Origin: Candidatus Woesearchaeota archaeon
Lineage (GTDB): Archaea; Nanobdellota; Nanobdellia; SCGC-AAA011-G17; JACPIM01
Length of the DNA stretch: 40,860 bases
Assembly (NCBI GenBank): GCA_965603615.1
Contig: CBFDDQ010000001.1
Span: 1-40,860 of the forward strand
Direction of reading: 5' to 3'
The position numbers and the translations under genes were made by a program. Within the stretch, counting starts at the first letter, position 1; each line of letters starts with the position of its first letter. Of the stretch, positions 1 through 40,860 are shown piece by piece. The notes beneath the pieces are model-generated. The model worked only from the letters and a program-made list of their open reading frames with translations. It was not told where the DNA came from and did not search any database.

Positions 1-125
1 TTTTATGGGTTTTATAAGCAACATTATTGATGGGATTAAATGCAAAAAGAGACCCATTAAGTGCAAATTAGAGGAAATAGAAGAAAATTTAAATAAAATA
101 GAAAAAGATTTATTTAAGATATAAA

Positions 126-869
126 ATGAATAAAAAAGGTCAATTATGGATAAGTGTGTTGATTGCTATGGTTATTGTAATAGTTGCCTTAATATCTTTT
201 AATATTGATGATTTAACAGGTAAGGCAACTAAAAATGTTATTAAAGAACAAGTATCTATCCAAAAGGAAGATATAACAGAAGCAAAAAAGCCTATTGAAA
301 TTAAATGTTATAATGAATGTATTTCAGATGATTGTATTGGACGTTCTTTTGTTGAATGTCAAACAGACTCAGAAGGTTGTAAGAAAAAAGTATATAGAGA
401 AAGAGTTGTTGGTGAGTGTGGTATAGAATGTTCAGAAGATTCAGATTGTGCCTCTACAGAAGAGTGTTATTATGACCAAACTTGTAAACGAAAAGATTGT
501 GGCTATGCTAAAAAGTTAGAAGGAACAAAATGTGTTGACTGTGGAAGTAAAAATGAACAATGTTGTGATAATAATGAATGTTCTTATGGGCATGTTTGTT
601 CAGATGGACTTTGTGAACATTGTGGATTTTATGATGAAAAATGTTGTGAATCAGGTGATTGTTCTTTTGGTTCTTGTGTTGAGGGTATTTGTATAAATGA
701 AGAAGATGCTGGTGAATGGATTTGTTCTTTTAATGCATATAATTGTGCTAATTTTGAGTCATGGAAACAAGCACTGGAAGTATGGAAATACTGTAATGAA
801 AAAGTTGGTTATGATGTTCATTATTTAGATGGAGATAATGATGGAGAACCTTGTGAGGCTTTAATGTGA
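126..869 (+). CDS. Secreted/anchored cysteine-rich protein with C-terminal Excalibur-like calcium-binding motif
   Basis: 247-aa ORF. N-terminal hydrophobic segment LWISVLIAMVIVIVALISF. Many Cys in repeated EC-x2-D-x-DC / C-x3-5-C spacing. C-terminal DGDNDGEPCE fits the Excalibur DxDxDGxxCE signature. Confidence 0.7.
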   Translation: MNKKGQLWISVLIAMVIVIVALISFNIDDLTGKATKNVIKEQVSIQKEDITEAKKPIEIKCYNECISDDCIGRSFVECQTDSEGCKKKVYRERVVGECGIECSEDSDCASTEECYYDQTCKRKDCGYAKKLEGTKCVDCGSKNEQCCDNNECSYGHVCSDGLCEHCGFYDEKCCESGDCSFGSCVEGICINEEDAGEWICSFNAYNCANFESWKQALEVWKYCNEKVGYDVHYLDGDNDGEPCEALM

Positions 870-1120
870 AAAAAGATTCAAAAGTTTTAATGTATTTGGC
901 TTATTATTCAATAATAGTTGTATTTTTATTTATGATTTGGTTTACAACTAGTCAATCTGGAATTCCAATGAATATGCTTTATCTTAAATATGGTTCTGCA
1001 GAAGTTAATCTTGAAGGAAGTACTGATTTTATTTTACAATCCCTTTCTCTATTAATATTGGGAGGCATTATATTTGGAATAATTTATTTATTTATATTAA
1101 AAGAAAAAAAGAAAAAATGA
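866..1120 (+). CDS. Small membrane protein (two predicted TM segments)
   Basis: 84-aa ORF overlapping the upstream stop by 4 nt. Two hydrophobic stretches (YSIIVVFLFMIWF, LSLLILGGIIFGIIYLFIL) and a basic tail. No family recognised. Confidence 0.5.
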   Translation: MKKDSKVLMYLAYYSIIVVFLFMIWFTTSQSGIPMNMLYLKYGSAEVNLEGSTDFILQSLSLLILGGIIFGIIYLFILKEKKKK

Positions 1121-1212
1121 CACTTGAATTATATGGGTTAGGGATAATTTTAGTATTTCTTTGGATAACTCAGGATTGGTATAGGAGGCAAGTTAGATAA
1201 AAATTTATAAAA

Positions 1213-1614
1213 ATGAAAAGAAGAAAGAAAAAATGTATGAAATGTAGAAAAAAGTATGTAAGTAATCCAACCCATGATTATTGTTTTAGTTGTTATAGTA
1301 AACAAAGAGAAGAAGATGAAGACACACATCCAGAAGACCATTTTGAAAATAACTTAGATACAAATTTAATTCACACAGTTTATATTATGATTTATGGTAA
1401 TAAAAATAAAATAGGTTATACTGGAGATTTACATTCAAGAATATTTGAATTAAAAAGAAAATATCCCAATAATAAATTAGTTTATTTCAGAGAATTTATG
1501 ACAGAAACTCAAGCTAGAGATTTTGAAGTATGGTTAAAGAAAATTTCTAAAAGGGAACTTAATAAATTTATTACTAATTTTATGACTAAAATAAATAAAT
1601 TAGAAGCTATTTAA
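1213..1614 (+). CDS. GIY-YIG family nuclease domain protein with N-terminal zinc ribbon
   Basis: 133 aa. CMKCRKK...CFSCY forms a Cys4 ribbon. VYIMIYGNKNKIGYTGDLHSRIFELKR followed by conserved acidic residues matches the GIY-(x10)-YIG-R core. Confidence 0.7.
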   Translation: MKRRKKKCMKCRKKYVSNPTHDYCFSCYSKQREEDEDTHPEDHFENNLDTNLIHTVYIMIYGNKNKIGYTGDLHSRIFELKRKYPNNKLVYFREFMTETQARDFEVWLKKISKRELNKFITNFMTKINKLEAI

Positions 1615-1615
1615 A

Positions 1616-1762
1616 ATGAAACTACAACAAATGTCTAAAGGTGGGAAGAGTATCTTTATAACTTTACCAAAACAAATAATAAAAGGTTTTGGTTGGATAA
1701 AAGGAGATAAAATTAAACATAAGATAACTGGAGAAGGAAAAATAGAGTTAAGTAAAGAATAA
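1616..1762 (+). CDS. SpoVT/AbrB-like small DNA-binding protein (antitoxin-sized)
   Basis: 48-aa ORF below the ORF-track cutoff, with its ATG 2 nt after the GIY-YIG stop. My translation is MKLQQMSKGGKSIFITLPKQIIKGFGWIKGDKIKHKITGEGKIELSKE. The ITLPKQI..GW.KGDKI pattern is typical of AbrB/MazE swapped-hairpin domains. Confidence 0.55.
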   Translation: MKLQQMSKGGKSIFITLPKQIIKGFGWIKGDKIKHKITGEGKIELSKE

Positions 1763-1810
1763 AAATAGTTGAATTATAATATTTTTAAATAACGTTTAAA
1801 TATCCTTTAT

Positions 1811-2425
1811 TTAATTTTTAAAAGATTTGGAAGTTCTAAAATTAATCCAATTGTATTCATCAAGTAACTTTGGTAGTGTTTTATTTGTCTCTTTAATAAT
1901 ATCATCCTTCCTATGTTTTTTTAAGATATTTAGTATTTCTTCTTGCATTAATCTCATAAAATTAATATAACCAGTAGAATTTGGATAACAACCATAATGT
2001 TCAGAAATTCCATTGTCCCACATAACAAACAAATTTGGATTTATACCATGTATTAATTTTGATGTTCCTACTCCTCCAAATGAAGTTGTCTTTTTTGGAC
2101 TTTCCAATTTAATATCACAAAGTTTATCAAATATTTTTTTAACTAATCTTATATTTTTTTGATTAAATTTAAAGTTTTCAATATTATAATTTTTTAGAGC
2201 TATAAATTCATCTTTTAAAGTTAATACTACCTCTTTTATTTTATCTTTATTTTTACCTATAGGTACTCTTGTATTCCATCTTCTAACAAAATCTATTATA
2301 GAATCTATCTCCTCAAAAGAATCTTTAATAGGTAAAATTAATTCTTTATAGGCTTCATCATATTCAAAGGTCTTTGATTTATGTGTGTCTATTAAAGATT
2401 TATATGTTATATTAAATTCACTCAT
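1811..2425 (-). CDS. Hypothetical protein, last gene of the RM-associated cassette
   Basis: 204-aa ORF. Its start overlaps the stop of the upstream nuclease gene by 4 nt. There is a conserved-looking core GVGTSKLIHGINPNLFVMWDN. No family confidently recognised. Confidence 0.65.
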   Translation of the reverse strand: MSEFNITYKSLIDTHKSKTFEYDEAYKELILPIKDSFEEIDSIIDFVRRWNTRVPIGKNKDKIKEVVLTLKDEFIALKNYNIENFKFNQKNIRLVKKIFDKLCDIKLESPKKTTSFGGVGTSKLIHGINPNLFVMWDNGISEHYGCYPNSTGYINFMRLMQEEILNILKKHRKDDIIKETNKTLPKLLDEYNWINFRTSKSFKN

Positions 2426-2931
2426 TTTTCTCCAACCTTCTCATTTAAAAAACTAGAAGTATCATTTAACTCTAATCCCAACAAATCCCATTTTTCTAAA
2501 AATTCTTTATATTCATCAGAAAATTTTCTCATCTTAGATACAGGTTCAAATCCTTTTATTCTTAACCTGTCTTTATAGGCATTATGAGTGGTTCTAGTGT
2601 GTAAGGCGACTTTATTACTTGGGACTATATAAAAATCTGGTCTTTCCTTACCTTCTTTTAATAAAACAAATACATAAAATAAGGTATCACTTTCATAATT
2701 ATCTGCTTTTTCTCCTAATATCCAACGAGGATACTTTTTTCTTGGATACATAGTTGTTTTTACTTGAATACCCACAGAATTAGATGCATCAGAATTTGAA
2801 GCTAATATATCAATTCCCTTAGTATTCTTTAATGTAATAGAAGCAATATAGCCTCTTTTACTTAATTCGCCAGCAACAAAATACTCTCCTGCTACTCCTC
2901 TAAGGATTTTACTTGGCTTATTTTTTATCAT
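2422..2931 (-). CDS. PD-(D/E)xK superfamily nuclease-like protein (DUF4365/Hjc-like layout)
   Basis: 169 aa. GVAGEYFVAGELSKRGY ... KGIDILA ... VGIQVKTT gives the GE / D / (E/Q)-x-K arrangement of PD-(D/E)xK nucleases. Confidence 0.6.
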   Translation of the reverse strand: MIKNKPSKILRGVAGEYFVAGELSKRGYIASITLKNTKGIDILASNSDASNSVGIQVKTTMYPRKKYPRWILGEKADNYESDTLFYVFVLLKEGKERPDFYIVPSNKVALHTRTTHNAYKDRLRIKGFEPVSKMRKFSDEYKEFLEKWDLLGLELNDTSSFLNEKVGEK

Positions 2932-2967
2932 TTCTTAATCTCTAATCTAAATTGTATTGAGTTCATT

Positions 2968-5325
2968 TTAATTTTTTAATGATTTTGAATAAGGTAAAGA
3001 TTTAATATATTTTTCAATAAAATCCCAATCAGGTTCATCTCTATCATTTACAGGTAATTTAATATATGTTTTCTTTAATCTATCCTTATCTAAAACCCTC
3101 CCATAAGAATATCTTATTTTTTCTAATCTTAATAACGTTACTAAGAACAATCCTGTATACACATTAAAGGGGGTAATATCTTTTGGTAATAAGGCTTTAA
3201 CTCTTGTAAAAATTGCTCCTAATTCAGATTGATAAAATGCATGACCACCAGCCCCTATTGACACCAAAGATATAAAACTTTTAAACTTTTTCTCTCCATT
3301 AAATAATATTTTTTCTTTAATACCATTATTTGTAGTAAGGTTTTCTATTGAATTTACTAATATTCCTTCTTGGTGTTTCAAGTCTGTTTCTTTTGGTTTA
3401 TCCCCTCCAGAATAAACTTCAAATAATTTATCTATCTCAAAATCCTTCCAATTTTCAATATTTAAATTAGGTATAATTTCTTTTGATGAAGAATTTTTAG
3501 AAACCTCTTCAGAAAGATTATTTAAAAAAAGATGCCCACTATACTCTTTTAAAACCTCTATAAAAAAATCTTTGTTAAGTATTTTATAGTCTGGTTGCAT
3601 ATATGCTTCTATACACCACTCATCTTTTTCACTTACTAACTTAGTTAATGAATAAGGGGTAATTTTATTATTTTTAAAATTATATAACCATTCTTTTTTA
3701 ATACCTTTCCATTTATGAAAATAATCGCATCTTCCTAAAGACCTATTTTTAACAAATCCATCTTCTTTCCAATATCCAAAAAAAGTTTCTTTATCTTTAG
3801 GATGGGGTTTATGAGCTCTAAATACAACAACAGCAGTAACTGTCCCAACATCAGAATTCACAAATAAACTATTTGGCATTGAGAATACAGCCTCTAGTGT
3901 ATGGTCTTTTAATAATCTTTTTTTTAGCTCATAAACTTTACCCTTTTGGGCTATTACTCCACTCATTGGAACAATTGCTAAGCATAAACCATTTGGTTCT
4001 ATCATATCAAGATTATTTAATACATATTCAAATTCCTCTGTGTCACTCTTTTTATCTGACTTATAAGGAGGATTTAAAAAACCTATATTTGGTTTATATT
4101 TATTTTTAATTTTTTTTATTAATTTTTTATCAAAACAATCTCCTTTAAAGATACCACTCTTACCATCTCCATGAATAAACATATTAGAACAAACAAGAGC
4201 AAATATATCATTTTGGTATTCAATTCCTACAATTTGATTTTGTTTAATATTTTTGATTTTTTTCTCATTATCTTTTGAATCTTCAATCATCTTTTTTAAA
4301 GCACTTATTAAAAATCCACCAGTTCCACAACAATTATCAAAAACTATAGAATTTTTATTAACTTGAGCTATATCTGCAAAAAGTTCTGTAATGTGTGGAG
4401 GTGTTAAAACTATCCCAAGACCTTTATCCGAATTAGCATACCTTAAGAACTCTATATAAAATTGTCCTAATACATCATAATATTTATAAGTTCTCATAAA
4501 TTTATTAATATTTTTATCAATATCTCTAATTATATCTTTTAATTTGTTTATATCTTTACTAAAAGCTTCGTGGTCTTGAATAAACGAATAAGCCCTTTTT
4601 AATCCTTCAACCTTAGTTTGTTGCAAACCTTTTTTTAGTTCACTATAAATTGTATTGACTAGATACTTTGTTAATTCTTGGGGTTCCTTATATTTTTCAT
4701 AAGAAATTTTGAAATGTTCCTTTTTTAAGGCTAATAATATTCCTGATATTAACAAACTCCTATAGGATTCTTTTACTTTTAATTTATGTAATGTTGTATT
4801 AAGTTCCTTAGAATAAATCATTAAATCACTAAAATCTTGGTTAAATTTTATATCACTTGCTTTATAAGAATTAATATAGTTTTCTAATGGTAGTAATTGT
4901 TCTCCATCAAAATCATTTGCTAATGCACTATTCTTTGTTTGTAAAAAGTGAGAGACTTTTAATTCTTTTTTTGTTTCTCCACTAACAGCAATAGAAATCA
5001 CATCAAACTCCTTTGATAAATAAGATGAATATAACAAAGCACCATCAACTGCATATTCTGAATATTTATCTTTAGTTATACTTTCGTGCTTCTTTATATC
5101 TCCTTTACACTCTACAACAATTATTAAATTTGGTTCTTCTTTATAGGAGATTATAAATTCAGGATAACCTATACCATTTCCTCTTTTGGAGGCTATTTTT
5201 AATAACTTATTGATTCTTGGGTTTTTAGATTGTTGTTCTTCAATTATAACTTTATCTTTTTTTATAAAAGAATCTTTATAAAAATGTTTTCTAACAATAT
5301 TCTCCGTATTTCTTTCATTAACCAT
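2968..5325 (-). CDS. Fused restriction-modification-specificity enzyme (type IIG/IIC-like): N-terminal nuclease, N6-adenine DNA methyltransferase and HsdS-type TRD
   Basis: 785 aa. The N-terminus GYPEFII...LIIVVECKG is PD-ExK-like (HsdR N-terminal type). The HsdM-like MTase has motif I VFDNCCGTGGFL and motif IV FLNPPYK. The C-terminal ~180 aa resembles one HsdS target-recognition domain (WKDFEIDKLFEVYSGG, SIGAGGHAFYQ, YSYGRVL, IKLPV). Confidence 0.85.
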   Translation of the reverse strand: MVNERNTENIVRKHFYKDSFIKKDKVIIEEQQSKNPRINKLLKIASKRGNGIGYPEFIISYKEEPNLIIVVECKGDIKKHESITKDKYSEYAVDGALLYSSYLSKEFDVISIAVSGETKKELKVSHFLQTKNSALANDFDGEQLLPLENYINSYKASDIKFNQDFSDLMIYSKELNTTLHKLKVKESYRSLLISGILLALKKEHFKISYEKYKEPQELTKYLVNTIYSELKKGLQQTKVEGLKRAYSFIQDHEAFSKDINKLKDIIRDIDKNINKFMRTYKYYDVLGQFYIEFLRYANSDKGLGIVLTPPHITELFADIAQVNKNSIVFDNCCGTGGFLISALKKMIEDSKDNEKKIKNIKQNQIVGIEYQNDIFALVCSNMFIHGDGKSGIFKGDCFDKKLIKKIKNKYKPNIGFLNPPYKSDKKSDTEEFEYVLNNLDMIEPNGLCLAIVPMSGVIAQKGKVYELKKRLLKDHTLEAVFSMPNSLFVNSDVGTVTAVVVFRAHKPHPKDKETFFGYWKEDGFVKNRSLGRCDYFHKWKGIKKEWLYNFKNNKITPYSLTKLVSEKDEWCIEAYMQPDYKILNKDFFIEVLKEYSGHLFLNNLSEEVSKNSSSKEIIPNLNIENWKDFEIDKLFEVYSGGDKPKETDLKHQEGILVNSIENLTTNNGIKEKILFNGEKKFKSFISLVSIGAGGHAFYQSELGAIFTRVKALLPKDITPFNVYTGLFLVTLLRLEKIRYSYGRVLDKDRLKKTYIKLPVNDRDEPDWDFIEKYIKSLPYSKSLKN

Positions 5326-5328
5326 CTT

Positions 5329-5514
5329 TTATTTTTTCAAAAAGTATATTTTAGTCTTACCCATGAGTTTATGACCAATTTTACCTAACTTATGTAAAGC
5401 ATCTAAATAACCAGAAGTGTAATCCTTACCCTTTCCAACTTCCTCCGCAATTTCTCTATGATTTAGAGGTTCACTTGATTGCTTTAGTAATTTAAGTATT
5501 TTCTCGTAAGGCAT
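5329..5514 (-). CDS. Small winged-helix DNA-binding protein, candidate controller of the RM cassette
   Basis: 61 aa. The stop lies 3 nt before the RM gene start. LNHREIAEEVGKGKDYTSGYLDALHKLGKI looks like an HTH followed by a wing. First gene of the operon, directly downstream of palindromic repeats. Confidence 0.6.
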   Translation of the reverse strand: MPYEKILKLLKQSSEPLNHREIAEEVGKGKDYTSGYLDALHKLGKIGHKLMGKTKIYFLKK

Positions 5515-5522
5515 TGTTATAC

Positions 5523-5571
5523 ATAACAGGTTATATAACCTATCTATATAAACCTTCTTATAACCTGTTAC
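5523..5571. promoter_or_regulatory. Operator-like palindromes upstream of the RM cassette (C-box-like)
   Basis: Perfect 12-bp palindrome ggttatataacc (5529..5540). An 11-bp inverted repeat taacaggttat (5524..5534) / ataacctgtta (5560..5570) flanks tatctatataaa. All of this lies in the 65-bp gap upstream of the wHTH gene. Confidence 0.45.
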
Positions 5572-5579
5572 ATATCAGG

Positions 5580-5852
5580 CTAAGGATAATCCACACAACT
5601 TTCATCATGCCTATACTTAGTGCACCTTAAAACTCTTCTAATAGTTTTATACCAACCCTTAACAAAACCATATTTCTTTAATGCTAAAATACCATACTCA
5701 GAACAATGTGGATGAAAACCACAAATAATTTTATTTTTTCTATTTAATAAAGGTTTAATCTTTTTTCTATAAATCTTTTTAATAAGCCATATAGAAAATC
5801 TTTGAAAAATATTAAGTCTCCTTTTTGTAGTAGAGTTTTTGCTTTTTGACAT
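5580..5852 (-). CDS. yidD: YidD-like protein (membrane protein insertion efficiency factor family)
   Basis: 90 aa. CGFHPHCSEYGILALKKYGFVKGWYKTIRRVLRC...DYP matches the YidD signature C-x-F-x-P-x-CS-x-Y ... G ... R-x-x-RC ... D-P. Confidence 0.65.
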   Translation of the reverse strand: MSKSKNSTTKRRLNIFQRFSIWLIKKIYRKKIKPLLNRKNKIICGFHPHCSEYGILALKKYGFVKGWYKTIRRVLRCTKYRHDESCVDYP

Positions 5853-6120
5853 TTTTTGAATTACAATTAGGACATTGATTAAAATCTTTTTGCTTTTGCC
5901 TCAACCCACCTATCAAAATTCCAAATGGATTACAACAACATGCAGTGCTTTGTATTAAATCCTTGCCAAGCTCACCAGTATCTTGTGAAAATTTATCACT
6001 TGCTAAATAATGCCAAGTCTTACCACATTCATTACATTTACATTTCCATTCTTTAACATAACTTAGTTTTTCTTTCCAAATTAATTTCTTATATTGTTCT
6101 TCTGTTATGCTTTTTACCAT
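5812..6120 (-). CDS. Zinc-ribbon protein
   Basis: 102 aa. CKCNECGKTWHY ... CPNCNS are paired CxxC motifs, with a central Cys cluster ACCCNP. Overlaps the yidD-like start by 41 nt. Confidence 0.5.
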   Translation of the reverse strand: MVKSITEEQYKKLIWKEKLSYVKEWKCKCNECGKTWHYLASDKFSQDTGELGKDLIQSTACCCNPFGILIGGLRQKQKDFNQCPNCNSKNVKKQKLYYKKET

Positions 6121-6122
6121 TT

Positions 6123-6428
6123 TTATTCACTTATTTTATTTAATTCTGATTGTACAATTGCAGGTATAATTATTTGTAATATTATGTATAATAAAAACCA
6201 TAAAATAGTATTATTATCTTTTTTTACTTTTGTAGCAAATCCTTCACAATATTTATAGACCCAATAAATATTAGCAAAAGGAATAATTAATAAAAAACCT
6301 GTTGGTATATCTGCTCCAAGACTATTCATTTCGTCTTTTGTTGCAATTAACCAATATATAAAATAAAGTCCAAATGTAATAATACTAAAAAAATAAACTA
6401 AAACTATACTTCTTTTCTTGATATTCAT
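6123..6428 (-). CDS. DUF4234-like small membrane protein
   Basis: 101 aa. RSIVLVYFFSIITFGLYFIYWLIATKDEMN is the characteristic DUF4234 N-terminal TM plus YWxxK motif. There are further TM segments. Confidence 0.6.
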   Translation of the reverse strand: MNIKKRSIVLVYFFSIITFGLYFIYWLIATKDEMNSLGADIPTGFLLIIPFANIYWVYKYCEGFATKVKKDNNTILWFLLYIILQIIIPAIVQSELNKISE

Positions 6429-6431
6429 TTT

Positions 6432-6983
6432 TTACCTCCCTAAATTTATATAAATTATTTTCTTATCAAAAAATCCTTTACTAAATTTTAATCTTAATCC
6501 ACTAGAATCTTTTGGTAAATCAAAAATATAATTTCCTGTTTTTTCCATGTTAGGATGTAACTGTTCCCAAAATAAAGATTCTCCACGCCATCTAGCATCT
6601 TTATCTACATTAAAATGTCTTCCAAGACTATCAATAATTTCAATATCAGGTGGAGAAAAATATTCTTTTGTTTCTTTCCCAATATTTTCTACAGTTATTT
6701 CAACAACATAAAAAACACCTTGTGGTTCTGTTATCCACCAATCTCCTAATTCAGTAGTTTTATCTATATTATTTACTCTGTAAGCAATATTATCAATAAT
6801 AAAAGTCTCACCAATATTATAGGTTTTTGTAATATCAGATTTTATAGTTTTACTTTTGGTTTTTATGCTTCCATTATTAACCATAAAGATATTTCCAATT
6901 ACAAAAAAAACTATTAAAAGAACTAAAAAAATTGAGAGTATTTTATGTTCTTGTGCCCATTCCTGAAAGTCTTCTAAAGTCAT
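6432..6983 (-). CDS. DUF4352-like membrane-anchored extracellular Ig-like domain protein
   Basis: 183 aa. N-terminal TM ILSIFLVLLIVFFVIGNIF. The core YVVEITVENIGKETKEY...IEIIDSLGRHF is typical of DUF4352. Confidence 0.65.
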   Translation of the reverse strand: MTLEDFQEWAQEHKILSIFLVLLIVFFVIGNIFMVNNGSIKTKSKTIKSDITKTYNIGETFIIDNIAYRVNNIDKTTELGDWWITEPQGVFYVVEITVENIGKETKEYFSPPDIEIIDSLGRHFNVDKDARWRGESLFWEQLHPNMEKTGNYIFDLPKDSSGLRLKFSKGFFDKKIIYINLGR

Positions 6984-7055
6984 TTTTCTTTCAATATATG
7001 ATATTTAGTTGATACTTTTGTCACTACGCTCTTTAGTTAATAAATCTTTCCATAA

Positions 7056-7334
7056 ATGGTTGATACAATGGCTATAAAATGGGATTTGGCAGGTTGGATT
7101 ATTAGAAGTAAAAATAGACCAGAAGTTCTAAAACAATTAGTTATACCTCAAAATCCAAGTAGGGTAGCTAAGAAACTTAAAATGAGTTTAACCCATGCTA
7201 GTAAAACAATAAGAGAACTAAATTCTAAAAAACTAATCACTTGTCTAACTGAAAAGAATAAAGTAGGCAGGATATATCAAATTACAAAACAAGGAAAAGT
7301 GATTTTAGAATATCTTAAAAAGATTGAGAATTAA
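7056..7334 (+). CDS. Winged-helix transcriptional regulator (ArsR/MarR-like)
   Basis: 92 aa. NPSRVAKKLKMSLTHASKTIRELNSKKLITC...GRIYQITKQG is an HTH plus wing. Divergent from the DUF4352 cluster. Confidence 0.65.
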   Translation: MVDTMAIKWDLAGWIIRSKNRPEVLKQLVIPQNPSRVAKKLKMSLTHASKTIRELNSKKLITCLTEKNKVGRIYQITKQGKVILEYLKKIEN

Positions 7335-7725
7335 CTTCTTTTTTCTTTTTTTTAATTAAAATATAAAATACAATTAAGATTATTAACCAAGGAACACTTT
7401 CTATTAAATTAATGATTATATCAGTCAACTCTACTGTTGCCTCAATAATATCATAAAAAATTGATTCTATTATCATTAAAACTCTAAATAAACCATAAAA
7501 AATTCCCATAGATACAACAGAAGCAAAAGCAACACTAGCACCAATATTAAATAATTCACAAATGACATGGTCTGATTTTAAAAATTTAAAAAAGAATTTT
7601 TTATGGAATACCAACCAAGTGGCTAATATACAAACCATCACAGAAATAAAAATAGGGAGCATTAAATCAAGATTAGAAAAAGCTTCCACTACTCTATAAC
7701 TATAAGTTTCATTTAAAGGATACAT
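7315..7725 (-). CDS. Multi-pass membrane protein
   Basis: 136 aa with about four hydrophobic segments. No family recognised. Confidence 0.5.
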   Translation of the reverse strand: MYPLNETYSYRVVEAFSNLDLMLPIFISVMVCILATWLVFHKKFFFKFLKSDHVICELFNIGASVAFASVVSMGIFYGLFRVLMIIESIFYDIIEATVELTDIIINLIESVPWLIILIVFYILIKKKKKEVNSQSF

Positions 7726-7909
7726 AAAATTTCAACTTTAATACTTATATAAATACTTTGCTAATAAAAAGTATCCAAATCTCAAAAATGCAATTTGTAG
7801 GGTAATATGTCACTATACATACTTTCAAAAATCAACTCGTGAAACCTGGATTTCCCTAACCAAATAGGAGTGGCGTTAGGTTTATATACCAATATGCATT
7901 ATACATATT

Positions 7910-8032
7910 ATGGTTAAATATATCAGAAAGACAATAACTATAAAACAAGAACAAGGCAAGTGGATAAAAAAGAAAATAATCAATTTATCTAGGTTTGTTC
8001 AAAAAGCAATAGAAAGAGCTATGAAAAAGTAA
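7910..8032 (+). CDS. Ribbon-helix-helix (CopG-like) small protein
   Basis: 40-aa ORF not in the track: MVKYIRKTITIKQEQGKWIKKKIINLSRFVQKAIERAMKK. The pattern is a beta-strand (ITIK), then helix, then the SRFVQKAIERA helix. Confidence 0.45.
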   Translation: MVKYIRKTITIKQEQGKWIKKKIINLSRFVQKAIERAMKK

Positions 8033-8052
8033 CCAGAGACCGAAGTCCCTGG
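8033..8052 (+). terminator. GC-rich hairpin immediately after the RHH stop codon
   Basis: ccagagac-cgaa-gtccctgg forms an 8-bp stem with one mismatch and a CGAA loop. It is conspicuously GC-rich in an AT-rich context. Confidence 0.3.
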
Positions 8053-8135
8053 GGAAATAAATGTCCGCGAGAACAAATAATTTCCAGATAAAAGATGTTC
8101 TGGGAAATTTATATATCTTGCGGTAGGAGAAAAAA

Positions 8136-8492
8136 ATGCAAGAAGTTAGTAAAACAATATTAACAGAACTAAATCAGTTCACAGGTACAGAAAATTACTA
8201 TAGAAACTTTACAGGATTACTATATACAGATGGAATAAAGTTCTTAGCAGATAAGCTAGGCTGTTACTGGTTAATAGATTTAGTAGGGAGTTATCAACAG
8301 AGATTAAGAAATATTGGTTTTCAATTATGGAAAATTGAAGTAAATGAAGACAATTCTGCAGTTGTAACCTGCAAAGAAGACACAGGAAGACCAGATTTAG
8401 TAAGACAGGAATTACCTTATACAGATTTCAAAATAAAAGAACTAGAACTTTACTGTATAAATGGAGTTCTACTTCTAAAATCTGAATATTAG
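8136..8492 (+). CDS. DUF6876-like protein (plasmid/phage-associated family)
   Basis: 118 aa. LNQFTGTENYYRNFTGLLYTDGIKFLADKLGCYWLIDLV resembles the FTGTE-x-YYR...YTDGV...AYWL-D signature. Preceded by ggtaggag. Confidence 0.55.
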   Translation: MQEVSKTILTELNQFTGTENYYRNFTGLLYTDGIKFLADKLGCYWLIDLVGSYQQRLRNIGFQLWKIEVNEDNSAVVTCKEDTGRPDLVRQELPYTDFKIKELELYCINGVLLLKSEY

Positions 8493-8503
8493 GAGGGATA
8501 AAA

Positions 8504-8671
8504 ATGCAAGAAGAAAATTTACAAGGAATAGAACCCAATATGAGACTTAACATCAAAGAAAATGCAAAGAAAGAAAAATATTGGGATGCAACAGTGAGAG
8601 GACAGAACATAGAAGAAATCAAAGACAGAATACAGAAACTAAAAGAACTAGCAATAAAGGAGTGTGAGTAA
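8504..8671 (+). CDS. Small hypothetical protein
   Basis: 55-aa ORF not in the track (MQEENLQGIEPNMRLNIKENAKKEKYWDATVRGQNIEEIKDRIQKLKELAIKECE). A strong aggaggg lies 7 nt upstream. The stop is 1 nt before the next ATG. Confidence 0.5.
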   Translation: MQEENLQGIEPNMRLNIKENAKKEKYWDATVRGQNIEEIKDRIQKLKELAIKECE

Positions 8672-8672
8672 G

Positions 8673-9521
8673 ATGATAACAGTAACAACTTATGAAGAAT
8701 TAACCTTTTACATAAAGATGTTCAAAGATGGAAATGCAGACTTATTAATTATAGAATCAAAAGGAGGATATGGCAAGTCAACAACAGTAGACAGAATAAT
8801 GCAAGAAATAAGACACTTGAAGGTTCTGGCACACATGACCCCACTTCAATTCTATATCTCTGGATATATCTATAGAGATTGTCCTATTGTCTTTGATGAC
8901 CTTGATACTTTGATAACAAACAAGGATAATGTTGCACTTTTGAAACAATTTGCAGAAACTCAGAAAACAAAAGAAATTTCCTGGTTTTCAACAAGTAAAA
9001 TCCTAAAAGATAATAGTATACCAAAAAGATATGAGACAAAAAGTAGAATAATAATAATCTGTAATAGTTTTGATATAGTCAACAAGAATGTTAGTTCTTT
9101 AGCAGATAGAGGATTTCATATCATATTCAAACCAACCAAACAAGAGCTGATGTCTAAAATCAAAGAGATTTCTATAAAGTATAGTAAAGACATAGATACA
9201 ACTAAAATAATTGAAATTATTGACAAACACAAAAGCTTTGGAGACATCTCACTAAGAACTTTTGTTAAGGGTACATTTCTTTACAAGCAGGACAAAGAAA
9301 ATTTCAAGATAAGACTATTACAAGATATGGAACTCAATCCCAAACTAATATTACTTGATAAGCTATTACAAGAATATAATAATGATAAAGATAGACTACA
9401 AGTATGGAAAGAACAAGGATTTAGCAGAGCAACTTATTATAGACATAAACAAAGTCTCAAAGTCTCACCAGAAGTAAAAAATGTAAAAGAAGTAGTGATA
9501 CCAATTATTCAGAAAGTATGA
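8673..9521 (+). CDS. P-loop NTPase (plasmid/virus replication or packaging-type ATPase)
   Basis: Walker A is ESKGGYGKSTT and Walker B-like is PIVFDDLD. A sensor-like IIIICNS follows. The C-terminal FSRATYYRHK is HTH-like. I prefer the ATG at 8673 to the GTG at 8664 used in the track. Confidence 0.7.
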   Translation: MITVTTYEELTFYIKMFKDGNADLLIIESKGGYGKSTTVDRIMQEIRHLKVLAHMTPLQFYISGYIYRDCPIVFDDLDTLITNKDNVALLKQFAETQKTKEISWFSTSKILKDNSIPKRYETKSRIIIICNSFDIVNKNVSSLADRGFHIIFKPTKQELMSKIKEISIKYSKDIDTTKIIEIIDKHKSFGDISLRTFVKGTFLYKQDKENFKIRLLQDMELNPKLILLDKLLQEYNNDKDRLQVWKEQGFSRATYYRHKQSLKVSPEVKNVKEVVIPIIQKV

Positions 9522-9546
9522 TATTATGAGACTTATTTTTTATTTC

Positions 9547-10008
9547 TTAAATAAAAGAGATTATTACTAAGATTAAACCAAAAGCTACAATAAAATACTT
9601 AATCTTTTTAATCTTATTAACATGAAATAGCCAGGTATCAAATCTTTTATCTGAACTTCTTGTTTTATCCTCTTCAAGTTTTTTATTCCATCTGTTACCT
9701 ATACTACTAACTAATTTAGTTCCTAACTTATCTTCTATTTCCTGCCCTATTTTGATATTAATGAGAGAATATCTTGCATTAATGTGGGTTAGATTATCTA
9801 CAAAACCCATAATAAAATATAATACAATTAAAGTTAAACCAGAAAATAAAAAATTATAATCACTCATAAATTTAATAGCCACACTTATTCCTATTAAGGG
9901 TAAGAGACCAAGTTCCCATATAGAAAGTTTGTTCATTTGGTTTCTATAAAATCTTATATTTTCTAAACATTCTTTCCAATCTTCAAATAATTTTTCTTTG
10001 CTATTCAT
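9547..10008 (-). CDS. Membrane protein
   Basis: 153 aa with three hydrophobic segments. No family recognised. Confidence 0.5.
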   Translation of the reverse strand: MNSKEKLFEDWKECLENIRFYRNQMNKLSIWELGLLPLIGISVAIKFMSDYNFLFSGLTLIVLYFIMGFVDNLTHINARYSLINIKIGQEIEDKLGTKLVSSIGNRWNKKLEEDKTRSSDKRFDTWLFHVNKIKKIKYFIVAFGLILVIISFI

Positions 10009-10160
10009 ACCATTTTTTTATCTATAAACCACTTTAAAAATTTATCTTTTTAAAAGGTCAATTCATCTATTTAATTATTATTTAAAAAATATCTTTAATG
10101 TGTAATTAATTTGTAGGTATAAGTTATCTATATATTCTTATACAGTTTTGTTAATTTATA

Positions 10161-10424
10161 TTATTCATCTGGGAAAATAACTCTACTATCAACTCCTAGA
10201 ACCTTAGCAATTTTAATTTTCAGTAAAATTGGAGCTTCTTCTTTATTATGAATTATTCTGTTAATATATGATTTATCCACATTAATCTTTTGAGCTAATT
10301 CGGTTTGTTTTAAGCATTTATCTCTTAATAAAGTTAATAATGCTTCATTAGTATCTCTTCTCTGTTTTTCTGGTTGAGAATCGTTGTTGGTACCAACTAT
10401 ATCACTAGTTACTTTATATTTCAT
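10161..10424 (-). CDS. XRE-family helix-turn-helix regulator
   Basis: 87 aa. LKQTELAQKINVDKSYINRIIHNKE...KIAKVLGVD is a classic HTH_3/XRE pattern. Overlaps the upstream gene by 11 nt. Confidence 0.75.
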   Translation of the reverse strand: MKYKVTSDIVGTNNDSQPEKQRRDTNEALLTLLRDKCLKQTELAQKINVDKSYINRIIHNKEEAPILLKIKIAKVLGVDSRVIFPDE

Positions 10425-11241
10425 TTGCTTTGCTTTCCTTCTTTATAATATAATCAACTACTTGTTTCAAAGTTTGTGATAAACATGCAAAGTTAATTCT
10501 AAGTTTGTTTATATCACTTCCAAAACAATCTAATCTGTGAATTACCTCAGAAGATAATGAACCATTCTTAAGAAGAGATATTAATACTGGAAATCCTACT
10601 GGTACTTTTAGTTTAAACTCTTCTCTTACTCCTTGTTTCTTAGTATATAATTTATACTGAGAAACTAAAAAATCAACAGTTATACAGTTAAGACCATCTA
10701 ATCTAATACCAATCAAATCTTTATTTAATTCAATAGTTTTAACAAGAACATCAGCAGGAGTTATAGTAACATTAGCATATTTTTGTATTAAAAGTTTAAA
10801 TTGATTATAAAAAGAAAGTATTGCAGGAATAGATATAGACTGCTTTGATGAAATATACATTGTAGCCTTCTTACTTTTTGCTCCAATTCCAAAATCAATT
10901 TTCAAAAGATTAGGTATATTCTCAAGTGTAGTTCTTTTTATAGTGTTTCTTCTATAAGAAGGAATATTACAAGTTAATATAAGATTTTGAAACTTCCAGT
11001 TAAAGATACTATCATTGCTTTTTTCAACTAAATGATACAAACCTCTCACATCATTTTTTATTTTAACATCAAGCATTCTCTTTAATGCTGATTTAACTGT
11101 ATTAACATTCTCATCAATCATAAAAGCTATTTTCTTAGGAAATGCACCTTCAGGATGTTTTTCTAAACAGATAGTTATTCTTCTTTCTAATTCAACAGCA
11201 CTACTACTCTTAGTTGAAACTTTTAGTTTATTGTTTATCAT
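10414..11241 (-). CDS. Hypothetical protein with N-terminal wHTH (possible element replication/regulatory protein)
   Basis: 275 aa. FPKKIAFMIDENVNTVKSALKRML...GLYHL is wHTH-like. The rest is unassigned. The gene is translationally coupled to the RHH gene upstream. Confidence 0.6.
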   Translation of the reverse strand: MINNKLKVSTKSSSAVELERRITICLEKHPEGAFPKKIAFMIDENVNTVKSALKRMLDVKIKNDVRGLYHLVEKSNDSIFNWKFQNLILTCNIPSYRRNTIKRTTLENIPNLLKIDFGIGAKSKKATMYISSKQSISIPAILSFYNQFKLLIQKYANVTITPADVLVKTIELNKDLIGIRLDGLNCITVDFLVSQYKLYTKKQGVREEFKLKVPVGFPVLISLLKNGSLSSEVIHRLDCFGSDINKLRINFACLSQTLKQVVDYIIKKESKANEI

Positions 11242-11375
11242 CTTAAAGACTCCTCCAATCTTTTTCTAACAACTGCACTAGCAGAGTTACCAGTTGTTTC
11301 TGCTTCTTGTTTAACCTGATTCCATATAGAGTCTGTTACAAAAACAACTCTGCGTTTCTTTAATATAGTAGGCAT
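11238..11375 (-). CDS. Ribbon-helix-helix (CopG/Arc/MetJ-like) protein
   Basis: 45-aa ORF not in the track: MPTILKKRRVVFVTDSIWNQVKQEAETTGNSASAVVRKRLEESLR. This is the canonical RHH pattern. Its TGA overlaps the ATG of the next gene (ATGA). An upstream in-frame ATG at 11394..11396 is an alternative start. Confidence 0.6.
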   Translation of the reverse strand: MPTILKKRRVVFVTDSIWNQVKQEAETTGNSASAVVRKRLEESLR

Positions 11376-11709
11376 AGTTCTCTCTAGCATATTCATAGTT
11401 GCATAAATCTTAAAAAGAAAGAAAATTAACTAAGTCTTGGAATAGTTTAATTATTTTCTTTTTTTTCTTTTGTTTTATCTATAACTTTTGCAAACCTCCT
11501 TTTATAGTCTTGCCACCATTCTGATAAATTAACATCATTATTCATTATTCCCACCTTCTAATTTTGAAATTATCATATTCTATAATAAAATTAATATTGT
11601 TTATAATTACCTTTGTAGTAGAGAAGAAGTCTTACGATTTTTTCCAGATTTTTATCGTTCACTAAAAAAATACACAAAAGATTTAAAGAAATTAGATATT
11701 AATAATCCT

Positions 11710-12192
11710 ATGGTAATATCAGGAAAAATACACAAAAGTATATTATTTTTATTAGGTCAAGCAGTAGGAAGTAGAGTAGGAGTAGAAAAAGAAAAACAAT
11801 CAAGTTTCTTGGTTTATACCCCCTACAAACAATTAACAAATATACTTAAAAAAAAGCCTATATCACAATCAGAAATTTACAATATATTAAGTGATTCTTT
11901 TTTAAGAGATGGTTGGTTCAATCGTGGAAAAAAGTCAATTAATATTAAAGTATATGATAAATCAAAAAGAAAAGACCAAAGAGATGCTATAAAAAAAGCA
12001 TTAAATGAACTGGCTGATAAAAAATTTATAAGCATAAAAAATAAAGGTCATGAAGATTCAAAAAAATATTATCTAACCTCAAAAGGTTATAAAGAATATC
12101 TTAAAATTTGGGTAGGACATTTACCTTTTATAAAAATTTATAATAAAATGAGTCCTAATGAAAAAGAGGACTTATTTGAATTACCTTTTTAA
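11710..12192 (+). CDS. Hypothetical protein with C-terminal wHTH
   Basis: 160 aa. AIKKALNELADKKFISIKNKG...YYLTSKGYKEY is PadR/MarR-like. Confidence 0.55.
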   Translation: MVISGKIHKSILFLLGQAVGSRVGVEKEKQSSFLVYTPYKQLTNILKKKPISQSEIYNILSDSFLRDGWFNRGKKSINIKVYDKSKRKDQRDAIKKALNELADKKFISIKNKGHEDSKKYYLTSKGYKEYLKIWVGHLPFIKIYNKMSPNEKEDLFELPF

Positions 12193-12193
12193 G

Positions 12194-13543
12194 TTATTCT
12201 CTAAACTTATCCATTATATTCACAAATTTCTCTTCAGGATGTTTCAAAGCATAAGCAAAGATATCTTTAAATTCTTTTTCTGTTTTCTTATCTTTCTCCT
12301 CTTGCTCTACAACAGTCTTCAAATCCAAAGCCATATAACACTTAACACATAAACTATTAGTTGAACTGTTAACAAATCCACACCTTACACATTTTTTAGG
12401 TTTTAATATATCTTCAGTTTCTCTTTTATCTAACAAACCAGCTTTCTCTAAAACAGTTTTTTCAATATCAGCACCAGCTAAATGAATATAAGTTGAAGGT
12501 GTTGAAGAACCAGGAAACCAACCACACCAGATTCTTAATTGTGCTTCATTAAATCCTTGTCTTGATAATTCTGTAGCTCTACAATGTCTAAAAGAATGAG
12601 GATAACACTTCTTTAGAGAAATTCCTGCCTTATTTCCTATCACTTTAATTACTTTCTTTAAGCCATCTTCTCCTAAAGCCTTTCCAAACCAGGAACCTAT
12701 ATTAATCCACAAAGGAGATTCTCCATCTTCTTTATTTGGATGTGCCTCATACCACTTTTTAAGGTCAGGAACACATTCTATCAATCTCAATCTTCTAGAA
12801 TCAGTTTTCCCTTGAGGTATCAAAATAATAGCTCCTTTATCATCAAAAACTAAATGTTTTATTCTTAATCTCAAAAACTCTCCTCTTCTCGCACCAGTTT
12901 CATAAAGAGTAAATAACAAAGCTTTGTCTCTAACATTATCTGATACTTGTATTAATTTTTTAACATCCTTCACTGATAGAACATCCTCAGGTAGCTTAAT
13001 ACCATTTTTTCTTGTGAGATTAATCCAGCTCACAATCTTAGGATATTTTCCTTTTTCCTCAAAATTATAAAACCATTTAAAGAAAGCCTTAGTATTAATC
13101 TTACAGGTTAAAATTGTCTTTGGTTTTAATTTATATTTTTTCTCTAAATCAATAAGAAAGTTCTCTATATCCTTCTTTGTTATTTTTTCAAAATCTTTTC
13201 CTATCCTTATAACCATAAGTTTTGCATAATTAAGATAACTTCTACGCGTGTCTATTGAAGTTGTATGATTCATTAAATGTTTATAATATATCTTTAATAC
13301 CTTTATTTGACATTTAGTTAATCTGTCATCATTAAATATAGCTTCTATTCTCCTATCAATCTTATCAGCCAAATCATCCTCAAAGGTTTTAGAAGCTGAA
13401 GAATTGTATAATCTCTGAAATTTAATATATCTACTAAGTACCTTTCTCTCATTTCTTCCTAAAGTACCTGTTTTAAACAAATCTTCTGATTCTTGCAAAG
13501 TTAACCTCTTAAAATCTTTTAACATTGGTTTTGAAACTGTCAT
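12194..13543 (-). CDS. int: Tyrosine recombinase/integrase with C-terminal zinc ribbon
   Basis: 449 aa. Catalytic signature: TGARRGEFLRLR (Arg I), HSFRHCRATEL (H-x-x-R) and STYIHL (Tyr). There is an N-terminal SAM-like core-binding region. The C-terminal ribbon is CVRCGF...CVKC. Confidence 0.9.
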   Translation of the reverse strand: MTVSKPMLKDFKRLTLQESEDLFKTGTLGRNERKVLSRYIKFQRLYNSSASKTFEDDLADKIDRRIEAIFNDDRLTKCQIKVLKIYYKHLMNHTTSIDTRRSYLNYAKLMVIRIGKDFEKITKKDIENFLIDLEKKYKLKPKTILTCKINTKAFFKWFYNFEEKGKYPKIVSWINLTRKNGIKLPEDVLSVKDVKKLIQVSDNVRDKALLFTLYETGARRGEFLRLRIKHLVFDDKGAIILIPQGKTDSRRLRLIECVPDLKKWYEAHPNKEDGESPLWINIGSWFGKALGEDGLKKVIKVIGNKAGISLKKCYPHSFRHCRATELSRQGFNEAQLRIWCGWFPGSSTPSTYIHLAGADIEKTVLEKAGLLDKRETEDILKPKKCVRCGFVNSSTNSLCVKCYMALDLKTVVEQEEKDKKTEKEFKDIFAYALKHPEEKFVNIMDKFRE

Positions 13544-13577
13544 CTTATTCCTCCTATTAGGACTTATATTTATATGA

Positions 13578-14270
13578 TTTAGTGCACTATTGGTTACTCT
13601 TCATACATTACACCCAATGCTCTCAGGTTTATTTGGAACTAGCACTCTATTCATCTCTTTATTCCAAAAAACTTCTTTACCAGAACAAATTATCTCCTTT
13701 CCAATAATAGAAAAAGCAAAAGCCTACAAATCTATTTTAACAAGTTTATTCTCAGGAGGCTTAGTATCCATGCTCCCTGGAATGGGTTCAGCTCAAGCAG
13801 CTATTATAGGTTCAACATTAATAAGAGAAATAGAAACAAAAACATTTTTAATTATGATAGGTGGAATAAACACAGTTAATTTCATCTTAAGTTTTGCATC
13901 TCTCTACATTCTTTCAAAAGCAAGAAATGGGGCTATAGTAGCAGTATCTAAATTATTAGAATCATTTACATTAAAAGATTTAATTTTATTTGTAGGTGTA
14001 GCCCTTGTAGCAGGTGGCATAGCAACTATCTTAGCAATCAACCTATCAAAAATATTTTCAAAAACAATCACAAAACTAAATTACAAAGCTCTTTGCATCT
14101 CAATTATTTCATTCATCTCAATCTTAGTCTTCATCCTAACAGGATTTTTAGGCTTATTTATCTTAGTTATAGCAACCTGCATAGGTATTATACCAATAAC
14201 AAAAAACATCGGAAGAAATCACCTGATGGGCTGCTTAATCTTGCCAGTTATTCTTTACTTTCTACTTTAG
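13578..14270 (+). pseudogene. 5'-truncated TctA/DUF112-family membrane transporter gene
   Basis: The frame is open only from 13578, and its only start is a TTG at 13590. The sequence (LSGLFGTSTLFISL..., MLPGMGSAQAAIIGS, several TMs) looks like the C-terminal half of a roughly 400-aa DUF112 protein. It begins about 35-45 nt from the integrase start. Confidence 0.5.
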
Positions 14271-14694
14271 AATCAAAATCAATATGAGGGAATAATTTTT
14301 CTAAATATCCATGAACAGCATCAGGACAATCTAAACTAATTCTATAAATAGTTCTTAACTTTTCTTCATAATCAGGGTCATCTACAAGTTGAAAATATTG
14401 AATAGCATAAAATGTTATTTTCTTTAGATTAACCCCAACAAGATAAGTTTTCCCTCCTACTAAATCATATCCAAACTGTATTCCTGGATCATCATCAAAA
14501 CTTGGTCTCCTAGCTTCAATTAATCTTTCAATATTTTCTTCTGATGGTTCTCTAACATCATCTACTAATTCTATTCCTGATGCCATACCCCATTTATCTC
14601 TTAGACGAACTGCAATTTTACCTTTAGGAACCCCATTAGCTAGATTAATTAATTCAGAAGTTTCAACTTGTTGCCCTTCACTTTTTTCTACCAT
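14248..14694 (-). CDS. Hypothetical protein
   Basis: 148-aa ORF, acidic. No family recognised. Convergent with the transporter remnant and overlapping it by 23 nt. Confidence 0.55.
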   Translation of the reverse strand: MVEKSEGQQVETSELINLANGVPKGKIAVRLRDKWGMASGIELVDDVREPSEENIERLIEARRPSFDDDPGIQFGYDLVGGKTYLVGVNLKKITFYAIQYFQLVDDPDYEEKLRTIYRISLDCPDAVHGYLEKLFPHIDFDSKVESKE

Positions 14695-14724
14695 TTTTAA
14701 CCAATTATATCCTCAAATATATAC

Positions 14725-15180
14725 TTAAAAATCTTTCGGTAAATTTTCAAACAACTCAAAAGCTTTCAAACTTATATTCCTAACATCAATAGGCACACAG
14801 TCCTCATTTAACTCTTCCTTAGAAAACCATCTATAATTTTTTAATTCATTAAAATCAATTTGTAAATTTTCTGGATTTAAAGGTTTACAAACATAAAATA
14901 AACAACAATGGTCATGATCTCCAACACTATGCACATTTGCATAAAAAGGTATTGCTAAATGTTTTTTCATATTTCCCTCAAAAGGAATATCAGTTTGATT
15001 TAAAATTTTAACTTCTAATCCAACTTCTTCTCTAATTTCTCTTAATAAAGCCTCATCAGGAGTTTCATTTTCATCAATATGTCCTCCAACAGGAAGCCAT
15101 AAATCCAACTTTTTATGATGGATTAACAAAATTTTTTCATCATGAATTACATAACCTCCAACAGTTAAATCAGTTTTCAT
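14725..15180 (-). CDS. NUDIX hydrolase
   Basis: The Nudix box GGHIDENETPDEALLREIREEVGL fits G-x5-E-x7-REUxEExGU. Its start overlaps the polD2 stop by 4 nt. Confidence 0.85.
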   Translation of the reverse strand: MKTDLTVGGYVIHDEKILLIHHKKLDLWLPVGGHIDENETPDEALLREIREEVGLEVKILNQTDIPFEGNMKKHLAIPFYANVHSVGDHDHCCLFYVCKPLNPENLQIDFNELKNYRWFSKEELNEDCVPIDVRNISLKAFELFENLPKDF

Positions 15181-18100
15181 TTTATAAACTCCCCAAGCCC
15201 TTGCTGCTTCTCTTTCTCCTTACCAAACACACTCTCAATTCTTGCTTTAGTCAACTGCAATGTCTGCTGCAAATAAGCAGGTAACTTATATTTTTTGGCT
15301 AAATCCAAACTACTCTGTAAATATTTCACAACAGAACCTTGAGCTATTGTAAATAATAATTTACCATCACATTTAACACACTTTCCTAAAAGTGGGGGTC
15401 TCCTATATTTTTCATTGCAGCTTACACATCTAAACTGTTGCATACTAAACTTACGTAAATTACCTTTTATATCTCTCACAAAATGTCTTTCAATTACCAG
15501 GCGAGCAACATCCATCTCATCAACAGCTCTTAATTTCTCAGCAATTTCCATCTGCCCATTAACTTTTTCTTGCATTGTAGGTAATCTTTTATAAGCACTG
15601 CACTTAACACAATTATTTATATCTTCAACATCATGAGTAAACATAAAACCTTCATACTGTTCTTTTTTTCCTAAAACATCATTTACTTTTTTTATTTTAA
15701 CATCCCAAGGCATCTTAAATTCAGAAGCAGCTTCATAAAACTCCAAAGGATATTTATCAACTATGTCCATATTATATACCATATCATCAACCTCGGAAGG
15801 AATTAAACGAGTTGTCAAAACCAGAGGCTCATCTTGGTTTGCACCCCTATGTGCAGGCAAATACTTTCTAGAAAAATTCAATAAAGCATCCATTAACAAC
15901 ATAATACCAGCTTCATCTCCATCACAATCTCTACGCATAAAACAATGAAAATAAGGATGAGCCAAAAGTCCTTGCAATTCAGAAAAACCAATTATTCTTC
16001 CAACTATACCAGCACATGTATGTGGGCTCATAGCAATAACCAATTGGCCAATCAAATCATCTTCATTTTCTAGATTATAAAATCCTTCCAAATCATATAA
16101 TTTCTCAAGTTCTTCATCAATAAATTTACTAATCTTAAATAAAGTTTCATCAGCTTTGTCATCTAAAGTATCAGGACACGATGGCAAAATTATATCTTGT
16201 GGCTTCAATTCTAAAATTTGATCTCGTTTTTTCAACTCATTACCATATATATCTTCATTATAACCTAACTCCTTCAGTTTACTTAAAGAAATCCTAATTT
16301 CTTTAGGTTTGAAATGAGTTATAGGCATTTCAGTCATATCATATCTTATAGTACCATCTTTATTAACATACAATCCATATTTAGCTCTTAATATTCCTTT
16401 AACTAAATTTTCTGGTACATGATCTTTATTACTTGTCCCTCTCACACCTTTAATTAATTCAGGATAATGTCTTGTTCCTAATTTCTTTAAAGCACAATCA
16501 AAATAATGTTTTATATCAATTTTTTTAGTTTTATAATTCAATTTATCATGCACAGGATTATTACAATCACTAGAGCCGCATAGCCTACAGTAATTGTTTT
16601 GTTTTGTTTTGTTTCCACAAACCTCACAATTAGAATAAATAGTTTCTAATTTGCAATTCTCACAATATCTCAAAGGAAACTGGCCTCTAACAAAACCTTT
16701 GTCCAAAGCACTCTGAAAACACCTCAACCTCCCCCCTTCTTTCCCAACAGGAAATAAAACTTGCGGGCTTCCTGTCATTTTTCTCATCTTTGATTTTTCA
16801 GGTCTGCCCATTCTTCCGCCAATAAAAACTCCTGATTTGTCATGTATTTTAACACCAGATAATTTGTTTACAACAGAAAGAACATTTGGAAAATCATCTA
16901 AATTAATATTAAACACAGAAGTTCCTCCAATACTAAATAAAAAAGCTTTAGCCCACTCATTTTCAATTACAACATGCTCTTTGGCAACAACCCTGTGAGG
17001 CACACCTAAAATTTCCAAAGCTCTCTTAGGATCCTCATCACTTAATTCTAAATCAATATCATAAATATAAGGTAAAACTACTTTCTCTTCATCTAATTTT
17101 CCTTTTTTTAACCATTCAATTAAACTTTTAAATTGTTTTTTATTTATATCTTTCCAATGAAAAACATAATGAGGATGTAAAGGTATTTTATTTTCATTGC
17201 ATAATTTAATTGCTTCATCAACATCTACTTCTCTTTTATCAATACCAGTTTCAGCCATCCACCACTCCTCATTATAACCACAAGGGACTAAAACATGTGC
17301 TCTATCAAAAAAATCACCATAATTAATTAACACATCACCAAGATATAATATTTCTTCAATATTTTTAACATATTTTTTGGCCATCTCCTCATTCTCTAAA
17401 AAAACAACACTTCCATTATTTAATTTAACAATAGGTCCTTCAATACTATCACAACTCATATAAGTAGAAGCTTTACCAGGTCTCTCAACTTTTAATTGAG
17501 TTCCAGAAGCAATAAAACCATTAAGAACAACCATAGTAGCAGGATGTATTGCTTGTGCAGAAAGACCACTTGTTCTGCATCTTCCATATCTAAGCCTAAA
17601 TCCTCCTTTAGCAAGAGGATGAGTAAACACAGGTCTCCCAGCAACTAAATCCTTAATAAAAGTATAATCAGGTCTTATTTTATCTTTAGACTCCTCTGCT
17701 TTCTCACCTTTAGCCTTTATTTTTTTCTGTAATTTAACAAATTTTTCTAAAAAATCCCAGTGTTTCATATCAAAATCTTTATTCCACTTAGAAAATTTAC
17801 CCCAAAATTTAGCAGCTTTCTGTGCCAACCCTTCACCCATAACAAGACACCTGCCATTACTCAGCACATTACCTTCTACTCTTTCCAAATCTTTATAATT
17901 ACTTACCTCATATTTTTCAGTGCTCTCACCTTCAATCTGAACAGGTAAATTTTTTACCAAAAATTCTATCTCATCTTCACTTGGAAAATATTGTAAATTG
18001 GTTACTCTCTCATGAAAATCTCTCAACTCAGTAATCATTCTTTTAGATTCCTCATCACTTGCATCATAAGCACTATAACCTGTCTTAGATCTAACATAAT

Positions 18101-18605
18101 CACATAAAGCAACAAAAACACAAACCGCTGTAGTGCCAGCACTTCTTATTGGACCAGAAAAATACAAAGCAAAATAATCTTCTCCTTTTTTAGTTTTCTT
18201 TAATTCCAACCTTGTAAAACCTTCTAAAGGGCTAGATACAATACCATTAGTAATATAAGCCAAACCCACTCTTAACCCAATCTCAATTGCTTGTTTTTTA
18301 TCCTCAAACTCACAAAATTTTTTTTGAGCAACCTCAAGAGCAATTATAAAAGCAACTCTCCAGTCCTGCAAACCATATTCATTCTCTAATTCCCCAATCC
18401 TTTTAATTAAACCAGAATTTTTTATTTTAGGAAAAATAGTAGAAATCAAGCTTTCAACTCTTTCAGCCATATTTTCAGCAACTAATATTTCAGCTTTTTC
18501 TTCAGGATCATATCCTTTCTTCCTTGCATTATTGGCAACTACAAAACTTCTTCCAACTTGTTTGTCAAACTCTGCAAAATAATCCCTTATCTGCTTGCTC
18601 ATCAT
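15177..18605 (-). CDS. polD2: DNA polymerase II (PolD) large subunit DP2
   Basis: 1142 aa. Typical DP2 N-terminus (YF...GYDPE...VE). Internal Cys clusters CENCKLETIYSNCEVCGNK and CRLCG. C-terminal Zn finger CVSCNEKYRRPPLLGKCVKCDGKL. The size gives no sign of an intein. Confidence 0.95.
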   Translation of the reverse strand: MMSKQIRDYFAEFDKQVGRSFVVANNARKKGYDPEEKAEILVAENMAERVESLISTIFPKIKNSGLIKRIGELENEYGLQDWRVAFIIALEVAQKKFCEFEDKKQAIEIGLRVGLAYITNGIVSSPLEGFTRLELKKTKKGEDYFALYFSGPIRSAGTTAVCVFVALCDYVRSKTGYSAYDASDEESKRMITELRDFHERVTNLQYFPSEDEIEFLVKNLPVQIEGESTEKYEVSNYKDLERVEGNVLSNGRCLVMGEGLAQKAAKFWGKFSKWNKDFDMKHWDFLEKFVKLQKKIKAKGEKAEESKDKIRPDYTFIKDLVAGRPVFTHPLAKGGFRLRYGRCRTSGLSAQAIHPATMVVLNGFIASGTQLKVERPGKASTYMSCDSIEGPIVKLNNGSVVFLENEEMAKKYVKNIEEILYLGDVLINYGDFFDRAHVLVPCGYNEEWWMAETGIDKREVDVDEAIKLCNENKIPLHPHYVFHWKDINKKQFKSLIEWLKKGKLDEEKVVLPYIYDIDLELSDEDPKRALEILGVPHRVVAKEHVVIENEWAKAFLFSIGGTSVFNINLDDFPNVLSVVNKLSGVKIHDKSGVFIGGRMGRPEKSKMRKMTGSPQVLFPVGKEGGRLRCFQSALDKGFVRGQFPLRYCENCKLETIYSNCEVCGNKTKQNNYCRLCGSSDCNNPVHDKLNYKTKKIDIKHYFDCALKKLGTRHYPELIKGVRGTSNKDHVPENLVKGILRAKYGLYVNKDGTIRYDMTEMPITHFKPKEIRISLSKLKELGYNEDIYGNELKKRDQILELKPQDIILPSCPDTLDDKADETLFKISKFIDEELEKLYDLEGFYNLENEDDLIGQLVIAMSPHTCAGIVGRIIGFSELQGLLAHPYFHCFMRRDCDGDEAGIMLLMDALLNFSRKYLPAHRGANQDEPLVLTTRLIPSEVDDMVYNMDIVDKYPLEFYEAASEFKMPWDVKIKKVNDVLGKKEQYEGFMFTHDVEDINNCVKCSAYKRLPTMQEKVNGQMEIAEKLRAVDEMDVARLVIERHFVRDIKGNLRKFSMQQFRCVSCNEKYRRPPLLGKCVKCDGKLLFTIAQGSVVKYLQSSLDLAKKYKLPAYLQQTLQLTKARIESVFGKEKEKQQGLGEFIK

Positions 18606-20242
18606 TTTTCAAAATTTAGCATCTTTACCTCTCTTGTTTTTAAATTAACAAACATAGCCTTGCATGGATCTGGATGTATACCCATTTTTTCCATAAAAGG
18701 TGTTTGCTCCTGCCAGCAACTGCAGCCTAACAAAGTAATATTATTATAATTTAAAGCAGCAGTTCTATGTAAATGAGCTGTTGCAAAAAAATCTGGTATT
18801 TTATCTATAACCAGAGGATCTTCCTTACAATCAGGAATATAAAGTGTAGATGTGTGAGTTGGTGCTAAATGTCTCCTTTGCAATAAAAATTTCATAATTA
18901 AATCAACTCTATCAGTTCCTCCATTCATTCTTATACTCTCAACAGTATCTGCAAAATATTGAAAACTATATCCATGATATAATAAAATATCAAAACCAGG
19001 AAAATCTTTTGAAGAATGAATATTAACCCAACTAGGATTTGTTGTCATCACAACATTTTTTAAATCCCATAAAGATTCAGCTAAATTTTTATCCAAAACA
19101 GGTTGCGGCTCAGCAATTCTAAGAGCATCATGATTTCCAGGTGTTATAATTATAATTATATCATCTCTGATTTTAGATAACAATTCAGCACATAATATAT
19201 ATTGGTTATAAATATTTTTTATTTTCAGTTCTTTGTCTTGGTTTGGAAATATTCCAACCCCATCAACCAAATCACCAACTATAAATAAATATTTAACACT
19301 TTTAGCTAATTCTTTTTGCTCTTTCCCACCAACTTTACAATTTAACCAATCTACAAAATTTAAAAATTCTTTCTCATGAAACATACTGGAACCAACATGC
19401 ATATCAGCAATAAAAATTGCAGAAACATTATCATCAATTTTCTTTAATTCTTTACTAAGAGGCACTTCAGGAAAAACAATATTATTAACAAAAATTATTT
19501 TATCCCCAGAGTTTCCAATTACACCAATAACCTCATCATGAACCAAATCCTTGGCCAAATCATAAACTTCTTTTTTATTTTTAGTTATAACAGCTTTTAT
19601 AGAACCTGTAGAATCTTCTAATTCAAGCATTATATTTCCTTTTTTAGTAATTGTTTTATTAGAAACAAAACCAATCACAGAAACATAATCATTTTCTCTC
19701 CTGTTCAGCACCCTACTTATAGAAACCACACTAGATAATTCAGATCTTGTCAACAAAATTTTTTTCAAACTCTCATAACGATTCCTAAAATATTGAACAA
19801 AATCCCTTACCTCTCTTTTTTTGCTATAATCTTCCTCATAATTTCTAAGAACAATAACACTTGAATTTAATTCTTCTTTATCAGGAATAACAACATCATC
19901 AGGTTGTTTTACTTCCTCTATTATTTTGTTAATAAATTTTTTTTTCTCATCAGATATATTATAGTAAAGCATATCTAAAAAAGTTTTGTATATTTTTTTA
20001 TCTTTTCCTTTTTCAAATAAAGATTTGCTTTTTTCAAATTCAAACCAGTTTAAATCACCTATCTTGCCATTTTTTAAAACATACAAAATATTTTTGTCTA
20101 AAATAATAGGTTTATCTTTAGATTCTATTTTAGAATTTAAAGACTGAATAATATTATAATTTTTATCAAAATTATCTAAAAAATCAGGACTAACTAAATA
20201 ATTTCTCGTTAATAAATGCGAAACAATTTTAGATTTACTCAT
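18602..20242 (-). CDS. polD1: DNA polymerase II (PolD) small subunit DP1
   Basis: 546 aa. OB-fold region followed by calcineurin-like phosphoesterase motifs (FIADMHVGS, IVGDLVDG, PGNHDA, LYHGYS, GHLH-like AHLH). The 4-nt overlaps on both sides indicate an operon. Confidence 0.93.
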   Translation of the reverse strand: MSKSKIVSHLLTRNYLVSPDFLDNFDKNYNIIQSLNSKIESKDKPIILDKNILYVLKNGKIGDLNWFEFEKSKSLFEKGKDKKIYKTFLDMLYYNISDEKKKFINKIIEEVKQPDDVVIPDKEELNSSVIVLRNYEEDYSKKREVRDFVQYFRNRYESLKKILLTRSELSSVVSISRVLNRRENDYVSVIGFVSNKTITKKGNIMLELEDSTGSIKAVITKNKKEVYDLAKDLVHDEVIGVIGNSGDKIIFVNNIVFPEVPLSKELKKIDDNVSAIFIADMHVGSSMFHEKEFLNFVDWLNCKVGGKEQKELAKSVKYLFIVGDLVDGVGIFPNQDKELKIKNIYNQYILCAELLSKIRDDIIIIITPGNHDALRIAEPQPVLDKNLAESLWDLKNVVMTTNPSWVNIHSSKDFPGFDILLYHGYSFQYFADTVESIRMNGGTDRVDLIMKFLLQRRHLAPTHTSTLYIPDCKEDPLVIDKIPDFFATAHLHRTAALNYNNITLLGCSCWQEQTPFMEKMGIHPDPCKAMFVNLKTREVKMLNFEK

Positions 20243-21444
20243 AAATTTAAGCCCTCTTTCAAAATATTAATAATCAAACTAACATGAGAATCTGATATAG
20301 CCGTGCAAATTTCTCTGGTTCTCCCATATCTCCCCTTACTAATAACTTTTGCATTAATTATACCTAGCATATCTAACTCGGCTATTATATCACTAACTCT
20401 TCTTTGTGTTAAAGGTCTCAAACCAGTTTTAAAACAAATAATTTTATAATGTTCATATATATCCCCTGTAAATATAGTTTGTTTTTTTAAACATGTTAAT
20501 AATAATGAATATAGAGTTATTTTAAATTGCTTAGGTTGGGAATTTACTATATCAATCACTCTATCTCTCTCAATTTTATCTTCAGCAACATCAATATTTT
20601 TTATTTCTATTTTTTTCTTATTATTTCTTTCAGTTAATTCTCCGGCAACTCTTAATAATTCTAAAGCTCTTCTTGCATCACCATGTTCCCTAGCAGCATA
20701 AGCAGCACATTTCTCAATCACCCCTTCACTAACAACATTTTTTTTAAAAGCAATTTTAGCCCTTTGCTTTAAAATTTTTTGTAATTGAATGGCATTATAA
20801 GGTGGAAAAACCATTTCTTCTTCACTTAAACTACTTTTCACTCTAGGGTCTAAATTATCTGTAAATAACAAATCATTGCTTATACCTAATATACTTATTT
20901 GGCTATTTTTTAATTCAGAATTTAATCTGGTAAAATTATATAATATTCCATCTCCAGCTTTGTTGACTAATTGATCAATTTCATCAAGAATTAATATTAA
21001 TAAAATTTTTTCTTTATCTAAAGAATTTAAAAACATTTTATATATTTCATCTGTTGGTAAACCAGTAACAGGTACTTTATTGCCAAACTCCCTAGCTAAT
21101 TGTGCCACAAGTCTATATTCAGTATCAGCTATTCTTTTTAATTTACAATTTAAATAAAAAATTTTTAAATTAAATTTATTTTTATTAGAAATTTTTATTA
21201 TATGATCTGTAACATGTTTCACACAAAGAGTTTTACCTGTACCAGTTCTTCCATAACAAAAAATATTTGAAGGTTTTTCATTTTTTAAAGAAGGAGCTAA
21301 TATTCCTGCTAAAGTTTTAATTTGACTATCTCTATGTGAAATATTTTTTGGTGTGTAATTTATTTGTAAAGATTTTTTATTTTTAAATATAGAATCTTTT
21401 TTTAAATAATTTTCAAAAAAACCATCCAACCCTTTTTGTGCCAT
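20239..21444 (-). CDS. orc1: Orc1/Cdc6 replication initiator
   Basis: 401 aa. Walker A is CYGRTGTGKT and Walker B is LILILDEID. Sensor motifs are present. The C-terminal winged helix is VSDIIAELDMLGII...GRYGRT. Confidence 0.93.
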   Translation of the reverse strand: MAQKGLDGFFENYLKKDSIFKNKKSLQINYTPKNISHRDSQIKTLAGILAPSLKNEKPSNIFCYGRTGTGKTLCVKHVTDHIIKISNKNKFNLKIFYLNCKLKRIADTEYRLVAQLAREFGNKVPVTGLPTDEIYKMFLNSLDKEKILLILILDEIDQLVNKAGDGILYNFTRLNSELKNSQISILGISNDLLFTDNLDPRVKSSLSEEEMVFPPYNAIQLQKILKQRAKIAFKKNVVSEGVIEKCAAYAAREHGDARRALELLRVAGELTERNNKKKIEIKNIDVAEDKIERDRVIDIVNSQPKQFKITLYSLLLTCLKKQTIFTGDIYEHYKIICFKTGLRPLTQRRVSDIIAELDMLGIINAKVISKGRYGRTREICTAISDSHVSLIINILKEGLNL

Positions 21445-21962
21445 AACAGTTTATAAAATCTATTTTTGTATTTAAATATTTATACTCCATGTCCTATATT
21501 TCCTATAGAACTTAATTTTATAAAAAAATTAGTAAAATTTTATAATCACTCAAAAATGAACACCTTCATTTCCTGTAGAGAATTATCTATTTTATAATAT
21601 TATATCTTAAAATATATATAATATTATATAGAAAAATTTATAATAGAAATTTATAACAACTATATAAAAACAACAAACTATCACTTCTTTAAAATAAAAT
21701 AAAATTTCTATTTATCATATTTTTATAGTTAATATATAAAATAAAACATTAAAAATTTAATTTTTATTAAAAATCTCCATATGAAATAAAGGTCTCTCTC
21801 ACCTTCTTATATTTAATAAAAAATACTTTTATAGGAAGTAAAGGTTAAGTATTAACTAAGATTTATAACAAATTAAACATATATTTTATAGTATATAATA
21901 ATCAATTCATAACTAAAAAACACGGAAAACTTTATAAATAAGTATCATTATTTTATATTAAC
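21445..21962. other. Candidate chromosomal replication origin (oriC) with ORB-like repeats flanking an extremely AT-rich unwinding region
   Basis: 518-bp non-coding gap directly upstream of orc1. atttcctataga (21498..21509) and atttcctgtaga (21568..21579) are direct repeats 70 bp apart. An inverted copy cttttataggaagt sits at 21826..21839. Almost pure A/T runs lie between them at 21590..21780. Confidence 0.6.
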
Positions 21963-22226
21963 ATGGCAGAAGATGATAAAAAATATTCTAAACAATTAAT
22001 AGGAAAAACAGTAGTTACAAAATCAGGTAAAAAATTTGGTGAAGTAGGAAACATAATTTTTGAAACAAGAACAGGGGAATTAATACAAATTACATTAAAA
22101 AACCCTACATCCTATACAGAAGGTTTAGAATTAGAAAAAAGTGATGAAGGTACTCTACTTATACCATTTTCATCAGTTATAGCAATTGGAGACTTTTTAG
22201 TAATATCAGAAGAAGATATTGTATAA
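21963..22226 (+). CDS. PRC-barrel domain protein
   Basis: 87 aa. LIGKTVVTKSGKKFGEVGNIIFETRTGELIQI...IPFSSVIAIGDFLVI is the PRC-barrel pattern. Confidence 0.7.
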   Translation: MAEDDKKYSKQLIGKTVVTKSGKKFGEVGNIIFETRTGELIQITLKNPTSYTEGLELEKSDEGTLLIPFSSVIAIGDFLVISEEDIV

Positions 22227-22267
22227 ACATAAGATTTATTAACTAATTCTTAATAAAATTAACTTCT

Positions 22268-24139
22268 ATGAATATAAATTCAACAAAAGATATTAAGGTA
22301 TCAGATCAAATACACAAACAAATAATTGGGCAAGATTCAGCTTTAGAACTAATTAAAAAAGCAGCTAAACAAAAAAGAAATATACTGTTAATAGGAGATC
22401 CAGGTACAGGAAAGTCATTATTAGGACAGGCACTAGCAGAACTGCTACCAAAAGAAAAATTATCAGATATAATAACATACCCAAATCCAATAGATGACCA
22501 TAATCCATTAATTAAAACACTCCCAAAAAGTAAAGGAAAAGAAATTATAGAAAGAGCAAAACTAAAATCATCTACATCTTTTAAAAATCAAACTATAATA
22601 CTTTTATTATTCACATTATTTATTTCTCTAATACCTTACTATTTTTATTCAAAAAAAATATTTCCATTTGATGAACCTATAGTATATGCAGCTTCAATGA
22701 TAACAGGAGTATTTTTTATTATAGGATTTATTATATTTATCAACCTAAATAAGAGATTTAAAAATACAAAAGAAGGAATTCCAAAATTATTAATAGATAA
22801 TTCAAAGAAAGACAAATCACCTTTCATAGATGCATCAGGAGCCCATGCAGGAGCATTATTAGGAGATGTGCTTCATGATCCGCTTCAAAGTGGAAATTTA
22901 GGAACACCAGCACATGAAAGATTAATATCAGGAATGATACACAAAGCTAATGGAGGAGTTCTTTTCATAGATGAAATAGCTAATCTAAAGCTAGAATCCC
23001 AACAAGAGCTTCTAACAGCAATTCAGGAAAAAAAATATCCTATAACAGGACAATCAGAAAGATCTTCAGGAGCAATGGTAAGATCAGAACAAGTGCCTTG
23101 TAACTTTATCTTAGTAGCTGCAGGAAATATTCATACAATAAAAAATATGCATCCTGCTTTGAGATCAAGAATTAGAGGTTATGGTTATGAAATATATATG
23201 AATAATGATATGCCAGACACAAAAGAGAATAGAAACAAAATCACACAATTTATAGCACAAGAGATAAAAAAAGACACAAAAATACCACACTTCAACAAAC
23301 AAGCAATAAATAAAATCATAGAAGAAGCAAAAAGAAGATCAAATATTTCAGAAAAACTTACCTTAAGATTAAGGGATCTAGGGGGATTAATTAGAGCAGC
23401 TGGTGACTTAGCTCTAGAAGAAAAAGCACCTTTAGTAACAGCAAGTCACGTAGAAAGAGCAAAACAACTGGCAAGAACTTTAGAACATCAAATAGCAGAT
23501 AAATATATAGAAAATAAGAAAAAATATAATATAATAATCACGCAAGGAACAAAAATAGGAAGGGTTAATGGATTGGCAGTTATAGGCTCAGAATCTTCAT
23601 TTTCAGGAATAGTTCTGCCAATAGAGTCAGAAGTCACATATGGCGGAAAAAAAGCAGAAATAATAGCAACAGGAAAATTAGGAAAAATAGCAAAAGAAGC
23701 AGTACAAAATGTATCAGCTATAATTCTCAAATATTTTGGTAAGGATATCAAAGAAAAATATGATATTTTTGTTCAGTTCTTACAAACAGCAGATTCTGGT
23801 GTTGAAGGAGATTCAGCATCAATAGCAGTAGCAACAGCTATCATTTCAGCCTTCCAAAAAATACCAATAAAGCAAGATACAGCTTTAACAGGTTCTTTGT
23901 CAGTTAGAGGGGAAGTATTAGCTGTAGGTGGTGTATCATCAAAAATTGAAGCTGCAATAGATGCAGGTATTAAAAATGTTATAATCCCAGAAGCAAATGA
24001 AAAAGATATAATTATATCAAAAAATAAGCTCTCAAAAATAAAGATAATTCCAGTTTCAACAATCAATGAAGTTCTTGAAAATGCCCTGGACTGGAAGGGT
24101 AAACAAGCAATACTTAGAAAAATAAAAACCTTTAAATAA
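22268..24139 (+). CDS. lonB: Archaeal membrane-bound Lon protease (LonB)
   Basis: 623 aa. Walker A is GDPGTGKS. Two TM helices are inserted in the AAA module ([31 protein letters not shown]). Walker B is VLFIDEI. The protease domain has Ser in GDSASIAVA and Lys in SSKIEAA. Confidence 0.93.
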
Positions 24140-24160
24140 TCCCTCAATTATTAAAAAACC

Positions 24161-24592
24161 ATGCCAATTGTAGGATTTAACTTTGAAAAAGTAAGTGTAG
24201 AAAAAAAGAACCCAATAAAAGGTAAAATACAAATAAAGAGTAATGCATCAATCACAAATGTAAATGAAGAAAAATTACCAACAGGCAAAACAAAAATGGA
24301 TGGTTTAAAATTTAATTTTGAATTTAATATAGACTATACCCCAAGCATTGGTAATATAAATCTAAAAGGTCATATATTCTTCCTAGATGATCCAAAGATA
24401 ATTAAAGATATTGTAAGACAATACAAAAAAGAAAAAAAATTATCACCAGAAATTACAGCACAGATAATAAACACAATCTTGCTAAAATCAACAACCAAAG
24501 CCTTAACTCTTGCACAGGAAGTTAATCTGCCACCACACTTGCCACTGCCTCAAATTACTCAAAAAAACAACCCTAAAAATTATATAGGTTAA
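24161..24592 (+). CDS. Hypothetical protein, tentatively SecB-like chaperone fold
   Basis: 143 aa. The beta-rich N-terminal part and the C-terminal INTILLKSTTKALTLAQEVNLPPHLPLPQI recall the SecB C-terminus (...FP-P-L-L-P-x-N). This is a weak, by-eye assignment. Confidence 0.4.
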   Translation: MPIVGFNFEKVSVEKKNPIKGKIQIKSNASITNVNEEKLPTGKTKMDGLKFNFEFNIDYTPSIGNINLKGHIFFLDDPKIIKDIVRQYKKEKKLSPEITAQIINTILLKSTTKALTLAQEVNLPPHLPLPQITQKNNPKNYIG

Positions 24593-24609
24593 TTCCTTTT
24601 TCTTTAGTT

Positions 24610-25152
24610 ATGTATACAAGGATTAAAAAAATTAAGGGTATAGAATATGCTTATCTAGTAAAGAGTTACTGGTCTAAAAGAAAGAAAACACCAAAACAAA
24701 AAACAGTAAAATATTTGGGTAAAGTCTACAAACTTAAAAAGACAAAAAATATCTCTTTAGAAAAATATATTAAAATTAAAAATATTGAGGATTATTATAA
24801 CAAAACTCCTTATAAAAAGATAATACAAGATTTAATTAAACTCGAATTATATAATCATAACTTTAAAAAAATAAGGAAAAACATTTTAGTGTTAAATAAT
24901 ATTGTAATCAACTTTGAAAACAAAAAGATATATGATAAGTTAAATAACAAACAAATTTGTATAGAAATTAATAACAATTTTCTTTCTACTAAAACATTAA
25001 GAAATATAATTAATCTAATAATACCCCCTGGCCTTATAGACTCACAAATTTATAAGCACATAGCAAACTCATTTATATCTGCTGGTATTAATATACCTCA
25101 GGATAAGTTCGTGATATTATCCCAAAAAATCCTTAATAAAATTAAAAAATAA
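24610..25152 (+). CDS. Hypothetical basic protein
   Basis: 180-aa ORF, Lys/Asn-rich. The N-terminus is KGIEYAYLVKSYWSKRKKTPKQKTVKYLGK. No family assigned. Confidence 0.5.
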   Translation: MYTRIKKIKGIEYAYLVKSYWSKRKKTPKQKTVKYLGKVYKLKKTKNISLEKYIKIKNIEDYYNKTPYKKIIQDLIKLELYNHNFKKIRKNILVLNNIVINFENKKIYDKLNNKQICIEINNNFLSTKTLRNIINLIIPPGLIDSQIYKHIANSFISAGINIPQDKFVILSQKILNKIKK

Positions 25153-25160
25153 ATACCTTC

Positions 25161-25181
25161 TTTAAGCCTTTTAGGCTTAAA
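25161..25181 (+). terminator. Hairpin after the 24610..25152 stop
   Basis: tttaagcc-tttta-ggcttaaa forms a perfect 8-bp stem with a 5-nt loop, 9 nt after the stop. Confidence 0.35.
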
Positions 25182-25304
25182 TCTTTGATAAATTAGCTAA
25201 AATTTATTAATGCCTAACAGTCATTATTCACTCATTCATTCACTCACAAAATACTCATTTTATCCCAATAATTTATTTAAACACTCACTATTCACATTCT
25301 AAAC

Positions 25305-25970
25305 ATGGATCCTATCTTTGAAATTAAAATTAAACAGTCTTTTTCTAAAGTTAAAAAAGATATAAACTCACTTAGAGCTGAATTAAGCGAATATAAAGCC
25401 CTATTAAAAGACTTAATTAATAAATTATCCCAACAAATGAAAGAAAAAAATCAAGTAAAAAGAGATAATTTTGTAGTTTCAGAAGAAAATTCATCCGACG
25501 ATAAAAAAATTTCCATAGGAAATAAAGGGGTCTATGCATTCAGTCATTCAGTCATTCATTCACCATTCACTCACTTAAGCACTCATTCAAACACTCAATT
25601 ACAAAAAAATCAAGATTTAACTCTCACTTCTCTCCAAAACAACCAACTTTCTAAACAATTAAGACCTATTCAACCATTGCAAACTCTCACTAACAAGGAA
25701 TTTTTAGTATTCCTCACCATTTATCAATTAGAAAAAGAAATACCTAGAATTACTTATGAAATCTTAGCTAGTAAACTATCTCTCACTTCTGGCTGTATAA
25801 GAAGTTATATCACGTCGTTAATTAGAAAAAAAGCCCCTATTATTAAATCTAAAATAAATAATAAAATTGTAATACTCTCTATTGAACCTTCTTTCAGATC
25901 TCTCACATCTGAGCAAAAATTAATTAATTTATACTATCAAAATGATCTATCACAATCTACTTTAATCTAA
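25305..25970 (+). CDS. Coiled-coil plus C-terminal winged-helix protein
   Basis: 221 aa. N-terminal heptad-like SFSKVKKDINSLRAELSEYKALLKDLINKL. A low-complexity H/S/T linker is encoded by CATTCA/CACTCA repeats. C-terminal wHTH LTNKEFLVFLTIYQLEKE...ILASKLSLTSGCIRSYITSLIRK. Confidence 0.65.
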   Translation: MDPIFEIKIKQSFSKVKKDINSLRAELSEYKALLKDLINKLSQQMKEKNQVKRDNFVVSEENSSDDKKISIGNKGVYAFSHSVIHSPFTHLSTHSNTQLQKNQDLTLTSLQNNQLSKQLRPIQPLQTLTNKEFLVFLTIYQLEKEIPRITYEILASKLSLTSGCIRSYITSLIRKKAPIIKSKINNKIVILSIEPSFRSLTSEQKLINLYYQNDLSQSTLI

Positions 25971-26028
25971 TTTTTTATTTGTAATTTGTTGTTTTTATCC
26001 AAAATTACTAATTTTTCTTTAAATTAAG

Positions 26029-26077
26029 CGTAAGTTACGCGTAACTTACGTAAGTAGAAGTGTAACTTACGCGTAAC
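26029..26077. promoter_or_regulatory. GC-rich palindromic operator-like element
   Basis: Perfect 22-bp palindrome cgtaagttacgcgtaacttacg (26029..26050). A third copy gtaacttacgcgtaac lies at 26062..26077. It sits about 50-95 bp upstream of the 26126 wHTH gene. Confidence 0.5.
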
Positions 26078-26125
26078 CAAAGTATCTACGAAAGATATAA
26101 ATATACTCAAAATATAGAATTAAAT

Positions 26126-26692
26126 ATGGTTTGGTGGTTATTTTCAAAAAAAAAAGAGGTAATTCATCCTCATATTAAAAAAATAGAAGATACTCTAAAA
26201 AATTCCTTTAATAATATAAAGACAGATATTTCTATAGTTAATTCTCATATCCACAAACATAAAAATCATATAGATACCGTCCATAAAAGATTAGAAAAAT
26301 TAGAGCAAGGAATTTCTTATCTTTATAATAAATTAGAAAACTTTAATCCAGAGTTAGATATAGATGAAGAATTTATTATAAATAAAGAAAAAATAATAAA
26401 CAACCTAACAACTGTTCAAAGATCAATCTTAATAAGGTTAGCAAATCTACAAACAGAATCAGCTGAATCCTGGATCTCAGCAAAAAACTTAACAGAAGAA
26501 CTTTACCCTGAAAAAGAATATAGTAAAATTAGGCCTATGATGTCTGATTACCTTAATATTTTATTAGATTTTGGATTAATAAACAAAGTAAGAAAAAGAA
26601 GGCAAACATATGTTTCTTTAACAAAAAAAGCATTAAAGTTAATACCAAAAAATAAACAAAAAAAATTGATTAAAATAATAGAGAGACATTAA
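26126..26692 (+). CDS. Coiled-coil plus C-terminal winged-helix protein (same architecture as 25305..25970)
   Basis: 188 aa. N-terminal LKNSFNNIKTDISIVNSHI...LEKLEQGISYLYNKL. C-terminal LTTVQRSILIRLANLQ...YLNILLDFGLINKVRKRRQTYVSLT. Confidence 0.65.
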   Translation: MVWWLFSKKKEVIHPHIKKIEDTLKNSFNNIKTDISIVNSHIHKHKNHIDTVHKRLEKLEQGISYLYNKLENFNPELDIDEEFIINKEKIINNLTTVQRSILIRLANLQTESAESWISAKNLTEELYPEKEYSKIRPMMSDYLNILLDFGLINKVRKRRQTYVSLTKKALKLIPKNKQKKLIKIIERH

Positions 26693-26750
26693 TTCTATTG
26701 AAAATATTTATAAACTAAAAGCACTTAATAAATTAGAGGTGATTCACTTG

Positions 26751-26954
26751 ATGAAATATTTGAAAAAGAAGGTTAAAAAATTAGATGTTCTAGATCTAAA
26801 ATTAATGCATGCAGGAATGCTGTTTTTAACATTATTTGCATTGTTACTTATCCCACAATTTATGAATTGGTTGCACAGGCAAAACAAATGGATAATGTTA
26901 ATTATTGCAGTAGTATTATTTGCAAGACCTTGCTATAAATTTTGGAAAAAATAA
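26751..26954 (+). CDS. Small membrane protein
   Basis: The ATG at 26751 is preceded by agaggtga, whereas the track uses a GTG at 26739. There are two hydrophobic segments. Confidence 0.45.
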   Translation: MKYLKKKVKKLDVLDLKLMHAGMLFLTLFALLLIPQFMNWLHRQNKWIMLIIAVVLFARPCYKFWKK

Positions 26955-26955
26955 A

Positions 26956-26979
26956 TAAAACTTTTAAGCAAAAATCAAA
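26956..26979 (+). repeat. 24-bp repeat, copy A (taaaacttttaagcaaaaatcaaa)
   Basis: Identical to copy B. It lies 2 nt after the stop codon of the upstream gene and starts 118 nt before the next start codon. Confidence 0.8.
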
Positions 26980-27073
26980 GAATTTTAAAGCATTTTTAGA
27001 CTAATTACCACTAAGAAGTAAAAACAAATAGAAAGATTTATAAGGAATAAAATATTTAAATAATTCTAGAAAA

Positions 27074-27547
27074 ATGACAGATTTAAAAGGAAAAGAAATT
27101 ATATTTTCAGAAAGATATATTCCAGATGGAAAAGTATCAAGAGAGTTAGAAGAGAAATTAACAACAGGTCTTAGTGCATTAAAAGATTTTATGGAATTAT
27201 TCTTTAAAAAAAGAAAAGGAAAAGATGAAACACCTTCCAATTATGAACTTTGTGAGATATATTCAATTGGGAGTATTTTAAGAGGAAGGGATACTTCTGA
27301 TGTAGATTTTTATTTTAGAACAAGAAATACAGGTGTAGAATATAATAATGTTGCAAAAACAGCTCTACACTTCTTATTAAATAAAGATGTTGAAAAACAT
27401 GATCAAATAGATGTTTATTTAGGGTCAGAAGAACCAAATATAACAGGTTTTTTTGCAGGTTGGCCAAAACATAATATTACTAATCAAGTTAGTCCTTTAA
27501 TAGAGAGTTATAATTCTAGTATAGAAGAATTAGTTAAAGAAGCCTAG
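27074..27547 (+). CDS. Pol-beta superfamily nucleotidyltransferase domain protein (MNT-like)
   Basis: 157 aa. IGSILRGRDTSDVDFYF gives G-S-x10-D-x-D. A downstream acidic QIDVYL completes the triad. Confidence 0.6.
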   Translation: MTDLKGKEIIFSERYIPDGKVSRELEEKLTTGLSALKDFMELFFKKRKGKDETPSNYELCEIYSIGSILRGRDTSDVDFYFRTRNTGVEYNNVAKTALHFLLNKDVEKHDQIDVYLGSEEPNITGFFAGWPKHNITNQVSPLIESYNSSIEELVKEA

Positions 27548-27586
27548 AATAACAATTTCTATTCTTTAGTATAAATCTTAATTAAC

Positions 27587-27610
27587 TAAAACTTTTAAGC
27601 AAAAATCAAA
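27587..27610 (+). repeat. 24-bp repeat, copy B (taaaacttttaagcaaaaatcaaa)
   Basis: Exact 24/24 match to copy A. It starts 120 nt before the xerA start. Confidence 0.8.
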
Positions 27611-27631
27611 ATATTCATTCCTTAGGTAAAT

Positions 27632-27659
27632 CCTTCGTATAATGCGGGTTATCGGAACC
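27632..27659. other. Candidate dif-like Xer recombination site
   Basis: ccTTCGTATAA-TGCGGG-TTATCGGAAcc has imperfect inverted arms (TTCGTATAA vs TTCCGATAA) around a 6-bp GC-rich spacer. The core is ATAA-N6-TTAT. It lies about 50 bp upstream of xerA. Confidence 0.45.
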
Positions 27660-27706
27660 ATCTAATGGTAACATAATTATATAAATAAGTTCGCATAATC
27701 AAATAT

Positions 27707-28573
27707 ATGCAAAAAGAGGATTTTATTAAGAAAATTGAAGTAGAGTTAAAAATATCAAAAAACTCAGATTATACAATAAAAAGTTATATTAAATCAAATT
27801 TAAAACTTTTAGATTTTGCTAAAAAACAACCAAAACAAATAACTCAAGATGATGTAAAAGCCTATCAAGCAGAGTATCTTTCTAATAAAGCCTCATCTAG
27901 TGTGATTTTATTCTTAGCAGCCATTAAGTATGCTTATGATACAATTTTTAGTAAAGATCCTACAAAAGGAATAAAAAGGCCAAAAAAAGAATCAAAAATT
28001 CCTATTGTATTAAGCAAAGATGAAGCAACAAGATTAATAGATTCTATTAATAATAAAAAGAGTAAATTAATGATAAGCTTAATTTACGCATGTGGTTTAA
28101 GAGTTTCAGAGCTAACTAATCTAAAAATTCAAGATTTAGATTTTAATCAGAGGATAGGTTATGCAAGACAAGCAAAAGGTAGAAAAGATAGAATTTTTAA
28201 TATACCTAACCTTTTGTATAATAAATTAAAAAAACAAGCAGAAAATAATGAAGAATATCTCTTTACAGGACCAAAAGGTAAACTAACAACAAGAAATATA
28301 CAAAAAATAGTAAGTAATGCAGCTAAAAAAGCAGGTATTGATAAGGCAGTTCATCCACATACTCTAAGGCATAGTTTTGCTACTCATTTGCTTGAAAATG
28401 GGATAAATATAAGAGAAATCCAAGAATTACTTGGTCATTCACAACTTGATACAACTGAAAAATATATTCATATTTCAGGGGAAAATTTAAAACAAATTAA
28501 AAGTCCACTTGATACTTTGATGGAGGAAAAAAATGAAAAAAAGAGATCAAACATTAAAGAAAAAAACACTTAA
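27707..28573 (+). CDS. xerA: XerA/XerC/D-type tyrosine recombinase
   Basis: 288 aa. GLRVSELTNL (Arg I), HPHTLRHSFATHLLENG (H-x-x-R), LLGHSQLDTTEKYIH (His and Tyr). Size and layout are typical of chromosomal Xer proteins. Confidence 0.9.
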   Translation: MQKEDFIKKIEVELKISKNSDYTIKSYIKSNLKLLDFAKKQPKQITQDDVKAYQAEYLSNKASSSVILFLAAIKYAYDTIFSKDPTKGIKRPKKESKIPIVLSKDEATRLIDSINNKKSKLMISLIYACGLRVSELTNLKIQDLDFNQRIGYARQAKGRKDRIFNIPNLLYNKLKKQAENNEEYLFTGPKGKLTTRNIQKIVSNAAKKAGIDKAVHPHTLRHSFATHLLENGINIREIQELLGHSQLDTTEKYIHISGENLKQIKSPLDTLMEEKNEKKRSNIKEKNT

Positions 28574-28838
28574 AAGAGATAATTATACATGCCAGAAATG
28601 TAAAATCCAAGATAAAACAGCAAAAACATTAGAAGCACATCATATAACTCCATTGTGTTATGGAGGGGAAAATAGCTTAAATAATCTTATTATTTTATGT
28701 TATGATTGTCATCACTTTGCCCCAAATAAAAAAGAAGAATTTAAAAAATATATGAAAGAAGAAATAGATGGTACTAGTACTATTCTCCTCAAAGCATGGC
28801 ATAAAGTTAGAAAAGAGCATCCAAAATTATTCAAATAA
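28533..28838 (+). CDS. HNH endonuclease
   Basis: 101 aa. CQKCK...EAHHITPLCYGGENSLNNLIILCYDCHH is the HNH/Cys4 motif. Overlaps the xerA 3' end by 41 nt. Confidence 0.85.
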   Translation: MKKRDQTLKKKTLKRDNYTCQKCKIQDKTAKTLEAHHITPLCYGGENSLNNLIILCYDCHHFAPNKKEEFKKYMKEEIDGTSTILLKAWHKVRKEHPKLFK

Positions 28839-28859
28839 AATCTTTAAGCAAAACCTAAA
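28836..28859 (+). repeat. Degenerate copy C of the 24-bp repeat (taaaatctttaagcaaaacctaaa)
   Basis: 19/24 identity to copies A and B. It begins with the HNH stop codon. Confidence 0.55.
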
Positions 28860-28906
28860 ACTTTCTGAAACAAAAACCTTTAATCAATACTTAAAAATAT
28901 TAGCAT

Positions 28907-28930
28907 TAAAAATCTTCAAGCAAAACTTAA
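28907..28930 (+). repeat. Degenerate copy D of the 24-bp repeat (taaaaatcttcaagcaaaacttaa)
   Basis: Shares the taaaa..tt.aagcaaaa..taaa frame with one indel. It starts about 126 nt before the next start codon (29033). Confidence 0.5.
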
Positions 28931-29032
28931 ACAATTTAATCTTTTTCTATCTCGTCGAGAAATAAAAAAGTTTATATACTCTCGTCGACACAATAAAAAA
29001 TATATTAATTTTAAAAAACAGGAGGAATTAAC

Positions 29033-29161
29033 ATGGGGAAAATTTTAGTAAAAAATGTAATAAAAAGAAAACCTGGCTTCCTTTACTATGTAGATGGAAA
29101 AGGTAATGTTTGCGAAGCAAAAATGTCTAGAGGCGGCAAAAGAAAGAAAAAGAAAAAATAA
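29033..29161 (+). CDS. Very small basic protein
   Basis: 42-aa ORF not in the track: MGKILVKNVIKRKPGFLYYVDGKGNVCEAKMSRGGKRKKKKK. A ggagg lies 8 nt upstream. A TATA-like tttatata is at 28971..28978. Confidence 0.5.
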   Translation: MGKILVKNVIKRKPGFLYYVDGKGNVCEAKMSRGGKRKKKKK

Positions 29162-29174
29162 ATCTTAAAAAGAG

Positions 29175-29411
29175 GTGTTTAACATAGCAGTCGCAGACTG
29201 GTTTTTAGCTAGAAGTGAAGCTTTTAGATTATTATTAACAAAATTTAGAAATCACAAACTAAATACAAGAAAATCTTTTTACAAAGTGAAACAAGTACAC
29301 AATGTTAATAACCAGAAACTAACAAATCTTCACAGAAGGTTGAGAACTATAGAAAACATACTAAAAACTATGCAAGAAGACAAGCCTAAGATAATAAAGA
29401 AAAATAAATAA
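29175..29411 (+). CDS. Hypothetical basic protein (GTG start)
   Basis: 78-aa ORF with only a GTG start, and basic and low-complexity. Weak support. Confidence 0.3.
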   Translation: MFNIAVADWFLARSEAFRLLLTKFRNHKLNTRKSFYKVKQVHNVNNQKLTNLHRRLRTIENILKTMQEDKPKIIKKNK

Positions 29412-29444
29412 TTTTATATATTCTTTTTTCTTTTTTTATATGTA

Positions 29445-30194
29445 ATGAAATACTTTAATTTAATTTTAATTATTCTTTTAATTTTGCCTTTAACATTTGC
29501 AGAAGAAATTAATCTACAAAAAAACAAACCAATAATTTTCAAAGAGGTTCAAATTAGTTTATTAACAGTGGGTAACTCAGGAACTTTAAGATTAAAAATT
29601 CAGGAACAGGAAAGATTATTAGAAAAATATGAAGAATTAATTCTTTATGATATAAAATTTAAAAATCTAGAATCAAATTATGTATCTCAATCAGCAAAAT
29701 TATCTCTAGACTTACATGCTGAATGTTTAGTAGATGAAGATTGCAAAGAATCAGATCCTTGTAGAAAATCAGTATGTAATCATAAAAATTGTGAATTTTC
29801 AGAAATTATACCTGGTTGTGTATTTGAAAGTGAATGCAGGTCTATTGGTTCATTCGAAGATGTAAATAACAAATTATCTTATTGTTCTGGGGAAGGATGG
29901 AAAACAAGAAAGTCTTATAAAGAAGAATGCAGACATAATTATGAATGTTTATCAAACTTATGTAACAATGTATGCTCAACAAGTTTATCAGGAGGTAGAA
30001 AATTGGCCAAATCATGGTTAATAATTATAATTGGTGCTATATTATTAGCTGAAGGTGCATTTATATTCTTAAAAACAAAAATTGCAAAATTAATAATGAA
30101 AAATGCTTCATTCTGGTCAGAAAAAACATGGAGAATAATTGCAGTTATAGAAATTTTATTTGCAGCAGCTTTAATTCTTTGGGCTTTGCTTTAA
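29445..30194 (+). CDS. Cysteine-rich surface protein with signal peptide and C-terminal TM anchors
   Basis: 249 aa. Signal-like N-terminus ILIILLILPLTFA. The Cys module ECLVDEDCKESDPCRKSVCNHKNCEF resembles the one in 126..869. There are two C-terminal TM segments. Confidence 0.7.
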   Translation: MKYFNLILIILLILPLTFAEEINLQKNKPIIFKEVQISLLTVGNSGTLRLKIQEQERLLEKYEELILYDIKFKNLESNYVSQSAKLSLDLHAECLVDEDCKESDPCRKSVCNHKNCEFSEIIPGCVFESECRSIGSFEDVNNKLSYCSGEGWKTRKSYKEECRHNYECLSNLCNNVCSTSLSGGRKLAKSWLIIIIGAILLAEGAFIFLKTKIAKLIMKNASFWSEKTWRIIAVIEILFAAALILWALL

Positions 30195-30883
30195 CCCAAA
30201 TAACTCAAATCTTTTTTCTCTTTTTCTTTTCCAGCTAACTTAGTCTTCTCAAATATGCCTTTCAGTTTAGTTTCAAACTTTTCAGCCTTCTCAATCAAAG
30301 GTTCAGTATCAACTTTTAAATTTAAATATTTGCCTAAACTTTCAATAACTTTTGCAGCCGCCCTTGAATCAGGTAATGCAGAGTGTGTCTCAGCAAATAT
30401 ACAGCTCAACTTCAAATTTTTTTTCAATAACAAAGCACCAGTTACACCCATTATAATTCCTTCATCTAACCTCTTCATATCACTTTTTTCTAATTTTTTG
30501 CTGAAATTTGTATAATAATAAGCATTGCTTTCTTTGCCCTGGTTCCCAACACCTTCTAAACTTATAACCTCTTTTGCATTTAATTTTTTAGCTAATTCTT
30601 GTATTAATTTTGCAAGTTTCCACTCAATACCTTGCACAGCTGTAACAGCATGAATTATAATCATATTATATTTTTTAACATAATAAATCCCAACAGGATC
30701 TATAACTTTTCCTTTATGAACAGCAACCATTGGTGGATTCTCTTCAATATTTATTTTCCCTATTTTTTCAGCACTCAAATGTTCAATTAAAAACTCTGTA
30801 GAAATCGTTGCAACCAACCCAAAACCAGGAAAACCTTCTATTATAATTGGGTTCTTTGGTTTCTTAGTTAATTCAAAATCCAT
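30191..30883 (-). CDS. PAC2-family proteasome assembly chaperone-like protein
   Basis: 230 aa. The N-terminus IIIEGFPGFGLVATISTEFLIEHL is typical of archaeal PAC2/PbaA-B proteins. The C-terminal tail is ...DLSYLG. Confidence 0.7.
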   Translation of the reverse strand: MDFELTKKPKNPIIIEGFPGFGLVATISTEFLIEHLSAEKIGKINIEENPPMVAVHKGKVIDPVGIYYVKKYNMIIIHAVTAVQGIEWKLAKLIQELAKKLNAKEVISLEGVGNQGKESNAYYYTNFSKKLEKSDMKRLDEGIIMGVTGALLLKKNLKLSCIFAETHSALPDSRAAAKVIESLGKYLNLKVDTEPLIEKAEKFETKLKGIFEKTKLAGKEKEKKDLSYLG

Positions 30884-30959
30884 AAGTAACTATTCTATTT
30901 TATTCTTTAAATATCTTTCCACAAGGTTTTTAAATCAAAATTTTTATATTAATCTATAT

Positions 30960-31078
30960 GGGCCCATAGCTCAACCTGGCTAGAGCACTTGACAAATTTG
31001 TGGGTGAAGCTCTTAAGCTCTAGGTTAAAACTAGACATAGAAACCAAGGGGTTGCGGGTTCAAATCCCGTTGGGCCCT
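30960..31078 (+). tRNA. tRNA-Lys(CUU) candidate with two introns (17 nt at 30/31, about 27 nt at 37/38)
   Basis: Acceptor GGGCCCA/TGGGCCC. D-arm GCTC-AACCTGGCTA-GAGC. T-arm GCGGG-TTCAAAT-CCCGT. Removing 30992..31008 and 31016..31042 gives the anticodon arm CTTGG-CTCTTAA-CCAAG and a 75-nt mature tRNA. Intron 1 sits in a perfect hBHBh' motif. No CCA is encoded. Confidence 0.7.
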
Positions 31079-31137
31079 TATATTTCACTTTAGAACTTTT
31101 AAAAAAAATAAAACACCTCTCCTTTTTTAGAAAAAAT

Positions 31138-31413
31138 TTATAATAAGTTTTTTATCTTCTCTATATTTTCAGCTATCTTCTCACCATTTGGTGTTAATCT
31201 TATTGTTTTAATTCTGCCTTGCTTTTCAAATTCTACTAACTTAGCCTTTTCCATCTCTTGTAAAATTTTTACTGCATGAGAATAAGTACAATCTACTTCT
31301 TTCGCTAAAACACTGCCATATCTATTTTTGTTTCCTTGTTTAAGGGATACAAGAATCATTGCAGGTTTTCTTCTGAAAAAAACCTCAAAAATATTTTTTG
31401 TCTTTTTGCCCAT
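31138..31413 (-). CDS. Winged-helix transcriptional regulator
   Basis: 91 aa. YGSVLAKEVDCTYSHAVKILQEMEKAKLVEFEKQGRIKTIRLTPNG is an ArsR/MarR-like wHTH. Confidence 0.7.
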   Translation of the reverse strand: MGKKTKNIFEVFFRRKPAMILVSLKQGNKNRYGSVLAKEVDCTYSHAVKILQEMEKAKLVEFEKQGRIKTIRLTPNGEKIAENIEKIKNLL

Positions 31414-31551
31414 TTAATATTCCCCCCTATGATTTATCTTTTTTGTTAATTAGGCTTGTATTTAAACCTTTCTTTTTATTATATATATTAAAACCATTAT
31501 TTTATAAGCTTTACCATAACCTTTATATAATTTCTCTCAAATAATAGAATT

Positions 31552-32859
31552 ATGCTTGATATTAAGTTTATTGTCGAAAATAAAAAGCTTATACAGGACA
31601 ATATAAAAAAGAGGAATCAACCAGAAAAACTGCCTTTAATAGGAGATATAATTTCAAAATTTAATAATTGGAAATCAATAAAAGTAAAACTAGATAATCT
31701 TAGGCATGAAAGAAATACTTTATCTAAAGAAATTAACACTCTAAAAAAACAAAACAAAGATATTTCAAAATTAATCAAGCAGGCAAAAGAACTCCCAAAG
31801 GAATTAGAAGAAGTTCAAAATAAAGAAAAAGAAATTAATAAAAAAATTCAAGATTTATTGTTTGAAATTCCTAATTTACTAAATAAAAATGTACCAAAAG
31901 GAAAAGATGAGAATGATAACAAAGAAATTAGAAAAGTAGGAAAAATTCCTAAAATAACTAATCCTCTTTCACATGTGGAACTAGGAGAAAAATTAGATAT
32001 TTTAGATTTTAAAACATCTGCAAAAATTACTGGAGCTGGATTTTATATTTTAAAAAAACAAGCAGCAATGTTAGAGAGAGCTTTAATCAATTTTATGTTA
32101 GACTTCCACAGCAAAAAAGGAAGAACAGAAATATGGTCACCGATTTTAGCAAAACCTGAAACAGCATTTGGTACAGCACACCTTCCAAAATTTGATCAAG
32201 ATATGTATAAAACAAGAGAAGGTCTTTATTTAATTCCAACAGCAGAAATGACTTTAACTAACCTGCATAGGGAGGAAGTTTTAAACGAAGAAGAACTTCC
32301 AAAATATTATTGTGCTTATACTCCTTGTTTTAGGACTGAAGCAGGAAAACATGGTACAGAAACTCAAGGTCTTTTTAGATTACATCAATTTGATAAAATA
32401 GAAATGGTTACATTATGCAAACCAAAAGATGAAGAAAAAGAATTAAAGAATATGTTATCTGATGCAGAAGAAATCTTAAAAAAATTAAAAGTTCCTTATA
32501 GAGTTATTATATTATGTTCTGGGGATACAGGTTTTAAAGAATCTATAACTTATGATATTGAAACATGGTCGCCTTTTTTAAAAAAATATATGGAAACCTC
32601 TTCTGTATCTACTTGCAGGGATTTTCAGGCAAGAAGAATGAATACAAAATATATAGAAAAAAATCAAAGAGAATATGTTTACACTTTAAATGGTTCTGGT
32701 CTAGCTTTACCAAGACTAATGATATCAATCCTAGAAAACAATCAGCAAAAAGATGGCTCAATTAAAATACCAACTGCACTACACAAATATTTAAATTTCA
32801 AAAAAATTGAATCTATTAAAAATGGCAAAAACAAGAGAACAAATAAAAGAAGAAATTGA
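31552..32859 (+). CDS. serS: Seryl-tRNA synthetase
   Basis: 435 aa. N-terminal coiled-coil arm. Class II motifs FRTEAG (motif 2) and GSGLALPRLM (motif 3). TGAGFY is present. Confidence 0.92.
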   Translation: MLDIKFIVENKKLIQDNIKKRNQPEKLPLIGDIISKFNNWKSIKVKLDNLRHERNTLSKEINTLKKQNKDISKLIKQAKELPKELEEVQNKEKEINKKIQDLLFEIPNLLNKNVPKGKDENDNKEIRKVGKIPKITNPLSHVELGEKLDILDFKTSAKITGAGFYILKKQAAMLERALINFMLDFHSKKGRTEIWSPILAKPETAFGTAHLPKFDQDMYKTREGLYLIPTAEMTLTNLHREEVLNEEELPKYYCAYTPCFRTEAGKHGTETQGLFRLHQFDKIEMVTLCKPKDEEKELKNMLSDAEEILKKLKVPYRVIILCSGDTGFKESITYDIETWSPFLKKYMETSSVSTCRDFQARRMNTKYIEKNQREYVYTLNGSGLALPRLMISILENNQQKDGSIKIPTALHKYLNFKKIESIKNGKNKRTNKRRN

Positions 32860-33112
32860 AGCAGGGGATAGAGAAAAAGATATCTATCAGGAATCCGGTA
32901 GAGAAGAATTAATGGAAGAGGAAGATTCAATAACAGATGTAGATGAAGGGTTTATGAAAGGTTATCAGGAAGATGAAAAGATGGCTATATGCCAGAACTG
33001 CAAAAAAATTCTAGATGATGAAGTTGTAGAGAAAGATTATGATGGTCAAACTTACAGGTTCTGTTGCGAACAATGTGCAGATAATTTTGATAAAAAGAGA
33101 GAGAAACAATAA
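32822..33112 (+). CDS. TRASH/YHS-type zinc-finger protein
   Basis: CQNCKK-x19-FCCEQC is the TRASH pattern, with an acidic N-terminus. I prefer the MAKTREQ start at 32822 to the 32807 start in the track. Confidence 0.6.
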   Translation: MAKTREQIKEEIEAGDREKDIYQESGREELMEEEDSITDVDEGFMKGYQEDEKMAICQNCKKILDDEVVEKDYDGQTYRFCCEQCADNFDKKREKQ

Positions 33113-33144
33113 CTTTTTAAACCATATTTCTTATACTAACAATT

Positions 33145-33741
33145 ATGAAAATATTAGCTTTAGGAGATATTCACGGAGATAAATCTTTAACAGAGAGACA
33201 AGCAGCTAGAGCTAAAAAAGAAAAAGTTGACTTAGTAGTTTTATGCGGGGACTTAACACAGGGAGAACAGTCAACAGAAGGCATAGTAGGCCCATTTATT
33301 AAAAATAAACTAAAAGTAGTATTAATACCAGGAAATCATGAAACTATAGCTACAGCAGACTTTCTTGCAGAATTATATAATGTTAAGAATCTTCATGGTT
33401 ATTACATAAAATATAAAGATATTGGTTTATTTGGTTGTGGTGGTGCAGACATAGGATTATCACAGTTATCAGACGAAGAAATATTCAAATCACTAAAGCA
33501 GGGTTTTCAGGGAGTTAAAGACCTTAAGAAAAAAATTATGGTAACACATATGCATCCAGCAAAAACAAAATCAGAATTCTCAGGTTTTAAAGGCAGTAAA
33601 AGCATAAGAAAAGCAATTGAAAAATTTAAGCCAGATGTAGCACTTTTCAGCCACATTCATGAAGGAGAAGGTTTAGAAGAAAAAATAGGAAAAACAAAAT
33701 TAATTAATGTTGGAAGAAAAGGCATAATTTTAGAAATTTAA
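33145..33741 (+). CDS. Calcineurin-like metallophosphoesterase
   Basis: 198 aa. Motifs are LALGDIHGD, VLCGDL, PGNHE, VTHMHP and FSHIHEG. Confidence 0.85.
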   Translation: MKILALGDIHGDKSLTERQAARAKKEKVDLVVLCGDLTQGEQSTEGIVGPFIKNKLKVVLIPGNHETIATADFLAELYNVKNLHGYYIKYKDIGLFGCGGADIGLSQLSDEEIFKSLKQGFQGVKDLKKKIMVTHMHPAKTKSEFSGFKGSKSIRKAIEKFKPDVALFSHIHEGEGLEEKIGKTKLINVGRKGIILEI

Positions 33742-33795
33742 CAACTTAACAATTATACAAAACATTTTTATATCTTTTTCTTTTTAAACACAAAA

Positions 33796-35997
33796 ATGAC
33801 ACAATTAATTATTTCAGAAAAACCTACTGCAGCGCAAAAAATAGCTGCAGCACTAGCAGATAAAAAACCAAAAAAAATCTTAGTAAATAAAGTTCCATAT
33901 TACGAATTAGAACATAAAGGAAAAAAAATTATTGTAGCTTGTGCAGTGGGTCATCTTTACGGGTTAAAACAAGAAACAGGAAAAAAATCTGAATATCCAG
34001 TTTTTAACATTGATTGGTATCCAGCTTCAGAATTTAGAAAAAGTGCAGCTTTTACAAAAAAATATCTTACAATTATTAAAAAATTAGCTAAAGAAGCAGA
34101 TGAATTTATTGTAGCAACAGATTATGATATAGAGGGGGAAGTTATTGGTTTAAACATAATAAAATATGCTTGTAAACAAAAAGATGCACAAAGAATGAAG
34201 TTCTCCACTTTAACAAAAAATGATTTAATTAAATCTTATGAAGAAAGAACTAAACATATTGATTGGCCTCAAGCAAATGCCGGCGAAGCAAGACATAAAA
34301 TGGATTGGTTTTTTGGAATAAACCTATCAAGAGCTCTAACAACTGCAATTAAAGAAACAGGATCATTTAAACTTATGTCTACAGGAAGAGTTCAAGGACC
34401 AGCATTAAAATTAATTGTGGACAAAGAAAAAGAAATTAAAAAATTCAAGCCAGATCCTTACTGGGAAATCCAATTAACAGGAAAAATAAACAAAGGAAAC
34501 ATTATAACTTATCATAAATTAGGAAAAATATTCGAAAAAAAGAAAGCTAGTAATATTTTTAACAAATGTAAAAAAGAAAAAAAAGCAGAAGTACTAAAAG
34601 TTGAGAAAAAACAATTTAAATCTTATCCACCTATACCTTTTGATTTAACTTCTTTACAAATTGAAGCTTACAAATGTATTAATTTTTCACCGAGAATTAC
34701 CCTTTCAGTTGCACAAAAGCTTTATACAAGAGGATATATATCATACCCAAGAACTTCTTCACAGCCATTACCCCAAAGTATTGGTTATAAAAAAATAATT
34801 ACTTCTTTATGAAGATTATACCCAAGAGAAGCAAATTTTTTACTAAAAAAACCAATACTAAAACCAACTTATGGTAGAAAAACAGATCCAGCACACCCTG
34901 CAATATATCCTACAGGAATTATACCAAAATTCAAGAATACTTATGAAAAGAAACTTTATGATTTAATTGCAAGGAGATTCTTGGCTGTATTTGGAGAACC
35001 TGCTTTAAGAAAAACTATAATAGTAACTTTAGATTGTAAAAAAGAAAATTTTATTGCAAAAGGAACAACTACTATTAAGCAAGGTTGGTTTGAACTTTAT
35101 GGCAGACATGTAAAACTAAAAGAAGAAGAACTTCCAAAAATTAAAGAAGGAGATATTTGTCAAATTAAAAAACTTGAAAAATTAAATAAAGAAACCTCCC
35201 CACCAAAAAGATATACAGAATCTTCTCTGATTAAAGCCCTAGAAAAAGAAAACCTGGGAACAAAAGCTACAAGATCCCAGATAATAGAAACTTTATACAA
35301 TAGAGGGTTTATTGATGAAAAAGCAATACAAGCAACAGAGCTTGGTATAAGAACAGAGGAAACTTTAGAAAAATATTCTCCTAAAATAGTAGAATCTGCT
35401 TTAACAAGACACTTTGAAGAATCAATGGAAAAAATAAGGAGTGGTAAAGAAAAATCAGAAAAAGTATTAAAAGAATCTAAAGAAACAATAATTGAAATCA
35501 CAAAACAATTTAACAAGCATTTAAAGCAAATAGGTAAAGAACTTCTTGCAGCTCATAAAGAAACAAGAAATGTTATGACTTTCGTTGGCCAGTGCCCTAA
35601 TTGTAAAAAAGGAGAGTTGCATATAAGAAGAGGAAAATTTGGTAATTTCATTTCATGTAATAAATATCCTGATTGTAAAACTATATTTTCTGTTCCACAA
35701 GTTATTGTTAAACCAACCAAGGAAATATGTGAAACTTGCAAACATCATAAAGTTAAAATTATTAAAAAAAGAAGAGCACCGCAGATAATTTGTATAAATT
35801 CCAAATGTCCAGAAAAATTAAAAAATTATACAAAAAAACAAAGAAAAGAATTAGAAGATATAGAACAAGGAAAAAAAGAAAAAAAATGTCCTAAATGTGA
35901 TTCTCCTTTAAAATTAAGAAAATCTATTTATGGTGCATTCTTAGGTTGTAGTAATTACCCAAAATGCAGATATATAGAAAAAATTAAGCAGAAATAA
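33796..35997 (+). CDS. topA: DNA topoisomerase IA, interrupted by a single in-frame TGA at 34810..34812
   Basis: Toprim motifs LIISEKP and ATDYDIEGE. Active-site Tyr in GYISYPRTSS. After the TGA the same frame continues with the conserved DPAHPAIYPT and LYDLIARRF. The C-terminal topo-I Zn ribbons are CPNCKKG...CNKYPDCK and CPKCDS...CSNYPKCR. Confidence 0.85.
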
Positions 35998-36610
35998 CAC
36001 CACAATCAATAATCTCAAAATTAAATTCTTTATTTTCAGGTTTTATTAATTTTAATCTCCTTGGTTCTTTTTCCAATTCAATCATTCTCCTGCTAAAATT
36101 TTGCAGTATTTTGCCACCTAAAAAATTAACCTTGTCTTCATCAAATTTGTTATACACCTGGCTTGTTATCATAACATGCACACCTTTTCTTATTAATCTA
36201 GTTAAAATTTTCATTTGCTCTATTAATTTGTTATTTGTCTCTTCAGCATTTCTATGTATTTCTTTTCTGTAAAAATTAGTCATACTATCAACCACAACTA
36301 AATCTATATTAGAAAATTTATCTAAATTCTCAAATTTCCTGCACTGATCATTAAAATCATTCACCTTTATTAATAAAATCTTGTCTAATATACTAATATA
36401 ATTCCACCCGGCAATCTGGCTTACCCTGTCTACATTAAATCCATTCTCACTATCTATAAATACCACTTTTTTATTATTCTTAGCTAATTCTATAGCAGCT
36501 AATAAACAAAGAGTAGTTTTTCCACTAGCTGCAGGACCATAAAAACAAGTTATTTCTTTATTATATCCTTGCAAAAATTTATCTAAATCTTTAGAGCCTG
36601 TTTTAATCAT
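35984..36610 (-). CDS. radB: RadB/KaiC-like RecA-superfamily ATPase
   Basis: 208 aa. Walker A is FYGPAASGKTT and Walker B is DLVVVDSMT. The size and absence of an N-terminal HhH domain fit RadB rather than RadA. Confidence 0.75.
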   Translation of the reverse strand: MIKTGSKDLDKFLQGYNKEITCFYGPAASGKTTLCLLAAIELAKNNKKVVFIDSENGFNVDRVSQIAGWNYISILDKILLIKVNDFNDQCRKFENLDKFSNIDLVVVDSMTNFYRKEIHRNAEETNNKLIEQMKILTRLIRKGVHVMITSQVYNKFDEDKVNFLGGKILQNFSRRMIELEKEPRRLKLIKPENKEFNFEIIDCGVISA

Positions 36611-36702
36611 ATTACTTCATATTTTCAGTAGATATTTAAGGATTTATATAAAAAAACCATAACATTTATATACCCCCTGTATACACAGAATGTATACACA
36701 AA

Positions 36703-37065
36703 ATGACAGATATATTTGAAAACACAATAATATGTAATGATTGTAATAAAAAAACAAAGAAAGCTATGGTTATAAAAGATGGTCATAAGATTAGATATTG
36801 GCATTGTAATAAATGCAATAAAAAATGGATACATCCAACAGACGAGCAAAAATACAGAGATTTTCAAAAAATTAAAAATAAACAATTTAGTGTAAAACTA
36901 AGATTAGTAGGAAACAGCTATGCTGTATCTATACCAAGAGAGATTATAGATTTCCAAAATGAATTTAACAAAATAAACAGGCAAATGAACCAGATGATAT
37001 CTCTATGTTTAGAAGAACCAGAAAAATTATCTCTTTTCTTTAAGAAAAGACTTATAAGGAACTAA
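36703..37065 (+). CDS. Zinc-ribbon plus AbrB/SpoVT-like domain protein
   Basis: 120 aa. The Cys4 ribbon is CNDCNKK...HCNKCNKKW. VKLRLVGNSYAVSIPREIIDF is an AbrB-like swapped hairpin. The gene ends 3 nt before cdc48. Confidence 0.6.
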   Translation: MTDIFENTIICNDCNKKTKKAMVIKDGHKIRYWHCNKCNKKWIHPTDEQKYRDFQKIKNKQFSVKLRLVGNSYAVSIPREIIDFQNEFNKINRQMNQMISLCLEEPEKLSLFFKKRLIRN

Positions 37066-37068
37066 AAA

Positions 37069-39357
37069 ATGAAAAAACAAGAAATGATTAAACTAAAAGT
37101 GCAGGAAGCTTTGCAGGAAGAAGCTTACAAAGGTATAATTAGAATAGATTCTCAAACCATGCGTTCTTTAAATGTCAGGCCAGGAGATATAATTGAAATT
37201 GAAGGTTCAAGAACAACTGTTGGTATAGTAGACAGAGCTTACCCAACAGATATAGGCCAGTCTATAATCAGAATGGATGGTATTTTAAGAAAAAATGCTA
37301 AAACAGGTATAGGAGAAATAGTCAGAGTAAAAAAAAGCGAAATTAAAGAAGCAAAATCAATTACAGTAGCACCAGCGCAAAAAGGTGTTATGGTGCAGGC
37401 AGACCCTTATGTATTCAAAAAAAATCTTTTAGGCAGAGCAGTTATAAAAGGAGATTTAGTAGCTTTAGGTGGTACAAGATCAAGAAGAAGAACTATGATG
37501 GGTTCTCCATTTGAAGATATTTTTAGTGGTGATTTTTTTGGCTCAGGATTTATGGGCGGATTTGGTATTAGTAATTTAAAATTTATGATAGTTGAAGCAA
37601 TCCCAAAACAATCTGTAATTATAACAGAAGAAACAGAAGTGAAAGTTAGTCCAAAAGCAGTTGAAGTTTCTGAAGAACAACATTTACCTGATGTAACTTA
37701 TGAAGATATAGGTGGTTTACAGGAAGAAATTACAAAAATAAGAGAAATGGTGGAACTGCCATTAAAACATCCAGAAATATTTGAAAGGCTTGGAGTTGAA
37801 CCACCAAAAGGAGTTCTTTTGCACGGACCTCCAGGAACAGGTAAAACACTTTTAGCTAAAGCAGTAGCAAATGAATCAGAAGCTAATTTTTTATTAGTAA
37901 ATGGCCCGGAATTAACATCAAAATTTTATGGAGATAGTGAAAAAAGAATTAGGGATTTATTTGAAGAAGCAGAAAAAAATTCACCATCAATTATATTTAT
38001 AGATGAAATAGATTCTATAGCTCCAAAAAGAGAAGAAACATATGGTGAAGTTGAAAGAAGAATGGTAGCTCAACTATTAGCAACAATGGATGGTATGAAA
38101 TCAAGAGGAAAAGTTATAGTTATAGGTGCAACAAACAGGCCAAATGCATTAGACCCTGCATTAAGAAGACCAGGAAGATTTGACAGGGAAGTTAATATAG
38201 GTGTTCCATCAAAAGAAGGAAGACTAAATGTTTTAAAGATTCACACAAGAAACATGCCTCTTGGAAAAGATGTTGATTTAAAAAAATTAGCAGATATTAC
38301 ACATGGTTTTGTAGGTGCAGACCTTTCAGCATTATGTAAAGAAGCAGCTATGTATGTTCTAAGAAGATTATGGCCTCAAATTGAATTTAAAAAAGATGAA
38401 TCAATACCAAAAGAAATGTTGGAAAAATTAAGAGTTACAAATGAAGATTTTAAAGCAGCTCTGAAACTAGTAAGACCAAGTGCAATGAGAGAAGTATTAA
38501 TAGAAACACCAAATGTTAAATGGGAAGATATTGCTGGTCTAGATGATATTAAACAAAAATTAAAAGAAGCAGTTGAATGGCCTTTAAAATTTCCTCATAT
38601 GTTTGATAAAATTGGTATAAGACCTCCAAGAGGTATATTATTATATGGTCCTCCAGGAACAGGTAAAACACTTTTAGCTAAAGCAGTAGCAAATGAATCA
38701 GAATCTAATTTCATTTCAGTAAAAGGTCCTGAATTAATTTCAAAATGGGTTGGAGATTCAGAAAAAGGAATAAGAAAAATATTTGAAAAAGCAAGGCAGA
38801 CAGCACCAACCATAATATTCTTTGATGAAATAGATTCAATAGCAGGAAGAAGAGATATGGGAGATGGTTCAAAGGCAACTGAGCGTGTAGTAAATCAATT
38901 GCTGACAGAAATGGATGGATTGGAAGAATTGCATGATGTAGTAATTATTGCAGCTTCTAACAGGCCTGATTTAATTGATCCTTCATTATTAAGACCAGGA
39001 AGATTTGATAGAGTTATATCAACAACTATACCTAAATTAGAAACAAGAAAACAAATATTTGAAATTCACACAAAAGATATGCCTCTGGCTAAAGATGTTG
39101 ATTTAAAAAAATTAGCAGAATTATCAACAGGATATGTTGGAGCAGACATAGAAGGTATTTGCAGGGAAGCTGGTATGATTGCTCTAAGAGAAAACATGGA
39201 AACAGACCAAGTAGGGTTAAAACATTTCAAAGAAGCTATAGAAAAAATAACACCTTCTTTAAGCCAGCATGATCTTAAAAAGTACAAAGAAGTTGAAGCT
39301 GAACTATCAGAGAGAGCTAAAGCAATAGTTACAGAAAAACCTGGTTATTTAGGTTAA
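37069..39357 (+). CDS. cdc48: CDC48/VCP-type AAA+ ATPase
   Basis: 762 aa. N-terminal double-psi barrel ([13 protein letters not shown]). Two AAA modules, each with [15 protein letters not shown] and IIF(I/F)DEIDS. The C-terminal tail is ...PGYLG. Confidence 0.95.
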
Positions 39358-40218
39358 AACTTTTCCGCCAACAATCAAGCTATGTTCTGCTTGGCTTACA
39401 AAACCTTTAGAAATCTCAGGCAATTGTTTAAATTGTTTTATTATTTCATCCCGCTCTAATAATTTCAATCCAAACTTAGCTTTCAATCCAAATTTTTTAA
39501 TTAACCATCTGGAGCAAAAAGGCAGCTCTTTATATTCCTCAGCTGCAAACTTTAAAATATCTCTTGCTATTCTGTTTCTTGTATTTTTCAGGTTAATAAT
39601 TTCATAAACTTCAGAATCTTTTCCTTCTTTCACCTTCCCCTCACCTGTAGTTGAAAATGGTTCTATAGCAATTTTCATTCCTTCTTCTAATTCTGTTTCA
39701 TCACCATTATCATGATTAGGAATAGTTATTCCAGAATGAACTTCATACAAACCAATACCATGCCCTGATAAATTTTTAATTGGAGAAAAACCATAACTTT
39801 GTATTACCTCTTGTATTTTCTTTCCAATTTCACCAACCTTTACACTAGGCTTTGCTAATTTTATTGCTTCTTCCAAAGCTTTTTCACTTGCTTCAATTAA
39901 TTTTTTATGTTCATCACTTAGTCCAACAGTCACAGCAGTGTCAGTCACAGCTCCATTTACATGCACTCCAATATCCAGCTTAACTAAATCACCTTTCTCT
40001 ATTTTTCTTTCATCATTATATACAGGGCAGTCATGTGCAGCCATACTATTCACAGAAACATCAACAGGAAATCCAGGCTTGCCTCCAAGTTCAATTATCT
40101 TAGCTTCAATCTTGTCAGCTATATCTATAAATTTCACACCATCTCTTACTAAACCTTTACCATATTCCCTTGCTTTCTTTGCAATTTCACCTGATTTTAT
40201 AAAATCTTCATCACTCAT
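39349..40218 (-). CDS. map: Methionine aminopeptidase, type 2 (archaeal)
   Basis: Metal-ligand context AAHD, KLDIGVHVNG, GHGIG, IAIEPF and AEHS. I place the start at MSDEDFIKSGEIA (ATG 40216..40218), 1 nt downstream of the HD-gene stop. The track's longer start at 40293 would overlap that gene by 74 nt. Confidence 0.85.
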   Translation of the reverse strand: MSDEDFIKSGEIAKKAREYGKGLVRDGVKFIDIADKIEAKIIELGGKPGFPVDVSVNSMAAHDCPVYNDERKIEKGDLVKLDIGVHVNGAVTDTAVTVGLSDEHKKLIEASEKALEEAIKLAKPSVKVGEIGKKIQEVIQSYGFSPIKNLSGHGIGLYEVHSGITIPNHDNGDETELEEGMKIAIEPFSTTGEGKVKEGKDSEVYEIINLKNTRNRIARDILKFAAEEYKELPFCSRWLIKKFGLKAKFGLKLLERDEIIKQFKQLPEISKGFVSQAEHSLIVGGKVLT

Positions 40219-40219
40219 T

Positions 40220-40860
40220 TCAAAACTCACCATTCCATTCTTTAATAAATCTATCAACAAATTCTTTTGTAAATGCATATCTTTCTTTAGCAATTTCTCT
40301 TGCTTCTTTTGTATGAAATGTTTCAGGTTTAATTTTTAAAATTTTTTCATAAAAATGATTTATTGATGTATCAGATAAAGTATTATGTTTATATTCTTTA
40401 ATTTTTATTTTAGGATTAAACATAGGTCTATCAAGTCTTGCACCAAAATCAAAAATCCTTGCTATAGTTATTGCCCCTAAAGCATCTAATCTATCTGCAT
40501 CTTGAATAATTTCAGCTTCCTTAGTTTTTGGTTTTATTCCTTTACTATATCTGTGAACTTTGATAGCATAACAAATATTCTTTATTTTTTCTTTAGGAAA
40601 CTTCATGTCTTTCAGAATATTTTTAGCTATCTCTGCTCCACCTTCAGCATGACATTCTACTTCTTTTTTATTTTGTTTTCTTCTTGCAATATCATGTAAT
40701 AAAGCAGAAGCTTTTAAAATGTCTATATCTACTTTTTCAGTTTTAGCTATTTTAATACAAAGGTTATAAACTCTCTGGGTATGTTCAAAAGAATGGCTAC
40801 CAGTTTTATCAAAAAAAGATTGTATTTTCTCTTTTAATTTTTCAAAAAATTTATCATTCA
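40220..40860 (-). CDS. HD-domain phosphohydrolase (5' end beyond window)
   Basis: The reading frame stays open upstream of the track's Met at 40606 to the window edge. My translation is ...SHSFEHTQRVYNLCIKIA...ASALLHDIARRK...ECHAEGGAEIA...IIQDADRLDALGA, which is the H...HD...D signature. Confidence 0.8.
   Translation of the reverse strand, partial: NDKFFEKLKEKIQSFFDKTGSHSFEHTQRVYNLCIKIAKTEKVDIDILKASALLHDIARRKQNKKEVECHAEGGAEIAKNILKDMKFPKEKIKNICYAIKVHRYSKGIKPKTKEAEIIQDADRLDALGAITIARIFDFGARLDRPMFNPKIKIKEYKHNTLSDTSINHFYEKILKIKPETFHTKEAREIAKERYAFTKEFVDRFIKEWNGEF

Follow-up and report, generated by a model that had tools for sequence, protein, structure and literature searches.

The window analysed here, a stretch of 40,860 nucleotides from a Candidatus Woesearchaeota archaeon, carries a compact cassette of four genes for which an undescribed defence system had originally been predicted. 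This raises the question of whether the four genes form one defined system, or whether a restriction-modification (RM) enzyme of a familiar kind has acquired additional genes. Our verdict is that the cassette consists of a known RM core and two real accessory families, and is composite rather than a defined new system. How the accessory proteins might act is considered below, together with the alternatives.

Organization of the cassette

Positions 1,811 to 5,514 contain four open reading frames, all on the minus strand, which encode proteins of 61, 785, 169, and 204 aa. The genes had been described as tightly packed and co-directional, with gaps of 3 and 36 nt and one ATGA overlap, and reading the junctions from the sequence confirms this. 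The first two genes meet at TAA-AAG-ATG, leaving 3 nt between them, and 36 nt separate the RM gene from the 169-aa gene, whose stop codon overlaps the start of the 204-aa gene (...GAA AAA TGA over ATG AGT). The 204-aa gene is translationally coupled to the 169-aa nuclease gene, and because of this overlap and the 36-nt gap, both are placed on one transcript. On the favoured explanation, this is a mobile defence islet of small size within the chromosome of a DPANN-type archaeon. Transposases and integrases were also observed near the loci.

Upstream lies a 65-nt spacer (5,515–5,579, minus strand) that had been called palindrome-rich. It contains the two arms of a 17-nt inverted repeat (5,519–5,535 and 5,559–5,575), a central palindrome AGGTTATATAACCT (5,528–5,541), and a TATA-like TTTATATA (5,545–5,552), which is surrounded by the inverted repeat and stands ~30 nt ahead of the ATG. 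The spacer can form 15 pairs, a number attained in none of 1,000 shuffles, so that the description holds at a significant level. The stretch at 5,545–5,552 is presumably a TATA box, and the spacer may serve in autoregulation. The gene that follows (5,329–5,514, minus strand), placed like that of an RM controller (C) protein, encodes the 61-aa winged-helix DNA-binding protein, which matches the Pfam TBPIP winged helix above the cut-off (6e-07) and, more weakly, ArsR and HTH_24; the Pfam search gave no match to HTH_3, the Xre-type HTH. We found no homologue of it in any fetched related locus. By binding to the palindromic operator at the promoter, this protein would probably time expression and so fill the role that a C protein has elsewhere.

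A complete Type IIG enzyme at the core

The 785-aa protein (2,968–5,325, minus strand) is, judged by its motifs and domain matches, a complete BcgI-like Type IIG enzyme in which R, M, and S are fused, and the core of the four-gene locus is an already-known RM type. The PADLOC model REase_MTase_IIG (PDLC03608) covers residues 2–597 (1.5e-167), and the nuclease-like N-terminus noted before contains PEF (residues 55–57) and VECK (71–74), that is, the nuclease motif PE(55–56)...ECK(72–74) with the spacing PE-x15-ECK (5,104–5,163). The gamma-class N6A methylase, originally recognized by GTGGFL and NPPY, is confirmed by Pfam N6_Mtase (5.8e-28, residues 283–516; 3,778–4,479), with motif I, CGTGGFL (residues 333–339; 4,309–4,329), preceding motif IV, NPPY (residues 418–421; 4,063–4,074). 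The one HsdS-type TRD (3,001–3,468) is matched by PADLOC Specificity_II (8.6e-10, residues 620–775) and is 32–34% identical to the separate S subunits of two other loci, L107 and L201. Residues 1–603 share 50% identity with the R-M protein of L107, which has a separate S gene.

Relatives on bacterial plasmids (~40% identity) are two-gene units of R-M and S, and no 169- or 204-family genes were found near these pairs. Because such homologues stand without add-ons, the RM core is considered self-sufficient, as had been expected for a fused enzyme of this type. A single polypeptide is thus predicted to combine PD-(D/E)xK nuclease and gamma-class N6-adenine methylase with one specificity domain of the HsdS type, and it would methylate host sites and cleave unmethylated incoming DNA.

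A small nuclease family enriched beside methylases

The product of the third gene (2,422–2,931, minus strand) can be modelled with confidence as a stand-alone PD-(D/E)xK fold nuclease, although its family is unnamed. The AF2 model has a pLDDT of 89.8 and agrees with the alpha-beta-beta-beta-alpha-beta core of the superfamily (topology H8–25, E29–37, E40–45, E52–61), and all 38 Foldseek matches at E≤1e-3 are PD-(D/E)xK-fold nucleases, the best being I-Ssp6803I (7.9e-06), with the SPARDA nuclease domain, Hjc, and EcoRV also among them. E16 (2,884–2,886), D41 (2,809–2,811), and Q56 and K58 of Q56-V-K58 (2,758–2,766) are invariant across 45 sequences of the family; together with the fold, they bear out the earlier reading of GE...D...QVK as a nuclease signature. 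The family is large (831 relatives), widespread, and highly conserved, and has a conserved C-terminal extension (H116, G127, R135, W148). The protein has no match in the Pfam, NCBIfam, or PADLOC family models and no sequence-level match to a PDB family, and its PHROG matches are to families of unknown function only.

The label 'DUF4365/Hjc-like' is appropriate at the level of the fold, which resembles DUF4365-type nucleases, Hjc, and I-Ssp6803I, but not at the level of sequence: the DUF4365 HMM (PF14280) gave no match, and the sole Pfam match at E≤1 was a spurious one to Pox_D5 (0.041). The link to DUF4365 lies only in structural similarity to the SPARDA effector nuclease domain, which we take to be a DUF4365-type domain.

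In 10 of 26 well-flanked distinct loci of this family, a methylase or S gene occurs no more than three genes away, and in seven (27%) the nuclease directly adjoins such a gene on the same strand; the other 16 have no methylase within three genes. A same-strand adjacency of 27% is far above the expected chance rate. The family is enriched beside DNA methylases, as gauged against a general expectation of chance rather than a matched control. The partners are diverse, including R-M plus S (L105, L107), M plus S (L108), IIG enzymes (L125, L001, and the window), a C5 methylase (L103), and a C5/N6 fusion (L144); C5, gamma-N6A, and beta-class methylases are all represented. Relative to these methylase-S genes of different classes, the nuclease gene consistently lies 3′, on the same strand and as part of an operon. 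The distribution of the family is patchy, with 50–57% identity between archaea and Chloroflexi. Two copies occur on one 32-kb contig (L181/L184), and viral contigs and accessory regions of phages also contain some copies.

It could be argued that the protein is an ordinary Type II restriction enzyme with a sequence specificity of its own, and that the adjacent methylase shields its target. A small protein with the PD-(D/E)xK fold would suit a homodimeric restriction enzyme, EcoRV is among the structural matches, and L103, L108, and L144 offer no other nuclease candidate next to the methylase. However, the nucleases are 63–79% identical, against only 20–35% for the adjacent S/TRD modules, and for this reason we do not consider the protein a specificity-matched restriction enzyme: from sequence comparison, it does not appear to track, or co-vary with, the specificity of its partner, and it is therefore unlikely to read the recognition sequence. 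The different chemical classes of the partner methylases and the 16 loci without a methylase within three genes also speak against this explanation, which we regard as improbable. Conservation across phyla such as that seen here is unusual for restriction enzymes.

A homing-endonuclease-like selfish gene, free-standing, spreading from genome to genome, and inserted near RM genes by chance, would agree with the best structural match, with the patchy distribution at 50–57% identity between archaea and Chloroflexi, with the two copies on one contig, and with those in viral and phage contexts. The absence of an intron or intein context and the consistent same-strand position 3′ of methylase-S genes, which have no common DNA target, nevertheless leave this origin with little likelihood.

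A probable divergent relative of DUF6308

The last gene (1,811–2,425, minus strand) encodes an all-alpha protein that, according to a profile search, is probably a divergent relative of DUF6308. The search yielded 1,703 clusters at 50% identity, and matches to DUF6308 (PF19827) were obtained for 29 of 65 profile-detected distant relatives at E≤0.01 (best 1.2e-06). These matches fall consistently at model positions ~56–178, and those inspected individually score 16–22 bits, under the Pfam gathering score of 27.3; the window protein itself has no match to the DUF6308 HMM at E≤1. None of the full-text papers searched mentions DUF6308. The conserved-looking core pointed out originally is present as GGVGTSKLIHGINPNLFVMWD at residues 117–137, and K123 (2,057–2,059), D137 (2,015–2,017), and D189 (1,859–1,861) are near-invariant. 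Because of these Lys and Asp residues, the protein is probably an enzyme. No HMM library (Pfam, NCBIfam, PADLOC, PHROG) contains a match to it, and neither of the two small proteins has a family among the system component models of PADLOC-DB 2.0, in keeping with the original view that both are uncharacterized. The combined HMM and structure searches thus placed the 169-aa protein in a fold but found no structural match for the 204-aa protein: although its AF2 model has a pLDDT of 93, Foldseek gave no significant match in PDB and BFVD, none reaching E<1, and no PDB sequence match was found.

One reading tried for this protein was a divergent HhH-GPD DNA glycosylase that would excise a base, after which the nuclease would cut the abasic site. 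By eye, G-x-T-A/S-x-S-K...(14)...D looks like an HhH-GPD signature, the top, non-significant Foldseek match is MagIII (E 1.9, TM 0.31), with MutY and MUTYH lower, and one relative carries a fused YaaA-like DNA-binding domain. Computation largely refutes it, since no Pfam HhH-GPD match appears at E≤1, hhalign against an endonuclease III alignment gives a probability of 0.4% and is out of register, and the structural and sequence searches of PDB remain empty despite the confident model. We consider it very improbable indeed.

The family is resident in defence or mobile islands. Its neighbours include RM genes, methylases, the Abi gene AIPR, toxin-antitoxin pairs, HerA, and transposases, and a methylase is nearby in 8 of 58 loci. 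The fused relative carries DUF6884, a YaaA-like DNA-binding domain (PMC11701544). The only link to a PADLOC family comes through this fusion partner: PDC-M57A matches residues 11–138 of P0320, a member of alignment A3, and we take this match to be the DUF6884 domain carried by that one member.

Conservation of the pair and coupling to the RM core

The four genes do not form a conserved system. The pair of 169- and 204-family genes recurs in only one other organism (L001/L109), behind a IIG enzyme that is only 28% identical to that of the window and is non-orthologous; in an island of Ardenticatena maritima, the two families lie 3.3 kb apart. Among 78 distinct loci of the 204 superfamily, L001 alone, whose cassette is the same as that of the window, carries the nuclease, which is absent from all others fetched, including 80 GTDB loci. 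Conservation of the neighbourhood is therefore partial, as the nuclease repeatedly adjoins methylases and the pair recurs once, but the 204 superfamily hardly ever accompanies the nuclease. In the original prediction of a composite or modification-dependent defence module, the first term stands, and nothing points to the second. The claim of an undescribed defined system is not supported, given the winged-helix gene without a homologue in the related loci fetched, the single recurrence of the pair, and the many nuclease loci away from methylases.

We tentatively favour, at somewhat below even chances, an RM core accompanied by the 169-aa protein as an auxiliary nuclease and the 204-aa protein as a possible modulator of it or complement to it. 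The identities, folds, and neighbourhood statistics are observed, and the functional coupling is inferred throughout. The nuclease would most likely make an auxiliary second cleavage on DNA that the RM complex has already engaged or cut, and it may be the sole nuclease in operons whose neighbouring methylase lacks a nuclease domain; the 204-aa protein may modulate or complement it in the cassette. Several points argue against this proposal besides the 16 loci without a methylase and the single nuclease among 78 loci. The enzymes of the window and of several partners (L107, L001, L125) keep their own nuclease motif, (D/E)...ExK, intact, so that what a second nuclease would add is not obvious. 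Also, an interface common to C5 and gamma-N6A methylases is hard to imagine.

Pure juxtaposition is a less likely, though serious, possibility, with the Type IIG enzyme as the sole functional unit and the two small genes as independent single-gene residents of defence or mobile islands that landed downstream, each a defence or selfish gene by itself with no mechanism in common. This would be expected from the RM homologues that stand alone, from the highly heterogeneous neighbourhoods of both families, from the near absence of the nuclease from 204-superfamily loci, and from the transposases and integrases close by. However, chance landing does not readily explain the signs of a single transcript, the recurrence of the pair behind a non-orthologous enzyme, or the frequency with which the nuclease adjoins methylase or S genes on the same strand.

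Implications

RM systems are the commonest prokaryotic defence and are treated as closed units of two or three components. The recurrence of the 169-aa family in Type I-like, IIB/IIG, and C5 methylase operons, without tracking specificity and with high conservation across phyla, suggests either that restriction has an accessory layer not recognized so far or that the family is a very successful hitchhiker of RM genes. We speculate, with low confidence, that this family, joined in some lineages by the DUF6308-like protein, forms an effector layer that is portable, does not depend on specificity, and serves methyltransferase-based immunity of many types. If so, the layer might provide a second nuclease held in common, or it might stand guard and be triggered once the RM complex engages or is inhibited; the DUF6308-like protein would be an enzyme or regulator of new fold, and an undescribed class of RM accessory modules would extend across bacteria and archaea. 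The 204-aa family is a sensible choice for work on protein function, given its many clusters, its invariant Lys and Asp, and a confidently predicted fold unmatched in solved and viral structures. Since no Pfam, NCBIfam, or PADLOC model represents either family, current annotation of defence genes overlooks both, and this blind spot includes DPANN archaea, whose known defence content is low.

Comparison with known systems

The enzyme of the window resembles BcgI-like Type IIB/IIG enzymes, in which the A subunit is nuclease and methylase and the B subunit is HsdS-like, in its N-terminal PD-(D/E)xK motif, gamma-class N6A methylase, and HsdS-type TRD; it differs in that its specificity domain is fused and contains only one TRD, and, from the plasmid relatives, in the two extra genes 3′ of it. 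As in C-protein-controlled RM systems, a gene for a small DNA-binding protein lies directly upstream on the same strand, and a palindromic operator, significant in the shuffling test, precedes the regulator gene and overlaps the promoter. In contrast to the Xre-type HTH_3 C proteins, the putative regulator is a TBPIP/ArsR-like winged helix and is not kept in related cassettes. The 204-aa family is similar in size (~200–240 aa) to DUF6308, whose function is unknown, whereas the window protein is itself unmatched and the inspected matches of its relatives are sub-threshold.

In heterodimeric Type IIS enzymes such as BtsI and BsrDI, one strand is cut by a second, small nuclease subunit that is active only in the presence of the large one. 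The idea of a small nuclease without its own specificity beside a large specificity-bearing enzyme is the same, but the likeness is conceptual rather than based on homology, and the partners of the 169-aa family are methylase-containing proteins of several classes. Finally, the nuclease shares its predicted fold (Foldseek 8e-06 to 1e-03) and its E...D...(Q)xK catalytic arrangement with I-Ssp6803I, Hjc, the SPARDA nuclease domain, and EcoRV. Its family is set apart from these by its own conserved C-terminal extension and the lack of a Pfam or PDB sequence match, and by its place beside methylase genes rather than with introns, Argonautes, or replication genes.

Results

The four co-directional genes of the original prediction were found in the same places, all on the minus strand: open reading frame (ORF) calls give a 61-aa winged-helix (wHTH) protein at 5329-5514, a 785-aa restriction-modification (RM) enzyme at 2968-5325, a 169-aa nuclease at 2422-2931 and a 204-aa DUF6308-like protein at 1811-2425. 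The junctions between them also read in the DNA as described (a 3-nt gap, TAA AAG ATG; a 36-nt gap; an ATGA stop/start overlap), and every protein motif that had been cited was recovered. The region described as palindrome-rich is a 65-nt spacer upstream of the cassette (5515-5579) that holds a central palindrome and inverted arms of 17 nt (5519-5535 and 5559-5575); the inverted repeat has 15 paired positions, and shuffling the spacer 1000 times never produced as many. The TTTATATA box at 5545-5552, which lies between the arms and ~30 nt ahead of the ATG, is probably an archaeal TATA box. Directly upstream of the cassette, a 90-aa ORF (5580-5852, minus strand) contains CGFHPHCSEYG, which by eye resembles the motif of the membrane insertion factor YidD. 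Convergent with the cassette is a 133-aa ORF (1213-1614, plus strand) with a Cys-rich N-terminal stretch and a weak, below-cut-off match of MUG113/T5orf172 type (GIY-YIG-like; E 0.0021).

The contig, which the window covers from end to end, is 40.86 kb long, comes from a low-GC archaeon (24-33% GC) and encodes PolD DP1 and DP2, Cdc6, LonB, CDC48, SerRS and topoisomerase I, with no tRNA gene found in it. Since the nearest relatives of the two small proteins are in Nanoarchaeota, Pacearchaeota and Parvarchaeota, the host is a DPANN-type archaeon. A tyrosine integrase (Phage_integrase plus SAM-like domain; 12194-13543, minus strand) separates the small-ORF-rich left part, which includes the cassette, from the PolD/Cdc6 replication genes, and the left 13 kb (region 1-13.5 kb) may be an integrated element. 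Topoisomerase I is present as two 338-aa ORFs on the plus strand (33796-34812 and 34981-35997) with 168 nt between them, the first holding Toprim and the first half of Topoisom_bac and the second the remaining half and zinc ribbons; in a related DPANN genome (locus L103) it is a single 837-aa gene. The two ORFs could be a split gene, or could reflect a frameshift or an intervening element.

In the 785-aa protein, residues 2-597 match a PADLOC model for Type IIG enzymes (1.5e-167), residues 283-516 match Pfam N6_Mtase and residues 620-775 match a PADLOC model for Type II specificity. The protein has PE-x15-ECK at its N-terminus, an equivalent (D/E)...ExK being retained by related enzymes. Because relatives carry a separate specificity (S) gene, it is a complete BcgI-like RM enzyme into which the S module has been fused: an R-M protein of 626 aa (L107) that is 50% identical to residues 1-603 is accompanied by a 328-aa S gene, and in bacterial plasmids, 'N-6 DNA methylase' genes, ~40% identical, each have an S gene directly after them. 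These plasmid homologues have no member of the 169- or 204-family nearby, so the enzyme family is self-sufficient, as originally expected. The 61-aa protein has a winged-helix fold by its Pfam matches (TBPIP, 6e-07; ArsR and HTH_24 more weakly) and is unique to the window, with no homologue in ~200 related loci fetched.

That the 169-aa protein is a stand-alone PD-(D/E)xK nuclease was borne out by its invariant residues (E16, D41 and Q56-V-K58) and by the structures that its AF2 model (pLDDT 89.8) matches, namely the homing endonuclease I-Ssp6803I (7.9e-06), the SPARDA effector nuclease domain, Hjc, EcoRV and NhoI; it therefore belongs to this superfamily, in a family without a name. The DUF4365 label first attached to it was not confirmed, as the DUF4365 HMM gave no match, nor did anything else in Pfam, NCBIfam or PADLOC. 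It does match three PHROG families of unknown function, and no detectably related sequence was found in the PDB. A search of a 5.8-billion-protein collection returned 831 relatives, at least 490 of them in metagenome contigs, with 50-75% identity across Nanoarchaeota, Euryarchaeota, Latescibacterota and Chloroflexi. Among annotated phages and plasmids, the relatives found are ~33% identical and named 'hypothetical proteins' only. Some NCBI records call two family members (P0066 and P0445) 'aspartate ammonia-lyase', apparently a mis-annotation that has been propagated; the source names otherwise give 'hypothetical protein' only.

Neighbourhoods were counted over 26 distinct 169-family loci flanked on either side by 1.5 kb or more, using our own greedy ORF calls for genes and phmmer with 19 query proteins, rather than Pfam, for methylases. 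A methylase or S gene lies within three genes of the nuclease in 10 of the 26 loci, and is adjacent and on the same strand in seven. For random genes, a methylase within three genes is expected at well under a few percent, and against this assumed background the family appears enriched in methylase operons. The partners are varied: R-M and S genes (740 and 358 aa, with a transposase, in L105; 626 and 328 aa in L107), an M gene without a nuclease domain plus an S gene (392 and 461 aa; L108), a IIG enzyme (847 aa; L125), a C5/N6 double methylase (840 aa; L144), a C5 methylase (316 aa; L103) and an N6 methylase (799 aa; L158). The nuclease comes last in L105, L107, L108 and L158, and first in L125, L144 and L103. 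In such operons, the nuclease might be read as a classical cognate restriction endonuclease (REase). However, it failed the co-variation test for that role, which we consider very improbable: within the close group, the nucleases are 63-79% identical, whereas the adjoining S/TRD modules are only 20-35% identical. A nuclease obliged to recognise the site of its methylase could not stay so constant, so the protein probably either cuts without reading a site or has no tie to RM function. The nuclease looks catalytically intact, and its family does not co-vary with the specificity of the methylase operons.

Other members lie elsewhere, some in phage accessory regions and one in an Abi-like Ymh island of Ardenticatena maritima (L100). 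A selfish gene akin to homing endonucleases might be suspected from the I-Ssp6803I match; as the nuclease recurs in the operons of methylase and S genes of different classes, we give this reading a slim chance at most. In L099 (4803-6456), the nuclease gene follows genes for DUF6884 and GIY-YIG proteins, the latter adjoining it, and a GIY-YIG-like match is also seen in the window's ORF at 1213-1614. L099, a contig related to L100/L101, has the identical nuclease and different cargo at the same upstream place. On the 32-kb contig MWWI01000029.1, an AAA_22/TniB-like ATPase (261-265 aa), an uncharacterised protein of 236-242 aa and a 169-family nuclease occur in two copies ~19 kb apart (L181 and L184), and again on other contigs (L177 and L179); this module looks like a repeated mobile unit.

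The 204-aa protein matches nothing in Pfam, NCBIfam, PADLOC or PHROGs. Its close family has 54 members, and a profile search of 1.84 billion representatives extends it to a superfamily of 1703 clusters (E<=1e-3). Among 65 distant members, 29 gave consistent sub-threshold matches to Pfam DUF6308, which suggests a distant relative of DUF6308 at best. K123 and D189 are invariant across the superfamily, and R53, H126, D137, Y153 and K186 nearly so, a pattern resembling that of an active site. AF2 predicts an all-alpha protein (pLDDT 93), with no match at E<1 among PDB and BFVD structures. A GVGTSK...D motif and an insignificant best Foldseek match, MagIII, suggested a divergent HhH-GPD glycosylase. 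This was rejected, as a comparison by hhalign with a profile of endonuclease III put the probability at 0.4% with the alignment out of register, and neither PDB nor Pfam lent support; that the protein is such a glycosylase now seems most unlikely. In one protein (P0320), the 204-like domain is fused to an N-terminal domain matching the PADLOC candidate PDC-M57A. Pfam DUF6884 is found in one member of the alignment that includes P0320, and we take the two to be one protein and one domain. DNA binding has been proposed for DUF6884, which is YaaA-like (PMC11701544), and the fusion is a weak pointer towards DNA for the 204-family. The same domain links the two small-protein families, being encoded two genes upstream of the nuclease in L099, with the GIY-YIG gene between, and apparently fused in P0320. 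Our literature search found no paper that mentions DUF6308 or PDC-M57, and an archaeal immunity survey holds nothing on either family.

The 204-family resides in defence islands, and its neighbourhoods are also diverse. A methylase or S gene lies within three genes in 8 of 58 well-flanked distinct loci, and is adjacent and on the same strand in four; an Eco57I-type methylase and Dam accompany the family in L005, and HerA-like ATPases are near it in three loci. In two co-directional clusters (L048 1562-10335 and L059 1799-6318), a 204-superfamily gene is joined by an N6_N4 methylase of the beta class and a HerA/DUF87 ATPase, with an 892-aa protein in addition in L048 and an SPL-like gene near the L059 cluster; these may be a distinct methylase-HerA system using a DUF6308-like protein. 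Elsewhere, members lie beside DUF5131 and a protein with a GMT-like wHTH domain that by eye resembles TcmP (L002), next to NTase/HEPN, PIN or ParE toxin-antitoxin genes (L007 and L008), after an SPL-like radical-SAM gene (L008), or in an island with DUF2779, the Abi gene AIPR, a methylase and RadC (L188). In Pacearchaeota-type loci (L010-L014 and L020), a block of three genes with overlapping starts (132 aa, 195 aa and a 208-aa 204-homologue; e.g., L010 7032-8627) lies between the gene for ribosomal protein S7 and an EF-2 gene whose intein contains a LAGLIDADG domain. The gene directly upstream is usually tightly coupled and unrelated between loci (a 49-aa ORF, uncharacterised proteins of 126, 141 and 195 aa, a 339-aa GMT-like wHTH protein, an SPL-like protein), and a common upstream partner was ruled out as these genes lack mutual similarity.

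Discussion

The cassette had been proposed as a composite or modification-dependent defence module; as a fixed four-gene system it is not supported: the wHTH is confined to the window, and in all fetched 204-superfamily loci, including 80 GTDB loci, a 169-family nuclease was found only in L001, which also rules out a conserved two-gene module of the small proteins. Conversely, a 204-like gene occurs in only 3 of 74 independent nuclease loci. Such counts are what simple co-residence of three independent island genes, the main rival explanation, would lead one to expect. However, the arrangement of IIG enzyme, nuclease and 204-family protein recurs in one further organism (L001 and L109, apparently one locus). 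Its IIG enzyme shares no more than 28% identity with that of the window, in the methylase core alone, as against 63% and ~59% for the two small proteins. The pair has thus become joined to two different RM enzymes, a point in favour of some linkage, and we consider co-residence rather unlikely. One variable island of A. maritima has a 204-superfamily gene and a 169-family gene 3.3 kb apart; that stretch (L100 2113-6456, LGKN01000006.1) comprises the 204-superfamily gene (199 aa), Hypoth_Ymh (Abi-like), DUF4236 and the nuclease. The conserved unit is a methylase or S gene plus a 169-family nuclease, with the 204-aa gene as an occasional further add-on.

As the most likely mechanism, we propose that the RM enzyme, controlled by the wHTH, would provide self/non-self discrimination, and that the small nuclease would be auxiliary to it, adding sequence-independent cleavage on DNA engaged or cut by the RM complex or acting as the sole nuclease where the methylase has none. 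Co-produced with the nuclease, the 204-aa protein might modulate or complement it. We hold this joint reading tentatively, as somewhat short of an even chance.

Neither small protein can be filed in any characterised family, and as a lead, the methylase-linked, specificity-independent nuclease family ranks first in value and the DUF6308-like fold second. The RM core, by comparison, belongs to an established type, Type IIG/IIB RM accompanied by a controller-like regulator. The wHTH and its putative operator look like a functional analogue of the C protein; the regulator is, however, a winged helix and not a C protein of the Xre type.

Follow-up and report, generated by a model that had tools for sequence, protein, structure and literature searches.

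The window, that is, the whole stretch of 40,860 nucleotides analyzed here, encodes PolD DP1 and DP2, Orc1/Cdc6, LonB, Cdc48, a PAC2 proteasome chaperone, and a bacterial-type SerRS. The best genome matches of the SerRS were MAGs of Woesearchaeota, Pacearchaeota, Iainarchaeum, and Nanoarchaeota (50-55% identity), and the named homologues of PAC2 belong to 'Candidatus Woesearchaeota archaeon' and 'Nanoarchaeota archaeon'. Hence, gene content together with the SerRS and PAC2 matches identifies the host, a tiny uncultured archaeon, as a Woesearchaeota-like member of the DPANN. Positions 1-14270 look like an integrated mobile element: they contain an N6 DNA methylase gene (2968-5325), a DUF6876 gene (8136-8492), many ORFs without a family, and a gene for a tyrosine recombinase of 449 aa (12194-13543) that abuts a TctA fragment (13590-14270) corresponding to the C-terminal half of the family alone. 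A second, XerA-like recombinase gene (27707-28573) and its HNH ORF (28533-28838) have syntenic counterparts in relatives. The type IA topoisomerase gene topA (33796-35997, plus strand) consists of two ORFs in the same frame, split by one in-frame TGA at 34810-34812 (tta TGA aga). Its orthologues are uninterrupted, with Leu in L201 and Gln in L203 at the TGA site (680 and 746 aa), and the TGA may have come from a nonsense mutation or from a sequencing error, or may mark a pseudogene.

The sole Rfam match in the 40.9-kb window was a tRNA (RF00005) on the plus strand at exactly 30960-31078, scoring 47 bits where the gathering score is 29; the alignment covers model positions 1-71 and carries a 53-nt insert in the anticodon arm. 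The sequence is composed of GGGCCCATAGCTCAACCTGGCTAGAGCACTTG-ACAAATTTGTGGGTGAA-GCTCTTA-AGCTCTAGGTTAAAACTAGACATAGAA-ACCAAGGGGTTGCGGGTTCAAATCCCGTTGGGCCCT. All coordinates and sequence strings of the original prediction are present in the window, and the normal acceptor, D, and T arms that it described agree with the Rfam score and with the arm sequences themselves (acceptor GGGCCCA/TGGGCCC, D GCTC/GAGC, T GCGGG/CCCGT). It had further claimed that removal of two introns yields a perfect 5-bp anticodon stem. When 30992-31008 and 31016-31042 were excised, ARAGORN recognized the doubly spliced sequence as a tRNA-Lys(CUU) of 75 nt, whose anticodon arm CTTGG-CTCTTAA-CCAAG has a 5-bp stem (CUUGG/CCAAG) and a 7-nt loop (CUCUUAA) with U33, anticodon CUU, and a purine (A37) at position 37, and intronless orthologues confirmed this structure. 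In standard tRNA numbering, insert 1 lies between G30 and G31 and insert 2 between A37 and A38. The gene has a G+C content of 50% and its spliced form 59%, compared with 28% for the whole window. The three exons share a single stretch of 119 nt, so a split (trans-spliced) layout is absent here. The gene does not encode CCA, and its discriminator T is also found in the close relatives L206 and L201. The features assigned to the locus are listed in the table.

Table. Proposed features of the tRNA-Lys(CUU) gene and its upstream region, in window positions
Feature	Position	Strand	Description and basis
Likely archaeal promoter	30919..30934	+	BRE-like CCACAAGG then TATA box TTTTTAAA; conserved position, TATA consensus
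Exon 1	30960..30991	+	tRNA positions 1-30: acceptor 5' strand, D arm, C27-G30; Rfam, ARAGORN cloverleaf
Intron 1, 17 nt	30992..31008	+	ACAAATTTGTGGGTGAA; site 30/31; excision restores G31-C39; strict BHB at cut sites
Exon 2	31009..31015	+	tRNA positions 31-37: G31, C32 U33 C34 U35 U36 A37; anticodon CUU
Intron 2, 27 nt	31016..31042	+	AGCTCTAGGTTAAAACTAGACATAGAA; canonical site 37/38; canonical intron for ARAGORN once intron 1 is gone
Exon 3	31043..31078	+	tRNA positions 38-73: anticodon stem 3' strand, 5-nt variable loop, T arm, acceptor 3' strand, discriminator U
BHB1, strict hBHBh'	30982..31013	+	BHB scan; pair counts across homologous introns
BHB1 outer helix h, 4 bp	30982-85 / 31010-13		AGAG / CTCT, i.e. 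A21-G24 with C32-U35
BHB1 central helix H, 4 bp	30986-89 / 31003-06		CACT (C25-U28) / GGTG, with one G·U pair
BHB1 bulges, 3 nt each	30990-92; 31007-09		5' UG|A (U29 G30|A); 3' AA|G31
BHB1 inner helix h', 2 bp	30993-94 / 31001-02		CA / TG
BHB1 cut sites	30991|30992; 31008|31009		After second bulge base; the junction that the cloverleaf needs
BHB2, relaxed	31010..31043	+	Scan of intron-1-spliced RNA: h=5, one mismatch in H
BHB2 outer helix	30988-91+31009 / 31044-48		Anticodon stem; 5 bp after removal of intron 1, 1 bp unspliced
BHB2 central helix	31010-13 / 31037-40		CUCU (C32-U35) / AUAG; C31012·U31038 (C34·U) mismatch, 3/4 pairs
BHB2 bulges, 3 nt each	31014-16; 31041-43		UA|A (U36 A37|A); AA|A38
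BHB2 inner helix	31017-31036		G31017-C31036, then bulged C31018, then 5 bp 31019-23/31031-35

We scanned metagenome contigs (given here by L numbers) for the pattern of the 5' exon, which retrieved 120 tRNA genes. The gene order PAC2(-)/tRNA(+)/winged-helix (wHTH)(-)/SerRS(+) is conserved among relatives, and the tRNA-Lys genes at this place are therefore positional orthologues. The tRNAs of the relatives matched through SerRS (identity up to 55%) are not orthologous to the tRNA-Lys of the window. The 5' parts of the orthologous genes are identical or nearly identical to exon 1, and exon 2 (GCTCTTA) was found unchanged. No intron is present in L206, L202, and L203-205, whose PAC2 proteins are 86%, 74%, and 73% identical to that of the window, respectively, nor in L196, L098, L088, L182, and L120. 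The intron at 30/31 occurs alone in L149, L170, and L089, and L201 (PAC2 79% identity to the window) contains both introns, one of 13 nt at 30/31 (ATATAAAGGCGAA) and one of 16 nt at 37/38 (AGCTCTAGACAGAGTG), the latter sharing its first eight bases, AGCTCTAG, with intron 2 of the window. The predicted spliced sequence is carried uninterrupted by the orthologues of L206, L202, L203, and L196. Intronless orthologues score 64-70 bits with the Rfam tRNA model and read CTTGGCTCTTAACCAAG exactly, with no break in CTTG|GCTC. The intronless tRNA-Lys(CUU) of L196 and L126 is identical to the spliced product at 70 of the 75 positions, the five differences being located in the D loop, at one base of the variable loop, and at the discriminator.

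In a neighbor-joining tree of PAC2, the window and L206 are sister to L201 and L208. This is most simply explained if the common ancestor of the window, L206, L201, and L208 had both introns and L206 lost them precisely. Such a precise loss would fix the junctions G30|G31 and A37|A38 by natural genetic evidence. The orthologue in L207 (PAC2 80% identity to the window; positions 1-75, minus strand) is a normal tRNA up to position 30 (…GAATGGCTT) and then continues with at least 36 nt of AT-rich, non-tRNA sequence to the end of the contig; an insert of far greater length, at 30/31 or close to it, is probable.

Other disrupted tRNA genes and possible mobile genes came to light in these contigs. 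The set L119, L157, L108, L172, L082, and L128 includes a tRNA-Arg(UCU) with a 17-nt intron at 30/31 ending in GGTGAA, a tRNA-Lys(UUU) with three inserts (30/31, 37/38, and T loop), and several Lys genes with T-loop inserts of 26-70 nt. In the Iainarchaeum MAG L002, a tRNA-Lys(CUU) bears a D-loop insert of ∼45 nt, and the tRNA next to it has a 66-nt insert in the anticodon arm and an insert of ∼25 nt in the variable region (6941-7057 and 7095-7246). ORFs resembling LAGLIDADG homing endonucleases lie directly downstream of the tRNA-Lys gene and next to topA in L201 (7895-8539 and 4332-5492) and upstream of PAC2 in L208 (1-160); there is none at the corresponding places in the window. We had considered a location of the LAGLIDADG ORF within the tRNA intron of L201 and rejected it, as the ORF is downstream of the gene.

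The textbook bulge-helix-bulge (BHB) that had been predicted around intron 1 was recovered element by element, and the BHB scan placed a strict motif at the exact cut sites. Cleavage after the second bulge base gives the required junction, as anticipated, and this junction is the one read straight through (CTTG|GCTC) in the intronless orthologues. Shuffled 119-mers hold 1.6 strict BHB motifs on average, or 0.2 if the outer helix must have at least 4 bp, and since chance motifs are this common the pattern scan has no significance on its own. BHB1 is meaningful because it sits exactly on the junction that the cloverleaf requires and because it is conserved in homologues. To count pairs, we aligned eleven genes with a 30/31 intron (12-32 nt), including one tRNA-Arg(UCU) and one three-intron tRNA-Lys(UUU); they form ten distinct rows, as the window and L168 are identical once anchored. 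In these ten introns, 96% of the cells of BHB1 are standard pairs, and sliding the 3' strand by 1-3 columns lowers this to 33-56%. The alignment was anchored on the presumed splice sites and thereby leans toward the BHB1 structure. The observed pairing and covariation were reached in 0 of 500 shuffles.

The individual helices differ in what they contribute. The central helix is paired in 100% of the introns, and it has two double changes, A26-U to G26-C in L089 and in L201, as well as a change of U·G to U-A in L149. The inner helix covaries, with four or five pair types, and the sequences differ between introns with the pairing kept. The outer helix has no independent support, because its exon bases are also conserved in intronless genes. 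Nearly invariant features of the 30/31 introns are the first base, A, and the 3' end, GGUGAA or GGUGAU. The outer helix takes one base of the D loop and three of the D stem (A21-G24), so that BHB1 can form only if the D arm opens.

With default settings, ARAGORN called no tRNA in the window. The original prediction held that no single-intron solution gives a sensible anticodon loop. Formally this was too strong, as ARAGORN with the -i option, applied to the unspliced gene, returns two one-intron models, a tRNA-Ser(AGA) with a 44-nt intron and one with a boundary at 31/32 for intron 1; the substance of the claim stands, as the serine model is not a sensible one. Its anticodon stem contains an A·C mismatch, and the long variable arm of tRNA-Ser is missing. 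Placing intron 1 at 31/32 leaves A31·C39 in the anticodon stem and is excluded by the orthologue comparison. Shifting the register by one base, to 30993-31007, likewise gives a BHB-like shape with a 5-bp outer helix, and the minimum-free-energy fold of the precursor uses this register, but its product would be 77 nt, and its specific pairs are not conserved, as L170 and L119 have C31 and a U or C opposite U29. The models returned when the search is limited to one intron, together with the BHB-like shape of the shifted register and its use in the minimum-free-energy fold, speak for another exon structure, either the single 44-nt intron or an intron 1 shifted by one base. Against it stand the mismatched stems or overlong product and the intronless orthologues, which match the doubly spliced sequence exactly across the arm, and we consider it very improbable. 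ARAGORN, a check suggested by the original prediction, thus identifies the doubly spliced sequence correctly and misses (default) or mislabels (-i) the unspliced gene.

Intron 2 does not have the perfect 4-bp central helix of a canonical 37/38 intron, and because only three of the four central pairs form we regard it as a relaxed BHB variant. The relaxed motif, described previously as having one C-U mismatch and one bulged C, was indeed seen when the intron-1-spliced RNA was scanned. The cuts at 36/37, 37/38, and 38/39 give an identical product, because A's flank both ends of the intron; canonical geometry exists in the 37/38 register only. The homologous 37/38 intron of L201 has a perfect central helix, CUCU/AGAG. 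Among second introns elsewhere, those of the window, L166, and L157 being parsed by hand, the central helix is CUCU/GGGG in L166 and has one mismatch each in L188 and L157. Together with the mismatch in the window, this indicates that relaxed central helices are common in this group. The pentamer GCTCT occurs twice, 8 nt apart, in exon 2 (31009-31013) and at the start of intron 2 (31017-31021), and the same repeat is found in intron 2 of L201; intron 2 may have originated by local duplication, or it may act as a decoy partner.

Taken together, the exon/intron structure, the anticodon, the strict hBHBh' motif at 30/31, and the relaxed BHB at 37/38 are supported by the sequence comparisons, and 30960-31078 is very probably a functional gene for tRNA-Lys(CUU) in a Woesearchaeota-like DPANN archaeon, with two archaeal introns that would be spliced by proteins. 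The gene could instead be a decaying pseudogene, its inserts being junk that is left in place or removed inaccurately, with another gene supplying tRNA-Lys(CUU). Decay would be in line with the imperfect BHB of intron 2 (C·U mismatch, bulged C), with the lack of introns in the closest relative, L206, and with the in-frame TGA in the neighboring topA, which we counted against a functional gene since it points to some gene decay or sequence error in the contig; the visible portion of the genome is 40.9 kb. However, the gene retains four intact arms and an intact T loop, its exons share 93% identity with intronless orthologues, and its promoter block is conserved. BHB1 is of the strict type, with compensatory changes among its homologues, in which it is conserved, and L201 retains both introns at the same sites. 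A pseudogene is therefore improbable.

The TATA box TTTTTAAA (30927-34) is located 26-33 nt upstream of the mature 5' end. The block CCA..A..TTTTTAAA, which comprises CCACAAGG-TTTTTAAA and spans 26-41 nt upstream, is found at the same distance in L201, L202, L203, L206, and L207. From its position and the archaeal TATA consensus, it is likely the BRE/TATA promoter. PAC2 (minus strand, start at 30883) is separated from the tRNA gene by a spacer of 76 nt with two conserved A/T boxes, TTTAAATA (30906-13) and TTTTTAAA, and the A/T boxes in 30895-30935 look like the back-to-back promoters of two divergent genes.

The two BHB motifs cannot exist at the same time, because both need C32-U35, as an outer strand in BHB1 and as a central strand in BHB2. 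In the unspliced RNA, the BHB1 conformer has a folding energy of -29.0 kcal/mol versus -22.7 kcal/mol for the cloverleaf plus BHB2, and the outer helix of BHB2 is reduced to 1 bp since intron 1 interrupts the anticodon stem. The exclusiveness of the motifs, the greater stability of BHB1, and the dependence of the BHB2 outer helix on removal of intron 1 lead us to predict ordered splicing, with intron 1 removed first and intron 2 second. Removal of closely spaced introns in order, with the second BHB formed only after the first intron is gone, has been described (PMC8450103). The minimum-free-energy fold of the precursor is a non-BHB structure of -41.7 kcal/mol, in which the D arm AACCUGGCUAGAGC pairs with GCUCUUAAGCUCUAGGUU (30973-30986 with 31009-31026).

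We propose the following course for the maturation of this tRNA, in which promoter use, the splicing order, and the action of EndA and a ligase are inferred. Transcription would start from the conserved BRE/TATA promoter ∼30 nt upstream. In the primary transcript, A21-U28 would pair with the GGUG of the intron and with C32-U35, producing the strict hBHBh' with the 30/31 junctions in 3-nt bulges. EndA would cleave both bulges of BHB1, and an RtcB-type ligase would join the exons. Only now could the 5-bp anticodon stem form, and the freed C32-U35 would pair with AUAG of intron 2; the second, relaxed BHB at 37/38 would be processed likewise. Trimming of the ends and addition of CCA, proposed because the gene has none, would give the 75-nt body plus CCA.

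The same product might be reached by other mechanics, with intron 2 removed first or independently, in a relaxed 38/39 register (a helix UCU/AGA with C32 bulged), or with no fixed order. When the cloverleaf is enforced in a constrained fold of the intron-1-spliced RNA, the pairs U33-A41, C34-G40, and U35-A39 give -37.6 kcal/mol versus -32.1 kcal/mol for the BHB register, and the A's at both ends of intron 2 make 36/37, 37/38, and 38/39 inseparable by sequence. For a different pre-tRNA with a D-loop intron, assays suggest that the canonical intron is removed first (PMC5829648). In contrast, the single base pair of the intron 2 outer helix in unspliced RNA, the requirement of both motifs for C32-U35, the advantage of 6 kcal/mol for the BHB1 conformer over the cloverleaf plus BHB2, and the perfect CUCU/AGAG of L201 in the canonical register all argue for the order given above. 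We regard such other mechanics as possible, if somewhat unlikely.

No EndA and no RtcB or RNA ligase was found in the window by Pfam scan (40 of 54 ORFs of at least 80 aa). A tblastn search with an approximate M. jannaschii EndA sequence matched only two-unit EndA genes on the unrelated contigs L152 and L176. These two-unit (α'2-like) endonuclease genes (L152 8976-9875 and L176 1841-2689) are located a few kb from Lys tRNAs with 65-nt canonical introns. The original prediction had gone on to a splicing endonuclease of broad specificity, which the tRNA-Lys sequence alone implies only weakly: the gene by itself needs no enzyme of relaxed specificity, because the BHB of intron 1 is strict and that of intron 2 has one mismatch and retains both bulges. 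The related contigs hold more relaxed motifs and inserts in T and D loops. DPANN lineages with an α4-type EndA bearing an 'L3' insert show a marked rise in disrupted tRNA genes, in a study whose genomes included one Pacearchaeota and one Woesearchaeota (Kaneta et al., PMC5829648). The idea of broad specificity, which is associated with EndA of the (αβ)2 and ε2 types and of the α4 type with the L3 loop, agrees with the literature on the L3-loop EndA of DPANN (PMC5829648).

As the gene is missed by ARAGORN or called 'Ser(AGA)', genomes of this group can seem to lack tRNA-Lys(CUU). Missing tRNAs are a topic of a 2026 preprint that covers 208 complete Nanobdellota genomes and does not analyze these introns (bioRxiv 10.64898/2026.05.13.725050). 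What the locus adds is an orthologue series, an intron site shared with the split of N. equitans and Staphylothermus, and a gene missed or mislabeled by common tRNA finders. The presence of zero, one, or two introns in one positional orthologue among close relatives, including a precise double loss, makes a clean natural series that is useful for studying gain and loss of tRNA introns in DPANN archaea.

Because the 30/31 site is the split point of the Nanoarchaeum tRNA-Lys(CUU), the locus also bears on the debate about whether split tRNAs are ancestral or derived from intron-containing genes. Tentatively, the 30/31 intron might be an old feature of tRNA-Lys(CUU) in Nanobdellota, the phylum containing both Woesearchaeales and Nanoarchaeum, lost repeatedly and precisely, and a cis-spliced ancestor of the split point in N. 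equitans. If this were true, it would be direct evidence, from within one phylum, for the origin of a split tRNA from a gene with an intron. Another possibility is that tRNA-Lys(CUU) is predisposed to disruption at 30/31, as the D-stem strand AGAGC is complementary to G31-U35; such a predisposition could account for the independent disruption of this site in Staphylothermus.

A two-intron archaeal tRNA gene such as this one belongs to a known kind, as multiple introns, the 30/31 site, disrupted tRNA genes in DPANN, and a split at 30/31 have all been described. Multi-intron archaeal tRNAs and non-canonical BHB introns were reportedly treated by Marck & Grosjean in 2003 and by Sugahara in 2007/2008. 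Our gene resembles multi-intron archaeal tRNAs in its short BHB introns, one outside the anticodon loop and one at 37/38; it differs in its AT-rich (28% GC), Woesearchaeota-like DPANN host and in the very short length of the introns (17 and 27 nt). Multi-intron tRNA genes are known from Thermoproteales, Thaumarchaeota, Nanoarchaeota, ARMAN, and other DPANN (PMC4090602; PMC5829648). Position 30/31 is on a published list of non-canonical intron positions of archaeal tRNAs, where multiple BHB introns are well described (PMC4090602), and many disrupted tRNA genes have been reported in DPANN, including Woese- and Pacearchaeota (PMC5829648). In the literature searched, we found neither a description of the intron sequences of the window nor an account of a cis intron at 30/31 in a Woesearchaeal tRNA-Lys(CUU), the latter being an absence of evidence only. 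Intron 2 resembles the canonical archaeal 37/38 intron in its position and its 3-nt bulges, in using the anticodon stem for the outer helix, and in drawing the 5' strand of the central helix from positions 32-35; it departs from it in the C·U mismatch, the bulged C, and a motif that is incomplete before intron 1 is removed.

The closest parallel for intron 1 is the tRNA-Lys(CUU) of Nanoarchaeum equitans and of Staphylothermus marinus/hellenicus, which is split, trans-spliced, and joined exactly at 30/31 by way of a canonical hBHBh' (PMC3218864). In N. equitans (NC_005213), the 5' half is located at 308963 on the plus strand and the 3' half at 380370 on the minus strand (PMC3218864). The tRNAs that N. 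equitans encodes in halves come from ordinary, full-length genes in the Yellowstone nanoarchaeon Nst1 (PMC3655853). The split genes and the window gene are alike in the isoacceptor, the position of the 30/31 junction, and the hBHBh' motif. They differ in that the split tRNAs are encoded at two loci whose transcripts pair in trans via a long GC-rich helix, whereas the window gene is contiguous and has a 2-bp inner helix.
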